Positions 1 to 64,000 of a DNA stretch of 64,000 nucleotides are shown here, piece by piece. A model generated the notes under the pieces. The model was not told the DNA's origin. It did not search any database and saw only the letters and a program-made list of their open reading frames with translations. The position numbers and the translations under genes are program-made. Position 1 is the stretch's first letter, and each line of letters opens with the position of its first letter. Source of the DNA: an uncultured Candidatus Saccharibacteria bacterium (GTDB taxonomy: Bacteria > Patescibacteriota > Minisyncoccia > Phycocordibacterales > UBA9973); assembly GCA_964596395.1 (NCBI GenBank), contig CAZQSY010000005.1, positions 1,628 to 65,627 of the forward strand. The letters run 5' to 3'.

Positions 1-466
1 CAACTGTATTCCCGGCAATCAAATTTGGGAAAATCCCCCAAACAGCCATACCGAAAGGAAAATTCCACGGCGCGATGGCAACCACTACCCCATGGGGTTC
101 ATACCTTATTCTATGTAAAGACTCGTGGTCTTCGAACGTTACCTCATCAGCCAAGGCTCTCGGTCCATTTTCTAAAAACCAGGTAAGTTCTTCATCTGTG
201 TATCTGGTTACTTCATAAAAAGCTTCCGTTATGGTTTTACCCGTTTCCAAACTAACAAGTTTCGCGATTTCCTCCTTTTTGTTTCTGAACTCATCCCGAA
301 TCGGTTCAAGCATTTTCACCCGTTCCTTTACGCCAAGTCCTTTCCAAACTACAGTCGCCTTTCTTGCCTTAGATACTTTCTCCTCAATTTCAGTATCGCT
401 TGATGTTTCCACCTCGCCAATATTTGAATACCCGTCGGCTGGATTTGTCGAAAATAACTTAACCAT
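1..466 (-). CDS. Aldehyde dehydrogenase family protein, N-terminal ~155 aa (gene continues beyond window start)
   Basis: Own translation of the minus strand from ATG (revcomp of 464-466): MVKLFSTNPADGY...ETGKTITEA...IRYEPHGVVVAIAPWNFPF...AGNTV, which carries the ALDH N-terminal motifs (PWNFP, GKP/T..EA). It is absent from the ORF track because it is truncated. Confidence 0.6.
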   Translation of the reverse strand, partial: MVKLFSTNPADGYSNIGEVETSSDTEIEEKVSKARKATVVWKGLGVKERVKMLEPIRDEFRNKKEEIAKLVSLETGKTITEAFYEVTRYTDEELTWFLENGPRALADEVTFEDHESLHRIRYEPHGVVVAIAPWNFPFGMAVWGIFPNLIAGNTV

Positions 467-484
467 GTTAATTACTTTAATTTC

Positions 485-823
485 TTACAAACTCTTCTTT
501 ATATGTTTCCACGAGGCTTTGGCTTCGCGGGCGAGTTTTTGGAGGTCTTTTTTATCCAACTTGCCGTCTTTGTTGTAATCAGCCAAAAGCTTGTCGAGCA
601 GGCGTCTATACTCCGCTTCGCTCACGTTCTTCAGATTCTTGAGCTTCGGCGCGGCGAAGGCGTAAAATTCGGCAGTTCTTGCCTTCAGGTCTTTAACTGC
701 TTTTTTGCCGGTCTGGGAAGTGGCAAACAGGCCAGCCGCGATGCCGAGCGCCGCGCCGACCAAGGCGCCAGTCAAAAATTTTCCCCCTTTATTGCTTTCT
801 TTTTTCTTCATTGTTTTTGTCAT
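485..823 (-). CDS. YtxH-like small protein (glycine-zipper helix plus coiled coil)
   Basis: N-terminal GALVGAALGIAAGLF glycine zipper followed by a charged helical region, the pattern of the YtxH/DUF948 family. Confidence 0.4.
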   Translation of the reverse strand: MTKTMKKKESNKGGKFLTGALVGAALGIAAGLFATSQTGKKAVKDLKARTAEFYAFAAPKLKNLKNVSEAEYRRLLDKLLADYNKDGKLDKKDLQKLAREAKASWKHIKKSL

Positions 824-1031
824 TTTTTCCAGGTGTTATTGAACTGATAATTTTTTTCACTCCCTTTTTGGTTTTAAAATATGTCTTTGCGATATCTTCT
901 GATATTTTTCTGGTATTCCTGATAATGCTTATCAGATAATATATAAGCGTCGCGAGTAAAACCGCAATCACTATAATTGCCAGAGATGAAACTATGTAGA
1001 AAACTGTTTGTGATATTGTAAGCGCGTTCAT
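789..1031 (-). CDS. small hypothetical membrane protein
   Basis: 80-aa ORF with one strongly hydrophobic segment; no recognisable family. Confidence 0.3.
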   Translation of the reverse strand: MNALTISQTVFYIVSSLAIIVIAVLLATLIYYLISIIRNTRKISEDIAKTYFKTKKGVKKIISSITPGKNDKNNEEKRKQ

Positions 1032-3463
1032 CTTTGTCCCAAGGCCATTATTATTTTAATTACCGTGTCAGGGTTTAATGATATACTCTCAATCCCCTCT
1101 TCTTCGAGAAACTTCGCGAATTCCGGATAATCCGAAGGCGCCTGCCCGCAAATGCCGATGTATTTTCCCTTCTCTCTGCATTTATGAATTATTTCTTTTA
1201 TCATCTTTTTCACCGCCTCATTATTTTCGTTCGCTATATGCGTGACAATGCCCGAATCGCGGTCGAGACCCAAAACGAGCTGGGCCAGGTCGTTTGAACC
1301 AATCGACATGCCGTCAAAAATTTCCAGGAACTCATCGGCGAGCAGAATGTTTGAGGGTATCTCACACATCACGTAAATTTTTAAATTCGCGTCCTTTCCG
1401 CGGTCTAAGCCGTATTCTTTCATCACCTCTACCACCTTTTTCCCTTCTTCTGGCGTTCGGCAAAAAGGAACCATCGGCGTGGCGTTCGTAAGCCCCATTT
1501 CTTCCCGCACGATTTTCATGGCCTTACATTCCAAGCCGAAAGCATCTTTGAATTTCGGGTCATAGTAACGCGACGCTCCGCGCCAGCCGAGCATCGGGTT
1601 TTCTTCTTTCGGCTCATACAATTCCCCGCCGAGCAAAGTGCGGTATTCATTCGTCTTGAAATCGCTCATGCGGATAATTACTTCGTGCGGGTAGAAGGTG
1701 GCGGCAATTTTGGCGATTCCTAATGCGAGTTTTTTAACGTAGAAATCTTTTTTCTCTTTGTATAAAGGAGTCAGTACTTCGATCTCCTTCAGTACTTTGT
1801 TTACGTATGGGGTCTTTCCTGCCTCGCCGGCAGGCAGGTTCCCTGCCTTTAATTTTTTATAATCAATAAGGGCATTCGGGTGAACACCGATATGCGAAGC
1901 AATGATAAACTCCAGCCGGCCCAAGCCCACACCCTCCGCCGGCAGGTTATGGTGTTTAAAGGCCTCGTCGGGAGAGCCGATATTCACCATAATTTTCGTC
2001 TTTGGCTTCGGCATTTGGTCTAAATGATGCTCGATAATCTCAAACGGTATGATTCCTTCATACACATTACCCACCAGACCCTCCGAAGAATCTACGGTGA
2101 CTTTTTGCCCATTTTTAAGCTTCTTGGTGGCGTTATTCGAGCCCACAATGCAAGGGATGCCCAGCTCGCGCGAAACAATCGCCGCGTGCGAAGTGCGCCC
2201 GCCTTTGTCGGTCACGATCGCCCCGGCGATTTTCATAATCGGCTCCCAGTCGGGGTCGGTAATTTCGGTTACCAGCACTTCTCCTTTTTTAAACTGCGAA
2301 ATATTTTTGGCGCTCTTCAAAATACGCACCGCACCTTGGCCGATTTTAGAGCCCACGGCAATTCCCGAAACTAGCACTTTGCCTTTTTCTTTAAGCTTGT
2401 ATTCCCTCAAAACGTTCTTATCTTTGCCCGAATGCACCGTCTCGGGTCTGGCCTGCACGATAAAAAGCTCACCGGTGCGCCCGTCTTTGGCCCACTCGAT
2501 ATCCATCGCCTGGTAATGCCCGTGCTTTTTGGAAAAATATTTTTCTATTTCAAGGCACCATTTCGCCAGTTTCGTAGCTTCTTCGTTTGTAATGCAAAAA
2601 TTTTGCTGTTCTTTTGCGGGAACCTTTACCGTTTTTGTCCCTTCCTTCGCGTAAATCAACTTGATGTTTTTCTTTCCAAGATTTTTGCCGATGATGGGAT
2701 GCGGGCTGCCATTTTCAAGCGTCGGTTTGAAAACCACGAATTCATCGGGTATAACTTTACCCTGCACGATAAACTCGCCGAGGCCGTATATGCCGTTTAG
2801 CACGATTACTTTATCAAAGCCGGACTCGGTATCTATCGTAAACGCCACGCCTGAAGAAGAAATGTCCGAGCGCACCATCCTCTGCACGCCCACCGACAAG
2901 GCCGCGTCAAAATGCGAGAAGCCCTTGTCGGCGCGGTAAGAAATCGCCCGGTCGGTAAAAAGCGAGGCGATGCATTTTTTGGTAGCAACCAAGATGTTGT
3001 CAATACCATGGACATTAAGATATGTTTCCTGCTGGCCGGCGAATGACGCGCCGGGCAAATCTTCAGCCGTCGCCGAAGAGCGAACAGCGGTGTCTACATT
3101 TTTCCCGTATTTTTCCTCCAGTTTTTTATACGAAACGGCAATCACATCCTTCAAATCCTGCGGCAAGGCAGATTTTAGAATTTCTTCTCTTACTTTTTTG
3201 CCGCGAGTCTGCAAGTTGCGGATATCTTTAGTATTTAGGTCGGCTAGAATTTTTTTGATGTTATCGTCCAAGCCGGTACTTTTGAAAAAATGCCGGTAAG
3301 CCGAGGCGGTCAACGCGAAACCGTCGGGAATATTCACCCCGAGCGGCACCAAGTTCTGGTACATTTCCCCGAGCGCCGCGTTTTTCCCGCCCACGCTTCC
3401 CACATCCCCTATACCAACCTCGCTGTACCATTTTACGAACTCTGCATCTTTTTCTTCACCCAT
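1028..3463 (-). CDS. ppsA: Phosphoenolpyruvate synthase (pyruvate, water dikinase)
   Basis: 811 aa. N-terminus FVKWYSEVGIGDVGSVGGKNAALGEMYQNL; PEP-utilising mobile domain GGRTSHAAIVSRELGIPCIVG; C-terminal PEP-utilising TIM-barrel region. Confidence 0.9.
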   Translation of the reverse strand: MGEEKDAEFVKWYSEVGIGDVGSVGGKNAALGEMYQNLVPLGVNIPDGFALTASAYRHFFKSTGLDDNIKKILADLNTKDIRNLQTRGKKVREEILKSALPQDLKDVIAVSYKKLEEKYGKNVDTAVRSSATAEDLPGASFAGQQETYLNVHGIDNILVATKKCIASLFTDRAISYRADKGFSHFDAALSVGVQRMVRSDISSSGVAFTIDTESGFDKVIVLNGIYGLGEFIVQGKVIPDEFVVFKPTLENGSPHPIIGKNLGKKNIKLIYAKEGTKTVKVPAKEQQNFCITNEEATKLAKWCLEIEKYFSKKHGHYQAMDIEWAKDGRTGELFIVQARPETVHSGKDKNVLREYKLKEKGKVLVSGIAVGSKIGQGAVRILKSAKNISQFKKGEVLVTEITDPDWEPIMKIAGAIVTDKGGRTSHAAIVSRELGIPCIVGSNNATKKLKNGQKVTVDSSEGLVGNVYEGIIPFEIIEHHLDQMPKPKTKIMVNIGSPDEAFKHHNLPAEGVGLGRLEFIIASHIGVHPNALIDYKKLKAGNLPAGEAGKTPYVNKVLKEIEVLTPLYKEKKDFYVKKLALGIAKIAATFYPHEVIIRMSDFKTNEYRTLLGGELYEPKEENPMLGWRGASRYYDPKFKDAFGLECKAMKIVREEMGLTNATPMVPFCRTPEEGKKVVEVMKEYGLDRGKDANLKIYVMCEIPSNILLADEFLEIFDGMSIGSNDLAQLVLGLDRDSGIVTHIANENNEAVKKMIKEIIHKCREKGKYIGICGQAPSDYPEFAKFLEEEGIESISLNPDTVIKIIMALGQR

Positions 3464-3529
3464 AAATTAGAAATTAATATAAGAAAATAATGATAATTAT
3501 ACTAGTGGTATTATAGCATGTACACAAAT

Positions 3530-4759
3530 TTAATTACCTGTGATTTTCATCAACCTATCGTATTTCACTTTCCTTTCGGATTTCGTGGGCGCGCCGGATT
3601 TCAGGCCGAAACATCCGAAAGCGTAGGCCAGGTCGGCGATGAAATCATCATCAGTTTCTTCTCCTCTATTGCTCACAATCAATTCTATCCCGTTTTCCCG
3701 GGCCAGTTTCATCGTCTGCAACGTTTCCGTAAGCGTGCCAATTTGATTCGGCTTTATAATCATCGCACTGATGCTCTTTTTATCTAAGGCCTTTTGCAGA
3801 AGTTCTTTGTTTGAAACAGTCAGGTCATCGCCGACAATTAAAGTGGCTGGAATTTTTTCTTTGAGGAGCGCGAAACTTTCAAAGTCCTCCTCTTCAAACG
3901 GGTCTTCAATGGAAAATAAATTAAACTCATCGGCTAAACTCAAGTACAAGCCCATGAGTTCGTCTTTTGACAGGACTCTGCCGCCAACTTCATACACCCC
4001 GCCTAGGCGGGGTGTATTTTTGTAAAAAGACGAAGCGGCGGCGTCAATAGAAAAACGAACTACCCCCTCTAGATTATTTTTCCTGACTGCTTCTTGAAGT
4101 AAGAGAAATGGCTCTCGCGGGTCGGTAGTTTTTAGCATAAACCCCCCTTCATGGCCAAGATTTGGGTATTCTCCCGTTTGTTCTTTGAGCATTTCTTTCA
4201 GCGTATTCTGAATTTTTATTCCCACCGAAACAGTTTCTTCAACGTCATCAATCATCGGCACAACCAGATGTTCCTGAAAGGCCAGACCATTGTTAGCATG
4301 CTTCCCGCCCTCCAGTAAGTTCATGAAAAGGTACGGTGTCTTGCGTGATGGTTTTATTTCCGCCAAAGCACGCAAGTATTCAAAGGTTTCCAAACCAGAA
4401 ACTTTCGCCGCCGTTTTGGCGCAAGCGATACTCGCACCAATCATAGCGTTGCCGCCCAGATTGTCTTTATTCTTGGTATCATCAAGCTCAACCATCAGCC
4501 GGTCTATTTCTTTTTGGTCTGAAACTTCTTGGCCTACCAAAACACTGGCAATTTTTTCATTCACGTTTTTTATGGCACTTTGCACACCTCTGCCGTCAGA
4601 ATCGCGCAATTCATGCGCCTCATGTGCGCCCGTAGACGCCCCCGAAGGCACAGCAAAACTTCCCAACATCTCCCCTACCCAAACTGTAACTTTCAAAGCG
4701 GGACTTCCCTTCGAATCTCTTACTTCTTCGGCTGTAATTTTCGTTATTTTATTTTCCAT
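3530..4759 (-). CDS. eno: Enolase
   Basis: 409 aa with DSKGSPALKV..VPSGASTGAHEAHELRD and the SNRGEETDD motif; full-length enolase. Confidence 0.95.
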   Translation of the reverse strand: MENKITKITAEEVRDSKGSPALKVTVWVGEMLGSFAVPSGASTGAHEAHELRDSDGRGVQSAIKNVNEKIASVLVGQEVSDQKEIDRLMVELDDTKNKDNLGGNAMIGASIACAKTAAKVSGLETFEYLRALAEIKPSRKTPYLFMNLLEGGKHANNGLAFQEHLVVPMIDDVEETVSVGIKIQNTLKEMLKEQTGEYPNLGHEGGFMLKTTDPREPFLLLQEAVRKNNLEGVVRFSIDAAASSFYKNTPRLGGVYEVGGRVLSKDELMGLYLSLADEFNLFSIEDPFEEEDFESFALLKEKIPATLIVGDDLTVSNKELLQKALDKKSISAMIIKPNQIGTLTETLQTMKLARENGIELIVSNRGEETDDDFIADLAYAFGCFGLKSGAPTKSERKVKYDRLMKITGN

Positions 4760-4770
4760 GATTTTTCATT

Positions 4771-4810
4771 CTAAAGTTCGTTAGAATGTTAGAACAATAT
4801 TCTGTCATTT
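4771..4810 (-). promoter_or_regulatory. Direct and inverted TTCTAAC repeats (candidate operator) immediately upstream of eno
   Basis: The minus strand reads gTTCTAACaTTCTAACgaacTTTAGAAtg just 5' of the eno ATG. Two direct half-sites plus an inverted third. The hairpin attctaaagttcgttagaat is not followed by a U-tract. Confidence 0.25.
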
Positions 4811-4835
4811 TGTTATTTTGCAAAATATTTAAATG

Positions 4836-6110
4836 TCATTTTTTGTTCAAAAATATCATCAGGTCTGATACATTCGCGCCGGTTGAGCCGGTAATTATTA
4901 AATCGCCGGATTTTTTAAAAACGCCGTAGGAATCAAAATTTTTGAGCGCTTCTTTGGTATTTATGTCAAGTTCCTTTATTTTTTCCGCTGTCAAGAAATC
5001 TACGACAGCCCCGGCAGCATCGGTATTGTCTATGCCGTCCGAGGCAAAAGAGATGAAAACAGAATCCTTGTCACTCTTCATTTTTTCAAGAGCCAAGAGC
5101 CCCATATACAGATTTCGGCCGCCTTTTCCATGGCTTTTAGGCACTGCGACAGACGGCTCCCCGGCGGCCAGCACCACGGAATTTTCTTTGCCGGCCGAAA
5201 AAATTCTTTCAAGAACCTTTCCTGTTTCTTTATACAGTTCGGCGGAAATAATTTTTGCGTCAAACCCCAAACCCTCTGCCTCTTTTTTCATAGCCAAAAG
5301 CGCCAGCTCATTCGAGACAAGGACAAAATTGCGCACTTTCTCGAAATATTTATCTTCTTTCGGTGTCTCTATCAGTTCAAATTTGCCTAATTTATTTTCT
5401 TCGATTATTTTTTCTGCATCTGCCACGGTCGTGCTGTCTTTGTAGGTCGGCCCTGAGGCGACATTTTCAAAATGATTCCCGGGTATATCCGAAAAAACAA
5501 GCCCGATGATGGTAGCTGGATAGCAGAGCTTGGCCAGGCCGCCACCCTTGAGCAGAGATAAATGTTTCCGCACTGTGTTGATTTCGCCGATTGTCTTGCC
5601 CGAATGAAGAAAGGCATCATAAAGTTTTGCCCCCTGCTCGCATTCTTCTTCGGAATAACACAAGAGAGCCGAACCGCCTCCAGAAACTATCACGAGCACC
5701 AGGTCGTCTTCACCTGCCTCTTCAGCTATCTGATATATTTTTCTTCCCGCTTCTAAATTATCCCGGGTGGGCTTCGGATGGGAGCCGGTAAAAATCTCCA
5801 CCCGCCCGAAATTCCCGCCGTTTACGTCTATCACCGCCCCTTTTTCAATCCTGTCGCCAAGTATTTCTTCGAGCGCTAAAGCCGCTTCAAAAGAGGACTT
5901 GCCGAAACCTACAATCTTAATTTTTTTGAATTTAGAAAGGTCAAACTCCGCGCCCTGCACACGCAAGATGTCTCGGTCTAAGGATACAAACGCTCTGACG
6001 GCATTCCTTGTCGAGATGGCGCCGATGCCGGCTTCTGCCAATTCAAGCGCGATTCTGCGATTTTCGGTCTGCGCAATACTCTCAAAGTTTTTTATTATTC
6101 CTCTATTCAT
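4836..6110 (-). CDS. Glycerate 2-kinase, MOFRL family
   Basis: 424 aa with DUF4147 plus MOFRL-like layout: AAGEPSVAV, GKGGRNLYMGLLALEK and ASDGIDNTDAAGAVVD match the GckA/TtuD-type glycerate kinase signatures. Confidence 0.7.
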   Translation of the reverse strand: MNRGIIKNFESIAQTENRRIALELAEAGIGAISTRNAVRAFVSLDRDILRVQGAEFDLSKFKKIKIVGFGKSSFEAALALEEILGDRIEKGAVIDVNGGNFGRVEIFTGSHPKPTRDNLEAGRKIYQIAEEAGEDDLVLVIVSGGGSALLCYSEEECEQGAKLYDAFLHSGKTIGEINTVRKHLSLLKGGGLAKLCYPATIIGLVFSDIPGNHFENVASGPTYKDSTTVADAEKIIEENKLGKFELIETPKEDKYFEKVRNFVLVSNELALLAMKKEAEGLGFDAKIISAELYKETGKVLERIFSAGKENSVVLAAGEPSVAVPKSHGKGGRNLYMGLLALEKMKSDKDSVFISFASDGIDNTDAAGAVVDFLTAEKIKELDINTKEALKNFDSYGVFKKSGDLIITGSTGANVSDLMIFLNKK

Positions 6111-7142
6111 TTAAACCAAATTTATGGGTTTACCGGAAATAAATGCTTTAATGTTTTCAACCGTCGTGTTGATGATATTCTGCACCGCTTCTTTTGAATA
6201 AAAAGCGATATGCGGCGTGACAATCACATTCGGCATATCTATGAGGGCGTGGTCTTCAAGTAAAATCTTAAATTTTTCAACGGCATCGCCTGAAGGGTTG
6301 GCAAGTGTCTTTGTTTCATCCTGCAGGTCTCTTTCTTCCTCCAAAACATCAAGCCCCGCGCCGGCAAGAATACCCTCCCGAAGACCCCAAACGAGCGCGT
6401 CTGTGTCGACGAGCGCCCCGCGCGCCGTGTTTATGAGATACGCGCCTTTTTTCATTTTTGCTATTCTTTCTTTATTTATGAGGTGATGATTTTCTTTGGT
6501 ATAGGGAGCATGCAAGGTTATCACGTCGGAGGTCGCCAGTACTTCATCTATCGATTTGTATTCAAATCCGTTTTTTTGCGCAAATTCGGCGTCCGGATGT
6601 GAATCGCACGCGAGAACTTCCATACCAAACCCCCTGGCGATTCTTATGGAATTTCTCCCGATTTTACCAGTACCAATTACGCCCATTGTTTTACCGAACA
6701 AGTCAAATCCGTATAGGTTTCTGATATTGAAGTCATCTTCTACTCTGAGTTGATTGTTCGCTTTGATGATTTTCCTAGAAAGGGCAAGCAAAAGAGCAAA
6801 GGTGAACTCGGCCACAGTGTTTGAGCCGTAAGCCGGCACGTTGGATACCTGTATCCCCTTTTGTCTGCAGTATTCTAGATCTATGTGTTCAAAACCTGTA
6901 GAGCTTGTGTTTATGAACCTTAGATTTGGCAGGAGATTTATCATCTCCTTGTTTACTATTGAACTGGTAAAGACGGAAATTATTTCCGCGTCTTTCGCCA
7001 AAGCAATGCTCTCTGGGCTAAGCTTCTCGTTGAAATAAGACACTTCGTCGCTTGTAAAAAATTTCTCCAATACTTCTTTTTCTCCATTGTAAATCTCACT
7101 GAAAAGCTCGAAGAATGCGATTTTCATACCAGAATTATACAC
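6111..7142 (-). CDS. D-isomer-specific 2-hydroxyacid dehydrogenase (glycerate dehydrogenase / hydroxypyruvate reductase-like)
   Basis: 343 aa with NAD-binding GVIGTGKIGRNSIRIARGFGMEVLACD and a catalytic-domain fold typical of D-2-HADH. Adjacent to the glycerate kinase. Confidence 0.75.
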   Translation of the reverse strand: MYNSGMKIAFFELFSEIYNGEKEVLEKFFTSDEVSYFNEKLSPESIALAKDAEIISVFTSSIVNKEMINLLPNLRFINTSSTGFEHIDLEYCRQKGIQVSNVPAYGSNTVAEFTFALLLALSRKIIKANNQLRVEDDFNIRNLYGFDLFGKTMGVIGTGKIGRNSIRIARGFGMEVLACDSHPDAEFAQKNGFEYKSIDEVLATSDVITLHAPYTKENHHLINKERIAKMKKGAYLINTARGALVDTDALVWGLREGILAGAGLDVLEEERDLQDETKTLANPSGDAVEKFKILLEDHALIDMPNVIVTPHIAFYSKEAVQNIINTTVENIKAFISGKPINLV

Positions 7143-7149
7143 CTTAAAA

Positions 7150-7527
7150 TTATTTAAACCAATTCTTTAAAAAACCCCAAAAGCCCGCAGAGTCCTCGTC
7201 TTTTTCACCTTCGTCGACTTTTTCTTCTTCGGTGATGATGATTATATTTTCACCCTCCTTGGCTACACCGTAATTTTCTCGTATGATTTCTTCTTTGCCT
7301 TCTTCGGTTTTCAATTTTTCTATATCGGAAGACAGTTTTTCTTTTGATTTTTCGAGTTCTTCCGCTTTTTCAGCCAAGGCATCTCTCTTTTCTCCTGTTT
7401 CCTGCACTTTATCAAGCAAACGAAAAATATTGAACAGAAAAAAAGCCAGAATGAGTCCCAGGAAAGACAAGAAATACTTTGATTCCATGAAACGTTTGAA
7501 ACCTCTTTCTCTTTGAAAACCTCTCAT
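7150..7527 (-). CDS. Septum formation initiator family protein (FtsB/DivIC-like)
   Basis: 125 aa: N-terminal TM helix, coiled-coil region, C-terminal ENYGVAKEGENIIII motif typical of FtsB/DivIC. Confidence 0.5.
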   Translation of the reverse strand: MRGFQRERGFKRFMESKYFLSFLGLILAFFLFNIFRLLDKVQETGEKRDALAEKAEELEKSKEKLSSDIEKLKTEEGKEEIIRENYGVAKEGENIIIITEEEKVDEGEKDEDSAGFWGFLKNWFK

Positions 7528-7670
7528 ATCGTGTTAGTATTATGTCATGTTTTTCAACAAAAAACACCGAAAAAAGATTCAGGCCGCTTGGACGATAATC
7601 ACGGTGCTTATCATAGTGAGCATGATTCTACTCTACGCGCCGGTCTTTAGGTAAAAAGAAAAAACGGCGC

Positions 7671-7790
7671 CATACTTTTTGAACCGAAACGGTAACATGC
7701 TTTTGCGAGCTGGTCTGGTTGAGCCCTGAAGGGGCGACCCGAGGACCCGAGCAAAAGCATGTTGCCGCGGAGGCATTTATAAAAAGTATG
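7671..7790. other. Nested inverted repeats forming a ~120-nt stem-loop-in-stem structure between lepA and the ftsB-like gene
   Basis: Inner 13-bp stem aacatgcttttgc (7694-7706) pairs with gcaaaagcatgtt (7751-7763) around a 44-nt GC-rich loop. Outer 10-bp stem catacttttt (7671-7680) pairs with aaaaagtatg (7781-7790). Confidence 0.25.
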
Positions 7791-7813
7791 CCAAGAAAAA
7801 ATTTCGCGGCCCT

Positions 7814-9628
7814 TTAGTCGTTTGAAGACCGCATCATCTTCAAAAACACGTCCTGCGAAATATTCACCTTCGCGTTTTCTTTCATGCGGGCTTTGCCGCG
7901 TTTCTGTTTTTCCAAAAGTTTTTTCTTGCGCGAGACGTCTCCCCCTCCGACAACCTTGCTCCCGTGCATAAGTACGTCTTTGCGGTATGCCGAGACCGCT
8001 TCTGACGCGATAATCCTGCCCAGGGCTTTGCCTTGAACTTTAAAGGCAAACTGCTGGCGCGGGATTATACTTTTCAGTTTTTCCACTTGGCCACGCGCTT
8101 CTTCTTCGACTTTGCGGCGGGAAACCACACGGGTAAGCGCGAGCATCGGCTCGTCGGCCACCAAGATATCGAGCCGCGTGACATCAGCCTCGCGGTACTC
8201 GCCGATTTCGTAAGAGATAGAGGCATAACCCGAGGTCAAGCTTTTCAAATCGTCAAAAAAGTTTCGCATCAATTCGCGTAGCGGCATTTTCATGCTCACC
8301 ACCGAACGATTATCACCGAAGCTTTCGGTCGTGCTCATCTCTGCTTCGTGGTCGTACAGAAAAGGCATGAGCGCCGAGACATACATCCCCGGAACGATTA
8401 TTTTTACCGACACCCACGGCTCTTCGGCTTTTACAAAATTCCCGTCATCCGGGAAAAAATGCGGGGAATATACCATCTGCTCCTTGCCGTTTTTCAAAGT
8501 TATTTTATAGGTGATCGAGGGCATGGTTATGACCAGATGCAAATTGAATTCACGCTTCAAACGCTCGGTGATGATTTCAAGATGAAGCATGCCGAGAAAT
8601 CCGCAGCGAAAACCTTTGCCCAAAGTTCCAGACGCCTCTTCTTCGTAAGAAAAAGCCGAGTCGGAGAGTTTCAGCCGCCCGAGCGCGAGCTTGAGTTCAG
8701 GAAAATCATCTGCGTCTTCGGGATACACCGAGGCCCACACGACCGGCTTGGGGTTCATGTATCCCGGAAGCGCCGGCGCGGGCTTCTTGCTCCCTGTCAC
8801 CGTATCGCCGACCGAAGCAATGCCGGGCCTCTTGATGCCGGTGATGATATAGCCGATTTCCCCTGCATTTATTGAATCCTTGGGGGATTCTTCGGGAGAA
8901 AACGTGCCAACCTCGAGCGCGATGAATTTTTCGCCGGAAACCGAAAAAATCAGGCTGTCGCCTTTTTTGACCGAACCGGCAAATAGCCGAACGTAAACGA
9001 TAACTCCGCGATGGTTGTCGTATTTAAAATCAAAGACCAAGGCCTGCGCGCCGTCTTTCGCTTCTTCGCTTAAAACCGGCGCGGAAATTTTTTCTATAAC
9101 CTCCTTTAGCAGATTCTCCACTCCTTGGCCGGTTTTTCCGGAGACCTCTAAAACCGAATCGGGGTCAACATCGAGAAGCACCGCGACCTCCATTTTTGTC
9201 TCTTCGATTCTAGCGAGCGGCGAATCAACTTTTGAAACAACCGGAATTATTTTGAGCCCGCTTTCTCGCGCCATGTGCAAAGTCGTCAGGGTCTGCGCCT
9301 GCGCGCCCTGTGTGGCATCCACGAGCAAAATTGACCCCTCAACGGCCTTCAGAGCCCTGGAGACCTCGTAAGAGAAGTCGATATGCCCGGGTGTGTCTAT
9401 AAGGTTGAGCACATAATTCTGACCCTCCAGGGCGTATTCCATGCGTACGGGCTGCATTTTGATGGTAATACCCCTCTCCCGCTCGAGCTCCATCGAATCA
9501 AGCACCTGCTCGCGCATTTTGCGCTCGGGAATCGTATGCGTCACCTCGAGCATTCTGTCGGCCAGCGTTGATTTCCCGTGGTCTATATGCGCGATAATGC
9601 TGAAATTTCGGATATTTTTCAAATCCAT
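7814..9628 (-). CDS. lepA: Elongation factor 4 (LepA)
   Basis: 604 aa. NIRNFSIIAHIDHGKSTLADRMLE G-domain, EF-G-like domains and the LepA-specific C-terminal domain. Confidence 0.95.
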   Translation of the reverse strand: MDLKNIRNFSIIAHIDHGKSTLADRMLEVTHTIPERKMREQVLDSMELERERGITIKMQPVRMEYALEGQNYVLNLIDTPGHIDFSYEVSRALKAVEGSILLVDATQGAQAQTLTTLHMARESGLKIIPVVSKVDSPLARIEETKMEVAVLLDVDPDSVLEVSGKTGQGVENLLKEVIEKISAPVLSEEAKDGAQALVFDFKYDNHRGVIVYVRLFAGSVKKGDSLIFSVSGEKFIALEVGTFSPEESPKDSINAGEIGYIITGIKRPGIASVGDTVTGSKKPAPALPGYMNPKPVVWASVYPEDADDFPELKLALGRLKLSDSAFSYEEEASGTLGKGFRCGFLGMLHLEIITERLKREFNLHLVITMPSITYKITLKNGKEQMVYSPHFFPDDGNFVKAEEPWVSVKIIVPGMYVSALMPFLYDHEAEMSTTESFGDNRSVVSMKMPLRELMRNFFDDLKSLTSGYASISYEIGEYREADVTRLDILVADEPMLALTRVVSRRKVEEEARGQVEKLKSIIPRQQFAFKVQGKALGRIIASEAVSAYRKDVLMHGSKVVGGGDVSRKKKLLEKQKRGKARMKENAKVNISQDVFLKMMRSSND

Positions 9629-9647
9629 CTTTTCAATATAACAGAAA

Positions 9648-11408
9648 TCACGACAAAAATCCCCCGGTTTGATGGTTCCAGAGATTGGCGTAAAAACCGC
9701 CCTTAGCCAAGAGTTCTTTATGCGTGCCTTCTTCGGCGATTTCGCCTTTGTCTAAGACGATAATCCTGTCCATTTTTTGGACGGTCGAGAGACGGTGAGC
9801 GACTATCAACACGGTCTTGCCTTTCATTAATTCGTTTAAGGCCTCCTGAATATAATGCTCGCTCACGCTGTCGAGCGAGGATGTCGCTTCGTCTAAAATA
9901 AGTATCGGAGAATTTTTGAGCATCGCCCTCGCGATTGCCACTCTCTGTCTTTCCCCGCCGGATAGTTTTACCCCGCGCTCCCCCACCAGCGTATCGTACC
10001 CCTGAGGCAGTTTTGAAATAAATTCGTCCGCATGGGCCTTTTTGGCTACATCAATAATTTCTTCCATAGTCGCCTCTGGCCTGCCATAATTTATATTTTC
10101 TTTGATTGGCCTATGGAAAAGTATCGGCTCCTGGGGAACGTAAGAAATCGCACCGCGCAGGTCGTCCTGGGTAATGCTTCTGATATCTTGGCCGTCAATG
10201 TAGATAGAGCCATTCGTCACATCGTTAAAGCGCAGCAAAAGCCGCGTGATGGTTGTCTTGCCCGCTCCGGAATGCCCCACAATGCCCACCCTCTCGCCCG
10301 GCTTCACTTCAAGATTAAAATTCGACAGAACCCCGTCCCCCAGTTCGTACTTGAAAGAAACATTTTCAAACAAAATACGCCCTTCTTTTATTTTGCATAC
10401 CTCGGGGTGTTTCGGGTCTAAAATATCTGGAACCTTTTCAAAAATATCAATCATCTCTTTCATATCCGAAGCGCCCTTCATGAATTTCGTCAGCGCGTTG
10501 GAAAGGTCCCACAATCTGACGGTTATCATCACCATGTAGGTCTGTACCAACACCACCGTACCGGCAGAAATTTCACCCTTTCCCCACAGGTAGACCGCAA
10601 TAGAAAGCAGAGAACCCTGAATGAGTATGGAGAAAATGCTTTGCATGAGGTCAATTTTCCCCCCGAAATAAGAGGCCCTCTTGCTGCGCAGCGCCCCTTC
10701 GTCGACATATTTGCCGAAAGATTCTATCTCGCGCCCTCTCGCAGAGAAAAATTTGACGGCCAGTATATTGCCAAACACATCAGCCAACCGTCCGCTGATA
10801 CTCGAGTCCTGTTCCGCTTCGGCGATGTCATACTTCATTTTCTTTTTTATGAAAAACGAAACAGTAGAAACATATAAGATGGTCAAACCGAAAAAGCTGG
10901 CGCTGATGATTTTCGATTCTTGCGACAAAATTACAAAAACGCCGGTGAGAGACACGAGGATGGGCAAAAATTCGAAAATAAATATGCCAAACATCGTATC
11001 AAAGGCGTACACAAAACGCCTGGATTTTGTTACCAAGCTGCCGGCGAAGGTGTTGGCAAAAAAAGTCGGAGAATTCTTTTCCACCGCCTGAAAAGCGAAG
11101 TTCCTGAGCCGGCGCACGACATTCACCGAAAAATTGTAATAAATAAACTGCCGACTGCGCGCGAAAAATCCGGTCAATATGAAAAACCCGATGATTTTGG
11201 CAACCTGCCGGAAAATCTGTTCCGACGCGGAGGCGCGGTCTGCCCCGGCGCTTGAGATTGCATCTATTATATTTTTGAAATAGAAAGGTACGAGAACCGA
11301 ATCAATCACCACCCGAAAAATAAGCAGTACGATAATGCTCCAAAAGGCAAGCTGGTGCGCCCGCATGTGCGGCCAAATATATTTCCAAATCTTCCTAAAT
11401 AAAGACAT
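9648..11408 (-). CDS. ABC transporter, fused permease/ATP-binding (MsbA/lipid-exporter type)
   Basis: 586 aa. Six N-terminal TM helices, then Walker A GHSGAGKTT, signature LSGGERQRVAIARAM, Walker B ILILDEATS. Confidence 0.85.
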   Translation of the reverse strand: MSLFRKIWKYIWPHMRAHQLAFWSIIVLLIFRVVIDSVLVPFYFKNIIDAISSAGADRASASEQIFRQVAKIIGFFILTGFFARSRQFIYYNFSVNVVRRLRNFAFQAVEKNSPTFFANTFAGSLVTKSRRFVYAFDTMFGIFIFEFLPILVSLTGVFVILSQESKIISASFFGLTILYVSTVSFFIKKKMKYDIAEAEQDSSISGRLADVFGNILAVKFFSARGREIESFGKYVDEGALRSKRASYFGGKIDLMQSIFSILIQGSLLSIAVYLWGKGEISAGTVVLVQTYMVMITVRLWDLSNALTKFMKGASDMKEMIDIFEKVPDILDPKHPEVCKIKEGRILFENVSFKYELGDGVLSNFNLEVKPGERVGIVGHSGAGKTTITRLLLRFNDVTNGSIYIDGQDIRSITQDDLRGAISYVPQEPILFHRPIKENINYGRPEATMEEIIDVAKKAHADEFISKLPQGYDTLVGERGVKLSGGERQRVAIARAMLKNSPILILDEATSSLDSVSEHYIQEALNELMKGKTVLIVAHRLSTVQKMDRIIVLDKGEIAEEGTHKELLAKGGFYANLWNHQTGGFLS

Positions 11409-11439
11409 GGTGTGGATTCTAGCAAAAAAGCCCTATTTT

Positions 11440-13119
11440 TTAAAGCTCCTCCTGCGGGGGCAGAAGCACTTCGGCTTTTGAGAATTTTGTTCTGAAAGCC
11501 AAAGAAAGTTCCTCGAGTTCTTCATTCTTAAGCAGGCGCAAGATTATTATGCCGGCGCCAATGCCTAAAATCCCCGAAAGCAGGCCCTGCAGGAAAATTC
11601 CCCAGAAAGTGGTGGTGCCGAATATCGGCGAGAAAAAATTCAACCCGATGTAAGCGACGAAGCCAATGAAAAAAGACGCGCCCAGGCTCTGAAAGAATGT
11701 CTTGGTGATGAACGACTCGCCCTGCATAAAATCCTTTCGCACGAAGTACCACCCTAAAATTGAATTCAGTATGGTACCACACGAGTACGCGAGCGGGAGC
11801 ATCAGCACTTCCGTGCCTGAGATATCCTCGACTTTTAGCAAGGATTCCATGAAATACCGAAAAGACAAGATGTTCTGAAAAGCGTGAGTGAATAAATAAG
11901 CCAGAAGAACTATCAGGGTAGAACAAAGAAGATTTATAGCGAGCGGGCGCCGGGTGTTGCCCATGGCGTAATACGCGCGGGAAAGAAGCGCTACCATGCC
12001 CTGCGCGAGTACCGAGACCGAGAAAATAGCCACCGAGGCCGCGACTAATCTTGTATCGTCCCAAGAAAACGAACCCGAGCCGAGCGCCACGCGCACGATC
12101 TGCGCGCGCAACACGATAAAAAGAAAAATAACCGGCAGGGACCAGAATACTATTTGCCGAGCCGTCTCTTTCAGGTGATTTTTGAAAAGAATCTTGTCGC
12201 CTACCCCGAAAGATTTAACCAAAGTCGGAAAAGCTGCCACCGCGTAGGAAACCCCGATTATCGTAACCGGCACCGATTGCAAATTAAAGGAAAAATTAAA
12301 AACCGAAATTGAACCGCCGACAAAATACGAAGCAAAAGCGATGATGAAGATAAGAGCCATGTTATTGAAAGAAAGCCCCAGGGTCCTGGGGAGAGAGTTG
12401 AACGTAATTTCTTTTATCTCCTTCCAATCTATACGCAAAGAAAAAGCGGGCCTGAATCCACACAGGAAAGACGATAGAAATTGTACGACAAAATGCATGA
12501 ACGCGCCTAAGACCACGCCCAAGGCGAGCCCCTTTATACCGAAACTCGGGTAAAGCAAAATCACCCCGATAATTATTCCGAGGTTGTAAAAAATCGGGCT
12601 CAGAGAATAAAGAAAAAACCGGCGGAAAAGCTGGGTGACTGTGCCAAAAAGATTCGAGAGCCCCAGCAGAATCGGAGACACCAGCATTATTCTCGAGAAA
12701 ACGACCACCCTGTCCTGCATTACTTCGCCGAAACCGGGCGCAACGAAAGAGACAAGCATCGGCATAAGCACGAAAACCAGAGCCGAGATTACCGCCAAGG
12801 CCGCGAAGAAAACCGTAAACACGTTGTTGAGGAGAACACGCGATTCTGCCGTCACTTCGTTGCCGCGCATTTTCTTTGCGATAAAAGGCACCAGCACGGT
12901 GACCGAAGCGAGAGAAGCAATCGAAATAAAAATGAAATCGGGAACGCGAAAAGCCGCGTAGTAGGCGTCGAGCTCGGGAGACGGACCAATGAAATGCGCG
13001 ATTGCCCGGTCGCGAAAGAGCCCCAAAATCTGGGACAGAAAAGTGAAAAAACCGAGCAGAATAGCGGCTTGGTTTATGTTACTGTATTCCCTGCCAAAGA
13101 TTCTTAAAATTCTCTGCAT
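11440..13119 (-). CDS. murJ: Lipid II flippase MurJ (MviN family)
   Basis: 559 aa polytopic membrane protein; N-terminus AAILLGFFTFLSQILGLFRDRAIAHFIGPSPELDAYYAAFRVPDF is a MurJ hallmark. Confidence 0.85.
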   Translation of the reverse strand: MQRILRIFGREYSNINQAAILLGFFTFLSQILGLFRDRAIAHFIGPSPELDAYYAAFRVPDFIFISIASLASVTVLVPFIAKKMRGNEVTAESRVLLNNVFTVFFAALAVISALVFVLMPMLVSFVAPGFGEVMQDRVVVFSRIMLVSPILLGLSNLFGTVTQLFRRFFLYSLSPIFYNLGIIIGVILLYPSFGIKGLALGVVLGAFMHFVVQFLSSFLCGFRPAFSLRIDWKEIKEITFNSLPRTLGLSFNNMALIFIIAFASYFVGGSISVFNFSFNLQSVPVTIIGVSYAVAAFPTLVKSFGVGDKILFKNHLKETARQIVFWSLPVIFLFIVLRAQIVRVALGSGSFSWDDTRLVAASVAIFSVSVLAQGMVALLSRAYYAMGNTRRPLAINLLCSTLIVLLAYLFTHAFQNILSFRYFMESLLKVEDISGTEVLMLPLAYSCGTILNSILGWYFVRKDFMQGESFITKTFFQSLGASFFIGFVAYIGLNFFSPIFGTTTFWGIFLQGLLSGILGIGAGIIILRLLKNEELEELSLAFRTKFSKAEVLLPPQEEL

Positions 13120-13135
13120 CTGCGGACTTTTATTT

Positions 13136-16114
13136 TTACGCCAAAATATTTATAAGTCTGTTTTTTACGTAGATTGCTCTCTTTATAGGATTGCCAGCCA
13201 TGTGTTTTGCTACATTTTCATCGGCCAGCGCCTTGTTTTTTACTGTTTCTTCCGAATCGCCGGCGTTTACCAATATTTCCGAACGTACCTTGCCGTTTAC
13301 CTGCACGGCGATTTTTACTTCTTCGTCTTTGAGCAATTTTTCTTCCCACTTCGGCCATGGAGATAAATGTATACTTTTCTTTTCGCCAAGTTCATGCCAA
13401 ATATATTCTGTCACATACGGCGCGAAGGGAGCGAGAATTTGCAGAAATTTTTTGAAATCCTCCGTTGAAATATAATCTGCTTTATCCATTTCTCCGGCTA
13501 GCACCATCATAGCCGAAACAGCCGTGTTAAAACGCATGTTTTCAATATCTTCCGAGACTTTTTTGATGGTTTTATGAAGAAGTTTTGAAAGAGGGGAAGG
13601 CAAGGAATTTTTAAGAGTCGTGGGTTCCCTGCCCTCATGACTCCGAGGGCGAAGGCTCAGAAAATTCTTTGCATTCCCCTCTTTGACCTTTTGCCCGATT
13701 CGCCACACTTTTTCTATAAACCTGCGCGGGCCGATGATGCTCTCGGTACTCCAAACCGCCGCTTCTTCGAACGGGCCCATAAACATTTCGTACACGCGTA
13801 GAGTGTCCGCGCCGTAAGTTTTGATGATGTCGTCAGGATTCACCACATTACCTAAAGATTTAGACATTTTTACTCCCCCTTCGCCTAAAATCATTCCGTG
13901 CGAAGTCCGCTTCGCGTACGGTTCCGGCGTCGGCACCAGCTTAAGGTCATACAAAAACTTGTGCCAGAAACGCGAATACAGAAGGTGCAGTGTAGTATGT
14001 TCCATGCCTCCGTTGTACCAATCTACTCCGCCAGGACCCAACTTGGAAGTCCGACTTCCAAGTGACTTGCCAAGCCAATATTTTAAATTTTTCTTGCTTG
14101 CGAATTCTTTATTATTTTTCGGGTCGGTGTAGCGCAAATAATACCAGGAACTCCCGGCCCAGTTTGGCATTGTGTCTGTTTCTCTTTTAGCCGGGCCTTT
14201 GCACTTCGGGCATTTAGTGTTTACCCATTTTGAAATCGAAGCCAGTGGCGACTCGCCGGTATCTGTCGGCTTGTAGCTTTTCACTTCCGGCAATTTCACC
14301 GGCAAATCTTTTTCCGGCACAGGCACCCAGCCGGCATTCAACTTGGAAGTCCGACTTCCAAGCAAGTCCTTCTTCTGGCAATTTTCACAAAACACTAACG
14401 GTATCGGCTCGCCCCAATATCTCTGCCGCGAGAAAACCCAGTCGCGCAGTTTAAATTTGGTAACAATTTTGCCGTCCACAAAATCCGTTATTTTTTTCTT
14501 CGCTTCTTCGGAATTTAAGCCGTCAAACCTGCCGGAGTTTGCAAGAATACCTTCTCCCGCATAAATTTCTAAACCATTCTTAAAAGCCCGCCAATCTCTA
14601 AGCGCTGCTCCTTTTAAGACATTCTCTACCTCTTCCGGTAAAAGCCATTTGGGTTCATGTTTTTCTTTTTCTTCTTCCGATAACTCTATATGTTCACCAT
14701 TCTTCAATTCAAAATAAAGATGGTGAAAATGGGCAAAACGATTTTCTTTTTTCAGAACATGAAAAAACTTTTCGTGAGAACGATACAATTCTTTCACGAA
14801 CACAGGATTCAAGTACCCCGTTTCTTCTTTTATCTCTCTAATGGCCGACTTTACCGAGTCTTCCCCTTCTTCAATTCCCCCGGTTATGAAAGTTATCCAT
14901 CCTCCCTTCTTCCAAAACAAAATTAAATATTTATCAAGAGCCCAATGTTTGACAATCGCGTGCGTTGCATTCCTCTCTATAAACTGAAGCCCCTCCTTCG
15001 GCTTATCTTCTTCGCTGATAAAAATCGGTTCAATGACATTCTTGATTGGCAAATTGTATTTTTTCGCAAACTCGTTATCCCGTTCGTCGTGCGCCGGCAC
15101 AGCCATGATGGCGCCGGTGCCATATTCGGGTAATACATAATCCGCGATAAAAATCGGAATCTCCTCATTGTTTGCCGGATTTACCGCCTTTATTCCTTTG
15201 AGTTCAACGCCGGTTTTTTCTTTGCTCTCGGCTGTACGTTCCATTTCTGTTTTCGTTTTGTTCGCCAGGATGTACTGCCACACCTCGCTCCAGTTGGAAA
15301 TATTATGCCGGAGTTTTTGCACCACCTCGTGCTCGGGCGCCAGCACCAGATAAGTCGCGCCGAAAAGGGTATCCGCGCGAGTAGTGAAAACCTCTATGTC
15401 AAAGGGCACCTTTGACACTTTAAATTTAATCAACACGCCTTCAGACTTTCCTATCCAGTTCCTCTGCTGAATTTTTACCCGCTCCGGATAATCCACCAAA
15501 TCCAAATCCTTATCGAGCCGGTCGGCGTACTTGGTAATCGCGAGCATCCATTGCTCTTTTTCCCTTTTTTCCGTTTGGCTGCCGCAGCGTTCACAGACAC
15601 CCCCAACCGCTTCTTCGTTGGCAAGCCCGATTTTACATTTCGGGCACCAATTTATGTATGACTTCGCCTTGTACGCCAAACCTTTTTTGAAAAGCTGTAA
15701 AAATATCCACTGCGTCCACTTGTAATATTTCGGGTCAGTAGTGTTTATCTCGCGGGGCCAGTCAAAAGAAAAACCAAGTGATTTGAGCTGCCGGCGAAAA
15801 GTATCCGTATTTTTCTTTGTTACCAGCGCCGGCTTCTCCCCCGTTTTTATTGCGTAATTTTCAGTAGGCAGACCAAAAGCGTCCCATCCGATGGGATACA
15901 AGACATTCTGGCCTTCCATTCGCCTTTTTCTGGCGATGATATCCATCGCCGCGTAGCTCCGAATATGGCCGGTATGCAACCCGGCGCCCGAAGGATACGG
16001 AAATTCTACCAGCGGGTAAAACTTTTTCCCCTTATCTGTCGCTCGATAGATTTTTTTCTTTTCCCATTCCTTCCAAACTTTCGGCTCAATTTTTTGGTGG
16101 TCGTAATTTTTCAT
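13136..16114 (-). CDS. leuS: Leucyl-tRNA synthetase carrying an internal NUDIX domain and three small in-frame repeat-element insertions
   Basis: 992 aa. HIGH-type motif PYPSGAGLHTGH, CP1 editing domain TTRADTLFGATY, KMSKS (VKMSKSLGNVV). Extra segments: Nudix box GGIEEGEDSVKSAIREIKEETGY; two LGSRTSKL octapeptides encoded by a 23-bp palindrome; a ~24-aa segment KNFLSLRPRSHEGREPTTLKNSLP encoded by a 70-bp repeat. Confidence 0.95.
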   Translation of the reverse strand: MKNYDHQKIEPKVWKEWEKKKIYRATDKGKKFYPLVEFPYPSGAGLHTGHIRSYAAMDIIARKRRMEGQNVLYPIGWDAFGLPTENYAIKTGEKPALVTKKNTDTFRRQLKSLGFSFDWPREINTTDPKYYKWTQWIFLQLFKKGLAYKAKSYINWCPKCKIGLANEEAVGGVCERCGSQTEKREKEQWMLAITKYADRLDKDLDLVDYPERVKIQQRNWIGKSEGVLIKFKVSKVPFDIEVFTTRADTLFGATYLVLAPEHEVVQKLRHNISNWSEVWQYILANKTKTEMERTAESKEKTGVELKGIKAVNPANNEEIPIFIADYVLPEYGTGAIMAVPAHDERDNEFAKKYNLPIKNVIEPIFISEEDKPKEGLQFIERNATHAIVKHWALDKYLILFWKKGGWITFITGGIEEGEDSVKSAIREIKEETGYLNPVFVKELYRSHEKFFHVLKKENRFAHFHHLYFELKNGEHIELSEEEKEKHEPKWLLPEEVENVLKGAALRDWRAFKNGLEIYAGEGILANSGRFDGLNSEEAKKKITDFVDGKIVTKFKLRDWVFSRQRYWGEPIPLVFCENCQKKDLLGSRTSKLNAGWVPVPEKDLPVKLPEVKSYKPTDTGESPLASISKWVNTKCPKCKGPAKRETDTMPNWAGSSWYYLRYTDPKNNKEFASKKNLKYWLGKSLGSRTSKLGPGGVDWYNGGMEHTTLHLLYSRFWHKFLYDLKLVPTPEPYAKRTSHGMILGEGGVKMSKSLGNVVNPDDIIKTYGADTLRVYEMFMGPFEEAAVWSTESIIGPRRFIEKVWRIGQKVKEGNAKNFLSLRPRSHEGREPTTLKNSLPSPLSKLLHKTIKKVSEDIENMRFNTAVSAMMVLAGEMDKADYISTEDFKKFLQILAPFAPYVTEYIWHELGEKKSIHLSPWPKWEEKLLKDEEVKIAVQVNGKVRSEILVNAGDSEETVKNKALADENVAKHMAGNPIKRAIYVKNRLINILA
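13607..13673. repeat. Family-2 MITE-like element (~70 bp), copy 1, in-frame inside leuS
   Basis: ggaatttttaagagtcgtgggttccctgccctcatgactccgagggcgaaggctcagaaaattcttt. About 80% identical to 18100-18169. AGAATTTT-type terminal inverted repeats and a GC-rich core hairpin (gccctc...gagggc). Confidence 0.6.
14041..14063. repeat. REP-like 23-bp perfect palindrome (copy A), in-frame inside leuS
   Basis: ACTTGGAAGTCCGACTTCCAAGT; encodes LGSRTSKL on the leuS strand just before the conserved VDWY.GG.EH..LHLLY block. Confidence 0.8.
14341..14363. repeat. REP-like palindrome (copy B, 22/23), in-frame inside leuS
   Basis: ACTTGGAAGTCCGACTTCCAAGc, exactly 300 bp from copy A. Encodes a second LGSRTSKL just before the conserved VPVPEKDLPV block. 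Confidence 0.8.
14555..15025 (-). other. NUDIX hydrolase domain (~155 aa) inserted in LeuRS between the editing domain and the ZN/leucyl-specific region
   Basis: Nudix box G-x5-E-x7-REUxEExGU satisfied exactly by GGIEEGEDSVKSAIREIKEETGY (nt 14813-14881). Flanking residues NLPIKNVIEP and GILANSGRFDGL match contiguous E. coli LeuRS positions. Confidence 0.7.
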
Positions 16115-16125
16115 ACCCCTGCGGA

Positions 16126-17166
16126 TTATCTTGCCGGCTTAGGGTAAGGCGGATACATATCCTTGTCTATCGTCCTTTCGAAACACGTTCGGCCGGCTTC
16201 ATGGTCCCAGGATTCATTAACCCCACCCCCAGGATACGGGTAAGAAACCGCGACATCTTTTTCTGGATAACCCATCATAGGCACTGTCCTTCCTCCGCTA
16301 TATTCTCTCCAACCCTTCGGCATCGGCAAAGAGAAAGCGGCGCAAAGCTCAAAAGTAAGTTTCTTTGCATCTTTAACAGCGTATTCGTAAGCCATGCCCT
16401 TTTCAAACTCCGGGTCAACCGGCAAGCTGTAACCCGAAAGAGGGTTAGCCAGGTCAGAAAGTTTTTCGGGCAGTTTCTCTTTTTGCTGCCAGTAGTTTAT
16501 CACTTGATATTGCATATTCATAAGGTCGTTCACCCGCCGGTCGTCAAGACGGAGCTGTCTTTGTTTAAAAGGACTGCCCATTACGGTAAAGCTCCAGATA
16601 ATCACCAGCAAGACCAGCGCGCTCGACTTGATTGAGGCAGAAAGTCCGATGCCGACGCCGAAAACCTTTTCTTTCTTTTTGAGTTCAAAAATAAAATAAA
16701 AGCCCACATACAAAGCGACTATCAAAACCGCTGTTACTTTCAATATAAATCTCGTGGTTACTTCGCCCGAGATGAAGTACCTTATCAGGGCCACCAGGTC
16801 TACCGCCGCCACAATTGAAGACAGAAAAAGTATGACGTATATCACCCACCTTCGCACAATTTCATCGCCCGCTCCTATCACCCCCCTCCCGTACTTCTTC
16901 CAAAAACGAGAGACAATCAAAAAAACCGGAAAGAAAATAATGAGCGTGGCCAGCGCGAAGCGCATCCCTTCGTAATCGTAAACCGAGTATCCGTACTGGT
17001 AAGATGAATTCAAGACATCCGGGAAACGCTTGTTGAGCGTCTCAAAAACGAGATTAAGGAAAGATGTTACGGAAGTTATTAAAGTTATGAGTAATCCAAG
17101 AGACAGGAAAAAGAATCCCGCAGAAACCTTTTGCCTGACTGGCTGCAAAACTTGTTGTGTTTCCAT
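16126..17166 (-). CDS. hypothetical polytopic membrane protein
   Basis: 346 aa with several N-terminal TM segments and a C-terminal soluble region; no family recognised. Confidence 0.4.
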   Translation of the reverse strand: METQQVLQPVRQKVSAGFFFLSLGLLITLITSVTSFLNLVFETLNKRFPDVLNSSYQYGYSVYDYEGMRFALATLIIFFPVFLIVSRFWKKYGRGVIGAGDEIVRRWVIYVILFLSSIVAAVDLVALIRYFISGEVTTRFILKVTAVLIVALYVGFYFIFELKKKEKVFGVGIGLSASIKSSALVLLVIIWSFTVMGSPFKQRQLRLDDRRVNDLMNMQYQVINYWQQKEKLPEKLSDLANPLSGYSLPVDPEFEKGMAYEYAVKDAKKLTFELCAAFSLPMPKGWREYSGGRTVPMMGYPEKDVAVSYPYPGGGVNESWDHEAGRTCFERTIDKDMYPPYPKPAR

Positions 17167-17213
17167 AAGGAATAATATATCATATTTCCGCGAGTATATT
17201 AAGGTGCAAAAAT

Positions 17214-17585
17214 ATGGACAAGAAGTTTGACGATTTTTCTAAAAAAATAACAAGATGGATAGGGTCCCCTTCTTCTCTGATAATGCACTCTCTGTTTTTC
17301 GCGGGAATTTTTTTCCTGAAAATATTCGGGGTATCTTCCGACGAAATTCTCTTGATCCTCACCACGATTGTATCGCTCGAAGCGATTTACTTGTCGATTT
17401 TCATACAAATGACCGTAAACAGGCACACCAAAGAGCTCAAAGAGGTCTCTAAAGATGTTGAAGAAATCCAGGAAAGCGTGAGTGAAATAGAAGAAAGCGT
17501 GGAAGAAATTGAAGAAGATGTCGGGGACATTGTGGAAGATATCGAAGACGGAGACAAAACAAGAATCATCGAGAGCTCCAAATAG
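17214..17585 (+). CDS. DUF1003-family small membrane protein
   Basis: 123 aa. Two TM helices with ILTTIVSLEAIYLSIFIQMTVNRHTKE matching the DUF1003 core, followed by an acidic coiled-coil tail. Confidence 0.5.
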   Translation: MDKKFDDFSKKITRWIGSPSSLIMHSLFFAGIFFLKIFGVSSDEILLILTTIVSLEAIYLSIFIQMTVNRHTKELKEVSKDVEEIQESVSEIEESVEEIEEDVGDIVEDIEDGDKTRIIESSK

Positions 17586-18567
17586 CGGTATTGGCCAGCG
17601 GGACAAAACGACTGTTTGATTTTTCAAAAATACACAACTCGCCTGATTCGGTTTTACCGCCGAGTTCCCGCATCGCGTCTTCCAGCGCGTATCCTAAGGC
17701 GAGCGAAGAAGAATCGGTAGCGTAAGAAGTAAGTATTACAAAAAGAGGATTGTCGCTCAAGACTTTTCTAGCATACGCGAGGAGTTTCGGTAAATCTTTT
17801 TCTATCTTCCACACTTCTCCCTTCGGCCCGCGGCCGAATTTCGGCGGGTCCATCATCACGCATTCATACCTGTTGCCGCGCTTCACTTCTCTTTCCAAAA
17901 ATTTCAAAGCGTCGTCCAAAATAATGCGCATCGGCATTCCCCCAAGCCCGGAAATTTTTTGGTTCTCCTTTACCCATTCCAGTATCTGCTTTGAAGCATC
18001 CACATGCGTGACCTCCGCCCCAGCCCGCAGAGCAAACAAACTCGCCACTCCGGTGTAGCCGAACAAATTCAAGAATTTAATCTTGGGTTGCCTCGGGGAA
18101 GAATTTTTAAGAAACGTGTGGGTTCCCTGTCCTTTTGTCTCCGAGGGCGCAGTTTCAAGAAAATTCTTTCCCGAGGCAATCCCTTTTATTTTTTCTTCTA
18201 TAAAATCCCAATGGCTGGCCTGCTCGGGGAAAAAACCCAAGTGGCGAAAGGGCGTGGGGGAAGCGAAAAATTTTGTGCCCTTGTAATTCATTTCCCATTT
18301 TTTGAGCAAGGACTCCCCTTGCTCATTTTTACTCCTCATTTCCCAGCCACCTCTCGCACCATCCTTCCCCGCCAAAAATTTCCCATCCGCCTCTGCCCAT
18401 TCTTTTACAAAAGTTTTCTGCCATAGAGCGCTTTCATACGGCCGCGCGAAAGTATACGGCCCAAATCTCTCGAGCTTCTCCCCTCCGCCGGTATCTAACA
18501 ATTCATAATCCCGCCAGTCATCGGCGCAGAAAATTTTAATTTCTTTTTTCATTCTAATATTATGCAT
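17566..18567 (-). CDS. Class I SAM-dependent rRNA methyltransferase, RlmI/YccW-like (PF10672), with in-frame 70-bp element insertion
   Basis: LNLFGYTGVASL (motif I), DASK, MDPPKFG (RlmI DPPKF motif). Extra ~25 aa KNFLETAPSETKGQGTHTFLKNSSP just before motif I. The start is probably the internal ATG giving MKKEIKIF (18552). Confidence 0.7.
   Translation of the reverse strand: MHNIRMKKEIKIFCADDWRDYELLDTGGGEKLERFGPYTFARPYESALWQKTFVKEWAEADGKFLAGKDGARGGWEMRSKNEQGESLLKKWEMNYKGTKFFASPTPFRHLGFFPEQASHWDFIEEKIKGIASGKNFLETAPSETKGQGTHTFLKNSSPRQPKIKFLNLFGYTGVASLFALRAGAEVTHVDASKQILEWVKENQKISGLGGMPMRIILDDALKFLEREVKRGNRYECVMMDPPKFGRGPKGEVWKIEKDLPKLLAYARKVLSDNPLFVILTSYATDSSSLALGYALEDAMRELGGKTESGELCIFEKSNSRFVPLANTAIWSSR
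18100..18169. repeat. Family-2 MITE-like element (~70 bp), copy 2, in-frame inside the RlmI-like methyltransferase gene
   Basis: agaatttttaagaaacgtgtgggttccctgtccttttgtctccgagggcgcagtttcaagaaaattcttt aligns with 13607-13673. Confidence 0.6.
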
Positions 18568-18579
18568 AATGTTATAATG

Positions 18580-19569
18580 TCATATTAAGAACTCAATCAC
18601 ATCCCCATCCTTCACTATATATTCCCTCCCTTCGGTACGTACCAGGCCTTTCGCGCGGGCATTGGCGTAAGAGCCGGCGGTAAGCAAGTCTTGCCAGCCG
18701 ATTACTTCAGCGCGGATGAACTTTTCTTTGAAGTCGGTGTGAATGGCGGCGCCGGCCTCGGGAGCAGTGGAATTTTTCTTAATCGTCCAAGCTCTCGTCT
18801 CATCAACGCCCGTAGTGAAAAATGTTTCAAGCCCCAGGAGTTCGTAGCTCTTTTTTATGAGCTCGTCAAATCCTTTTTCAAAAACAGGGTCTATTTTTAC
18901 CGAAAGGCCTGAAATTTCTACCGGCAAGTTCTCGCTGGCTTCCGAGACATTCAGCACATAAAGCACCGGCTTTAAGGTAAGCAAGCCGAGTGATTTTATC
19001 TTCAGTTTTTCCTCCGGAGAAACCCCCGCTTCCGCGGCCATTTTCCCCTGTTCCAATTTCTCCTTCACCTTTTTCAAAACACTTTCCTCGGCCACCGCGG
19101 CCTTTTCCCCCCGCTTCACGTCTTTTTGCAAGTTTTCGATTCTTTTTGAAACGGTTTCCAGGTCGGCCAAGGCGAGTTCAAGATTTATCACTCCGATATC
19201 CTGCGCGGGGTCAACTTTGTTGGCGACATGAATTACCGAATTGTCTTGGAATGTCCGCACCACGTGCGCGATAGCGTCAACCTCGCGGATATTGGTGAGG
19301 AATTTGTTCCCCAGGCCCTCTCCCTTCGAAGCCCCGGCCACCAGGCCGGCGATATCCACAAATTCGACAACCGCTGGAATTGTCTTGGCCGATTTTGAAA
19401 ATTCTGAAAGCTTCCACAATCTTTCATCCGGCACAGGCACGATGCCGACCGAAGGGTCAATGGTGCAAAAAGGATAATTCTCAGCGGGCACGCTTTTTTT
19501 CGTCAGCGCGTTGAAAAGCGTGCTTTTCCCCACATTCGGCAGGCCGACGATTCCGATAGATAGCGACAT
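18580..19569 (-). CDS. ychF: Ribosome-binding ATPase YchF
   Basis: IGIVGLPNVGKSTLFNALTKK..ENYPFCTIDPSVGIVPVPDERL, FVDIAGLVAGASKGEGLGNKFLTNIRE, C-terminal TGS domain. Confidence 0.9.
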   Translation of the reverse strand: MSLSIGIVGLPNVGKSTLFNALTKKSVPAENYPFCTIDPSVGIVPVPDERLWKLSEFSKSAKTIPAVVEFVDIAGLVAGASKGEGLGNKFLTNIREVDAIAHVVRTFQDNSVIHVANKVDPAQDIGVINLELALADLETVSKRIENLQKDVKRGEKAAVAEESVLKKVKEKLEQGKMAAEAGVSPEEKLKIKSLGLLTLKPVLYVLNVSEASENLPVEISGLSVKIDPVFEKGFDELIKKSYELLGLETFFTTGVDETRAWTIKKNSTAPEAGAAIHTDFKEKFIRAEVIGWQDLLTAGSYANARAKGLVRTEGREYIVKDGDVIEFLI

Positions 19570-19631
19570 ACGAAGAGAAATATAGCAGAACCAGGGTGAA
19601 AAGTCATTTAGATTGAGTTATAATTAAAATT

Positions 19632-20201
19632 ATGAAAAATGCGATTCTCCTGCATGGCAGCTCGTCAACGCCAAACCACTTCTGGCTACCTTCGATAAAA
19701 AAATTCTTGGAAGAAAGAGATTATAGCGTGTGGGCGCCGCAACTTCCGGTGCCCGAGGCGCCGAATTTAGAATACCAGTTGCCTTTTGTTTTAGAGAACG
19801 GAACTTTCAACAGCGAAACAATAATGGTCGGTCACTCTTCGGGCTGCCCTTTGATTTTGGCGGTTTTGGAAAAAATAAACGTAAGAATTAAAAAAGCTGT
19901 TTTGGTGGCAGGCTTCGGTAGACCACTTCATAAAATGACCGACCCCGTACTTAAGAAATATGAAGGTGCTTTGCGTATAGCGAAGGAAGAATACGATTGG
20001 AAAAAAATAAAAAACAATGTAGAAGAAATTATATTCATAAATTCCGATAACGACCCTTGGGGTTGTAATGATGAAGAAGGAAGGTATATGCAAAAACATT
20101 TAGGCGGCAAGCTTATAGTAAACCACGAAGGTCATATGGGTTCAGAAATGAAAAATCAGCCATACAGAGAGTTCTCGCTTTTGGAAAAATTGCTGTCTTA
20201 A
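19632..20201 (+). CDS. Alpha/beta serine hydrolase, RBBP9/YdeN-like (PF06821)
   Basis: 189 aa with LLHGSSS and GHSSGC nucleophile elbow. Confidence 0.6.
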   Translation: MKNAILLHGSSSTPNHFWLPSIKKFLEERDYSVWAPQLPVPEAPNLEYQLPFVLENGTFNSETIMVGHSSGCPLILAVLEKINVRIKKAVLVAGFGRPLHKMTDPVLKKYEGALRIAKEEYDWKKIKNNVEEIIFINSDNDPWGCNDEEGRYMQKHLGGKLIVNHEGHMGSEMKNQPYREFSLLEKLLS

Positions 20202-20202
20202 A

Positions 20203-20436
20203 TTAAACGAGTTTCTTCAAATCCTCCTCGTATTTTTTCATTACCTCCATGCCGGCCGTTTGCTGGTCCACGCCACTTTTTATTTTTGCCTGTATTTCTT
20301 CAGCGATTTTTTTAAAAAGCTCGGGATTCTTTTCCATCATTTTGATAAACATATCAATCTGCGCCTCGGGCACACCCTGTTTGGCGAGCATCTTTTTTAA
20401 CAAAAAATTTTTGAACATTCCGCCAGTATAACACAA
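20203..20436 (-). CDS. small hypothetical helical protein
   Basis: 77-aa ORF, Lys/Glu-rich; no family recognised. Confidence 0.3.
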   Translation of the reverse strand: MCYTGGMFKNFLLKKMLAKQGVPEAQIDMFIKMMEKNPELFKKIAEEIQAKIKSGVDQQTAGMEVMKKYEEDLKKLV

Positions 20437-21879
20437 TTATTCATCCAATATCTTGAAATCACTACCGGGGACTATTTCGCGGCCGTGTGTGCGGATATAG
20501 TAAGCAAAAACGGCGCCTAAAGCCAAGAACGCGCCAAAGGCGACAATCGGCCAATAATTTGTTTTTCTTTCTTCTTTGCCGGAATTAATTTCTCCCACCT
20601 GCGCCAAAAGATTTTCGGGGGAAATTTCTGGTTCTAGATTTTCACGCAAAGGCTTAACTTCTGTATCCGCAAGAGATATCTTTGCGGACCTGGCGGAAGT
20701 CACTGCTTTCTTTGCCGGAACATACGCAAAAGATGGGTAATCAAACACCGTCTCGCCTAAAGAATTGGAAAGCACGAGAGTATCTTTGTCTCCTTCGGAA
20801 AAATTAGTAAGTTTTGAAGATACCGTTATTTTCGTTTTGGGCCTTATTATCGAATTTTTAGGAAAAACAAATTTCTTCCACGCGCTCGACAAAATCCAGC
20901 CGGAAACATCAGCTTCTACCGAAGTGTTGTTGGCAATTTCCACGAAGACATCCGCGCCGCTGCCGACATTTGAAATGACGATATCGTCTGAAACAACCTT
21001 CAAGGTAATTTTATCCGAAGTGTCGGGCGTTTCCGACATATAACTTTCAAAACAATCCAGAGTAACCACGTACTCGCCCGGGTACTCGTAAACATGAAAA
21101 TATTTTTCCGGAATCATGGGTTTTTTAGGCGTTTCAATAAAAGCGCCATCGCCGAAATTCCAAAAATATTTTCCGCAAAAATATTTCACGGTGTTTTCGG
21201 CTTTGAATTCCGTCGGCACGCCTGCGACCACCGAAGATTTGACGATAATTTTTGTTTTGTTCGGCAGGGGCTTAAGCGTCGGCTCTGTCTTGCCGCCGGA
21301 AGAGCCAGAGCTGCCACCGGAACTACCGGTGGTACTCTCGGTTTCATTTTTGTTTTCATCCCCACTATTATTCTCATTTTCCCCAGCCCCATCGCCCGAA
21401 TCTGTATTTTCTTCCCCCGGCGTTGGCGAAGCGGCAACCCAAGACCCGTCTATAAATTGAGAGGAATTGCCGTCTGTGGCAGAGCCGTCTATATTTACCG
21501 AACTTACCTCTTCCCCCGAAGAATTTTTCAGAATCACCGTGTCTGCCGAGACCTTTATATTAAGAGAACTTTTGAAAACCGGAAATGCCGCCGAGCTAAA
21601 GTCGGCCGGCACTTTGGCTACAATTCCAAAACCTTGCTTGGGAATCAAACTGGCGCCTGAATCGACAGCCGAAATCCCGTGGCCGTTGACCTGCGCGCCT
21701 GAATCCAAAATTTTATAAGTTGTTATATCTATATCCGAATCGGTATTGTTGTAAACCTCGACCCACTGGCTTGAGGTCGGAGAATATTTGACCTCGGTTA
21801 TAACAATACCCGCCCAAGCGACACCCCACCAAAAGAACAATGCGCATCCCACGACAAACGAGAGAATTCTTTTAGACAT
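20437..21879 (-). CDS. Cell-surface protein with two lamin-tail (LTD) domains, Gly/Ser-rich linker and C-terminal TM anchor
   Basis: Signal peptide. LTD signatures IVITEVKYSPTSSQWVEVYNNT...ITTYKILDSG and VISNVGSGADVFVEIANNT...VSGWILSS. C-terminal hydrophobic anchor WPIVAFGAFLALGAVFAYY. Confidence 0.6.
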   Translation of the reverse strand: MSKRILSFVVGCALFFWWGVAWAGIVITEVKYSPTSSQWVEVYNNTDSDIDITTYKILDSGAQVNGHGISAVDSGASLIPKQGFGIVAKVPADFSSAAFPVFKSSLNIKVSADTVILKNSSGEEVSSVNIDGSATDGNSSQFIDGSWVAASPTPGEENTDSGDGAGENENNSGDENKNETESTTGSSGGSSGSSGGKTEPTLKPLPNKTKIIVKSSVVAGVPTEFKAENTVKYFCGKYFWNFGDGAFIETPKKPMIPEKYFHVYEYPGEYVVTLDCFESYMSETPDTSDKITLKVVSDDIVISNVGSGADVFVEIANNTSVEADVSGWILSSAWKKFVFPKNSIIRPKTKITVSSKLTNFSEGDKDTLVLSNSLGETVFDYPSFAYVPAKKAVTSARSAKISLADTEVKPLRENLEPEISPENLLAQVGEINSGKEERKTNYWPIVAFGAFLALGAVFAYYIRTHGREIVPGSDFKILDE

Positions 21880-21901
21880 GGCTTTTAAAGGTTAAATTGT
21901 A

Positions 21902-21910
21902 TGGTATAAT
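21902..21910 (+). promoter_or_regulatory. Extended -10 (TGgTATAAT) 6 nt upstream of the pfkB ATG; likely leaderless start
   Basis: tgtaTGgTATAATaataccATG. The same architecture recurs before the RAYT gene and lepB. Confidence 0.35.
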
Positions 21911-21916
21911 AATACC

Positions 21917-22909
21917 ATGTCTAAATTAGATTTTCTCGCAATCGGCGACACAGTTATAGACGCTTTTATAAGAATCAAAGACGCGCACGTGCATTGCAAG
22001 CTAGACACGGCAAACTGCGAATTATGCTTCCGCTTCGGCGACAAAATACCGTATGAATCGCTCGAGGTTGTCCCGGCTGTGGGTAACAGCGCAAACGCGG
22101 CTGTGGCCGCGGCTCGGCTCGGGCTTTCTTCGGCATTAGTCGCAAACATCGGCAAAGACCGCGATGGCGACGACTGCCTTGTATCCCTGAAAAAAAACAA
22201 AGTGCTGACCAAATACATCACGGCAGAAAAAAACAAGAAAACAAATTACCACTACGTGCTGTGGTACGACACCGAACGAACAATCTTGATTAAACACACC
22301 GAATTTACATACAGCTTCCCGAAGATTAAAAATGTCTCTTGGGTTTATTTGAGTTCTCTCGCCGACCATTCTCTACCCTATCACGGGGAAATCGCGGAGT
22401 TTTTGAAAAAGAATCCAGAAACCAAGCTCGCCTTCCAGCCCGGTACCTTCCAAATGAAATTCGGCACGGAAGATCTCAAAGAAATTTACGAAAGAACGGA
22501 AGTATTTTTCTGCAATTTGGAAGAAGCGCAAAGAATTCTAAAAACCGAAGAGAAAGGTGTTTTAAAACTCTCGCAGGGCCTCGCTTCGCTCGGCCCCAAA
22601 ATGGTGGTAATAAGCGACGGACCGAACGGAGCGTACCTGTACATGAATGGCGAGCTCTGGCACCAGCCGATTTACCCCGACATCGCCCCGCCCTTTGAAC
22701 GCACCGGCGCGGGAGACGCTTTTTCCTCTACCATAACCTGCGCGCTCGCGCTCGGCAAAACCCCGCTTGAAGCTCTTGCCTGGGGACCGGTAAATTCAAT
22801 GTCGGTAGTGCAAAAAGTAGGCGCGCAAGCCGGCCTCCTTTCCCGCGAGAAATTAGAAGAATACCTCCGCACCGCGCCGGAGAGTTATAAACCGATAAAA
22901 ATAAGCTAG
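21917..22909 (+). CDS. PfkB-family carbohydrate/nucleoside kinase
   Basis: 330 aa. N-terminal LAIGDTVIDAF and C-terminal GAGDAFSSTITCALALG PfkB motif. Confidence 0.8.
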   Translation: MSKLDFLAIGDTVIDAFIRIKDAHVHCKLDTANCELCFRFGDKIPYESLEVVPAVGNSANAAVAAARLGLSSALVANIGKDRDGDDCLVSLKKNKVLTKYITAEKNKKTNYHYVLWYDTERTILIKHTEFTYSFPKIKNVSWVYLSSLADHSLPYHGEIAEFLKKNPETKLAFQPGTFQMKFGTEDLKEIYERTEVFFCNLEEAQRILKTEEKGVLKLSQGLASLGPKMVVISDGPNGAYLYMNGELWHQPIYPDIAPPFERTGAGDAFSSTITCALALGKTPLEALAWGPVNSMSVVQKVGAQAGLLSREKLEEYLRTAPESYKPIKIS

Positions 22910-22937
22910 CTTGCTGGTTTTCGTTTTAAAATATTTT

Positions 22938-22995
22938 CTACCGCCTCTTTTATGTCTTTCACCCCCCATCCCATAATGCTCTATAAGTTCGTTGG
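22938..22995. repeat. Direct repeat R1: frameshifted duplicate of a transketolase-C-like 3' end
   Basis: ctaccgcctcttttatgtctttcaccccccatccc... is ~85% identical to 23538-23594, exactly 600 bp away. Revcomp encodes ..NELIEHYGMGG(fs)VKDIKEAVENIL. Confidence 0.55.
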
Positions 22996-23036
22996 ATACG
23001 TTGACCTGTGTGCAAGAAATGTATTAAAATCATCTT

Positions 23037-23471
23037 ATGGACTTTAAAAAACATCTCGAAATTTTCTTACGTAACCCCCACAAAAAAAAAGAGGAATCAA
23101 AAGTATTAGATTGGGGTAGTTTGAAACTAGGCCCAGCGCCAGAAAATTTTAATCTTCCAGAGAATTATCTTTACAATTACGGTGCAGCACTAAATTTTTT
23201 AGAAAGAAAGTGTGATAAAAGCTGGAGACAAAATGAGGAAACCGGCAACTGGGAGGGCAAATATAAAGATTGCAATGTGATACTTTTTCCACCGAGAGTT
23301 CCGGAGGAGTTAAGTGACGGGAGTAAAGCTTTTCTGGATGAAAAATTCATGCAAGGAAATTATTTTCCAATGCTTAAGCATAAGGGCGGTAGTCAGGAGG
23401 ATTTTTTTGAGCTGCTGAGTATGCTAAAGAAAGAAAAACGCGCACTTGTTGACTTTGAAGTTCCTGACTAG
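23037..23471 (+). CDS. hypothetical protein (inserted cargo between duplicated tktC 3' fragments)
   Basis: 144 aa, no recognisable family. Shares a local ILFPPR...KAF..(E/K)F motif with the 237-aa gene at 35007-35720. Confidence 0.4.
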   Translation: MDFKKHLEIFLRNPHKKKEESKVLDWGSLKLGPAPENFNLPENYLYNYGAALNFLERKCDKSWRQNEETGNWEGKYKDCNVILFPPRVPEELSDGSKAFLDEKFMQGNYFPMLKHKGGSQEDFFELLSMLKKEKRALVDFEVPD

Positions 23472-23537
23472 CGGGACTAGCGAAAAATTCCTAAAAATAA
23501 CAGGGTTGGGGCTATTTTTTCTTTTTCAAAACCTTAC

Positions 23538-23594
23538 CTACCGCCTCTTTTATATCTTTCACCCCCATCCCGTAACACTCGATCAGTTCGTCGG
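23538..23594. repeat. Direct repeat R2: second copy of the tktC 3'-end motif, immediately downstream of the tktC stop
   Basis: Revcomp, out of frame with tktC, encodes KFCGQAPDELIECYGMGVKDIKEAVGKVLKKKK*. This echoes the genuine tktC terminus FGQSGLPAELLAHYHMDIVDIKRVV. Confidence 0.55.
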
Positions 23595-23618
23595 GGGCCT
23601 GCCCGCAAAACTTTGGGA

Positions 23619-24620
23619 CTAAAATTTTTTTCTCGTTATAACTTGCAGAACAACCCTTTTAATATCAACTATGTCCATGTGGTAGTGTGCCAGAAGTTCG
23701 GCGGGTAAACCGGATTGGCCGAACTTGTTTTGTACGCCGACGAATTCAATAGGTACCGGATAATTTTGCGCTAGAACTTCTGCTACAGCCCCACCCATGC
23801 CTCCCCTTACCTGATGCTCTTCTACTGTCACAACGGCTTTGCATTCTTTGGCCAGAGCTATCACAGCTCCTTCATCTATCGGCGAAATCGAAGACAAATT
23901 CATAACTTTGGTTTTTATTCCCTCTTGCTCAAGCTCTTTCGCCGCAACTAGCGCGCGGTAAAGTAACGCGCCGGTGGCGATTATACCCGCATCTGCAAGT
24001 CCGGCATCAGGTAACCAGTAAATTTGCGCCCTGCCGACTTCAAAAGATGTCTCTTCGGTGGTGATAATCGGCGTCTTTTCGCGAGCCAAGCGTAAATATG
24101 CCGGTTTTCTTGTTTTTGCCAACGCGATTGTCGCCTTTTTCGCTTCTATCGCATCGCACGGAGAAATGACGTCCATATTCGGGAGCGCCCGCATCATGGC
24201 AATATCTTCGAGCGCCTGGTGACTGCCGCCGTCAGGGCCCACCGAGATGCCGGCATGGCTCCCAACAATTACCACCTTCCTATCATTGTATGCGATCGTC
24301 GTCCGTATCTGTTCCCAATTTCGCCCGGGCGAAAAAGTCGCGTACGAAGAACAAAAAGGAATTTTTCCCATTGCCGCCATACCCGAGGCCACCGTCACCA
24401 AGTTCTGTTCGGCCACGCCGATTTCTACAAATCTTTCGGGGAATTTTTCTTTGAACAAATGCATCTGGGTGGACTCTGTCAAGTCCGCGCAAAGCGCGAC
24501 GACATTGCCATCCGCCTCCCCCGCCTTGAGCAACCCTTCCCCGAAACCTTTGCGTATCGGCGCCTGCTCAACATCATTACTGAAAATTTTTGGATTTAAT
24601 TTTAATTCCGGGTTTAACAT
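23619..24620 (-). CDS. tktC: Transketolase, C-terminal subunit (pyrimidine-binding plus C-terminal domains)
   Basis: 333 aa. PIRKGFGEGL, FVEIGVAEQNLV, SHAGISVGPDGGSHQALEDIA. Confidence 0.9.
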   Translation of the reverse strand: MLNPELKLNPKIFSNDVEQAPIRKGFGEGLLKAGEADGNVVALCADLTESTQMHLFKEKFPERFVEIGVAEQNLVTVASGMAAMGKIPFCSSYATFSPGRNWEQIRTTIAYNDRKVVIVGSHAGISVGPDGGSHQALEDIAMMRALPNMDVISPCDAIEAKKATIALAKTRKPAYLRLAREKTPIITTEETSFEVGRAQIYWLPDAGLADAGIIATGALLYRALVAAKELEQEGIKTKVMNLSSISPIDEGAVIALAKECKAVVTVEEHQVRGGMGGAVAEVLAQNYPVPIEFVGVQNKFGQSGLPAELLAHYHMDIVDIKRVVLQVITRKKF

Positions 24621-24651
24621 TCCATATATTCTAACACGTCACTTTTTTTAT

Positions 24652-24674
24652 ACTTGGAAGTCCGACTTCCAAGT
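24652..24674. repeat. REP-like 23-bp palindrome (copy C), left boundary of the RAYT/SDR insertion; overlaps the putative RAYT promoter
   Basis: ACTTGGAAGTCCGACTTCCAAGT, 31 bp upstream of the tktC start. Its TTGGAA (24654-24659) lies 17 bp upstream of TGgTATAAT (24674-24682). Confidence 0.8.
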
Positions 24675-24682
24675 GGTATAAT

Positions 24683-25315
24683 TTGGCTATGAGGAAACAT
24701 AAATTCGTGGAGGGAGAATACTACCACATATATAACCGTGGAACAGAAAAAAGAAAAATAATCCTAGACGAATACGACCTAGACCGTTTTCTAGAAAGCA
24801 TGAAAGAGTTCAACACATTAGAACCTATAGGAAGTATTTACGAACAATCTTTCATAAAAAAGGAACTTGGAAGTCCGACTTCCAAGTCCAAACTGGTATC
24901 AATAATATCCTACTGCATAAACCCAAACCATTTTCATATGCTGATTACTCCCCTAGTAGAAAAGGGGATAGAAAAGTTTATGCAAAGAATTGGTGGTTAT
25001 ACTAAATATTTTAACGAAAAATATAAAAGAAACGGGGTTCTGTTTCAAGGTAAATTTAAATCAAAACATGTCTATACAGATAATAGATATTTGCTTCACT
25101 TAAGCGCTTACATAAACATGAACAACCGCAACCGACTTGGAAGTCCGACTTCCAAGTTGAGTAAATCGAGCTTGGAAGAATACACTAAAGGCGAAAAGGG
25201 TATCTGTAACATGGATATAGTCTTGGGTCAGTTTGAAAACGGAAAAGAGTATCTAAGGTTTTCTTTGGAATCCTGGCAAGATACGCAGGAAAGAAAAAAA
25301 GCTCTTGAAATGTAA
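24683..25315 (+). CDS. REP-associated tyrosine transposase (RAYT; IS200/IS605-like HUH-Y1), carrying two in-frame REP copies
   Basis: YYHIYNRG (cf. RAYT YHVTQRG), HUH motif NPNHFHMLITP (cf. SNHVHLLLTP), GGYTKYFNEKYKRNGVLFQGKFKSKHVYTDNRYLLHLSAYIN (cf. YTRYINRRYGRTGHLWQGRFKS...EYLLACSRYIELNP). The likely true start is the ATG at 24689. Confidence 0.75.
   Translation: MAMRKHKFVEGEYYHIYNRGTEKRKIILDEYDLDRFLESMKEFNTLEPIGSIYEQSFIKKELGSPTSKSKLVSIISYCINPNHFHMLITPLVEKGIEKFMQRIGGYTKYFNEKYKRNGVLFQGKFKSKHVYTDNRYLLHLSAYINMNNRNRLGSPTSKLSKSSLEEYTKGEKGICNMDIVLGQFENGKEYLRFSLESWQDTQERKKALEM
24865..24887. repeat. REP-like palindrome (copy D), in-frame inside the RAYT gene
   Basis: ACTTGGAAGTCCGACTTCCAAGT encoding ELGSPTSK. 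Confidence 0.8.
25135..25157. repeat. REP-like palindrome (copy E), in-frame inside the RAYT gene
   Basis: ACTTGGAAGTCCGACTTCCAAGT encoding RLGSPTSKL, near the RAYT C-terminus. Confidence 0.8.
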
Positions 25316-25337
25316 CTTAGTACTTCGATTACTAAGT
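25315..25337. repeat. Degenerate REP-like 23-bp hairpin (15/23 identity to the REP) at the convergent RAYT/SDR junction
   Basis: ACTTAGTACTTCGATTACTAAGT has an 8-bp stem and 7-nt loop. It overlaps the RAYT stop and could act as a bidirectional terminator. Confidence 0.45.
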
Positions 25338-25339
25338 AC

Positions 25340-26080
25340 TTAGGTATGATATCCCTCCTGTATCTTCCGACCTTTTTTCAATACAAATACTTTACCGGTA
25401 ACCGCTTTCTTGCTTATACACAAACGTATGACAAACTTCGCTATTGCCTCGGGTGCAACCGTGTCACCAAGGTACTGTGGAAAATATTTTTTGTAGGCTT
25501 CAGTTGCAGTGTCAGAAGGAGAAATACAATTCACGCTTATTTTTTTATTTTTGAGTTCTTCCGCTAATCCAACTGTTAAATCTTCAATCCCTCTCTTTGA
25601 GACAAAATAAGGCAACCAACCCTTAGCACCGTTTTCAAATGTACCGGATACATTTAAAATTTTTGACCCTACTGGCATTACAGGAATGAAAGCATGAGCC
25701 AGAAGTGTAGGAGCGATCAATCCGACACAATACGTGTCAACTATGACTTGAGGATTAAAAGTTTCAAAATCTTTATTGGCATATACTTCATTTGCACCAT
25801 GCCAAATACCCGCGACATTAATTAAAAAACTAACATCTTTGTTTAATTTTTTAATCTTTTTAATGGTTTTATTAATTGAATCTACTCTGCTTAAATCTGT
25901 AACAAAATGTACACTTTTTCCGCCAATATTCTTTATCAATTTATTAGTTTCCACCAATTTTTTCTTTGTTCGAGCGATAAGAATAACCTCGATCCCCTCT
26001 TTTGCCATGGCAACAGAAACAGCCTTGCCAATTCCTGTACTGGCACCTGTAATAATCGCTAACTTATTTTTAAATTTCAT
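25340..26080 (-). CDS. Short-chain dehydrogenase/reductase (SDR)
   Basis: MKFKNKLAIITGASTGIGKA (TGxxxGxG), NVAG, catalytic Y..K (YFVSK). The ORF-track N-terminal extension merely reads through REP copy F; the true start is the ATG at 26080. Confidence 0.8.
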   Translation of the reverse strand: MKFKNKLAIITGASTGIGKAVSVAMAKEGIEVILIARTKKKLVETNKLIKNIGGKSVHFVTDLSRVDSINKTIKKIKKLNKDVSFLINVAGIWHGANEVYANKDFETFNPQVIVDTYCVGLIAPTLLAHAFIPVMPVGSKILNVSGTFENGAKGWLPYFVSKRGIEDLTVGLAEELKNKKISVNCISPSDTATEAYKKYFPQYLGDTVAPEAIAKFVIRLCISKKAVTGKVFVLKKGRKIQEGYHT

Positions 26081-26090
26081 AAATCTAGTC

Positions 26091-26113
26091 ACTTGGAAGT
26101 CGGACTTCCAAGT
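26091..26113. repeat. REP-like palindrome (copy F, centre G = inverted orientation), right boundary of the RAYT/SDR insertion
   Basis: ACTTGGAAGTCGGACTTCCAAGT, 2 bp after the tktN stop and 10 bp before the SDR start. Confidence 0.8.
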
Positions 26114-26114
26114 A

Positions 26115-26975
26115 CTATTGATGCTCGCTTTTAATTTTGCCGCCCAAAGTGCGGAGCTCGGCGAGCGCCATTTCGGCTTCTTCTTTCGAAGGCGGTTTGC
26201 CGTGCCACTTGTAATCCCTTTCAAATTCTTTCACGCCTCTGCCCGGAATCGTATGCGCGATAATTACAGTCGGCTTTTCTTCTACAGATTGCGCTTCACT
26301 TACTGCTTGATTCAAAGCCATAAAATCATGCCCTGAAACTTCTATCACGTGCCAGTTAAAACTTTTCCATTTGTCCGCCAGCGGCTCAAGCGGCATGATG
26401 TTTTCGGTAAAGCCGTCTATCTGAATGTTGTTTCTGTCAACAACCGCGATTAAATTTCTCAACTTATTTTTCCCGGCAAACATAATCGCTTCCCAGGAAT
26501 TCCCTTCATCAAGCTCACCGTCAGACATGAAGCAATACACGAATCTGTCTCTGTCTTTGCCGTTCATTTTATCCGCCAAAGCCATGCCGGATGCCTGCGC
26601 GAGGCCCGAGCCGAGCGGCCCCGAAGAATTCTCGAGCCAGGGCATAAATTCCCGATGCGGGTGGCCCTGCAGGCGGCTGCCGAACTTGCGCAAAGTTGAA
26701 AGCTCTTCAAGGGGAAAATACCCTGCGTGCGCCATAGTCGCGTACAAAACTGGCGCTATGTGCCCGTTTGAGAGCACAAATCTGTCCCGCTCCTCCCAGG
26801 AAGGATTCTTCGGGTCATGTTTTAAGACGTGAAAATAAAAAAGGGCGAAAATATCGGCCATCCCGAGCGGCCCGGCCGTGTGCCCGCTCCCCGCTTCAAG
26901 GAGCATTTCAATTATGCTCTTTCTGATTTCGTTTGCTTTCTCCTCCAGAAATTTAATTTTCTCATCGGTCAACAT
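26115..26975 (-). CDS. tktN: Transketolase, N-terminal subunit (TPP-binding)
   Basis: 286 aa. SGHTAGPLGMADIFALFYFHVL, GHIAPVLYA, GPLGSGLAQASGMA, DGELDEGNSWEA. Confidence 0.9.
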   Translation of the reverse strand: MLTDEKIKFLEEKANEIRKSIIEMLLEAGSGHTAGPLGMADIFALFYFHVLKHDPKNPSWEERDRFVLSNGHIAPVLYATMAHAGYFPLEELSTLRKFGSRLQGHPHREFMPWLENSSGPLGSGLAQASGMALADKMNGKDRDRFVYCFMSDGELDEGNSWEAIMFAGKNKLRNLIAVVDRNNIQIDGFTENIMPLEPLADKWKSFNWHVIEVSGHDFMALNQAVSEAQSVEEKPTVIIAHTIPGRGVKEFERDYKWHGKPPSKEEAEMALAELRTLGGKIKSEHQ

Positions 26976-27677
26976 TTATAGATTCTTAAATTCTTCAATC
27001 TTCTCAATTATATCATCCGCCCTGAAAATCGCCGAACCGATGATGAGTTTCGTCGCTCCCGCGTCTATCAGTTTAGGAGCGGTTTCTTCGTTTACGCCGA
27101 TATCAACCGCCGCGGACATATCCGGAAATTTTTCCCTGAAACTTTTAATCTTCTCGTACACTTTTTCATCGAGTTCTATCCCTACCCCTTGATACCCTAT
27201 TTTGTCGTTGCCCATAAATTGTACAAAGTCAATCAGCGGAACAAGCGAAGAAATTTCTTCGTTAGGGGTAGCAGGGCTTAGAGCCAGACCAAAATTAATG
27301 CTGTCTCGAACATAGTTATCAATACTTTCCAAAAAATTTCTGAATTCTTTCTCGTCACCCACTGCTTCCATGTGAAAGACAACCGCTTTTGGTCCAAGTT
27401 TTGCGTAAATGTCAAAATTTTCTACTGCGTCTTTAACCAACAGATCAAGCTCGAAATCAATATCTTCCCAAAAAGGCATACCTTCTTCTTCATTCAGGAT
27501 TTTTTTGAAATGCGGGTCGGCGTCTCTTTCAGAAGCGAAGGGCCAGGTCCTAGAAGGCACGAAAATCCCATCGCAGATATCTATCTGCACAGAGGGAACC
27601 AACCCGCGCACCAGCGCAATTTTGTTTTTCAATTCTTCGTAGTCCCTGACCAGAATGGAAGGAATTATTTCCGCCAT
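26976..27677 (-). CDS. rpe: Ribulose-phosphate 3-epimerase family protein
   Basis: IIPSILVRDYEELKNKI...VQIDICDGIFVP and C-terminal VDIGVN..AGATKLIIGSAIF match the Rpe TIM barrel. Adjacent to rpiB and tkt. Confidence 0.6.
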   Translation of the reverse strand: MAEIIPSILVRDYEELKNKIALVRGLVPSVQIDICDGIFVPSRTWPFASERDADPHFKKILNEEEGMPFWEDIDFELDLLVKDAVENFDIYAKLGPKAVVFHMEAVGDEKEFRNFLESIDNYVRDSINFGLALSPATPNEEISSLVPLIDFVQFMGNDKIGYQGVGIELDEKVYEKIKSFREKFPDMSAAVDIGVNEETAPKLIDAGATKLIIGSAIFRADDIIEKIEEFKNL

Positions 27678-27679
27678 GG

Positions 27680-28156
27680 CTAATCAAATTTTATCGCGTC
27701 AATCTTGGCAAGCCGGCGCACATGCCGCTCGTCACCTGAAAAAGGAGTGTTGAGCCAAAGCTTGACCGCTTCAATCGCGTCTTCTTCGGTGAAATATCTG
27801 GCCCCGAGCGAAAGAATGTTTGAATTGTTGTGCTGTCTGGAGCGAATTATAATATTTGATTCGTCGTCTACGACCGGCACGGCGTTCCCGTAATCAACGA
27901 CAGCCCGCACATACGGAAACCTGTTCGCGGCCATGGCCTCGCCTTCGCCGGTTCCGCCCAGAATTATCCCGCGGAGATTTTCTGGGTCTTTTGACACCTC
28001 TCTGGCCACCGGAATTATAAAGTCGGGATAATCATCTGCCTCATTGTATTCGTACGCGCCCTTGTCCACGACTTCGTGCCCCTCCCCTTTCAAAAAAGAC
28101 ACGATTCTCTCTTTGAGCACATATCCCGCGTGGTCGGTGCCTATGAAAATTTTCAT
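27680..28156 (-). CDS. rpiB: Ribose-5-phosphate isomerase B
   Basis: 158 aa. MKIFIGTDHAGYVLKE...GIILGGTGEGEAMAANRFPYVRAV matches the RpiB/LacAB family. Confidence 0.9.
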   Translation of the reverse strand: MKIFIGTDHAGYVLKERIVSFLKGEGHEVVDKGAYEYNEADDYPDFIIPVAREVSKDPENLRGIILGGTGEGEAMAANRFPYVRAVVDYGNAVPVVDDESNIIIRSRQHNNSNILSLGARYFTEEDAIEAVKLWLNTPFSGDERHVRRLAKIDAIKFD

Positions 28157-28812
28157 ACCGTTATTTTATCATTGCGCAGTTCAGAAAACAAAGCCACCGT
28201 TCTTCCGAAGTCCTTTTCGGCAACGATAAAAATGAATTCAGTCGGCGTCGACACGAGCTCTTCTATGTTGATGCCGGCCCGGGCAGTGACGGAAAGAAGG
28301 GAAAAGAAAGTGTTCGGCATGCCGAACACGCTGGGGAAAAGGGATATGCCGATGGCTGCCAGCCCGCGGTTTTTTATTTTCGGCTTCATTTTGAAGTGTT
28401 TCAAGATTCTGCTTTCCAGATTTGAAGAACAGATGATGTCGGTCTCGGTCGTGCCTATGGTAATCGTGAGAAAATCTTCTCCGGAGACGGAAATATTTTT
28501 GTGGAGCGACTCAAGCTCGAGTATAAACCGGCCGGTTTTTTCGTAAACCAGCTCGGAGAGGGGCAATCTGGTTGAGATATTTTTTATGTCCACGCTGTAT
28601 ATCATCGGCGTCCCCCGCTTGAGCTCCTTCTTGAGTCGCGACAGGGATACCACCAAACTCGCAATCGTGACTTTTTTTCTGGCCAGGGCTTCTACCTTTT
28701 CACGAATGCGATACGCGTAACTCGACATATTCATATAGCCGTTGGTAAGCGCGAAATAGGCCTCGATTTCCCGAAGCATTGTTTCCCGTACGGCCGATTG
28801 TATCTTTATCAC
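28153..28812 (-). CDS. ACT-domain-containing regulatory protein (aspartokinase regulatory-domain-like)
   Basis: GMPNTFFSLLSVTARAGINIEELVSTPTEF resembles an ACT ligand-binding motif. Confidence 0.35.
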   Translation of the reverse strand: MIKIQSAVRETMLREIEAYFALTNGYMNMSSYAYRIREKVEALARKKVTIASLVVSLSRLKKELKRGTPMIYSVDIKNISTRLPLSELVYEKTGRFILELESLHKNISVSGEDFLTITIGTTETDIICSSNLESRILKHFKMKPKIKNRGLAAIGISLFPSVFGMPNTFFSLLSVTARAGINIEELVSTPTEFIFIVAEKDFGRTVALFSELRNDKITV

Positions 28813-28906
28813 ACCAGATATTCTAACATATTTAACAAAAAGTTAAAAAGGAAATATTAATGTTAAAAAACTTAAACAAAGAGAAAAAACCCGTATCATA
28901 TAAAAA

Positions 28907-29827
28907 ATGAAAAAAATAAACGAAGACAGGGGTCTGCTCGATACCATAGGCAACACCCCGCTGGTGAGAGTTCCCTTCGGCGGTCCGGCCGATATTTTCG
29001 CCAAGCTTGAATATCTGAATCCCGGCGGCAGCATCAAAGACCGTCCGGCTCTTTTTATGATTGAGGAAGCCGAGAAAAAGGGCCTGCTCAAACCGGGCGG
29101 GACGATTATCGAGGCCTCTTCGGGGAACCAAGGAATCGCCGTCGCCATGATCGGCGCGGTCAAAGGGTACAAAGTAATCATCGCCGTTTCGGAAAAAGTG
29201 AGCGAAGAAAAAGTGAAAACCCTCAAGGCCTACGGCGCGAAGGTCGTCGTATGCCCCGCCGTACCGCTCGAAAACCCCGAGAACTATCACAACATACCAG
29301 AAAAATTAAGCCGGGAAATTCCAAATTCGTTCGTACCGAACCAATATTACAACCTGTCTAATCCGAAAGCGCATTATTCTACTCTGGGCCCCGAAATCTG
29401 GCGCCAGACCGAAGGCCGCATCACTCACCTCTTTGCGCCGGCCGGCACCGGCGGCACAGTAAGCGGCACGGGAAGATTCCTGAAAGAACAAAACCCGAAA
29501 ATAAAAATTCTGGCGGTGGATGTGGATACGTCTTTCCACTCGACCGGCGGGGAGCCGAAACCCTACCAGATGGAAGGCATCGGCATTGATTTCGAAACCC
29601 CGGTACTCGATGAATCCGTCATAGACGAATTCCTGCCCGTTTCAGACGAGCAGAGCTTCGCGATGCTTAAAATCATGGCCTCGAAATACGGTCTGCTTCT
29701 CGGCGGGTCGGGGGGCGCGGTAGCGCACGCGGCCTGGAATTACCGGGAAAAATTAAAAGAGGGCGACCTAGCGGTGATGATTTTTAGCGACTCCGGCCGA
29801 GCGTATTTGTCAAAGAATTATTTTTAA
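28907..29827 (+). CDS. cysK: Cysteine synthase (O-acetylserine sulfhydrylase), PLP-dependent
   Basis: IGNTPLVRV, LEYLNPGGSIKDRPALFMI (PLP lysine), EASSGNQGIA, GTGGT. Confidence 0.85.
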   Translation: MKKINEDRGLLDTIGNTPLVRVPFGGPADIFAKLEYLNPGGSIKDRPALFMIEEAEKKGLLKPGGTIIEASSGNQGIAVAMIGAVKGYKVIIAVSEKVSEEKVKTLKAYGAKVVVCPAVPLENPENYHNIPEKLSREIPNSFVPNQYYNLSNPKAHYSTLGPEIWRQTEGRITHLFAPAGTGGTVSGTGRFLKEQNPKIKILAVDVDTSFHSTGGEPKPYQMEGIGIDFETPVLDESVIDEFLPVSDEQSFAMLKIMASKYGLLLGGSGGAVAHAAWNYREKLKEGDLAVMIFSDSGRAYLSKNYF

Positions 29828-29830
29828 ATC

Positions 29831-30637
29831 ATGGTTGAATTCTACAAATACCACGGCGCGGGGAACGACTTTGTCATGATTGACAATCGTGACGGGAAAT
29901 TCAACATCCAAGATGCTGAAAAAATAAAATCGCTGTGCCACCGGCGCTTCGGTATCGGTGCCGACGGCGTGATCGCTCTGAGAAATCATCCCAATTATGA
30001 CTTCGAGATGGAATATGCAAACAGCGACGGCAGTATAGGTGCCATGTGCGGGAACGGCGGGCGTTGCGCGGCGCATTTCGCGCACTACGTTTTGAAAATC
30101 ACAAAAGACACGAAGCGCGTGAAGTTTTTAGCGGCCGACGGAGAGCACGAGGCGGAGATTCTGGCAGGCGGCAAAATAAAATTAAAGATGCTCGATATCG
30201 GCGAAATCGGGGAACGCAGCGGCCTACCCTTTCTTCATTGTGGCACGACGCCGCACAGCGTAATGTTTGTGGAGAACTTGGATAAATTTCCTGTCTTTGA
30301 AACAGGGCGAAAAATCAGGTACTCGCACCCCGAAGGCACCAATGTCAACTTCGTCGAAATCGCGGGCAATATCGTGAACGTGCGCACGTACGAGAGGGGT
30401 GTTGAAGACGAAACGCTCGCCTGCGGCACCGGCGCGACGTCGGTAGCCGTGATATGCCACGAGCTCGGCAAAATAAAAGGAAATTCATGCCGCATCAAAA
30501 TGCCGGGCGGCGAACTGACCGTAGAGTTTGAATATTCATCTTCATCCAGGCAAGGCCTAGATAAAGATAAGCGTGAATACAAAAACATCTGGCTCACTGG
30601 CCCAGCCGTGTGCGTGTTTAAGGGAGAAATAAAATAA
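29831..30637 (+). CDS. dapF: Diaminopimelate epimerase
   Basis: FYKYHGAGNDFVMID and the two catalytic Cys motifs CGNGGRCAAHFA and ACGTGATS. Confidence 0.9.
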   Translation: MVEFYKYHGAGNDFVMIDNRDGKFNIQDAEKIKSLCHRRFGIGADGVIALRNHPNYDFEMEYANSDGSIGAMCGNGGRCAAHFAHYVLKITKDTKRVKFLAADGEHEAEILAGGKIKLKMLDIGEIGERSGLPFLHCGTTPHSVMFVENLDKFPVFETGRKIRYSHPEGTNVNFVEIAGNIVNVRTYERGVEDETLACGTGATSVAVICHELGKIKGNSCRIKMPGGELTVEFEYSSSSRQGLDKDKREYKNIWLTGPAVCVFKGEIK

Positions 30638-30640
30638 TTT

Positions 30641-31657
30641 CTAAACTTGTCCTGTTTTAATAACATGCTCAACCAAGGTGTACGTATACCCCATCTCGTT
30701 ATCATACCAGGCGAGGACTTTGACTAGGTCGCCGTCAACCACGCGCGTCATTTCAAGGTCGGCAATCGAAGCGTGCGGTTCGCCTAAAATATCTGAGGAT
30801 ACTAGCGGTTCTTTGGTAACGGCAAAAATATTTTTCCAGCGTGCTTCTTTTGATGCTTTTTCTAAAATTTCATTCACCTCTTCTTTGCTCGTTTTCTTCT
30901 TGGAAAGAAAGGTTACGTCCACGATAGAACCGGCCACTACCGGTACGCGAATCGAAATGCCGTCAAAAAGCCCCTTGAGCCCCGGGAAGGCCTCGGTAAC
31001 GGCAATCGCCGCGCCTGTGGAGGACGGTACGATGTTCTGCGCGGCGGCCCTGCCTTCGCGCAAATCTTTCTTTGAAGGTCCGTCAACCAGCGCCTGGCTG
31101 GCAGTATAGCCGTGTACTGTATTCAATACCGCTTTTTCAATCCCCAACGCTTCGTGCAAAATCGCGATTAGGGGAGAAGCCGCGTTCGTGGTGCAAGACG
31201 CGTTTGAGGTTACATCGCAAGCGCCAAATTTTTCTTCATTCACACCGAGAAGAATCGTTTCCCCTTTCACACTGCTTTCTCCTTTGGCGGGGGCTGAAAT
31301 AACTACCTTCTTCGCGCCTTGCGCTAAATGAAAACTTGCTTTGTCGTAAGAAGCGAAAAGACCAGTTGATTCAACCACGACATCTATATCTAGGTCCTTC
31401 CAAGGAAGCTGGGTCGTGTCTTTTTCTGACAAGAATTTCACCGTCTTGCCGTCAATAACCAAATCAGAGCCCGAAGTTCCGACTTCATGTTTCCATTTTC
31501 TGTAGACAGTGTCGTATTTTAGAAGATAAGATAAACTTTCTAAAGAACCAAGGTCATTTACGGCTACTATTTCTAATTCAGGCCTGTCCCAAGCAACTTT
31601 TAAAAACGCCCGCCCGATGCGGCCGAAACCATTGATGGCAACTCGTAGTTTTTTCAT
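30641..31657 (-). CDS. gap: Glyceraldehyde-3-phosphate dehydrogenase (type I)
   Basis: VAINGFGRIGRAFLKV, SNASCTTNAASPLI (active-site Cys), WYDNEMGYT. Confidence 0.95.
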   Translation of the reverse strand: MKKLRVAINGFGRIGRAFLKVAWDRPELEIVAVNDLGSLESLSYLLKYDTVYRKWKHEVGTSGSDLVIDGKTVKFLSEKDTTQLPWKDLDIDVVVESTGLFASYDKASFHLAQGAKKVVISAPAKGESSVKGETILLGVNEEKFGACDVTSNASCTTNAASPLIAILHEALGIEKAVLNTVHGYTASQALVDGPSKKDLREGRAAAQNIVPSSTGAAIAVTEAFPGLKGLFDGISIRVPVVAGSIVDVTFLSKKKTSKEEVNEILEKASKEARWKNIFAVTKEPLVSSDILGEPHASIADLEMTRVVDGDLVKVLAWYDNEMGYTYTLVEHVIKTGQV

Positions 31658-31697
31658 ATTTTAAATTATATCAAAAGCCCCAAAAAGTGCTATCATA

Positions 31698-34600
31698 TTG
31701 CCAATGGAAACTTCAGAAGTAAGCTTCATTCACCTCCACACTCACAGCCATTATTCCCTGCTGGACGGCCTTTCGAAGCTCAAAGACCTCATATCTCTAG
31801 CTAAAAAAAACAAAATGCCGGCGCTGGCGATTACCGACCACGGCAACATGTACGGAGCCATTGAATTCTATAAACTCGCCAAAAAAGAAGGTATCAAGCC
31901 GATTATCGGCGTTGAAGCGTATATGACGGCCGGTTCGCGTAAAGACCGCACAACCGAGGCCGGAGGAACTAAAAGGTATTACCACCTAACCCTGCTCGCT
32001 AAAAACTTAGAGGGGTACAAGAACCTTATCCGGCTGGTAACCATCTCAAACCTGGAGGGTTATTACTACAAACCCCGAATGGACAAAGAAATCCTTCGCG
32101 AGTACAGCGGGGGCGTCATCGCCCTCTCGGGCTGCATGGGCGGGGAACTTTCGCAGACGGTGCTGAAAGGAGATATGGAAAAAGCAGACAAGCTGGTGCG
32201 GGAATACCAGGATATTTTCGGCAAAGAAAATTATTTTATAGAAATACAGAGCCATCCTTCGGTTGAAGGCGACAAGCACCTGCGAGACGCGTTAATCGAG
32301 CTCGGCAAAAAACACGGCATACCGGTGGTGGCCACGCAGGATTCGCACTATCCCTGCAGCGTTGACCACGAAGCGCATCACACGCTTCTTAAAATCAACA
32401 CGCAAAGCTACGACAGCGAAGCAAAGTTTGAATTTTCGGAAGATGATTTTTCGCTAATCAGCACCGAGAAGGCCGTGGAGGTCTTCAAAGAAATCCCGGA
32501 AGCGGTGACAAACACTATGAAGGTCGCCGATATGTGCAATCTAGAACTCGAACTCGGCAAATGGGTCTTCCCGGATTTAAAGATAGAAGAAGGAAAAACT
32601 TACGACCAAAAACTGCGCGAGCTGGCGTACGAAGGATTCGAGAAAATCGGCGCCGAAAAAACGCCGGAAGTCCTGGAGCGGGTGGAGTACGAACTCCAAA
32701 TAATACAAAAGAAGGGCTACGCGCCGTATTTCCTGGTGGTGAGCGACCTTTTGCGCTATGCCAAAGAGAACAATATCCTCACGGCGATTCGCGGCTCGGT
32801 GGCCGGTTCTGTGGTCACGTATCTTACCGGCATTACCAAAATTAATCCGATTGAATACAAACTCCCGTTTGAAAGATTCTTAAACCCCTTCCGCCCTTCC
32901 CCGCCCGATATCGACATGGATTACGCCGACAACCGCCGCGACGAGATGATTGAATACGTGAAGAAAAAATACGGAGAAGACAAGGTGGCGCAAATAGGAA
33001 CTTTCGGCACGATGATGGCCCGCGGCTCCGTGCGCGATGTGGCCCGCGCCCTGGGCTACGAATACTCGGTCGGCGACAGAATTTCAAAAATGATTCCGCT
33101 CGGTTCGCAAGGCATGCCGATGACCATAGAACACGCCATGGAAATCGTGCCGGAACTCAAAGAAGCGTACGAAAAAGAAAAAGATACGAAAAAAATCATA
33201 GACCTGGCAGAAAAACTCGAAGGGTGTGTGCGGCACATCTCGGTGCACGCGGCCGGCGTAGTTATCGCGCCCAAGCCGCTTTACGAATACGTGCCGACCC
33301 AACTCGACCCGAAGGGGGGAAAAATCATCACTCAATACGACATGTATAGTGTGGAAGATGCCGGGCTTTTGAAATTTGATTTTCTCGGCATTAGAAACCT
33401 CGCCATCCTAGGAGACGCGATTAACCTGGTAAAAAAATTTTACAATATTGATATTGACATTGAACGCATCCCGCTGGACGACAAAAAAACATTCGCGCTT
33501 TTAGCCCGCGGCCAGACCGAAGGACTCTTTCAGCTAAATGGCGCGGGTATGACCAGATTCCTCAAAGAGCTTCGCCCTTCTTCCATCCACGACATCAACG
33601 CGATGGTGGCCCTTTACCGGCCGGGGCCGATGGAATCAATTCCGGAATACATCAAGCGCAAGCACGACCGCAAATTCGTGAAGTACCTCGACCCGCGCAT
33701 GAAAAAATTCCTGGGCGAATCCTACGGGCTTATCGTGTACCAAGACGACCTCTTGTTCTGCGCCATAGAACTGGCCGGCTACAACTGGGAGGAGGCCGAC
33801 AAATTCCGCAAAGCGGTCGGCAAGAAAATTCCCGAAGAAATGGCGGCGCAGTATGAAAAATTTACCAAGGGGATCATCGCCAACGGCCAGACCCCCGAAT
33901 TTGCCGAGAAACTGTGGAAACTTTTTGAGCCATTCCAGGCCTACGGTTTCAACAAAGCGCACGCCGCGAGCTACGGCCGGGTCGCCTACCAAACCGCTTA
34001 CATGAAAGCAAACTTCCCGGTGGAATACATGACCGCCATTCTCACCGCCGAATCGGGCGACGTGGAGAAAGTGGCCGTTATCATCAACGAATGCAAGAAC
34101 ATGAAAATTCCGGTGCTGCCCCCGTCGATAAACGAAAGCTTCGGCGGATTCACGGTTATCGGGCACGAGAACGGGGGCGAAAAACCCACGCCGGAAGCCA
34201 CGGCCAAGGCGGGGAAAATACGATTCGGGCTGCACACGATTAAAAATCTCGGCACCGACATCGCCGACGCGATTATCGCCGAGAGAAAGACGGGAGGAAA
34301 ATTCAAATCAATCGGGGACTTTCTAGACAGAATCAAACACAAAAACTTAAACAAAAAATCCATGGAAGCTCTCATAAAATCCGGCAGTATGGACGAATTC
34401 GGAGAAAGAGGCGCGCTCTTGGGAAACCTCGAAGACATGCTCGCCTACCACCGCGAATCGGCGAACCAAAACAAAAATCAGATTTCCCTTTTCGGCGGAA
34501 TGCCCGAGTCGCAAACAGTCACGTACAAACTTAAAGATTTCCCCGCCGCCAAGCCGCAGGAAAAACTGGCCTGGGAGAAAGAATTATTAGGGCTTTATAT

Positions 34601-34934
34601 TTCGGGCCACCCCCTAGACCGCCTGCGGGAAAAATTGGAAAAAAGAGAAATCAATATACGAAAAATAAAAGAGGAGCTCGGCAACGGCATACCAGTCACC
34701 ATCGCCGGCATCATCGACGACGCGCGGGTAATTATTACAAAGAACCAGAGTGACCGCATGGCCTTCCTCAAAATTAGTGACCTCACCGGCACGATCGAGG
34801 CCGTGGTCTTTCCTTCGATTTTCAAAGAATCCGCCGAGATTCTCGTCCCCGAAAAATGTATCGCGCTCTCGGGCAAGGTCTCCTTGCGCAACGGCGAAAA
34901 AAGCATAATAATAGAGGCACTTAAGGAGGTCTAG
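31698..34934 (+). CDS. dnaE: DNA polymerase III alpha subunit
   Basis: 1078 aa. PHP domain FIHLHTHSHYSLLDGLS, polymerase core GIRNLAILGD..., OB-fold C-terminus. Confidence 0.95.
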   Translation: MPMETSEVSFIHLHTHSHYSLLDGLSKLKDLISLAKKNKMPALAITDHGNMYGAIEFYKLAKKEGIKPIIGVEAYMTAGSRKDRTTEAGGTKRYYHLTLLAKNLEGYKNLIRLVTISNLEGYYYKPRMDKEILREYSGGVIALSGCMGGELSQTVLKGDMEKADKLVREYQDIFGKENYFIEIQSHPSVEGDKHLRDALIELGKKHGIPVVATQDSHYPCSVDHEAHHTLLKINTQSYDSEAKFEFSEDDFSLISTEKAVEVFKEIPEAVTNTMKVADMCNLELELGKWVFPDLKIEEGKTYDQKLRELAYEGFEKIGAEKTPEVLERVEYELQIIQKKGYAPYFLVVSDLLRYAKENNILTAIRGSVAGSVVTYLTGITKINPIEYKLPFERFLNPFRPSPPDIDMDYADNRRDEMIEYVKKKYGEDKVAQIGTFGTMMARGSVRDVARALGYEYSVGDRISKMIPLGSQGMPMTIEHAMEIVPELKEAYEKEKDTKKIIDLAEKLEGCVRHISVHAAGVVIAPKPLYEYVPTQLDPKGGKIITQYDMYSVEDAGLLKFDFLGIRNLAILGDAINLVKKFYNIDIDIERIPLDDKKTFALLARGQTEGLFQLNGAGMTRFLKELRPSSIHDINAMVALYRPGPMESIPEYIKRKHDRKFVKYLDPRMKKFLGESYGLIVYQDDLLFCAIELAGYNWEEADKFRKAVGKKIPEEMAAQYEKFTKGIIANGQTPEFAEKLWKLFEPFQAYGFNKAHAASYGRVAYQTAYMKANFPVEYMTAILTAESGDVEKVAVIINECKNMKIPVLPPSINESFGGFTVIGHENGGEKPTPEATAKAGKIRFGLHTIKNLGTDIADAIIAERKTGGKFKSIGDFLDRIKHKNLNKKSMEALIKSGSMDEFGERGALLGNLEDMLAYHRESANQNKNQISLFGGMPESQTVTYKLKDFPAAKPQEKLAWEKELLGLYISGHPLDRLREKLEKREINIRKIKEELGNGIPVTIAGIIDDARVIITKNQSDRMAFLKISDLTGTIEAVVFPSIFKESAEILVPEKCIALSGKVSLRNGEKSIIIEALKEV

Positions 34935-34966
34935 TTAAATAAACTCATTGCTTTTTCTTTGCCTTC
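34933..34966. repeat. Duplicated pth 3'-end fragment (direct repeat copy 1)
   Basis: agttaaataaactcattgctttttctttgccttc; revcomp encodes ..EGKEKAMSLFN* versus genuine Pth C-terminus ..ESKEKAMSLYN*. Contains a 22-bp run identical to 35737-35758. Confidence 0.6.
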
Positions 34967-35006
34967 ATCTACCCCACAGGCAAGACCTGTGGGTCAGACT
35001 TTTGTC

Positions 35007-35720
35007 CTATTTTATTTTGCCGTAAATATTATTTAACCGAAAAAAAGAATCTTTTATAGCTAAAAGATTGTCTAAAAAAGAACTGGCAGCTACCCTATTT
35101 GTACTTCTGGTATCAGATAAATAAGGATTTGTGCTAAGAGCACTCTCAACATCTAAAATGACTAAATCCCATGTGCCATCAGGATGGACAACTAACTCAA
35201 AAGCATCATCAACTGGTAGTCTTATTTTGCTTTCATTTGCTAATTTCTTATATTTTTTGACTTTTTCCTCTATCTTCCTAAACTCCTCTTTGTCATTAAC
35301 AATCTTTAAAAAATTTTCCTTGTTTTTCATTCCTTCAAAAGCTTTTAAGGTAGTACGAGGAGGTGGAAATAAGAGAATATTTTGAAGTTCATAAGCCAAG
35401 GATTTTCCAAACAATTCACTTCCATCAGCTTTTAAATCTGTCATGAAAACACGCCCATCATCTGTTTCTCTTAAAGTAGGCACGACTGGAAAACCAATTC
35501 CTTTCAATATTTTCCATTTCTCGGAAATTTTCAGACCTCCTACATTGATATTTTCCCTTTCTACCAGCTTTACTTTTTTTACTTTGTTTTTGTGGTGTAT
35601 CTCTGCGTGATGTACATACTTTTTAGCAGTCCCGTACTCTATATTTTTTTTATCCTTGGAAAAAATTTCAACCGGATTCTTTTTTGACCTAAGTACAGAT
35701 CTAAGAGAAAATTTTTCCAT
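35007..35720 (-). CDS. hypothetical protein (inserted between duplicated pth 3' ends; weak atypical-kinase-like features)
   Basis: 237 aa. LVVHPDGTWDLVILDVESA weakly resembles an HxD....N / DxD catalytic and metal-binding pair. Shares ILLFPPPR..KAF..ENF with the 144-aa gene at 23037. Confidence 0.4.
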   Translation of the reverse strand: MEKFSLRSVLRSKKNPVEIFSKDKKNIEYGTAKKYVHHAEIHHKNKVKKVKLVERENINVGGLKISEKWKILKGIGFPVVPTLRETDDGRVFMTDLKADGSELFGKSLAYELQNILLFPPPRTTLKAFEGMKNKENFLKIVNDKEEFRKIEEKVKKYKKLANESKIRLPVDDAFELVVHPDGTWDLVILDVESALSTNPYLSDTRSTNRVAASSFLDNLLAIKDSFFRLNNIYGKIK

Positions 35721-35726
35721 AGAAAA

Positions 35727-36323
35727 TTAGTTATACAAACTCATTGCTTTTTCTTTGCTTTCGGTGAAAATTGTTTCTACCGCTTCGGCCACTTTCTTGG
35801 AAATTTTTTTTATTTCTTCCAGTTCGCTTTTCTTGAAATCGCCCAAGAGGAATTTCAAAACCGCTTCCTCCCCTTTCGGCTTCTTGATTTTACCGGATGG
35901 AGTCGCCGGCGAAATGCCCACGCGAATGCGCACGAATTCTTCGGATTTCAAGGCCTTGATGATAGAGCCGAGGCCATTGTGCCCGCCCGACGAACGGTTA
36001 AAAGAAATTTTCATTTTGCCCAACGGTAAATCAATATCATCGTAAATCACCACAATATCATTCAGTTTCAATTTGTGTTTTTCTTTTACGTATAGTACCG
36101 CTTTGCCGGAATTATTCATGAATGTCGTTGGCTTTAGATATTCGGTTTTCTTGTTCGCTGGAAAATCCTTCCAACAAAACAAAGCTTTAGTGCCAGAACT
36201 TTCTTTCCATTCGGCATTTTTACCCAACATGAAATCAAGCACGATATAACCCGTGTTATGCCTAGTGTTTTTGTATTCTTCGCCCGGATTCCCCAGACCG
36301 ACTAAGAGTTTCATGCCTCTCAT
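35727..36323 (-). CDS. pth: Peptidyl-tRNA hydrolase
   Basis: MKLLVGLGNPGEEYKNTRHNTGYIVLD, GGHNGLGSI. Confidence 0.9.
   Translation of the reverse strand: MRGMKLLVGLGNPGEEYKNTRHNTGYIVLDFMLGKNAEWKESSGTKALFCWKDFPANKKTEYLKPTTFMNNSGKAVLYVKEKHKLKLNDIVVIYDDIDLPLGKMKISFNRSSGGHNGLGSIIKALKSEEFVRIRVGISPATPSGKIKKPKGEEAVLKFLLGDFKKSELEEIKKISKKVAEAVETIFTESKEKAMSLYN
35729..35762. repeat. pth 3' end (direct repeat copy 2, functional copy)
   Basis: agttatacaaactcattgctttttctttgctttc, overlapping the last 11 codons and stop of pth. Confidence 0.6.
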
Positions 36324-36419
36324 AATAGCAAAGATTGCTGAACGGCAGTTTCCGATTTTTAATTAGAAAACAATTATAGCTGTTGTGTCAATACTTTTGT
36401 GTGTTATAATCGGCAAAAT

Positions 36420-36989
36420 ATGGAGGAAGGAAACAAAGAAAAAACGCGGGGACAATCTTTTTGGGAAGCCGCACGTTTCGCCATTCTCGCGCTTTTAGTG
36501 GTTATTCCCATCCGGGCATTCGTGGCCCAGCCGTTCGTGGTTTCCGGCTCTTCTATGTTCCCTACTTTTGAAAACGGGCAGTATCTTATCATAGACGAAA
36601 TATCCTACCGGCTAAACGACCCGCAAAGAAACGATGTGGTGGTTTTCCGCTACCCCGACGATACAAAGAAATTTTTTATCAAGAGAATCATCGGCTTGCC
36701 GGGAGAAATAATCGACATCAAGGGAAAAACCATAACAATAACGAATGATAAAAATCCGGATGGTCTCGAGCTCGTTCAACCTTACGTAAAAAACAACATG
36801 GAAAACAATATGCACTTCGAACTAAAGAAAGACGAATATTTCGTAATGGGCGATAATCGGGCGGCAAGCTCGGATTCAAGATATTGGGGGCCGGTGCAGA
36901 AAGACCTTCTGGTAGGCAGAGCCCTGCTAAGATTACTGCCGGTAAACAAAATAAATTTCATGCCCGGGGAATACAAACAAGCCGAATAA
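36420..36989 (+). CDS. lepB: Signal peptidase I
   Basis: VVSGSSMFPTF (catalytic Ser), KRIIGLPGE, GDNRAASSDSRYWGPV. The ORF track uses a GTG at 36399; the ATG at 36420 is preceded by TGtTATAAT at 36402-36410. Confidence 0.85.
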   Translation: MEEGNKEKTRGQSFWEAARFAILALLVVIPIRAFVAQPFVVSGSSMFPTFENGQYLIIDEISYRLNDPQRNDVVVFRYPDDTKKFFIKRIIGLPGEIIDIKGKTITITNDKNPDGLELVQPYVKNNMENNMHFELKKDEYFVMGDNRAASSDSRYWGPVQKDLLVGRALLRLLPVNKINFMPGEYKQAE

Positions 36990-37019
36990 AAAAATATTAA
37001 AAAAATAATTTCTAACAGG

Positions 37020-38336
37020 ATGAAAAAAACAAAATCAAACAGCGCGGCAAAAGGAAAAAATCCGGTTTCACCGAAAGGCATGCGAGACCTTTTTGACGAC
37101 GAATATTACAATTTCCAGGGATTTTTTGAGAAGGCACAAGAAGTCGCGGTGTATTATGGCTTCAAACCGATTTCAACGCACATTTTGGAAAACGAAGACA
37201 TTTTTACCTCAAGCATCGGCGAAGGGACAGATATCGTGGATAAAGAAATGTACACCCTCAGAACAAAAGGCGGGGACCATCTGGCACTTCTGCCCGAACA
37301 CACCGCGCCCGTAGCGCGCGCTTACATAGAGCACGGCATGCAAAACATGCCCCAGCCGGTGATGCTCTACCATTACGGGCCGGTCTTCAGACACGACAAC
37401 CCGCAACGCGGGCGCTACCGCCAATTCTGGCAATTTGACGCTGATGCCTTAGGTAGCGACAAGAGCATCATGGATGCCATGGTAATAAAAATGTGCATGA
37501 GTATCCTGGAAGAAGCCGGCTCGCAAAACCTGAGCGTAGAGATAAATTCAATCGGCGACAAGGAATGCCGAAACGCGTACATACGGGAACTCTCGGGCTA
37601 TTACCGCAAGCACATAAACGAACTCCCGCATATAGACAGAGAGCGCCTAAAGACAAACCCCCTGCGAATCTTGGATTCAAAAGAAGAAAAAACGCGCGCC
37701 ATAAACGAAAATGCCCCCGACTCGGTGAGCTTCTTGTGCCCGTCCTGCAAAAAACACTTCAAAGAAGTGCTCGAATACCTAGAGGAAATGAATATTCCCT
37801 ACAACATAAACAAGCTCCTGGTGCGCGGACTATCTTACTATACCCGCACCGTGTTTGAAATTCTGGAACAGGAAGGCACCGAAGAAGGCACGTCTCTGGC
37901 GCTCGCCGGCGGCGGAAGGTACGATTATCTGGCAAAACAAATCGGCGGGAAAAAAGACGTGCCGGGGGTGGGCTTTTCTATCGGCGTAGACCGGATTGTC
38001 TCAGCGCCCTGGTATAAAAAGCTCTCGCCGCGAATTCTGAAAAAGCCGAAAATTTATTTTATCCAGCTCGGCGGCGAAGCAAAACTAAAAAGTTTGAACA
38101 TAATCGAAATTCTGCGCAAAGCGCATATCCCGATTGCCCTGTCGCTCTCGAAAGACAGTTTGGGTTCCCAGCTGGCAATTGCAGAAAAATTGAATGTTCC
38201 CTACGCACTGATTTTCGGGGTCAAAGAAGCGCTAGAGGATTCAGTCATCGTGCGCAATATGGCCAACAGGTCGCAAGAGACCGTAAAACTCGCCAAGCTC
38301 CCCGAATATCTGAAAGAACTAAAACAAAATGGTTAA
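37020..38336 (+). CDS. hisS: Histidyl-tRNA synthetase
   Basis: PKGMRDLFDDEY (class II motif 1 region), YYHYGPVFRHDNPQRGRYRQFWQFDAD, GGGRYD, C-terminal anticodon-binding domain. Confidence 0.95.
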   Translation: MKKTKSNSAAKGKNPVSPKGMRDLFDDEYYNFQGFFEKAQEVAVYYGFKPISTHILENEDIFTSSIGEGTDIVDKEMYTLRTKGGDHLALLPEHTAPVARAYIEHGMQNMPQPVMLYHYGPVFRHDNPQRGRYRQFWQFDADALGSDKSIMDAMVIKMCMSILEEAGSQNLSVEINSIGDKECRNAYIRELSGYYRKHINELPHIDRERLKTNPLRILDSKEEKTRAINENAPDSVSFLCPSCKKHFKEVLEYLEEMNIPYNINKLLVRGLSYYTRTVFEILEQEGTEEGTSLALAGGGRYDYLAKQIGGKKDVPGVGFSIGVDRIVSAPWYKKLSPRILKKPKIYFIQLGGEAKLKSLNIIEILRKAHIPIALSLSKDSLGSQLAIAEKLNVPYALIFGVKEALEDSVIVRNMANRSQETVKLAKLPEYLKELKQNG

Positions 38337-38886
38337 GATCCTGCAAAGAGAAGAAGGGGTCTTGCGGATGGCTGCCGAAGAAATACCAACGGTAAAAATC
38401 AAAACGCTGAAAATTAAAAAAATTCTGAAAGAGATGTCGGCAGCCCTAGAAAGCCAGAGCGACGGTGTGGCTCTGGCCGCGCCGCAAATCGGCTACCCTC
38501 TTTCTATTTTTATAGTTTCCGGGAAAATTTTTGACAAAGATTTTTTGACCAACAGAAAAGAAAGATTTTCCGGCGAGAAAAAAGTAGACGACGTAAAAAA
38601 AGTAAAAAGCAAGGCAAAAGACTGGGTCTTTATCAACCCAAAAATCACCAAACTCTCAAAAGATAAAGAGTGGTTGCCGGAAGGGTGCCTATCTGTGCGG
38701 TGGCTTTACGGCATGACTTACCGTTCAAAAAAGGCGACTGTCTCAGCCTATGACGAGAACGGAAAAAAATTCCAACGCGGAGCGTCCGGCCTTCTGGCTC
38801 AAATTTTTCAGCACGAGACAGACCACTTGAAAGGCATCCTCTTCACCGACCACGCGAAAGATGTGAAAGAGGAACTACCCAAATAA
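38329..38886 (+). CDS. def: Peptide deformylase
   Basis: GVALAAPQIGYPLSIF, EGCLSV, HETDHLKGILF metal-binding motifs. Confidence 0.85.
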   Translation: MVKILQREEGVLRMAAEEIPTVKIKTLKIKKILKEMSAALESQSDGVALAAPQIGYPLSIFIVSGKIFDKDFLTNRKERFSGEKKVDDVKKVKSKAKDWVFINPKITKLSKDKEWLPEGCLSVRWLYGMTYRSKKATVSAYDENGKKFQRGASGLLAQIFQHETDHLKGILFTDHAKDVKEELPK

Positions 38887-39183
38887 CTACTTTTTTACTT
38901 TCACCAACGCTTCAACAATTTTCGCTATATCCGCAACTGCCAGAGAAGCAGCATTCTCCAACGGTGAATTCGCTTCGGGTTTTGCAATCATAATAAGCTT
39001 GTATCTATCTAAAATTAGTCCAAACAGACGATTAATTGATGTCGGGTGTTTTTGAACAAAATCAGCCGCCTCTTCAAAAAGATTTTTAGGCCTGGATTCA
39101 GTTTCAGTGGTTGTTATTTTTTGAAGTAAATTTTGAATCAAACCTTCAACATTTACTACTTGTGCAGACTCATTTAATTTCAT
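38887..39183 (-). CDS. hypothetical protein (antisense insertion between def and fmt)
   Basis: 98-aa ORF, no family recognised. It interrupts the usual def-fmt adjacency. Confidence 0.3.
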   Translation of the reverse strand: MKLNESAQVVNVEGLIQNLLQKITTTETESRPKNLFEEAADFVQKHPTSINRLFGLILDRYKLIMIAKPEANSPLENAASLAVADIAKIVEALVKVKK

Positions 39184-39236
39184 GTTAAAATTTTATCTTG
39201 TAAAAAAGGCAGAACAACTATAAAATATATAATATC

Positions 39237-40142
39237 ATGGAAAAACTAATCAATACAAGCAGAAGGCTAACCTTTGCATTTTGGGGAACGCCGAAGATAG
39301 CGAGCGAAACTTTAGAAATTCTGAAAGAAAGCGGTTTTTTGCCGTCGCTCATAATTACTTCGCCCGACAGGCCGCAGGGGCGGAAAATGACCGTAACCCC
39401 CCCGCCGGTAAAAGTTTGGGCGGTGGAAAATAACATTCCATATCTGCAGCCGGAGAACTTCATGTCAAGGACGGTCCTTGACACTTTGTCAAAGGGCACC
39501 TTTGACATATCTGTTGTTGTTGCTTACGGAAAGATAATTCCGGAGGAAATTTTAGACATGCCAAAATTTGGCTCAATAAACGTGCACTATTCCCTGCTCC
39601 CAAAATACCGCGGGGCCTCGCCTGTCGAATCTGCAGTATTAAATGGTGAAACAGAAACTGGCGTAAGTATTCAGAAGATGGAATACAAGATGGATACCGG
39701 CCCGATTCTGGCCGCAGAAAAAACGGAAATTGGCAAAGACGAAAAAGCGCCGGAGCTTAAAAAACGCCTGACAAAAATCGGCGGAGAATTGTTAATAAAG
39801 TTATTGAATACCACCCCCACCCTTGATAAGGAGGGGGGCTGGGAAGGGGTCAAACAAGACGAATCCCAAGCCACTTACTGCAAAAAAATAAAAAAAGAAG
39901 ACGGACTAGTGAATCTGGAAGCTGAACTCCCAATTACGCTGTACAACAAATTCCGCGCCTACGCCGAGTGGCCCAGGATTTTCTTTTTCAGATGGCACCT
40001 GCCTGCCGGCAGGCAGGAAAGAGTAATCATTACCGATGCTTCGCTTGAGGACGGAAAATTCGCAATCAAAAAAGTTTTACCCGAGGGCAGAAAAGAAATA
40101 ACCTGGGAAGAATTCAAGAAAAACTATTCTAATATTCTATAG
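39237..40142 (+). CDS. fmt: Methionyl-tRNA formyltransferase
   Basis: FWGTPKIASETLE, INVHYSLLPKYRGASPVESAVLNGETETGVSI, C-terminal Fmt domain. Confidence 0.9.
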   Translation: MEKLINTSRRLTFAFWGTPKIASETLEILKESGFLPSLIITSPDRPQGRKMTVTPPPVKVWAVENNIPYLQPENFMSRTVLDTLSKGTFDISVVVAYGKIIPEEILDMPKFGSINVHYSLLPKYRGASPVESAVLNGETETGVSIQKMEYKMDTGPILAAEKTEIGKDEKAPELKKRLTKIGGELLIKLLNTTPTLDKEGGWEGVKQDESQATYCKKIKKEDGLVNLEAELPITLYNKFRAYAEWPRIFFFRWHLPAGRQERVIITDASLEDGKFAIKKVLPEGRKEITWEEFKKNYSNIL

Positions 40143-40162
40143 AATTGTAGAATAGATTGTTT

Positions 40163-40561
40163 TTAGTATTTCGAAGTGAACGGGTTGCGGTCAGAAAGAC
40201 CCTTTAGCATCTTTTTCACGCTCCGCGCGCCACGGATAAATAAAGTATTGCCGCGCTCTTTGTTCCTTCTAATCTCTTCGTACAGATTCTCCCTTATCTC
40301 GTCTATGGCTGCGTATAAATCTTCTTTGTCTGAGCTAGAATAAAATTCTTCGCCGTTCACCGTTATGTGGCAATCAGTATGAAACACAGCCCCCGATTTG
40401 TGGTGCTGGGTATTTTTACCTACTTCAAAAAGTATCACTACCTCCCCACCTTTTTCTTCCATAGATGAAAGCAGTTTTTCTAAATTGGTCACCCTCTTGT
40501 GAACGTAATCCTTGATTTCCGGTGTAAGTTCTAAATTTTTTGTCTGTAAATTAATTTTCAT
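40163..40561 (-). CDS. hpf: Ribosome hibernation promoting factor / RaiA family
   Basis: MKINLQTKNLELTPEIKDYVHKRVTNLEKL is a typical HPF/YfiA N-terminus. The longer ORF-track N-terminus (to 40711) overlaps the upstream gene and looks spurious. Confidence 0.7.
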   Translation of the reverse strand: MKINLQTKNLELTPEIKDYVHKRVTNLEKLLSSMEEKGGEVVILFEVGKNTQHHKSGAVFHTDCHITVNGEEFYSSSDKEDLYAAIDEIRENLYEEIRRNKERGNTLFIRGARSVKKMLKGLSDRNPFTSKY

Positions 40562-40584
40562 AAGCCGCATTATACCACATAAAT

Positions 40585-42516
40585 TTATAATTTCGTGCCG
40601 TGAACAAGCGTCTTTAAAAGTATCTCTAGCTCTATGGTGGCCACACCCACCACCCTGTCCCCGCCGCCGTAATAAATGTAAAGCTGTTTTCCTTTTTGAA
40701 TCATCCCGCAAGGGAAAACCACGTTATTCACAATGCCGATTTTTTCATACTGTTCTTCTGGTTCCAAAATCGGTTCGGTGCTTCGGGCAAGAACTATTGC
40801 CGGGTCCTTTAAATCAAGCAAGACACAGCCGATACGGTAGGTGCTGTGACTTTTAGAAACCCCGTGATAAAGCATTAGCCATCCGTACTTTGTTTTGATA
40901 GGCACCGAAGAAAGACCGACCTTTGCGCTATCCCAAGTATTCACGCGCGGCCCTAAGATGCTTATGCATTTGCGAGCAACCGCTTTTTTCGGGTCAAGTG
41001 AAGGAAAATAATCCCCGCATATTTCGCCCCCGATGCGGTGCAGGAAAAAATATCCTTTTGAAAACTTTTCCGGAAGAATGCACGCGTCTTTGTCGTCGAC
41101 ACCTTCCGGCGTAGCCAGGAATGGCTTCTCCCAGTTCCATTTTTGAGCAAGAAAATCTTTTTCGGCAATTGAAGAAATTGCCACTCGCGGCGGACCCGCG
41201 CCGTCAAAAGCCGTGTAGCACATATAAATCCTGTTGCCGATTTTTGAAAGCCGCGGGTCTTCACAGCCGGAATTTCCCCCGGCACTTTTCTTGTTCTCAA
41301 AATCCTCGCGGGGCGCGTATACCGGTCGGGCAGACCTCTCTAATATATCACTCCCATTCTTCGTCATGGCATACCCCAGTACAGAAGTATTATCTTCCCC
41401 CATCGCGCGATAAAGCAGGTGAATCTTGCCCCCGAGCGCAATGGCCGCCGGATTTAAAACCGCCTTCGATTCCCAGTTGTTTTCTTTCATCGGCGACAAA
41501 ATCGGGTTTTTGAGCGAGCGTTTAAATTTAAAACGCTCTTTGCGTCCGAAATGGATGCTTTGCGCGAAATCGTCAAGATTTACCCGCGCCAGGCAAGAAG
41601 TAGTGTCGGCCGCGCCATAATACACGTTCAAGATGTTTTTAGCTATTAGCGCGCCGGAAGGGAAAACTATGTTCGGCACATAACCAGACCTCTCGTAAAG
41701 CTCTTCGGGCACGAGCATCGGCCCGGTGGTACGGCCTGTTATCTTTCTCGGGTCTTTGCGGTCGAGCAAGAGCGCTTCCACACCGAATATTTTGTCCAAG
41801 CCGTGCGGGTTCGGATAATAATTTTGGATGTGAGAATAAACAACAAGCCAGCCGTATTTTGTCTTGAGGGGCGGTGCGCCGACTTCTATCTGGTCATACT
41901 CGGTGCGCCTCAAGTCAAGAGTGTAGTCGTCTATCTTTTCTTCCCACTTTCGCCAAAAACTTTCAGACCATAAATCTTCTATCTTGTCAAGCATGACAAA
42001 GCAGGTGCGCGCCGGCGGAGTGTCGGTATGAAAGGAAAAAAGCGCTACAATCTTGCCGTTCACCCGCTCGGGGAAAAGCGCCATTGCTTTGGCATTGAAG
42101 GGCGTTACGAGATGCCTTTCAGATACTTTCACGAGGTCCTTTGAAACAGCCACGGCCACCCGTATACCTTCCGGCGAAAAAGGGTATCTGGAAAGGGCGG
42201 TGTAAAAAATATAGTATTTTCCTTCAAAGAAGGTAACCCTCGGGTCCTCGCAGCCATACTTTTCCCATTCTGCTTCGGGCGTAATAAAAGGACGCCGATT
42301 TTCAAAATGAATCCCGTCTCGCGACTCGCCCGCTCCTATCACCGAAATTTGTTTTTCCTCCTCCAGCGCGTCCCGTGCGGAAATCGCCCGATACAGGCCG
42401 ATTATTTTTCTGCCCTTTCTCGCCGGACAAAGATTGAAGGCGGCGAACGCCTCCCAGTAATGATTTTTATCCGGGACAAGTATCGGATTGTGTTCTGACC
42501 TTTTTACGACAAACAT
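40585..42516 (-). CDS. GH130-family glycoside hydrolase/phosphorylase-like protein with two tandem GH130 modules
   Basis: Each half has NPIL.P..WE..A.FN....G....LYRA....S.IG.A.S.DG..F plus GCEDPR(V/L). Confidence 0.6.
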   Translation of the reverse strand: MFVVKRSEHNPILVPDKNHYWEAFAAFNLCPARKGRKIIGLYRAISARDALEEEKQISVIGAGESRDGIHFENRRPFITPEAEWEKYGCEDPRVTFFEGKYYIFYTALSRYPFSPEGIRVAVAVSKDLVKVSERHLVTPFNAKAMALFPERVNGKIVALFSFHTDTPPARTCFVMLDKIEDLWSESFWRKWEEKIDDYTLDLRRTEYDQIEVGAPPLKTKYGWLVVYSHIQNYYPNPHGLDKIFGVEALLLDRKDPRKITGRTTGPMLVPEELYERSGYVPNIVFPSGALIAKNILNVYYGAADTTSCLARVNLDDFAQSIHFGRKERFKFKRSLKNPILSPMKENNWESKAVLNPAAIALGGKIHLLYRAMGEDNTSVLGYAMTKNGSDILERSARPVYAPREDFENKKSAGGNSGCEDPRLSKIGNRIYMCYTAFDGAGPPRVAISSIAEKDFLAQKWNWEKPFLATPEGVDDKDACILPEKFSKGYFFLHRIGGEICGDYFPSLDPKKAVARKCISILGPRVNTWDSAKVGLSSVPIKTKYGWLMLYHGVSKSHSTYRIGCVLLDLKDPAIVLARSTEPILEPEEQYEKIGIVNNVVFPCGMIQKGKQLYIYYGGGDRVVGVATIELEILLKTLVHGTKL

Positions 42517-42521
42517 GCGGA

Positions 42522-43748
42522 TTATTCAGATTCTACCATCAAAACCTTTTTTTTCTCCATCTTTACTGCTCCGTCTCTCTTCATACTCTCGAGTAAAAGA
42601 GAAAGCTCTATGGTAGCGACATTTATGCGCTTATCTCCTCCACCGTAATACACCAAGAGCTTGCCGTCCCTTACCACCGCTCCGCTCGCGTAAATGATAC
42701 CCCTTTTCCAATCATTCTCGTACCATTCGTCCGGCTCGAGTATCGGGTGCTCTGCGCGATACAAAACTTTTTCAGGATTCTTCAAGTCAAGGAGCATCGC
42801 CCCGAGCTTGTAGCGTCCGTCGCCGTTTTTATCCATCGCGTGATATAAAAGAAGCCATCCGTCTTTTGTCTTAATCGGCGGAGCCGCAGCGCTCCTAGTT
42901 CGCTTGTGCCAGGCTACAACATGGTCAGGTAGAGTGTGTGGGTCGGGGGCACCGGTCTGTCTAGTTGGCATTTCCGCCCAATCAAACCTGTTCGCGTAAG
43001 CAATACCCACCCGCGAAGGGTCGCCTAAATCCAAATTACAGAACACCGCGAACTTTCCGTTTATTTTTTCCGGGAACAAGACCCAATTCTTCTGCCGATC
43101 CCCGGGGTGTGAAAGATACGAAAAATTTATCCATGACCATTTTTTATTCAGCAAGTCTTTTTCTTTGATTGAAACCACCGCCACCCGCATTGAATGCCAC
43201 CCGTTAAACATATTGAAAGTCATGTATATGTAGCCGTCATCCATCAAAACTGCGCGCGGGTCTTCACAGCCGCCCCATCCGCCACCCGAAGAGTAAAGAG
43301 CCCTGTCGTATTCGGGGCGGGCCGGCGAAGTGTACGGCCAATGCTTTTCCAGTTTTTCCACATCTTCGACGAAGTACACCGGCCAGAGTAGCCGCTCGTC
43401 AAAATTTATTCCGTCCTTGCTCGAAGTGTAACCGATGCGAGAAATACCATCTTCTCCTAAAGCGCGATAAAAAAGATGCACGCGCCCGTTTAAAACAATG
43501 GCCGCCGGATTGAAAACCGCCTGCGATTCCCAAAAATACGGGCGCGGACCGATAATCGGATTGCGCGGGGAACGCCTAAGCTTTAAAACCTTGACTGCTT
43601 TTTTCCGGCCTTTGACGGATGTACTGCGAAGCTTTTTTTTAAGCGGCATTTTTTTCGTCTTGACGCCTGTTTTAACCTTTATTTTTATGGGTTTTTTGGG
43701 TTTCTTAAGAATCTCTTTTTTCTTCGTTTTTTTCGGCAATCCTTTCAT
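42522..43748 (-). CDS. GH130-family protein with Lys-rich N-terminal extension
   Basis: RNPIIGPRPYFWESQAVFNPAAIVLNGRVHLFYRALGEDGISRIGYTSSKDGINF...GCEDPR, preceded by ~55 aa of K-rich sequence. Confidence 0.55.
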   Translation of the reverse strand: MKGLPKKTKKKEILKKPKKPIKIKVKTGVKTKKMPLKKKLRSTSVKGRKKAVKVLKLRRSPRNPIIGPRPYFWESQAVFNPAAIVLNGRVHLFYRALGEDGISRIGYTSSKDGINFDERLLWPVYFVEDVEKLEKHWPYTSPARPEYDRALYSSGGGWGGCEDPRAVLMDDGYIYMTFNMFNGWHSMRVAVVSIKEKDLLNKKWSWINFSYLSHPGDRQKNWVLFPEKINGKFAVFCNLDLGDPSRVGIAYANRFDWAEMPTRQTGAPDPHTLPDHVVAWHKRTRSAAAPPIKTKDGWLLLYHAMDKNGDGRYKLGAMLLDLKNPEKVLYRAEHPILEPDEWYENDWKRGIIYASGAVVRDGKLLVYYGGGDKRINVATIELSLLLESMKRDGAVKMEKKKVLMVESE

Positions 43749-43798
43749 GAGAATGTAAAAATATCAAATATTATTATACTCCTCAACAGAACGGTCTG

Positions 43799-45562
43799 CT
43801 AATACACCTCCTGTTGATAACATTTCTCGCAATAAACTATTTCGGGTCTTTCTGGGGAATATCCCGTTTTAAACCTTTCACCGCAAGGATTATTCCCGTG
43901 CAGATGCGCGGTAGTGTTTTGATATTTGCCGGCAATATCGCCTCTGCCCGCGCACATACAAGACCTTTCATACAAGGCGACATTAAGGCGGTCAGAAAGG
44001 CGGCGCTCTAGGCGACAGTCGCTGCACATGCGCGGTATCGGAATTTTTTCATTGCGCAAAAAGTTAAACTCGTTTATTAAAATTCGGTATGGTTTTTTGC
44101 ACTTTTCGCATTCAATAACCTCTTTTGTAAATTCTTCGGAAACGTTTTCTATTGAATCAGGCAATTCAGAAGATTTTTGGGTTATTTCATATTCACCCCT
44201 TTCAACTTCCGTCCATGGATAGCCTTTTTCCAGCGCCTCTTCTTTAGCAAGCGGGAAATGCTGCATGGCAATAGTATTGTTGTACCCAAAAGGAGAAAAT
44301 TCAGCAGGGAAAAACTCGCCGTACTTGTATACTATCCCCTGCTTATCTGTGTAAGGAATTTTGTCCATCTGTTTTTTGATTTTCATCACAAGCGCTTCGT
44401 AATCTTCCTTTGAATACTGTTGGTTGAAAACACAGTGTTCTTTTTTCTTGAGACCCACACACCCGAAACAATTTACAGAACTGAACATATCCATGCAGTA
44501 CTCAAGTCCCCGATTGGTCGGCCAGCAGTTTGAGCAAAATTTAAGATTGTAGGAGTGCTCTCCGCAAACTATTGATTCATAATCCATCTCCATATGTTCG
44601 CCCCAGAAACACGAATCATAGCAGTCTTTGTTCCCCGGCACCTGCATGTACTGGCAGTAACGCAGATTTTCGCTCTCTCTCACTAAGTAACTGTCGTTAA
44701 CGTTTTTGCAATTGGTCACGTACGAACCAGTAGAATTCAGATTTTGCAAACCTTGGTGATTCTTATTCGGCCGGGTCAGCCAAAAAGCCCGTGCCGCCTC
44801 TCGTGCCTTTTGCAGACCAGAAAAAGTATACAATCTCATTTTCTCAATTTCTTTTTCATAGGTTTCCTGGGTGTACTGTTTATTAAAAATGCAGTAGGAA
44901 GATTTGCGCAACCCCATACAGCCAAAGCAATCGTTGCATCCTAAACAACTCCGGCAGAAATAAAGATTAAAAGAGTCCTTGCATATGGTTGAAAAATAAC
45001 ATTGATAGCAATCTTCCAGCCAGAAACATTCATAACATCTCTCGGAATGGCTGATATGCGAAATATCCACGCAATCTTTGCAATAATCAACCGCGTTCCC
45101 GTACATGCAACTTTCGGAATTGTTTGAATTGAAGCAAAGATAACAATTTTTTAATGCAGTGGCGTTTCCAGAATACGGGCTTCCCACCATGAGCTTAACG
45201 TTCAGATTGTAAATCGGCACATCTTTGTAAAGCTCAAAAAACTGTTCAAAAAAGGGCCTTTCAAAATTGTATTCACGCCCGTAATCCAGCCCCTCCCAGC
45301 TGTCGCCGTGCCAATTTTCTTGGGAAACAATCTTTCTTCCGCTTTCCTCTGGAAAAAGGGAAAAAATATTTTCACCCGTAAAAGCGTCTTTCACCCTGAA
45401 AAGCTTGTATTGGTTTCTGTACACAAATCTTCTCTGTGCCCGGCACAAGGGGCAAAAGGTCGGCGGAGGGACTTTTATTTTTTCGTAAAAACTAAAATCC
45501 TCTGATTCAATCGTGAAATCTTTTTTACAATTCTGACAAATTTTCGTCTCGCTTTTTGTCAT
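43799..45562 (-). CDS. Cysteine-rich protein with terminal zinc-ribbon-like CxxC pairs
   Basis: 587 aa, about 45 Cys. N-terminal CQNCKK...FCPLCRAQRRF and C-terminal CEKCKK...MCSDCRLERRL zinc-ribbon-like pairs; internal repeated C-x2-C/C-x-C clusters. Confidence 0.5.
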   Translation of the reverse strand: MTKSETKICQNCKKDFTIESEDFSFYEKIKVPPPTFCPLCRAQRRFVYRNQYKLFRVKDAFTGENIFSLFPEESGRKIVSQENWHGDSWEGLDYGREYNFERPFFEQFFELYKDVPIYNLNVKLMVGSPYSGNATALKNCYLCFNSNNSESCMYGNAVDYCKDCVDISHISHSERCYECFWLEDCYQCYFSTICKDSFNLYFCRSCLGCNDCFGCMGLRKSSYCIFNKQYTQETYEKEIEKMRLYTFSGLQKAREAARAFWLTRPNKNHQGLQNLNSTGSYVTNCKNVNDSYLVRESENLRYCQYMQVPGNKDCYDSCFWGEHMEMDYESIVCGEHSYNLKFCSNCWPTNRGLEYCMDMFSSVNCFGCVGLKKKEHCVFNQQYSKEDYEALVMKIKKQMDKIPYTDKQGIVYKYGEFFPAEFSPFGYNNTIAMQHFPLAKEEALEKGYPWTEVERGEYEITQKSSELPDSIENVSEEFTKEVIECEKCKKPYRILINEFNFLRNEKIPIPRMCSDCRLERRLSDRLNVALYERSCMCAGRGDIAGKYQNTTAHLHGNNPCGERFKTGYSPERPEIVYCEKCYQQEVY

Positions 45563-45644
45563 TTTAATATTTTGCAGAATGTTATAATGTTCTTGTTCTA
45601 ATATTCTATAGAATTCTAGAATACTTTATAATCATAAAGAATTT

Positions 45645-45986
45645 TCACAACCCAAAATAAACCCTCAGAATTTTCTTGACTTGCCGGATATTCTCACCGT
45701 CCAACTCCCCTATTTTACCCAATACCACCGCCTTATCCAAAGTGGCAATTTTCGCGACTTTTATTACCGAGCTCACTTTTAACCCATTTTTCTTAAAGTT
45801 CTTTTTTTGGTCGCTCACAAGAACGTCAAGCGGTTGAACTTTCTTTTTAAAAACCGAAGAAACAAAGCAGACCGTGATATCTGCTCCCCCCTTCTGTGCT
45901 CCCAACACCAGCGCGGGACGGACTTTGTTGCCGCTCATATCGGTAAACGGGAAAGGCACCAAAACCAAATCCCCGAACTTAGGCAT
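45645..45986 (-). CDS. Type II toxin, PemK/MazF family
   Basis: FGDLVLVPFPFTDMSGNKVRPALVL is the canonical MazF/PemK N-terminal motif. Confidence 0.75.
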   Translation of the reverse strand: MPKFGDLVLVPFPFTDMSGNKVRPALVLGAQKGGADITVCFVSSVFKKKVQPLDVLVSDQKKNFKKNGLKVSSVIKVAKIATLDKAVVLGKIGELDGENIRQVKKILRVYFGL

Positions 45987-46260
45987 ATTTTTTCTTTATG
46001 TCTTTTTTTGAATAAATCTCCAGCTCGCTATCCAAAAAATCAAAACTGTTGGAATAGGCATTGATGTTGGTAATTTCCGAAACCCGGCCGTTCCAAAAAT
46101 GAGGATATGGAATAAGCACAACTTCCGGAATATTCCGGCGGCCTATTACCACCGGCGTGCGCTTTTCCCTTACAATATCCACCAAATCGCTTATTTTCTC
46201 CCTAGCTTCGGTTGTAGAAAGTGTTTTTATATTCATATCCTTATTGTACAAAATGTACAA
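45979..46260 (-). CDS. Type II antitoxin, Phd/YefM family
   Basis: TLSTTEAREKISDLVDIVREKRTPVVIGRRNIPEVVLIP resembles a YefM fold. The 8-bp overlap with the downstream toxin gene suggests an operon. Confidence 0.6.
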   Translation of the reverse strand: MYILYNKDMNIKTLSTTEAREKISDLVDIVREKRTPVVIGRRNIPEVVLIPYPHFWNGRVSEITNINAYSNSFDFLDSELEIYSKKDIKKKYA

Positions 46261-46301
46261 ATCAAAGGCAAATTCTAGAGTGGATAAGCTAATCTACAAA
46301 T

Positions 46302-46574
46302 CTAAAAACCAGAACGTTTTTTAGCCCACCACTTTTTCACAAAAGGCAGGGACTGCACAGACAGGAGGTAGCCGGCCGCCGGCACAAAGGCCTTAAGCCA
46401 CGGCAAGGTGTCTTCTATAACCACCAGCCATACCCCGGCCACTATATACGTCACAACCGCGATAAAAAGCTGCCTAGCCCAGCTTATCTCCCAGGCCTTG
46501 TCGGATTCAACTCTAAAATTCCTTTCCTTGATGATTTCTATTTCTTTTTCCAAATTTCTTATTCTTTCTTCCAT
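46302..46574 (-). CDS. small hypothetical membrane protein
   Basis: 90 aa, coiled-coil N-terminus and two hydrophobic helices. Confidence 0.3.
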   Translation of the reverse strand: MEERIRNLEKEIEIIKERNFRVESDKAWEISWARQLFIAVVTYIVAGVWLVVIEDTLPWLKAFVPAAGYLLSVQSLPFVKKWWAKKRSGF

Positions 46575-46620
46575 GTATAAATTATAGCAAAATAATGCTG
46601 CATTTTGTTATAATCCCTGT

Positions 46621-47070
46621 ATGTACATAATATACGCTTTACTCGGAGCCGTGATGGCAAGCTTGGGAACTATTTTTGCCAAGCTGGGGCTAAAAGGAGT
46701 CGACGCGAACCTGCTCACCGCTATCCGCGGCATTGTGATGGCTATAATTGTCTCTATTGCCGCGCTATCTTTCGGTAAACTTACAATAACTTCAATATCT
46801 TCCCTTTCTACTAAGCAATGGGTTTTTGTGGTTCTATCAGGTATCGGAGGAGCACTGTCATGGATTTTCTTTTACCAAGCTTTGTCGGTAGGCCATACCG
46901 TCGCTGTGACAGTGATAGATAAATTATCTGTGGTATTGACAGCAATTCTTGCTGTTGTAGTTTTAGCGGAAGGAATAACGTTCCAAACAGGCATAGGCCT
47001 CGCGCTCGTATTCATCGGCACGCTTCTGGTCTCTGTCCCGTGGGAGAAAATTCAAAAAATTTTTACTTGA
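46621..47070 (+). CDS. EamA-like (DMT superfamily) small 4-TM transporter
   Basis: 149 aa, four TM helices, EamA-type motif LSGIGGALSWIFFYQAL. Confidence 0.55.
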   Translation: MYIIYALLGAVMASLGTIFAKLGLKGVDANLLTAIRGIVMAIIVSIAALSFGKLTITSISSLSTKQWVFVVLSGIGGALSWIFFYQALSVGHTVAVTVIDKLSVVLTAILAVVVLAEGITFQTGIGLALVFIGTLLVSVPWEKIQKIFT

Positions 47071-47737
47071 GCAAGAACCTCAAACTTGAGACGACGCGGA
47101 TTTTTTTGTACTCCGGCGAACCGGGGTCTTTGTCGGTAATATCGAAGACGCCTTGATTGCCCCGGGAGATGCCGCCGATATCCGAGCCGGATGCTTCCGC
47201 GAATTGCTGAGCAGAGGTCTTGGCGTTTTTTATTGCTTCGGCCAACATTTCGGGCTTGATGCTGTTGATGTCGGAAAATTCAAAAGAAATGGAATTCTGA
47301 TTCATTACTATTCCCTTCTTCACCAATTCCAAGGTGTTTTTTGAAACAGATTTCACCAAATCAACTTTCTTGGTATAAACCGAAAGCTGGGTGTTTGAAT
47401 TGTAGCGGAAGAGCGCTTCGCGGTACGTGTCTTGGTAAATGTTCACCGGAGCCACGTTTATTTCCGATTCTTCAAATCCTTTTTCTTTCAGAAAGGATTT
47501 TATGGTCGTAACATTTTTATCTATATCGGCGTAAAGAGAATCAACGTTGTTTGACTTAACTTCGAAGTTGATTGACCAAATGGCTGTATCGGCCTTGACG
47601 ATGCGCTCGGAAAGGCCTTTTACCTCTACGAATCTGCCCTGTTCGGAAAAATTGCCGGCAGCAGCGAAAAAGAGCAGAGAAAAAACCAGCAGAACCACGC
47701 TTATAATCAAAACACCGTTATTTTTTAGTTTTTCCAT
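47063..47737 (-). CDS. SIMPL-domain (DUF541) secreted protein
   Basis: Signal peptide then alternating beta/alpha pattern with AIKNAKTSAQQFAEASG, typical of SIMPL. Confidence 0.45.
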   Translation of the reverse strand: MEKLKNNGVLIISVVLLVFSLLFFAAAGNFSEQGRFVEVKGLSERIVKADTAIWSINFEVKSNNVDSLYADIDKNVTTIKSFLKEKGFEESEINVAPVNIYQDTYREALFRYNSNTQLSVYTKKVDLVKSVSKNTLELVKKGIVMNQNSISFEFSDINSIKPEMLAEAIKNAKTSAQQFAEASGSDIGGISRGNQGVFDITDKDPGSPEYKKIRVVSSLRFLLK

Positions 47738-47780
47738 ATAAATAAAAGTTATAATGTATTATATAAAGTATTATAACTTT

Positions 47781-48227
47781 TTATTTCTTAATCTCCAAGT
47801 TTTCTTCAATCTCCCGTAAGCGCCCTGAAATTTCTTTCACTTCTTTTTTTATTTCGCTGATTGCGCCGGTCTCTATCCTGACTTCTTCTTCCGTCTTCTC
47901 GGCCAGTTTCTTTTCGCCCTTGAGGCCGGTAACGATTACTTCGCTTCCCAAAAAGTCAAACACGAAAAGGCCGGTGGAAAGAAGTAGGGTTGAACCGATC
48001 AAGATTGACAGAGGCCCATCCCACCACAGGAGTGTGCCCAAGTCAATGCTTTCGTTCTGCTGATACGTAAACAAAACATCAGTGAAAAAATCGGCCGTGT
48101 GCCAAACGCCGCGCCAGAATATGACTATCCCCACCCCGCCCCAAAAAGCGTATAAAATCGGGTAACGGGAAAGCTTGCCCCTGATTTTGTCTTCAAGTTT
48201 GTCGAAAAATCTGTATATTACCTTCAC
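47781..48227 (-). CDS. hypothetical membrane protein
   Basis: 148 aa, three TM helices plus a C-terminal coiled coil. Confidence 0.3.
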   Translation of the reverse strand: MKVIYRFFDKLEDKIRGKLSRYPILYAFWGGVGIVIFWRGVWHTADFFTDVLFTYQQNESIDLGTLLWWDGPLSILIGSTLLLSTGLFVFDFLGSEVIVTGLKGEKKLAEKTEEEVRIETGAISEIKKEVKEISGRLREIEENLEIKK

Positions 48228-48245
48228 ATTCCTGATTTTAGCAGA

Positions 48246-49697
48246 TTAAGAAACAAACCCCAAGTTCTTGGCGAGTTTTCTGAACACCAAGAGCGACACC
48301 AAAAGCGCAACCGTGAAAAGAGCGACATAGGGCGCCGAAGAAGAATTTACCGGGCCGGAAGATTTATCTTCGGGCGCCGAATTTTCTTCAGACGGATTTT
48401 CCGCGGTTTTTTCAGTTTCCTCGGAATTCTTAGTGACAGAACCCTGCGCGTTTCCGCCGTTCAAAGAAGAAAAAACTGACTTGGCGCCCCCGCCAGCCGA
48501 AGCTGACAATCCGGCGGGCGGAATGCTGGCCGGTTTCAAAATCCTTTCAACCTGCGAATAAACATTTTTGAATTCTTTGTTGGCGCTTTCCTTTCCGTAA
48601 ATTTCAAGTTCTTTTGCCTGTGCGCGGCCCGAAGACACACCCTCTACTCCTCTACCCCGAATTTCAACTCTGAAATAACGCGCGGTAATATTCATCGTTT
48701 GGTTCGTCCAGCCGTTTATTTGAGCATTTTTGCCAGAAAAAAGGCGTGTCCAAGGAGCTGTCGCTTCATTCTTGTAGCTCGCTGACCAGGACTGGCTCAC
48801 CCAGGACCCGTCGGCATCGCCAAACAATCTAACTTCGTATAAGTCATACGGCTTTCCGAAATCAAATTCAAGCCAAAGAGGATCCCCGTCCCGCGAGAGC
48901 GAGGTACAGCCGCCGGTGCCGTATGAGTCCCCTTCGTAACACCCGTCCCACAATTTTTCGGGTCCGTATCCTTCAGAAAAATTTTTTGAATTTCCGAAAA
49001 GGGTCTCACTGTTTACCAAAGATTTTATTTCTTCAATATTTTCTTTTCCTTCGGCGCCAGTTTCGGAAACACCGCTCTCTTCCCCCGCTTGCGGCGCCGG
49101 CTCTGCTTCTGAATTTGCCGCAGGAGAAGCTAACATGTTGCAGTTTTCCGTTACGTTGCCCGAAATTTCAGCACCGCCCGCCACATTCCGCAAATTCAGG
49201 CACTCGCTTCCGGCATTTTTAAGAGTCATGTCGATTATTCCCACGTTCCTAAGACCGGCCACGCTTTCTGCCAGAATAAGAGTGTCCCGATAACCGTTTT
49301 TGCCCGAGTATTCAAACAATCCATCAATTGTAAAACCTCTCAGGGTGTAGTACCCGTAGCTAATTTCTGCCACGGCTTCATTCCCGGCGCCCGTCACAAT
49401 CGCGTCCTCCGGGCCGGCGACAGTTATAGGACGAGAATCCTCGCCGGGTCGTTTCGTCACAAAATCCTGCGGATAAATTCCTTCGGCCAGCTCTATACTG
49501 TCGCCGGCCTGCACCAAATCCAGGGCCTTTTGAATCGTCTGAAAAGGCCTTTCTTTAGACAGGCCGTCGTTTGAATCATTGCCACCCGGACTCACGTAGT
49601 AAATTACCTCCGCCGAAAAAGCGGAAAAAGGAATCAGAACCGACAGAATCAGAAAAAACAGGAAAGAGCCGAAGGTAAAATGTGAAAATTTTTCCAT
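48246..49697 (-). CDS. Secreted protein with parallel beta-helix repeats and an F5/8-type C (discoidin)-like domain, C-terminal TM anchor
   Basis: Signal peptide; beta-helix-like NVGIIDMTLKNAGSECLNLRNVAGGAEISGNVTENCN; discoidin-like WLEFDFGKPYDLYEVRLFGD...YFRVEIRG; C-terminal hydrophobic anchor. Confidence 0.5.
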   Translation of the reverse strand: MEKFSHFTFGSFLFFLILSVLIPFSAFSAEVIYYVSPGGNDSNDGLSKERPFQTIQKALDLVQAGDSIELAEGIYPQDFVTKRPGEDSRPITVAGPEDAIVTGAGNEAVAEISYGYYTLRGFTIDGLFEYSGKNGYRDTLILAESVAGLRNVGIIDMTLKNAGSECLNLRNVAGGAEISGNVTENCNMLASPAANSEAEPAPQAGEESGVSETGAEGKENIEEIKSLVNSETLFGNSKNFSEGYGPEKLWDGCYEGDSYGTGGCTSLSRDGDPLWLEFDFGKPYDLYEVRLFGDADGSWVSQSWSASYKNEATAPWTRLFSGKNAQINGWTNQTMNITARYFRVEIRGRGVEGVSSGRAQAKELEIYGKESANKEFKNVYSQVERILKPASIPPAGLSASAGGGAKSVFSSLNGGNAQGSVTKNSEETEKTAENPSEENSAPEDKSSGPVNSSSAPYVALFTVALLVSLLVFRKLAKNLGFVS

Positions 49698-49816
49698 GCT
49701 CGTATATTAATCATATCACATAGTACCTAAAACGCGAGGCAAGTGTTAAAATCACTTTTTCCCCTTTAAAAATTAAGCTAGGTTATAACGGCAAGCGGAA
49801 TAAATCGGGAGGTTTT

Positions 49817-50614
49817 TTATTTTCCAGAGTGTCCCTTCTTGAATTTTCTCCAAGCAACAAAACCGAGGGCTATCAAAAACAAAACTGCTATCGAATAGAG
49901 AATATTTTCTGATGTCAAAAATTCTGCGCCGAAAAGGGCCGTGGCTGCTTGGGAATTAGAATCAGCGGCACTCTCTTCTTGATCAGTTGTCTCAGGCGCG
50001 GCCTGATCAGATTCGGCAGAATCTTCCGCTTCAGAATCTTGGGAGTTCCCTGCAGGCGTGTTTGTCTCCGAAATTTGCGCGGCGGGCGCGGAGGGCTGCG
50101 TAGTGGGTACAATACTCGGCTGTTCGGCTGCTTCATTTACCGCCTCTCCTATTACTACATCTGTATTGTTCAAATCCCCGGAAAAAACATTTTTGTTGCC
50201 GGCATTCAGAATTTCAGTGTCTTCGGAAAGAGAGATGCTGACCACACCGTTACTTTTAGCTCGAAGGGTCAAAGTGCCGAATAATTGACTGCCGGTGAAT
50301 CCGTTAGGATAACCCGCTGTTTTTATCACCGAACCACCCGACATGACATTATACCCGGGCTGTGAAAGCACCAGCCACTCGGGAGCAAAAACAAAAGAAA
50401 TCGGCTCAACTTTATCTTCCGGGTACGACAATACTGCTTTCACTGTATAAACCTTCTCTCCTTCCTCTGGTATAACAGTAAGAGAAACCGCAAACTCTTC
50501 CCCCGCTGTCACGTTTTTAGAAGAAGAAAGAGTTATTCCCGCATCTGCAAAAACTGATGTAGAGGAAAAAGCAGTAAGTAATATTATGGCGATGATAATT
50601 GATATTTTTTTCAT
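49817..50614 (-). CDS. Surface-anchored hypothetical protein (signal peptide, C-terminal TM, acidic linker)
   Basis: 265 aa; no confident family (cohesin-like beta-sandwich possible). Confidence 0.35.
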   Translation of the reverse strand: MKKISIIIAIILLTAFSSTSVFADAGITLSSSKNVTAGEEFAVSLTVIPEEGEKVYTVKAVLSYPEDKVEPISFVFAPEWLVLSQPGYNVMSGGSVIKTAGYPNGFTGSQLFGTLTLRAKSNGVVSISLSEDTEILNAGNKNVFSGDLNNTDVVIGEAVNEAAEQPSIVPTTQPSAPAAQISETNTPAGNSQDSEAEDSAESDQAAPETTDQEESAADSNSQAATALFGAEFLTSENILYSIAVLFLIALGFVAWRKFKKGHSGK

Positions 50615-50619
50615 ATGTT

Positions 50620-53600
50620 TTAATTGTTAACCTTCCAATTTCTTATCATCAGGTCAAAGTCGCGCGTATCCACGACATCGTCGTTATTAAAGTCTGCCGG
50701 ATTTCCATTTCCTGTTTCTCCCCAATGAACCAAAAGCAGATTGAAGTCAAGAATTGTGTATGTTCTATCGTTTTCCCTCGTGCGAGAACGGCCTCCGCTA
50801 GAGCTAGTACTCCCCCCGCTGTTAACGGTACTTTGGCTAGGAGTAACCAAAATAGTTCTTTTAACTTCAGAAGCTTTATTGCCTGCGGAATCTGTGGCAT
50901 TATAAGTAACCTCGTAAGATCCGGGCGTGGAAGAATCTACAGTATCACCCCCCAACACAACCTCTACTGTGCCGTCCTTGTCATCAGTGGCGGTCGCGCC
51001 TTCTTCGGTGTAAACATCACCAGCGGTAAGACTTACTACAGAAGAACCATTAAGGGTAATTATCGGCGGAGTTGTATCGGGAGATTCGGTCACATTTACG
51101 GTGCGTATAACTTGTTCTGCTTGGTTGCCAACGCTATCTGCGGCGTCGTAGGTGACTTCGTAAGCACCCAGAACCCCTGTATCTACCGCATCACCTCCAA
51201 TTGATACAGAGACACTCCCTTCAACCGCATCTTGGGCAACTGCCCCTTCTTCGGTATAAGTTGAACCGAGAGCTATATTTAGCGTGGCGCCCCCATTAAG
51301 AGTTATAACTGGAGGAGTCGTATCAGAAACGGTAACCGTGAAAGAAGTGGGGACTGCGAAATTGCCACTCTGATCGGAAGCTGAGCACTCAACTATCGTT
51401 TCCCCCAGAGTGAAGGATGAACCCGACCCAGGAGTACAGATAGCTACTAAGTTAGTATCTATGTTGTCGGTAACCGAAGGCAGGGTGTAAGAGACTTCCG
51501 CACCTGAAGAAGAAGTGGCCTCGGCAGTCACGTTTTCATGAATCGCAATTTCTGGAACTTGCGTGTCTATAATAAGCGAAGCGCTCTTTTCAGCTTGATT
51601 ACCAAGTGTGTCGGTTGCCACCGCAGTGATAGTATAAGTACCATTAGTGAGAGTAAGGGCGCTAAAATTATAAGACCAGGTGTTGTCTCCATCGAAAACA
51701 TTATCTGAAGAAGGATTACCGGAAATTGTGACAACTACGGACTGAATAGTCACCTCTTCGGAGGCACTAGTAGCACTGACCGTGCCGGACACCGCAGTAC
51801 TATTCGGAGCGATGGGCACGTTTATCTCTAAGTTTGGAGCACTAGTATTTATAACGACTGAACCAGAAGCCGTGCCGACATTGCCTGCCTCATCCGTGCC
51901 AGATGCCTCTACCGAATAAGTGCCATCACTTAGCGAATCGGTGATATCAGCCAACCAAGTACCGTTGGTTCCAGAAGTCGGCGTAACCTCGGCGTCGTAT
52001 TCCACATCATTTATCTTTACTTTTACGGAAGCAGAGCTGTCGTTCGTGGTACCAGTAATAGTCGGAGTGCTGTCATTAGTTGTCTGCGAATTCACTGTAA
52101 GTTCGGGCACAGTAAAGTCAATCGAGAAACTTACATCTTTCGAAGCCGTGTTCCCTACTTCATCAAGAGCGCTCACGAGGAAAGTATAAGAGCCTTCGGC
52201 GTATTCTGAAATATCAATCGGCGAGGAAGGACACGGGGCAGGTGAAGCGCTGTTTAAGGAACAAAGCGGATCGCCGGTAGCGCCGGAAACTGCAAATACG
52301 ATTTGCGCTTCGGCAAGAGTTTCAGAATTTATGTTATTATCGGGTTCGACTGAAAGATCAACAACTGGCCCTGTCGCGTCAACAGTAAACGAATCACTCG
52401 TACCTTCCGCAGAATTGCCGCCTTCATCGGTGGCCTTGACTGTAACGGTATGTGAGCCATCTACAGTTATTGTGGGAACAAACGGGCTAGAGCAAGCTTC
52501 GAATGAGCCGTCGTCAACCTTGCATTCTGTAGTCGTTTCTGTGTTGTCGGTTACAACAAACTCGATAGACGGGGCGCCTGAAGTTGGGCTGGAAGGAGTG
52601 CTTACTGAAACAGACGGATTTGTGGTATCTGTCACAGTTGCGGTGAAACTAGTCGCCAAGGCCTCATTCCCACTCGTGTCAGTGGCCGTACAGTTAATGG
52701 TCGTATCACCAAAGTCAAACAAGGAACCGAAAGCAGGTGTACAAACTGCCGAAAACTGAGAATCATAGTTATCATCTACCAGAGGTGCCGTATAAGTTAC
52801 CACGGTGCCGGAAGTAGAAGTAGCTTCAACCGAGGCCAAATTTTCATGAGCCTGGATAACAGGTATAGTCGTATCCACCACATTTACTGTGCGAACGACT
52901 TCAGTAGCAGAATTGCCGTTTGAATCAGTAACGTTATACGTGACAGAATACTCCCCGACAACCGAAGTATTTACAGAATCTACCGTGACGATCGAGGCCG
53001 TGAGATCGCCATCCAAATTATCGCTTGCTGTGGCGCCAGAGTCGGTATAGGTGCTTCCTACCTCTACGGCAGTTGTGCTATCGCCAAGCAAAGTAATCAC
53101 CGGTTTAGTGCCGTCTATTACGTTTACGGTTCGTACTGCCTCATCAGCGATATTGCCGTTGGCGTCAGTGACGTTATACGTAACCGTATATGCCCCTAAG
53201 ACCCCAGTGTTTACAGAATTTACCGTGACGATCGAGGCCGAGAGGTCGCCATCCAAATTATCGTTTGCCGTGGCGCCAGGGTCGGTATAGGTGCCAAACA
53301 CTTCTGCAGATGCAGGGTTATCTCCAAGGATTGTTATCGACGGCTTAGTCGTGTCTATCACATTCACGGTACGGGTAACTTCTAGAGCTGTATTGCCGCT
53401 CGAATCAACCGCATTGTAGGTAACAGTATACGAACCAAGCACAGAAGTATTTACAGAAGAAGAATCTATGGTGGCTTCAAGGCCTGTATCATAATTATCT
53501 GTTACTGTAGCCCCTAATTCAGGGTACGACGAACCTGCCTGTATAGTTTGAGGATTATCGCCATCTAGAGTTATAACCGGCGGAGTGGTATCGGAAACGT

Positions 53601-56421
53601 TTACATCAAATTTGGTTGAAGTTGCAGCATTGCCTGCGTCATCTGTAACATTACAAGTAACTTCTGTTGACCCTAGAGCAAATGTTGAACCGGAAGCTGG
53701 TGTACAACTAGCAGTAAGACCGACACTAATGTTGTCAGTAACTACAGGTAGGTCATAAGAAACTATCGCCCCAGCCGGAGAAGTCGCTTCGGCTGAAACA
53801 TCGGCGTGTGCGACAATTACCGGCGCAGTAGTGTCCACTTTCCAAGTGAAGGTAACTACTGTCCCGAATGCTGATCCATCGGTAGATTTTACACTCACCG
53901 TATGGGTACCATCAGCAAGATCATTGTAATCCTTGGGACTCGTACAAGCCGTATACCCTGCCCCATCGAGATCACATTCTGAAGCTATCACGGCAACAGA
54001 ATCCGTAGCAGAGAAAGATACTGTTGCGAAATTAGATTTAGTGGTGTCACCACTATCTAGTGCTATATTGTCACCGTCTTTCACGGAAGTTATGGTAGTA
54101 ACTGGCCCTAAGGTATCTACAACATTTATGTTGAAAGTTTTAGTGCCTAAGTTTCCCCCCGTGTCAGAAGCAGTGCAAGTCACAGTGGTGATGCCAATCG
54201 GAAAAGTATCTCCTGAGAGAACGACTTTGGGGAAATTCACTCCCCAGACTGGGTGACCTTCATCCGGATAAGTAAGCGTAGGAATAGTACAAAAAGCACT
54301 AAGAGGAGAAGGCAAGCCAGTATCATCATCAGTTACAGAAGTGGTGAAGGATACAGGAGCACCGAGCGAAGAGGTTGCCTCCACGGTAATAACCCCTGAA
54401 ACTTCTTCCGTAATAGTGACAACTGGAGCCCCGGGATTCGACACGGGGTTGCCATTCATAAGAGCCAAACCCTCCTTTACTGTTACCACATCAACGCTAG
54501 ACCCTTTATCTGAAAGATAATTAATTATTTCCGAGAAAGAGTCCAGATTTATACAGAAGGTTTCTGATCCACAGTCTGGTTTTACTTCATGAAAAACTAA
54601 GATAAGCCAATCGCCTTTTGCTATAGCTCCATCAATCCACTCCTCCACACTGCCGAATCCGTCGGGATCCGGGTCAGAAGCAGATATAGGTGTGTTTAGA
54701 TTAACCTGGGCAGCAGAGAGCTTGTAGCGGTCACTTGATTTGTTGTTGTAAATAGGCTGACCTAATGCATCGATAAAATTCACAGTTCGTGCTCCGCCAC
54801 TGATGCCGGCCGATTTTAATTTATCAATTAAAGCATCATCGAATTCTCCAAACGGATAAGCAAAAGTACTAAAATAAGTATTGGCAGAAACACCTACGGC
54901 TGACAAGAGATCGAAGCGTAAACCATCCACCTCTGAAAAAAGATCCCTGGGTGAGAGCCCTTTTAACCCAACACCAGATGCACAATTATCTGTCGGATCC
55001 TCGGGGTCATCTCCGGGAGCGCATGGATCAGTCCTAGTGTGTGGAGCAATTTCATGGCCTTCACTGTCCAAAGTGTTTAACTCGGCAGAAGTCATGAAAT
55101 CATCACATCCAACTCCGCCATCAGCACAACCCACAGCACCCGAAATAATGTATTGAGTACTATCAAAACCAGCAGTGTTCAAAGTAGGACGGGCATAGTC
55201 GTAGATTGACTTTGTACCGTCGTCAAAAGACAAACTAACCATACCCCTTTCAAAAACGTTTGCATTGATAGTAAATACAGGAAGGGAAAGAACATTGCTC
55301 TGGTTACTAGATGAGTCTGTCACCTTTATAGCGCAGTTGCTGTAAGTACCTTCAGTTAGAGGTCCATAAGTCACCGTATTGTTGCCCACTACTGCGTTTG
55401 CAACGCTACCACTTCCGCAATCTCCGGTATAGGTCACAGCTCCAGCTTCAGTGGAACTAAAAACATAGCTCGGAGTTGTGTCGCTAGAAGTGGTCGGTAC
55501 AACGGTAATTTGCGCTAGAACGGGAGCAGTAGCATCGACTGTGTAATAGACTTTTACCTGAATCTGGTCAATATCCAAATCCCCTGTTGCAGAAATTGGA
55601 TCAATCCTCACTAAGAAGTTTCCATTATTAAAATCGCCTGGCGCCCATACATGGCTACCCCATTTGTCTGTAGGTGATCCCAATACAACTATCCTCTCGG
55701 TCGTTGTTAGATCTGTCCCATTTTTTGCGGTCGCGAAACTTGTTCCATTATTCCAAGAAAGGTTGGCACTGAAGGTGCGAGGCATAACTCCACCATCTCT
55801 TTTACCCTCTACAGAAACTTCTATGCCATCAATAGTAGCCGAGGCTGGTATTAAATACCCGAAGTTCTTGTAATCTACAATATCGTTGTTGTCGTTAAAG
55901 GTTGCGTAAGAGTTATTTGAAGTTAGGCCGTTGGCTTCAACAATATCACTGCCTCCATCACTGACCTCAGTAGCAATTGTCGGGGCATTCCAACCGCTTA
56001 CCACAAACACGGCATTGGTCAGTGTAAGAGTGGACCCTCCGGAGGTGCATCCGTTACCATTGTAAGCTACAAAGTATGCATTATAGAGGCCAGGGGTACT
56101 AGGGGCATTTATATTAAAAGTCTCGTCAGTATCACCATTACTGTTGTCTGGTGTATCAACGCAGGTTAGTGAGCCTGGAGAAGTTGCAATTCTCCAACCG
56201 GTAGAGTTCCAGTCATTGCTCGTACCAGAACCGGAAGCATTTACAGTAAGGTTGACTGAGATTATTCCACTAGGTGCGACTGCGTTTTGTGTAAGCACTG
56301 CAGACTGTGCATCCGCTGCCGCAAAAACTTTCAGAGGCCCAAACAGGAAGCTTAAAACAAAAACCAGCACAGTAATCCCTGTATATAGAAACTTAATATT
56401 GCTGTTCATGTCCTTTACCAT
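50620..56421 (-). CDS. Giant cell-surface protein (1933 aa) with CE4 polysaccharide-deacetylase domain, HYR and Ig-like (DUF5011-type) repeats, dockerin-like C-terminus
   Basis: Signal peptide; NodB motif MVSLSFDDGT; HYR-like VVTDNISVGLTASCTP / TAPLVDDNYDSQFSAVCTP; repeated DTT.P.ITL.GD......G..YT..GATA.DN.DG units; C-terminal DFNNDDVVDTRDFDLMIRNW dockerin-like motif. Confidence 0.8.
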   Translation of the reverse strand: MVKDMNSNIKFLYTGITVLVFVLSFLFGPLKVFAAADAQSAVLTQNAVAPSGIISVNLTVNASGSGTSNDWNSTGWRIATSPGSLTCVDTPDNSNGDTDETFNINAPSTPGLYNAYFVAYNGNGCTSGGSTLTLTNAVFVVSGWNAPTIATEVSDGGSDIVEANGLTSNNSYATFNDNNDIVDYKNFGYLIPASATIDGIEVSVEGKRDGGVMPRTFSANLSWNNGTSFATAKNGTDLTTTERIVVLGSPTDKWGSHVWAPGDFNNGNFLVRIDPISATGDLDIDQIQVKVYYTVDATAPVLAQITVVPTTSSDTTPSYVFSSTEAGAVTYTGDCGSGSVANAVVGNNTVTYGPLTEGTYSNCAIKVTDSSSNQSNVLSLPVFTINANVFERGMVSLSFDDGTKSIYDYARPTLNTAGFDSTQYIISGAVGCADGGVGCDDFMTSAELNTLDSEGHEIAPHTRTDPCAPGDDPEDPTDNCASGVGLKGLSPRDLFSEVDGLRFDLLSAVGVSANTYFSTFAYPFGEFDDALIDKLKSAGISGGARTVNFIDALGQPIYNNKSSDRYKLSAAQVNLNTPISASDPDPDGFGSVEEWIDGAIAKGDWLILVFHEVKPDCGSETFCINLDSFSEIINYLSDKGSSVDVVTVKEGLALMNGNPVSNPGAPVVTITEEVSGVITVEATSSLGAPVSFTTSVTDDDTGLPSPLSAFCTIPTLTYPDEGHPVWGVNFPKVVLSGDTFPIGITTVTCTASDTGGNLGTKTFNINVVDTLGPVTTITSVKDGDNIALDSGDTTKSNFATVSFSATDSVAVIASECDLDGAGYTACTSPKDYNDLADGTHTVSVKSTDGSAFGTVVTFTWKVDTTAPVIVAHADVSAEATSPAGAIVSYDLPVVTDNISVGLTASCTPASGSTFALGSTEVTCNVTDDAGNAATSTKFDVNVSDTTPPVITLDGDNPQTIQAGSSYPELGATVTDNYDTGLEATIDSSSVNTSVLGSYTVTYNAVDSSGNTALEVTRTVNVIDTTKPSITILGDNPASAEVFGTYTDPGATANDNLDGDLSASIVTVNSVNTGVLGAYTVTYNVTDANGNIADEAVRTVNVIDGTKPVITLLGDSTTAVEVGSTYTDSGATASDNLDGDLTASIVTVDSVNTSVVGEYSVTYNVTDSNGNSATEVVRTVNVVDTTIPVIQAHENLASVEATSTSGTVVTYTAPLVDDNYDSQFSAVCTPAFGSLFDFGDTTINCTATDTSGNEALATSFTATVTDTTNPSVSVSTPSSPTSGAPSIEFVVTDNTETTTECKVDDGSFEACSSPFVPTITVDGSHTVTVKATDEGGNSAEGTSDSFTVDATGPVVDLSVEPDNNINSETLAEAQIVFAVSGATGDPLCSLNSASPAPCPSSPIDISEYAEGSYTFLVSALDEVGNTASKDVSFSIDFTVPELTVNSQTTNDSTPTITGTTNDSSASVKVKINDVEYDAEVTPTSGTNGTWLADITDSLSDGTYSVEASGTDEAGNVGTASGSVVINTSAPNLEINVPIAPNSTAVSGTVSATSASEEVTIQSVVVTISGNPSSDNVFDGDNTWSYNFSALTLTNGTYTITAVATDTLGNQAEKSASLIIDTQVPEIAIHENVTAEATSSSGAEVSYTLPSVTDNIDTNLVAICTPGSGSSFTLGETIVECSASDQSGNFAVPTSFTVTVSDTTPPVITLNGGATLNIALGSTYTEEGAVAQDAVEGSVSVSIGGDAVDTGVLGAYEVTYDAADSVGNQAEQVIRTVNVTESPDTTPPIITLNGSSVVSLTAGDVYTEEGATATDDKDGTVEVVLGGDTVDSSTPGSYEVTYNATDSAGNKASEVKRTILVTPSQSTVNSGGSTSSSGGRSRTRENDRTYTILDFNLLLVHWGETGNGNPADFNNDDVVDTRDFDLMIRNWKVNN
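52931..53650. repeat. Intragenic tandem repeat, 3 x 240 bp (80-aa Ig-like domain units) within the giant surface-protein gene
   Basis: acgttatacgtgacagaatactcc.. at 52931 and acgttatacgtaaccgtatatgcc.. at 53171 are near-identical over ~200 bp; a third, diverged unit starts at 53411. Confidence 0.7.
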
Positions 56422-56555
56422 GTCCTTTATAAAAAATTCTCAGTTAGTTAAAATAATAATAAATTAAATATTAAGCCATAAAAAAAACTTTCTAAAAACG
56501 CTACTAAATAAAGGTTATCTCTGCTTTATCTTTACAAAAAACATTTGTGTATTAA

Positions 56556-56584
56556 TTTATACAGGAATATAAAAAGAATGTCAA
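56556..56584 (-). promoter_or_regulatory. Sigma70-like promoter candidate (TTGACA-17-TATAAA) for the giant surface-protein gene
   Basis: Minus strand reads ccctTGACAttctttttatattcctgTATAAAt, about 130 bp upstream of the ATG at 56421. Confidence 0.4.
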
Positions 56585-56678
56585 GGGACTTATAATTTTC
56601 GACCTAAAAGAAAAAGGTCGAATGAGTGAATATTCTTGAGGAGAAAGAGTAAAATAATCTTTCTATGTAGAAAAATAT

Positions 56679-57590
56679 TTACGGCCAGTTGATTTGAGAA
56701 GTTGTGATGATGTTCTTCCATGGACCTTCAGGAACATCAGTAAAGTCCACGAACTGCCAATCTACCTTGTTATCAGCATTGTTGAGGCCAGAAAATTTTA
56801 AACAATCTCGAAGTGCCGGAGAGACATCCATACCAGCGTTGTTTGCAATCTTGCTTTTTGGTCTTGCATCGATCGTACTGAAAACATAATTATAATCATC
56901 GTACACATACGGCCCTGCGTCTTCTATCTGCCCAAAACATGTGTTACCATTTCGAGTAATTTTTACCCACCGGTTTTTCATCATAGATTCGAGGGAACCC
57001 CAAGTTTTTTCTTTAGCCCAAGGTACAACTTGGTAAGCATTTGTTTTTCTAGTACCATTGTTGTTGAAATCATTGTAAGGGAGGTCTAGATAAAAGGGGT
57101 TCTCTTTCGGCGTGAAACCAGCCGGGTAGTATCCATTTCTATTTACATAGTCATCATAACCTCCGTAATTCTTTTGCCACTCATCATCCCAAGCAGAAAG
57201 CGCATTGTCTTCAGAGGAACCGTTACCAACTGGCTCCCCTACCCAAAAAACAGTAGCGGTGATATTTGTATGAAGTGGATATTTTGAAACAGGGACAGGT
57301 GCTGGCACCGGTGTTGGTGTTGGAGTTGGTGTTGGAGACGGTGTAGGTACTGGTACTGGAGAAGGTGTTGGTGTCGGCGGCGGAACTGGCGCCGGTTTGG
57401 GCGCAGGTGCTGGAGGATTTACAGGCGGTTTAATAACACGTCCGTGCTTTTTAAAACTCCACCAGGAAAAAGCCGGCATATCATCCTTCAAATTCACTAC
57501 CCCGCTTTCTGAGAGAATAAAAGAACCCGAAGCAAAGATAATAAGAAATAGAGCAACCCCAAGTGCGAAAACAAAATAATTATTTTTCAT
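56679..57590 (-). CDS. Secreted hypothetical protein with Pro/Thr-rich linker
   Basis: TM/signal MKNNYFVFALGVALFLIIF, PAPAPKPAPVPPPTPTPSPVPVPTPSPTPTPTP linker, ~200-aa C-terminal domain of unknown family. The long ORF-track N-terminus overlaps the upstream gene. Confidence 0.4.
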   Translation of the reverse strand: MKNNYFVFALGVALFLIIFASGSFILSESGVVNLKDDMPAFSWWSFKKHGRVIKPPVNPPAPAPKPAPVPPPTPTPSPVPVPTPSPTPTPTPTPVPAPVPVSKYPLHTNITATVFWVGEPVGNGSSEDNALSAWDDEWQKNYGGYDDYVNRNGYYPAGFTPKENPFYLDLPYNDFNNNGTRKTNAYQVVPWAKEKTWGSLESMMKNRWVKITRNGNTCFGQIEDAGPYVYDDYNYVFSTIDARPKSKIANNAGMDVSPALRDCLKFSGLNNADNKVDWQFVDFTDVPEGPWKNIITTSQINWP

Positions 57591-57612
57591 ACTATTAAAT
57601 ATAGTAACAAAT

Positions 57613-59454
57613 TTAATTCCGGCGTCTAGTGGGTGAAATCCAGGACCCATTTGACTTAGTAAGATACGCTTTAGGTATTGCAAAAAGGATAGCAACCGAG
57701 TCAAAGAATCTTATGATTGGAAAAAATATCCCAGTTAGTAGATATTCGGGCCTTTTTTGTAAAAGTGCCACTATCAAAGTAATAATATAGTCGAAAGACC
57801 ATATTAATATAAGAAGAATCAATAGAAAATGATAGAATTGCATGAAGTTTGGAAAAAATGAAAAGATGAAAAAATCATAAAATAGAGCATCAGCCATTAA
57901 AAGGAGCGTAGAAATAATAAAGAGTACCGGCACCAAGAAAAAGATTAAACTGCTAAGAAATACTTCAAGTAAGGTTAAAGATAGCGACATCCAAAATTTA
58001 CTCGCCCAAAATCCGTGCAGTCTGACGGTTTGAAATAAACCCAAGTTCCATCTTTTTACTTGACGAAAATAGTCTCTAAAATTATCAGGGTCTTGGGTGT
58101 ATGCAACAACCTTAGGAGTATGCACTATTCTGCCTAATCTTCTATGGTGTATCTCAAAAGTAACATTATAATCTTCAATTACAAGACCTGGTGGATTCAT
58201 GTTTATTTGCCTAAAAATGGATGTCCTGTAGGTGCTAGCGAAGCCAGGTATAATACTGGTTACATTAGCGTGTTTCCACGCCTGGCCAAACTTCAAAATT
58301 CTTTGCATCAAAAAATATACACGATCCCTGTGTGATAGAAACAAAGTCTGCCTCCAGGATTGTTCCTTGGGATTCCATATAGTCGCGGCGTATCCAGCGA
58401 CCGCTACAACTTTGGAATCATTAAAAAAAGGTAAGCAGTTTTTCAAGTAATCATAACGAAGTCTGGTATCAGCGTCGAGAATAATCAGGGCTTTAAATCT
58501 ATCAGCAAGACCGAAATGTTTGATTCCCGCCTCTAAGGCACCTGCTTTCCCTTTACCAGGATTGAACTCTAGAAGACTAAAACCTAATTCTCTTACTATA
58601 TTAGGAGTATTGTCTGTAGAACCATCAGAGACAACAAAGACATTCTCTTTTTTTATAATCTTAACGACAGCATTAAGCATGTCGCCTATCACCAGCTCTT
58701 CGTTGTGGGCCGAAGTAATTACCGCAACTTCTTCCTCTCTTATGGAGTTTTTATTTAGATCAGTCCTGTCACGCCGGAATGGGTATACAAGACTCTCGTG
58801 GAGAATACGCACAAAACCGAAAAAACCCCACAAAATAAAATTAAAACTTAAAGATAGTAAAACAACCCCAAGAGTTAACCATTCTCCCTTTTTAAATTCG
58901 GTGATATCTTGATAGAAAAATTCCTGAAAACTTACTTTTGTTTCTAGTGGAAGTTGTTTCCTTTTAATGCGTTCTCCATTTTCTCCTATTGCTAAGGCTC
59001 TTTCATCTCTCAAGTCGTTAGAAATGGCTAGCATGCAAACTTTTTTAAGCTTAGTCCTCGTAAGAGGACCTATGTGGCCAGTTCCTTTAGTAAGCCCTAG
59101 GGGATATAAAATCTCTGAAGCATATTTTTCCTGAAACCTAATGACCGCATTATAAGTAAGAAAACCGAAGTAGGTGGATTCGTTTCCCTTCGAACCACGA
59201 CCATATTTGGCAACTTTCGTGTCTTCGGATGAGTTTAATGTTTCCTGCAACTTTTTGACTCTGGAATTTTTTACCCCTGGATATAAATACTCAAAAACAC
59301 ACACTTTATCATCTTCTGTGTTTGTGTAAATGCCACTTTTAGAAATACTATTAAAATCAAAAACAAAAAAGAGAGAGGATAAAAACAAGAACGCCACACT
59401 GAATAGCAAAATTTTAACCAACAACCTTAACCTAAGAACTAGAAGAAGTTTCAT
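57613..59454 (-). CDS. Family 2 glycosyltransferase (processive synthase type, QxxRW) with N-terminal peptidoglycan-binding domain
   Basis: PG_binding_1-like YGRGSKGNESTYFGFLTYNAVIRFQ; GT2 motifs VSDGSTDNT, ILDADT, QVKRW; N- and C-terminal TM helices. Confidence 0.8.
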   Translation of the reverse strand: MKLLLVLRLRLLVKILLFSVAFLFLSSLFFVFDFNSISKSGIYTNTEDDKVCVFEYLYPGVKNSRVKKLQETLNSSEDTKVAKYGRGSKGNESTYFGFLTYNAVIRFQEKYASEILYPLGLTKGTGHIGPLTRTKLKKVCMLAISNDLRDERALAIGENGERIKRKQLPLETKVSFQEFFYQDITEFKKGEWLTLGVVLLSLSFNFILWGFFGFVRILHESLVYPFRRDRTDLNKNSIREEEVAVITSAHNEELVIGDMLNAVVKIIKKENVFVVSDGSTDNTPNIVRELGFSLLEFNPGKGKAGALEAGIKHFGLADRFKALIILDADTRLRYDYLKNCLPFFNDSKVVAVAGYAATIWNPKEQSWRQTLFLSHRDRVYFLMQRILKFGQAWKHANVTSIIPGFASTYRTSIFRQINMNPPGLVIEDYNVTFEIHHRRLGRIVHTPKVVAYTQDPDNFRDYFRQVKRWNLGLFQTVRLHGFWASKFWMSLSLTLLEVFLSSLIFFLVPVLFIISTLLLMADALFYDFFIFSFFPNFMQFYHFLLILLILIWSFDYIITLIVALLQKRPEYLLTGIFFPIIRFFDSVAILFAIPKAYLTKSNGSWISPTRRRN

Positions 59455-60421
59455 TTGATAAAATTCTAGCTGAAAAGTTCTTTATAGTCGCTTCGAGCCC
59501 ATCATCGAGAGGAATTTTCTGGCTCCAACCAAGCGCATGAATCTTGTCTAAAACTGGCATTCTAGCAGAATGGTCATGCGCCGGTCTCTTTACGAATTCT
59601 ATGTGGCTCTCCGACCCAGTAAGTTCGATTATTTTTTCTGCAAACCTTCTAATGGTTATTTCTTTATTACTGCCTAAGTTATAAACTTCGCCTGGTATTC
59701 CTTTGTCTATCACTATTTCGAGTCCATCAATGATGTCAGACACAAAACAAAACGTGCGGCGCTGGCTACCATCGCCGGTAACAGGCAAGGGTCCACCTTT
59801 TAAAGCTGATACCACACATCTTGATATCACCCTAGTGTCTTCCAATGCCATATTCGGGCCATACGCATTAAAAAGCCTCACAATAGTCGCGTGCACTCCA
59901 TACTTTCTTACAAAATGTGAAACGATAGTTTCCGCAAACCTTTTCCCCTCTTCGTAGCTCGCCCTCCAACCGGTCGTCTCTACATTTCCGGTATAAGTTT
60001 CGGCCTGCGGAGTAACCAGGGGCTCTCCGTACACTTCAGAAGAGCTGGTGAGTATAAACTTAGAGCCGTGCTTTCTGGCAACTTCTAGAGTATTCCAAGT
60101 ACCGATACTACAGGCAAGAAGCATTTCTTCACTTAAACGCTCTATGTTCGGCACGCCAGTCGCACAAGCTAATTCGAAAATTTGGTCAAATTTAACTCCA
60201 ACATTGTCGCAAAATAAAGAAAAAGCTTTTTCTTCAATTCCACATTTAAAAAAATCAAAATTGGGGTATCTAAGCAAGCCCTCAACATTTTCTTTGGTAC
60301 CGGTTAGCAGATTATCAACCCCCCAAACATTGTGCCCGTCCTTCAAGAGCTTCTCGCTCAAATTTGAACCCAGGAATCCAGCCGCCCCAGTTACCAATAT
60401 ATCCATATTTTTACCTACCAA
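59432..60421 (-). CDS. UDP-glucuronate decarboxylase (UDP-xylose synthase)-like NAD-dependent epimerase/dehydratase
   Basis: ILVTGAAGFLGSNL Rossmann motif, catalytic YEEGK (YxxxK), UXS-like length and motifs. Confidence 0.75.
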   Translation of the reverse strand: MVGKNMDILVTGAAGFLGSNLSEKLLKDGHNVWGVDNLLTGTKENVEGLLRYPNFDFFKCGIEEKAFSLFCDNVGVKFDQIFELACATGVPNIERLSEEMLLACSIGTWNTLEVARKHGSKFILTSSSEVYGEPLVTPQAETYTGNVETTGWRASYEEGKRFAETIVSHFVRKYGVHATIVRLFNAYGPNMALEDTRVISRCVVSALKGGPLPVTGDGSQRRTFCFVSDIIDGLEIVIDKGIPGEVYNLGSNKEITIRRFAEKIIELTGSESHIEFVKRPAHDHSARMPVLDKIHALGWSQKIPLDDGLEATIKNFSARILSNETSSSS

Positions 60422-61691
60422 TACCTTGGTATACTATGCCAAAATTAATAAAGCTTTCTTTGTTTAGACAATTTCTGCCATCTATCAAAATTTCTATGCC
60501 GTGCTTCTTAAAAGATTTTGGGGTAAGAATTCCAAACTCATCATGGTCAGTGGCAATAACCACAGCTTTCGCTGAAGAAAGTGCCTCATCGAGACTTGAT
60601 GTGCTTTTCTCTTTTATATACGGATCATAGCAAGAAACCTTAATCCCCTTTTCTTTTAAAACCTCAATTATTTTATACGACGGACTTTCCCTATCATCGC
60701 CTGTGTTTGCCTTATAAGACAAACCAAGCAAGGCCACTTTTGTACCTTTACACGGAAGGCCTTTCTCTTTTAATTTTTTAATCAAAGTGTCTACGGTAAA
60801 GCGTGGCATACTGTTATTAATCTCACGAGCCAGAGATAGAAACCTATGGTTAAAACCATTCTGTTTTGCATATTCTATAAGATAGTATGGGTCTACCGGT
60901 ATACAGTGCCCCCCCACTCCGCAACCCGGGAAATGAGGCATAAAGGCAAAAGGTTTAGTCGAAGCGCCTTCGATCACATTCACTACATCTATTCCCAGAT
61001 GCGAAAAAGACTGCGCTAATTCGTTCACAAAAGCTATATTTATATCCCGGAAAGAGTTTTCTACCACCTTTACCGCCTCAGCCTCTTTTATGGAATTCAT
61101 GGGTTTAACGGGCGCAGAGATTATTGAGGAGTAAAAATTTACCGCCTTTTTTAAACCGACTTTTTCCAAACTCCCCACAACACGGGAAATGTTTCCAACA
61201 TGCCATTTTTTGTCTCCGGGATTAATACGCTCCGGACAATGCGCTAAATGAAAATCAATGCCGGCACGGAGACCTGTTTCCTTCTCTAGAAGTGGCACAA
61301 TAATTTCTTCGCAAACACCTGGGTTTACGGTGGATTCTAATATAACAAGCTGGCCCTTTCGAAGGTGCCGGGCAATACCTCTGCAGGCCATTTCCACGGG
61401 TCTTAAGTTTGGCATGTAATTCTCGTAAACTGGGGTCGGTACGCAAATGACGATAATAGACGCATCAGCCACTACTCCAAAGTCATCGGTTGCCTTGAGA
61501 GAGGTTTTTTTTATATCCTTAGAAATTTTTTCATCTGGAAAGGGAGGTACACGCCTGTTGATAGAATTTATCCTCGATAAATTATTATCTATTCCAACAA
61601 CCGAATACCCCTTACGGTCTGCAAGTAACGCTAAAGGCAATCCCACATAGCCCAACCCGACGATTACAACAACCGAAGATTTTTTTTTCAT
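60411..61691 (-). CDS. ugd: UDP-glucose 6-dehydrogenase family (nucleotide-sugar dehydrogenase)
   Basis: VVVIVGLGYVGLPLALL NAD-binding, catalytic GFGGHCIPVDP region (GCGVGGHCIPVDPYY), C-terminal UDP-binding domain. Confidence 0.85.
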   Translation of the reverse strand: MKKKSSVVVIVGLGYVGLPLALLADRKGYSVVGIDNNLSRINSINRRVPPFPDEKISKDIKKTSLKATDDFGVVADASIIVICVPTPVYENYMPNLRPVEMACRGIARHLRKGQLVILESTVNPGVCEEIIVPLLEKETGLRAGIDFHLAHCPERINPGDKKWHVGNISRVVGSLEKVGLKKAVNFYSSIISAPVKPMNSIKEAEAVKVVENSFRDINIAFVNELAQSFSHLGIDVVNVIEGASTKPFAFMPHFPGCGVGGHCIPVDPYYLIEYAKQNGFNHRFLSLAREINNSMPRFTVDTLIKKLKEKGLPCKGTKVALLGLSYKANTGDDRESPSYKIIEVLKEKGIKVSCYDPYIKEKSTSSLDEALSSAKAVVIATDHDEFGILTPKSFKKHGIEILIDGRNCLNKESFINFGIVYQGIGR

Positions 61692-61860
61692 CCTTCAGGA
61701 AAATATTAAACCTAATAAAAAAAACAGCTTCAGAAAAACTGATAATTGAGACTAACATAACAAAAAAGGACTGTCAATACTCGAAGGAAAATACAAACGA
61801 AACGAATACATAAAAAAGCATTCTTATATAAAAGTCTTAAAATACTAGTCGATTCCGGTT

Positions 61861-61980
61861 TTATCTCTTCTTCGCGAGTTTCTTCGCAAGCATTTGGTGT
61901 TTTATCGCTAGGCGCTTCTTGGTTTTGTGCGAACGCCTGGATTTTTTCTTCGGGCTTAATGTTGTTCCTCTTTTGGCCAT
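61861..61980 (-). CDS. 39-aa highly basic protein, possibly ribosomal protein bL34-like
   Basis: Own translation: MAKRGTTLSPKKKSRRSHKTKKRLAIKHQMLAKKLAKKR*. It loosely follows the bL34 pattern (KRT.QP..KR..SHGFRARM...GR.VLARRRAKGR). Not in the ORF track because it is under 60 aa. Confidence 0.3.
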   Translation of the reverse strand: MAKRGTTLSPKKKSRRSHKTKKRLAIKHQMLAKKLAKKR

Positions 61981-62027
61981 AAAAATTTTCCTTAATTAAT
62001 AATTTATAAAACTCAAGCTTCATTATA

Positions 62028-62393
62028 TCATCGAGTCCCCTTTCCGGGTATAAATTTCATTGATATTGAATTTACGCAATACCTTTTGTTTTTATCAGTT
62101 AAATGTTCGCCGACAAACAGGTGCCCTAAATGTCCGTTGCAATTAGCGCAAGTTATTTCAGTACGAATTCCGTCGGCATCCAAACTTTTACGCACCGCCC
62201 CTGGCATTTCATCATCAAAAGAAGGCCAGCCGCAATCGGATTCAAATTTGTCTTTTGAATTATATAAGGGGGCCTCGCACTGCCGGCAAACATACACGCC
62301 TGTTTCTTTGGTATTTACATATTCCCCCGTAAAGGGCGCCTCGGTACCCTTACCGATAATTATTATTTTTTCTTCCTCAGTTAATTCTTTCAT
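62028..62393 (-). CDS. msrB: Peptide-methionine (R)-S-oxide reductase
   Basis: CRQCEAPLY...CGWPSF..., [12 protein letters not shown] zinc-binding and catalytic Cys motifs. Confidence 0.9.
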
Positions 62394-62410
62394 ATATTTT
62401 TAATTTTCTA

Positions 62411-62830
62411 CTATATGAAAGCTTTAGTTTTTCGAATCGAGTCTAAAATACCTTCATGGGTAATTATCCTTTCCGCTTCTTCTGGTGTAGCCCACTTATA
62501 ATCAATCTGTTCGTTTTTATCTAGAACTATATCCCCAGAAACATATCTGCAAATAAAGCTCACCCCTAGATGTTCTGCTCTTTCTTTCCCCCTATAAAAA
62601 TGGAAAGTGTTGAAGGGCTGAATTATTTCAATTTCAAGTCCTACTTCTTCCTTTACTTCACGCTTCGCCGCATCCTCTAATGATTCATTTTGATTTACTC
62701 TGCCCGTTAAAATCTCCCATTCGCCAGGCAAGTGATCCCTTTCAAACGAGCGCTGGGTAATAAGAATTTTGCCATCTTTAATGATTACCGCCTCTATTGC
62801 TACATTAAAAGTTCCTGGTGGTTGCCACAT
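62411..62830 (-). CDS. NUDIX hydrolase
   Basis: Nudix box GRVNQNESLEDAAKREVKEEVGLEI. Confidence 0.8.
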   Translation of the reverse strand: MWQPPGTFNVAIEAVIIKDGKILITQRSFERDHLPGEWEILTGRVNQNESLEDAAKREVKEEVGLEIEIIQPFNTFHFYRGKERAEHLGVSFICRYVSGDIVLDKNEQIDYKWATPEEAERIITHEGILDSIRKTKAFI

Positions 62831-62848
62831 AAAAATATAATATCATAC

Positions 62849-63436
62849 CTATTTTTCTTTCAAAACTTCTTCTATCCTGTTTGTCGTAATTGGGTTATTT
62901 ACATCATCTAATATCATTCGATTCTTCAACTTACCCCATAGAGTATTGTCCCTTTTAAAGCCGAAAGATTCTGCGTTTTTTAGAGAAGGCGCATTTTTTT
63001 TATTTATAAAAATACGTACCTCTTTTCCTCCCCGCGTCTTTATTTCAATTAGACGTATTGCCGTTAATCTTGCACCGATTCTTGCCCTTCTAAATTCGCT
63101 TTTTACGCCGAGATTGAACAAATGCCAGATTCCCTTTATTTTTTCTGCACGACCCATTCCTACTACTTCAGAGCCCCTTAAAGCAATAACAGAAAATTTA
63201 TCTTTACCAAAAAGAATATCTTTCCATTCTTCCTCTGTCCTTTCTTTTATTTCTCTAATTTGTCTAGGGGAAGCAACATGGCGGTTACCGCCTTCATTAT
63301 TCAAGAGATTTAAGCGAAAATCTCGAAGTTCTTTCCATTCTTCGGGCAAGGCAATCTTTACCTCAACATACAATTTTTTGCTAGAGTTTTCTCCTTTCTC
63401 AGAAAGAGGGGGAGTATCGAATTGATCCTTTCCCAT
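62849..63436 (-). CDS. GNAT-family N-acetyltransferase
   Basis: VVGMGRAEK...LGVKSEFRRARIGARL resembles the acetyl-CoA-binding motif A region. Confidence 0.45.
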   Translation of the reverse strand: MGKDQFDTPPLSEKGENSSKKLYVEVKIALPEEWKELRDFRLNLLNNEGGNRHVASPRQIREIKERTEEEWKDILFGKDKFSVIALRGSEVVGMGRAEKIKGIWHLFNLGVKSEFRRARIGARLTAIRLIEIKTRGGKEVRIFINKKNAPSLKNAESFGFKRDNTLWGKLKNRMILDDVNNPITTNRIEEVLKEK

Positions 63437-63489
63437 AGTTTTATTTTATCAAAGCGGAAGCAATGGTGCGATAAATTTCTCTCATACTA

Positions 63490-64000
63490 TTAATTTGTTT
63501 TTACTTTTACATTCCCGACCATATATTCTGTTCCTATGAAAGAAAGCGCGTCGATATCGGGGTCAGACAATCTAATCAGGTCTAGGTCGGGACGGTCTAA
63601 TATCTCCATTCCTTTTATTTTCGTGCCGCCTAGTAAAGAACTCTTTAATTCCGAGTATTCTTTACTATCTAAAACTAAATCAATGTCGCCCACTTCCGGC
63701 CTGTCGGGGTCTGGTCTGCGAATATAGAGATAGGTATACGTGGTAGTGGGGACATCCCCGCGAGCAGGAATTACTATTGGATCATTTAGCCGAAAATATT
63801 TCTGATTCCAATTATCCGAAGCTTCCGTCATTTCTTCTCGCAGTTTCGTGAGAAATTTATATTCATCATCATAATGACAAAAAATTCCGATATTTCCTGC
63901 GACAGGAAGAAGCTTCCCGAAAACTTTTTTACATAATTCAAAACAAGCAAAGTGTGTATGCCTTACGGCTTCAAGTAGTTGTTCTTTACTTTCTATTGGG
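63490..64000 (-). CDS. hypothetical protein, N-terminally truncated by the window end
   Basis: The minus-strand frame stays open from the window end through the listed 63490-63831 ORF (..NIGIFCHYDDEYKFLTKLREEMTEASDNWNQKYF..), so the gene starts beyond 64000. Confidence 0.35.
   Translation of the reverse strand, partial: PIESKEQLLEAVRHTHFACFELCKKVFGKLLPVAGNIGIFCHYDDEYKFLTKLREEMTEASDNWNQKYFRLNDPIVIPARGDVPTTTYTYLYIRRPDPDRPEVGDIDLVLDSKEYSELKSSLLGGTKIKGMEILDRPDLDLIRLSDPDIDALSFIGTEYMVGNVKVKTN

Follow-up and report, generated by a model that had tools for sequence, protein, structure and literature searches.

Bacteria of the group considered here have tiny, compact genomes, packed so closely that convergent essential genes even overlap in their stop codons, and the locus described below raises the question of how a new gene can come to lie within the tail of such a gene and leave it unbroken. 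We have analysed a stretch of 64,000 nucleotides (the window) from one such organism, a tiny groundwater-type bacterium, together with the corresponding loci of its relatives, which are designated by L numbers. The insert in question is a small piece of apparently foreign DNA, with one predicted kinase-like gene, that lies within the last 35 bases of the essential gene pth. We propose, at a probability of roughly one half, that this cassette entered through recombination inside the conserved tail of pth and brought a foreign copy of the tail with it.

Results

The pth gene (35727..36323, minus strand) encodes a peptidyl-tRNA hydrolase of 198 amino acids, which matches PF01195 over its full length (profile positions 1-183 of 183, E 2.8e-52). 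It is convergent with dnaE (31698..34934, plus strand; DNA polymerase III alpha, 1078 amino acids), assigned by tblastn. A first-pass annotation of the window had described a direct repeat of about 34 bp at this junction, with an identical core of 22 nucleotides. Exact-repeat comparison confirms the core (34941..34962, identical to 35737-35758), which is the likely crossover region, and the repeat itself stands at a refined length of 35 nucleotides: positions 34932-34966 and 35728-35762 agree at 32 of 35 places (91%) with a spacing of 796 nucleotides, or at 32 of 36 when both stop codons are counted. Once REP palindromes and coding repeats of paralogous or tandem origin are set aside, no other short-range exact direct repeat of the window is as long as the 22-mer; by our own estimate (some 5e8 position pairs within 8 kb, multiplied by 4^-22) about 3e-5 such matches are expected by chance.

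Copy B of the repeat (35727..35762, minus strand) is the working end of the pth reading frame, its last 11 codons (ESKEKAMSLYN) and TAA stop, and copy A (34931..34966, minus strand) translates as EGKEKAMSLFN followed by TAG, a displaced relic of the same 3' end. Both readings agree with the first-pass annotation, as does the presence of a 237-amino-acid gene between the copies. The stop codon of the relic (CTA, 34931-34933) shares two nucleotides with that of dnaE (TAG, 34932-34934), within which position 34933 lies, and the resulting CTAG is the ancestral, empty-site junction. Measured against relatives with an empty site, for example L010, the extra DNA amounts to 796 bp (34967..35762), these boundaries being one among several equivalent phasings inside the repeat.

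The gene between the copies, here called orfX (35007..35720, minus strand), lies on the same strand as pth and starts 6 nucleotides past its stop. Its GC content is 0.32 and its GC3, at 0.26, is the lowest among 52 genes of the window (dnaE 0.64, pth 0.50), so that by composition orfX appears to be foreign. The gene dnaE is GC-rich up to its stop codon and is thus native. With the relic still joined to dnaE by overlapping stops, as in the empty-site relatives, and a gene of foreign composition intervening, the earlier description of the locus as an insertion scar is upheld; copy B, or some of it, probably came with the cassette. Scans for promoters and terminators at the site gave no signal above chance, no tRNA was found nearby, and the search for Rfam families near the site returned none apart from one chance-level match (E 0.76).

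The comparison with relatives rests on 124 related loci, in which DnaE is 73-88% identical by tblastn. The empty site for which the first-pass annotation had advised a search does exist: in 26 of the 124 the stops of pth and dnaE overlap and there is no insert, and in 16 more they lie at most 10 nucleotides apart. The closest full DnaE relative (L010, 83%) has an empty site. Scans of genomes and of metagenomes found no Pth closer than 77% identity, and the empty-site state is known from other species. The junction is an insertion hotspot in these relatives, since 67 of the 124 loci carry unrelated inserts, which often contain REP-flanked Y1 (RAYT/IS200-like) transposases; in the first set of loci, Y1_Tnp genes were present in 7 of 31 inserts. 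Other cargo is exemplified by a HepT/MntA toxin-antitoxin pair in L107.

Two of these layouts bear directly on the window. In L164-166 the order is pth, an orfX homologue (41-44% identical, with host-like GC), REP-Y1_Tnp-REP and dnaE, with no duplication of the tail. The annotation had allowed that relatives might hold the same gene with no duplication and that the repeat would then be a coincidence; the former is what we find, and the latter does not follow, the L164-166 arrangement being instead the source architecture. In L033 the order is pth, an open reading frame, REP-RAYT-REP, TAGA and a 35-nucleotide pth relic, with a breakpoint at most 2 nucleotides from that of the window and the same REP/relic junction. 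At pth, L033 and L148 have the breakpoint of the window.

Beside the relic, at a distance of 2 nucleotides, stands a solo REP hairpin with a CTAC tag (GTAG on the other strand), CCCACAGG-CAAGA-CCTGTGGG (34969..34993). The hairpin proper (34973-34993, 21 nucleotides) folds at -11 kcal/mol with z = -3.5, and in a terminator scan was not of the T-tailed type. The GTAG-REP class comprises short GC-rich palindromes with a GTAG/CTAC tag in extragenic positions beside a gene end (PMC3733652), and the window hairpin has each of these features. Members of the class also occur many times per genome, whereas the type of this hairpin is single-copy within the 64-kb window; the same type flanks Y1 transposase genes in L033, L023, L112 and L139. 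In sequence the window hairpin shares its loop with the left REP of L033 and its outer flank with the right one. The cassette (34967-35762) holds this one hairpin, not an inverted pair, and is without the PF01797 Y1 gene that is present in the homologous inserts of L033, L014, L023 and L164. The window does have a Y1 (RAYT/IS200-like) transposase gene of its own (24683..25315, plus strand; PF01797, E 2e-8), which adjoins tktC, and the REP type of that gene (ACTTGGAAGTCCGACTTCCAAGT) is abundant in the window and unlike the hairpin at 34973. From these sequence relationships the cassette appears to be the remnant of a REP/RAYT-associated module.

The orfX product had no match in Pfam, PHROGs, PADLOC, NCBIfam, PDB sequences or PDB profiles, and a scan of viral contigs gave none. 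A word-indexed protein search returned only 2-4 relatives; it was an exhaustive search that revealed the family, which has 316 representatives at 50% identity and invariant residues K34, G105, D171 and D190 in its alignment. No donor closer than 49% identity was found, and the import is thus inferred from composition and architecture only. The AF2 model is bilobal with a pLDDT of 93.7 (35 when folded without the alignment), and all the top Foldseek matches are kinases (Rio1 and protein kinases), the matches being weak (E 0.04, TM 0.42-0.45). We predict a protein-kinase-like fold, outside every named family searched. Compared with the protein-kinase-like superfamily (Rio1 and the eukaryotic-like kinases), the spacing of K34, D171 and D190 resembles that of the kinase catalytic triad, whereas the Gly-rich loop, the HxDxxxxN motif and a match to kinase profiles by sequence are missing.

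Taking the window and its relatives together, scars of comparable form are present in four genes, pth, dnaE, gap and tktC. At tktC, for which the annotation had claimed the same architecture, displaced tails are indeed found in the window: relic 1 (22906..23010, minus strand) has one frameshift and its stop overlaps that of the convergent reading frame 21917..22909 as CTAG, and relic 2 (23512..23619, minus strand) has an intact frame ending in PKFCGQAPDELIECYGMGVKDIKEAVGKVLKKKK and a stop, and abuts the working tktC end. The two relics are 87% identical over 55 nucleotides and enclose a low-GC open reading frame of 144 amino acids (23037..23471). Independent scars at dnaE have repeats of 42, 59 and about 72 nucleotides, and of two convergent genes either one can be the target. 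At gap, the breakpoint is identical in L026 and L038, where up to four tandem tail-plus-ORF units are found; L026 has four gap tails, of which the old ones accumulate downstream and are more decayed the farther away they lie. Neither the gap scars of L026 and L038 nor the scar of L148 has an associated transposase gene. The breakpoints shared at pth and at gap could reflect site specificity. A second gene of the orfX family lies inside such a scar at a different gene in L083, in keeping with repeated movement of cassettes of this kind.

How the two copies differ bears on their origin. In five young scars, the differences between relic and working copy comprise 3 non-synonymous changes as against 16 that are synonymous or exchange one stop codon for another; tested against neutral decay, this excess of synonymous changes has P = 3e-10, and tested against a mixed model, 1e-6. 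The copies in the window differ by 2 synonymous and 2 non-synonymous changes, and the G and F of the relic are natural Pth variants at those positions. Because of the synonymous excess, both copies are to be seen as functional gene ends from different genomes; a target duplication of the transposase type is rejected on this ground, and the duplicated pth end of the first-pass annotation gives way to two functional alleles. Copies A and B are more similar than about 95% of between-species pairs of pth tails, an exact run of at least 22 nucleotides being found in 1.8% of such pairs, and the tails of some unrelated species reach 32-35 of 36. The idea that cassette traffic has made the pth tail unusually uniform across species was also rejected, synonymous-codon identity being ordinary in the last 11 codons.

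Discussion

The mechanism that we put forward would start from convergent dnaE and pth genes whose stops overlap as CTAG. AT-rich DNA would then arrive from another Nomurabacteria-type genome in which pth was directly followed by an orfX-family gene and then by a REP-RAYT-REP unit. Joining could proceed by one reciprocal crossover, or by an equivalent short-arm exchange after DNA uptake, inside the last 35 or so nucleotides of pth, a stretch whose nucleotide sequence is conserved even between AT-rich and GC-richer relatives. The incoming tail would keep pth intact, orfX would become its co-directional downstream neighbour, and the resident tail, displaced by 796 nucleotides, would persist as a young relic fused to dnaE; loss of the transposase gene between the two REP hairpins would leave one hybrid REP.

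A requirement of this scheme that counts against it is that 35 nucleotides with an identical core of 22 lie near the lower limit for exchange of the RecA type. We nonetheless favour joining by host homologous recombination over a dedicated integrase or recombinase, and the intermediate was presumably circular or short-armed. A single crossover between the chromosome and a circle that carries a gene-end fragment is known from experiment to leave the fragment duplicated on both sides of the insert (PMC3240628). The repeat lengths at dnaE are less easily reconciled with a fixed att core than with exchange driven by homology. Set against this, the REP hairpin that abuts the relic in three scars hints at participation of a Y1 transposase, for example in making the circle.

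Several other explanations were weighed. We consider it unlikely that the cassette was a small circle with an attachment site imitating the pth tail and was integrated by a dedicated site-specific recombinase whose gene lies in the donor or in another part of this genome, the 35-nucleotide repeats then being attL and attR as in gene-3'-end genomic islands and integron- or Xer-exploiting elements. Such an enzyme would explain an insert bounded by direct repeats of which one restores the gene end, the breakpoints common to several genomes at both pth and gap, and the tandem gap units, which resemble serial integration. A tail-mimicking site would likewise differ mostly at synonymous positions, in keeping with the 16-to-3 split, and the enzyme could act in trans, the part of the genome in view being 64 kb. 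Yet the search for a recombinase that had been recommended found none in the cassette and none among ten low-GC open reading frames of the window, the repeats at dnaE vary in length between events, and either convergent gene is targeted with no tRNA or known RNA site nearby. Of the recurring mechanism aimed at 3' ends that the first-pass annotation had envisaged, the recurrence at pth, dnaE and gap in relatives has been borne out, and the recombinase has not. A distinctly less probable course is homologous recombination on one side only, the far join being illegitimate, in which a foreign pth with orfX replaced most of the resident pth and left its last 35 nucleotides. Transformable bacteria are known to recombine in this way (PMC3240628), and pth, with a GC content of 0.415, lies below dnaE and falls to a GC3 of 0.39 in its last 33 codons. 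Codons 100-165, at 0.64-0.67, are however native-like when set against the 0.26 of orfX, the best Pth relatives (L002, L009 and L004) rank high by DnaE as well, and random illegitimate joins would not share a breakpoint across three genomes.

It is very unlikely that a Y1 transposase moved REP-bounded DNA into the pth tail and that the repeat is a long target-site duplication. The REP hairpins of the window, L033 and L014, which stand 2-6 nucleotides away from the relic, and the Y1_Tnp genes among the junction inserts, would suit this origin. The near-exclusively synonymous differences are unlike a duplication followed by decay of the relic, elements of the IS200/IS605 type are reported to lack larger target duplications (PMC2817692), the gap scars and the scar of L148 have no transposase gene, and there is a single hairpin in the window cassette. 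More unlikely still, to our minds, is that orfX is an old resident and that a relative with an empty site later contributed the relic along with part of dnaE, or that sequence conservation has produced the repeat by coincidence. The host-like GC of the orfX homologue at the junction in L164-166 speaks for an old resident, and the conservation of pth tails, up to 32-35 of 36 between unrelated species, for coincidence; against them, the composition of orfX is far from that of its host, the relic comprises a whole tail, in frame and with its stop at the ancestral overlap, and about 3e-5 such 22-mers are expected by chance. We also considered that the cassettes are reverse-transcribed mRNAs, as their start is within the upstream gene and their end just past a reading frame, and some units hold transposase genes on the opposite strand, which argues against this.

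Recombination within the conserved pth tail is thus our preferred account. A wider and more doubtful proposal, possible in our view but offered tentatively, is that Patescibacteria have an integrase-free gene-cassette system in which a copy of 35-70 nucleotides of an essential-gene tail is the portable homology arm. Circles, perhaps excised by REP-associated Y1 transposases, would after uptake home to the tail of that gene in any related genome and displace the old tail, and integron-like arrays would build up downstream of housekeeping genes, as at gap in L026.

The scars suggest a route of gene entry into compact genomes, in which the newcomer brings a spare tail of the neighbouring gene and the essential gene is not broken. 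Displaced tails would be datable fossils of gene transfer between species, and counting them over thousands of assembled genomes would give the frequency of transfer. The orfX family, which is sizeable, unnamed and of predicted kinase-like fold, is found repeatedly at variable spots and is for that reason a candidate for functional study.

Comparison with known systems

The scar resembles the Campbell-type scars (attL/attR) that integrative elements leave at the 3' ends of tRNA and protein genes in its direct repeats, in the gene end supplied by the element and in the possibility of tandem arrays, for which the gap tails of L026 may be compared. It differs from them in that the pth unit is just 796 bp long and has no integrase, orfX being its sole reading frame and having no recombinase domain, that the repeat length varies among events at one and the same gene, that either convergent gene is affected and that host recombination is favoured. 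Integron cassettes are alike in having a single promoterless gene beside a fixed site, in cargo that includes toxin-antitoxin pairs (as in L107) and in placing the newest unit nearest the expressed gene. Here, however, no attC, attI or IntI was seen (the reading frames scanned lack an integrase), the window hairpin, at 21 nucleotides, is far shorter than an attC, and recombination takes place at a housekeeping-gene tail.

With REP/RAYT units (REPtrons) and IS200/IS605 elements the locus has in common the GTAG/CTAC hairpin, the inverted hairpins that flank Y1_Tnp in the homologous inserts, and the location between convergent genes (PMC3733652). The window cassette departs from them in being without a transposase and having one hairpin, of a type that occurs once in 64 kb, and a 35-nucleotide target duplication is not known for such elements.

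Displaced 'orphan' C-terminal modules are familiar from Rhs/CdiA toxin loci, where a new end with its downstream partner displaces the old end. There too the old ends collect downstream, the more distant being the more decayed, as at gap in L026, whereas the genes affected here are housekeeping enzymes whose conserved end is duplicated, and no immunity logic is involved.

By the definition quoted in PMC3787668, the minimal mobile elements of Neisseria (Saunders and Snyder 2002) undergo clean replacement between flanking genes. The present case is unlike them in that pth and dnaE overlap with no intergenic space and that the displaced tail remains, and like them in that differing cassettes are found between the same conserved genes (67 of the 124 pth/dnaE loci), with exchange presumed to take place via homology.

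Results

The duplicated pth end and its empty site

The best matches of the Pth and DnaE proteins are to assembled genomes named as Nomurabacteria or Paceibacteria, and the source of the window is a member of the Patescibacteria of this type. The pth gene (35727..36323, minus strand; PF01195, E = 2.8e-52) ends within one copy of a 35-nt direct repeat (34932-34966 and 35728-35762; 32/35 identical, copies 796 nt apart), and the identical 22-bp core noted at both pth ends in the first-pass annotation was recovered as an exact 22-mer inside it. By our estimate, chance alone would give about 3e-5 exact 22-nt matches at such a distance over 64 kb. The downstream copy (B) comprises the final 11 codons and stop of pth, while the upstream copy (A), a displaced pth end or relic, reads EGKEKAMSLFN on the minus strand and then TAG. 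The stop of this relic (CTA, 34931-34933) overlaps that of dnaE (TAG, 34932-34934), the convergent stops sharing CTAG. In plus-strand order from the relic towards pth there follow a 6-nt spacer containing a CTAC tag, the hairpin CCCACAGG-CAAGA-CCTGTGGG (34973-34993; -11 kcal/mol, z = -3.5), a further 13 nt and orfX (35007..35720, minus strand), an ORF of 237 aa whose start codon lies 6 nt past the pth stop. The Pth protein also carries, at residues 33-51, an insertion of about 19 residues (LGKNAEWKESSGTKALFCW) present in only a few of the loci fetched from relatives (L002, L004, L005 and L009).

We examined 160 loci around Pth relatives, drawn from species-representative genomes and from metagenomes, two sets that were not de-replicated; pth and dnaE are convergent neighbours in 124. 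Their stops overlap (TTAA, CTAA, TTAG or CTAG) in 26/124, exactly as those of relic A and dnaE do, the genes lie at most 10 nt apart in 16 and 11-110 nt apart in 15, and 67 hold inserts of 187-1939 nt. The empty site looked for in relatives, with dnaE meeting a convergent pth, therefore exists, and L010, which among relatives whose DnaE match is full-length is the closest (83%), is itself empty with overlapping stops. Copy A together with dnaE is therefore the ancestral junction, and all that lies between about 34967 and 35762 is additional.

The inserts of relatives are mostly without relation to one another. Y1 transposases of the IS200/RAYT kind (PF01797) occur in 7 of the first 31, each with its own inverted hairpins around it; other repeated cargo includes DUF559 endonucleases, PaaX/Cas2-like proteins and nucleotidyltransferases, and the HepT/MntA toxin-antitoxin pair is also found. 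Small PaaX_M/Cas2-like proteins recur at this site (L043 6668-7060, L051 6637-7200, L053 6719-7282, L148 2780-3364, L170 3136-3483, and also L171 and L172), with short direct or inverted repeats of their own on both sides in L051, L148 and L170, and such genes also adjoin orfX-family genes downstream of folD. In L070 (726-2245) the hairpin CCCACATGTCTGACATGTGGG, a REP (short palindromic hairpin repeat), separates every gene of the insert, the arrangement being pth, REP, 161 aa, REP, RAYT, REP, 71 aa, REP, dnaE.

Composition, hairpins and probable source of the cassette

Judged by composition, orfX is foreign cargo. Its GC is 0.32, and its GC3 of 0.26 is the lowest among the 52 window genes; GC3 is 0.64 in dnaE, held right to its stop, and 0.50 in pth overall, with 0.64-0.67 over codons 100-165. 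The 64 kb contain a single copy of the cassette hairpin, which differs from the window's abundant hairpin repeat, ACTTGGAAGTCCGACTTCCAAGT, a perfect palindrome with six copies (14039-14062, 14339-14362, 24652-24674, 24865-24887, 25135-25157 and 26091-26112) that accompanies the window's own Y1 transposase (24683..25315). Two of these copies lie in frame within this RAYT-like ORF, each adding the peptide LGSPTSK, which suggests that the transposase gene's own hairpin repeat has invaded it. The cassette hairpin is instead of the CCCAYAGG type, which flanks Y1 transposase genes in L033, L023, L112 and L139.

The gene neighbourhood of L164-166 matches that of the window (fmt-def-hisS-lepB-pth ... 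dnaE), with the order pth, orfX homologue, hairpin-Y1_Tnp-hairpins, dnaE. The homologue is 41-44% identical, starts 3 nt past the pth stop and has host-like GC, and no relic is present. In L164 (3440-8645; also L165 and L166) the hairpin before Y1_Tnp is degenerate and the two after it are ATCAAGGGGANYCCTTGAT; the end of the L164 homologue overlaps the first of the three. L033 reads pth, 118-aa ORF, hairpin-RAYT-hairpin, TAGA, 35-nt pth relic, 84-aa ORF, dnaE, and its hairpin-TAGA-relic junction matches that of the window with a difference of at most 2 nt. The window hairpin combines the loop of the left L033 hairpin with the outer flank of the right one, the remnant expected if a transposase were lost between two palindromes. 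L148, from a close relative of L033, has an identical relic breakpoint and different cargo. On these gene orders and junctions, L164-166 and L033 display the source architecture of the cassette.

Elsewhere in the window, a 98-aa ORF between def and fmt (38887-39183; GC3 0.27), whose stop abuts that of def, has no Pfam match and no relic detected beside it, and may be another recent insertion. Tandem repeats of 240 nt, 70-85% identical, lie at 52856-53458 within a 1933-aa ORF (50620..56421). The intergenic AT-rich motif TTCTAATATTCTATAGAAT..TAGAATA (40127-40154 and 45596-45623; related copies at 4769, 18552 and 45562) may serve this organism as a promoter or operator. A near-identical 24-nt, palindrome-containing sequence, CT[A/T]TGTCAAAGGGCACCTTTGACA, occurs at 15394-15417 and, within the fmt ORF, at 39484-39507.

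The orfX protein

The orfX family numbers 316 representatives at 50% identity (157 with E <= 1e-10), typically of 215-245 aa. K34, G105, D171 and D190 are invariant in its alignment, and its motifs are LVER, AGLPVVPTLR, TDL.ADGSE.YGK and LP.DDPFEL.VHPDG.W.L..LDL. An AlphaFold model built from this alignment (pLDDT 93.7, pTM 0.90) has as its top structural matches only protein kinases (Rio1, CASK, GSK3, EGFR and giant-virus kinases), all weak (E 0.04-0.5, TM 0.34-0.45). The predicted product is probably an ATP-dependent phosphotransferase, and there is no sign of action on DNA.

Recurrence at other genes

The likeness to tktC proposed in the first-pass annotation holds, there being two displaced tktC 3' ends in the window. 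One (22906-23010) has a stop that overlaps its convergent neighbour's as CTAG and the other (23512-23619) abuts the working end; between them is a low-GC ORF of 144 aa (23037-23471) with no family match. Of the three tail copies, the working one (gene 23619-24620) diverges most. In L083 an orfX-family member, P0061 (2660-3391), lies between the relic (2533-2591) and working 3' end (3401-3475) of an adenosyltransferase gene (Cob_adeno_trans), at a copy spacing of 868 nt, and further members are found at other variable positions, following folD, adjoining PaaX-like genes or next to SHMT.

The dnaE gene is likewise affected: L014 has two relics, one pair set tightly around a hairpin-RAYT-hairpin unit, and its working end is followed by a nucleotidyltransferase gene; in L107 59 nt are duplicated on both sides of HepT/MntA. 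At the gap gene, L026 carries four tandem tails with a small co-directional ORF behind each, and relics also occur in L038, L004 and L075. These tails repeat the last ~23 codons, from WYDNEMGY to the stop (L026 11121-12348; L038 11068-11403; L004 8362-8418; L075 12072-12149). They number up to four in tandem, with an often membrane-like ORF within a few bases of each, and decay is greater in the older copies.

Discussion

Origin of the relics

Across these species, pth tails have a median pairwise identity of 0.75 over 36 nt (95th percentile 0.89); copies A and B are 0.89 identical, and exact runs of at least 22 nt occur in 1.8% of species pairs. Since the tails are conserved between species at the nucleotide level, the repeat alone is no proof of duplication on the spot. 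We therefore rely on the differences between relic and working copy in five young scars (pth in the window, L033 and L148; dnaE in L107 and relic 1 of L014), which comprise 16 changes that are synonymous or stop-to-stop and 3 replacements. Neutral decay of the relic predicts a synonymous share of 17%, and additional silent drift of the working copy would raise it to 29%, giving P = 3e-10 and P = 1e-6 respectively, with L033 and L148 possibly not fully independent. Both window replacements (G/S and F/Y) occur as variants in working Pth proteins. The synonymous excess shows that the relics are former working gene ends, which selection kept functional while they diverged in another genome and which have decayed little since; each event therefore joined two tail alleles, the resident one and another that came in along with the cargo. 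In nearly all scars the cargo lies 1-12 nt past the working copy on the same strand, as expected if tail and cargo came as one contiguous donor piece. The same excess excludes a transposase-style target duplication; for IS200/IS605 elements, larger target duplications are not reported (PMC2817692).

Mechanism of insertion

The scars have the geometry of one reciprocal crossover joining the chromosome to a molecule with one tail copy, or of an equivalent short-arm exchange; a single crossover has been shown experimentally to leave a copy of the shared segment at either end of the insert (PMC3240628). We consider host homologous recombination more likely than a dedicated integrase because the recombinase search suggested in the first-pass annotation found none in the cassette or in the ten low-GC ORFs scanned in the 64-kb window, repeat lengths are unequal (42, 59 and about 72 nt in independent dnaE events), either member of the pth/dnaE pair can be the target, and the repeats start where nucleotide conservation near the gene end is highest (WYDNEMGY in gap, KEKAMS in pth), a stretch over which AT-rich donor DNA can still pair with that of a GC-richer recipient.

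Several observations count against this preference: the breakpoint is identical in three genomes at pth and in two at gap, a hairpin adjoins the relic in three scars, and 35 nt is short for RecA. We speculate that a Y1 transposase might cut out a circle of tail, cargo and hairpin that then integrates by homology, which would reconcile the shared breakpoints, the abutting hairpins and the short repeat.

Comparison with known systems

In the orphan modules of Rhs/CdiA systems old ends pile up, as the gap tails do, and the pth scar looks like the attL/attR ends of an integrative element. The pth/dnaE locus also resembles a minimal mobile element site, at which the flanking genes stay fixed and the cassettes between them differ (PMC3787668). 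Scars of the pth/dnaE type differ from all three in having neither an integrase nor an intergenic landing space, in the variable length of their repeats and in taking housekeeping genes as their targets.
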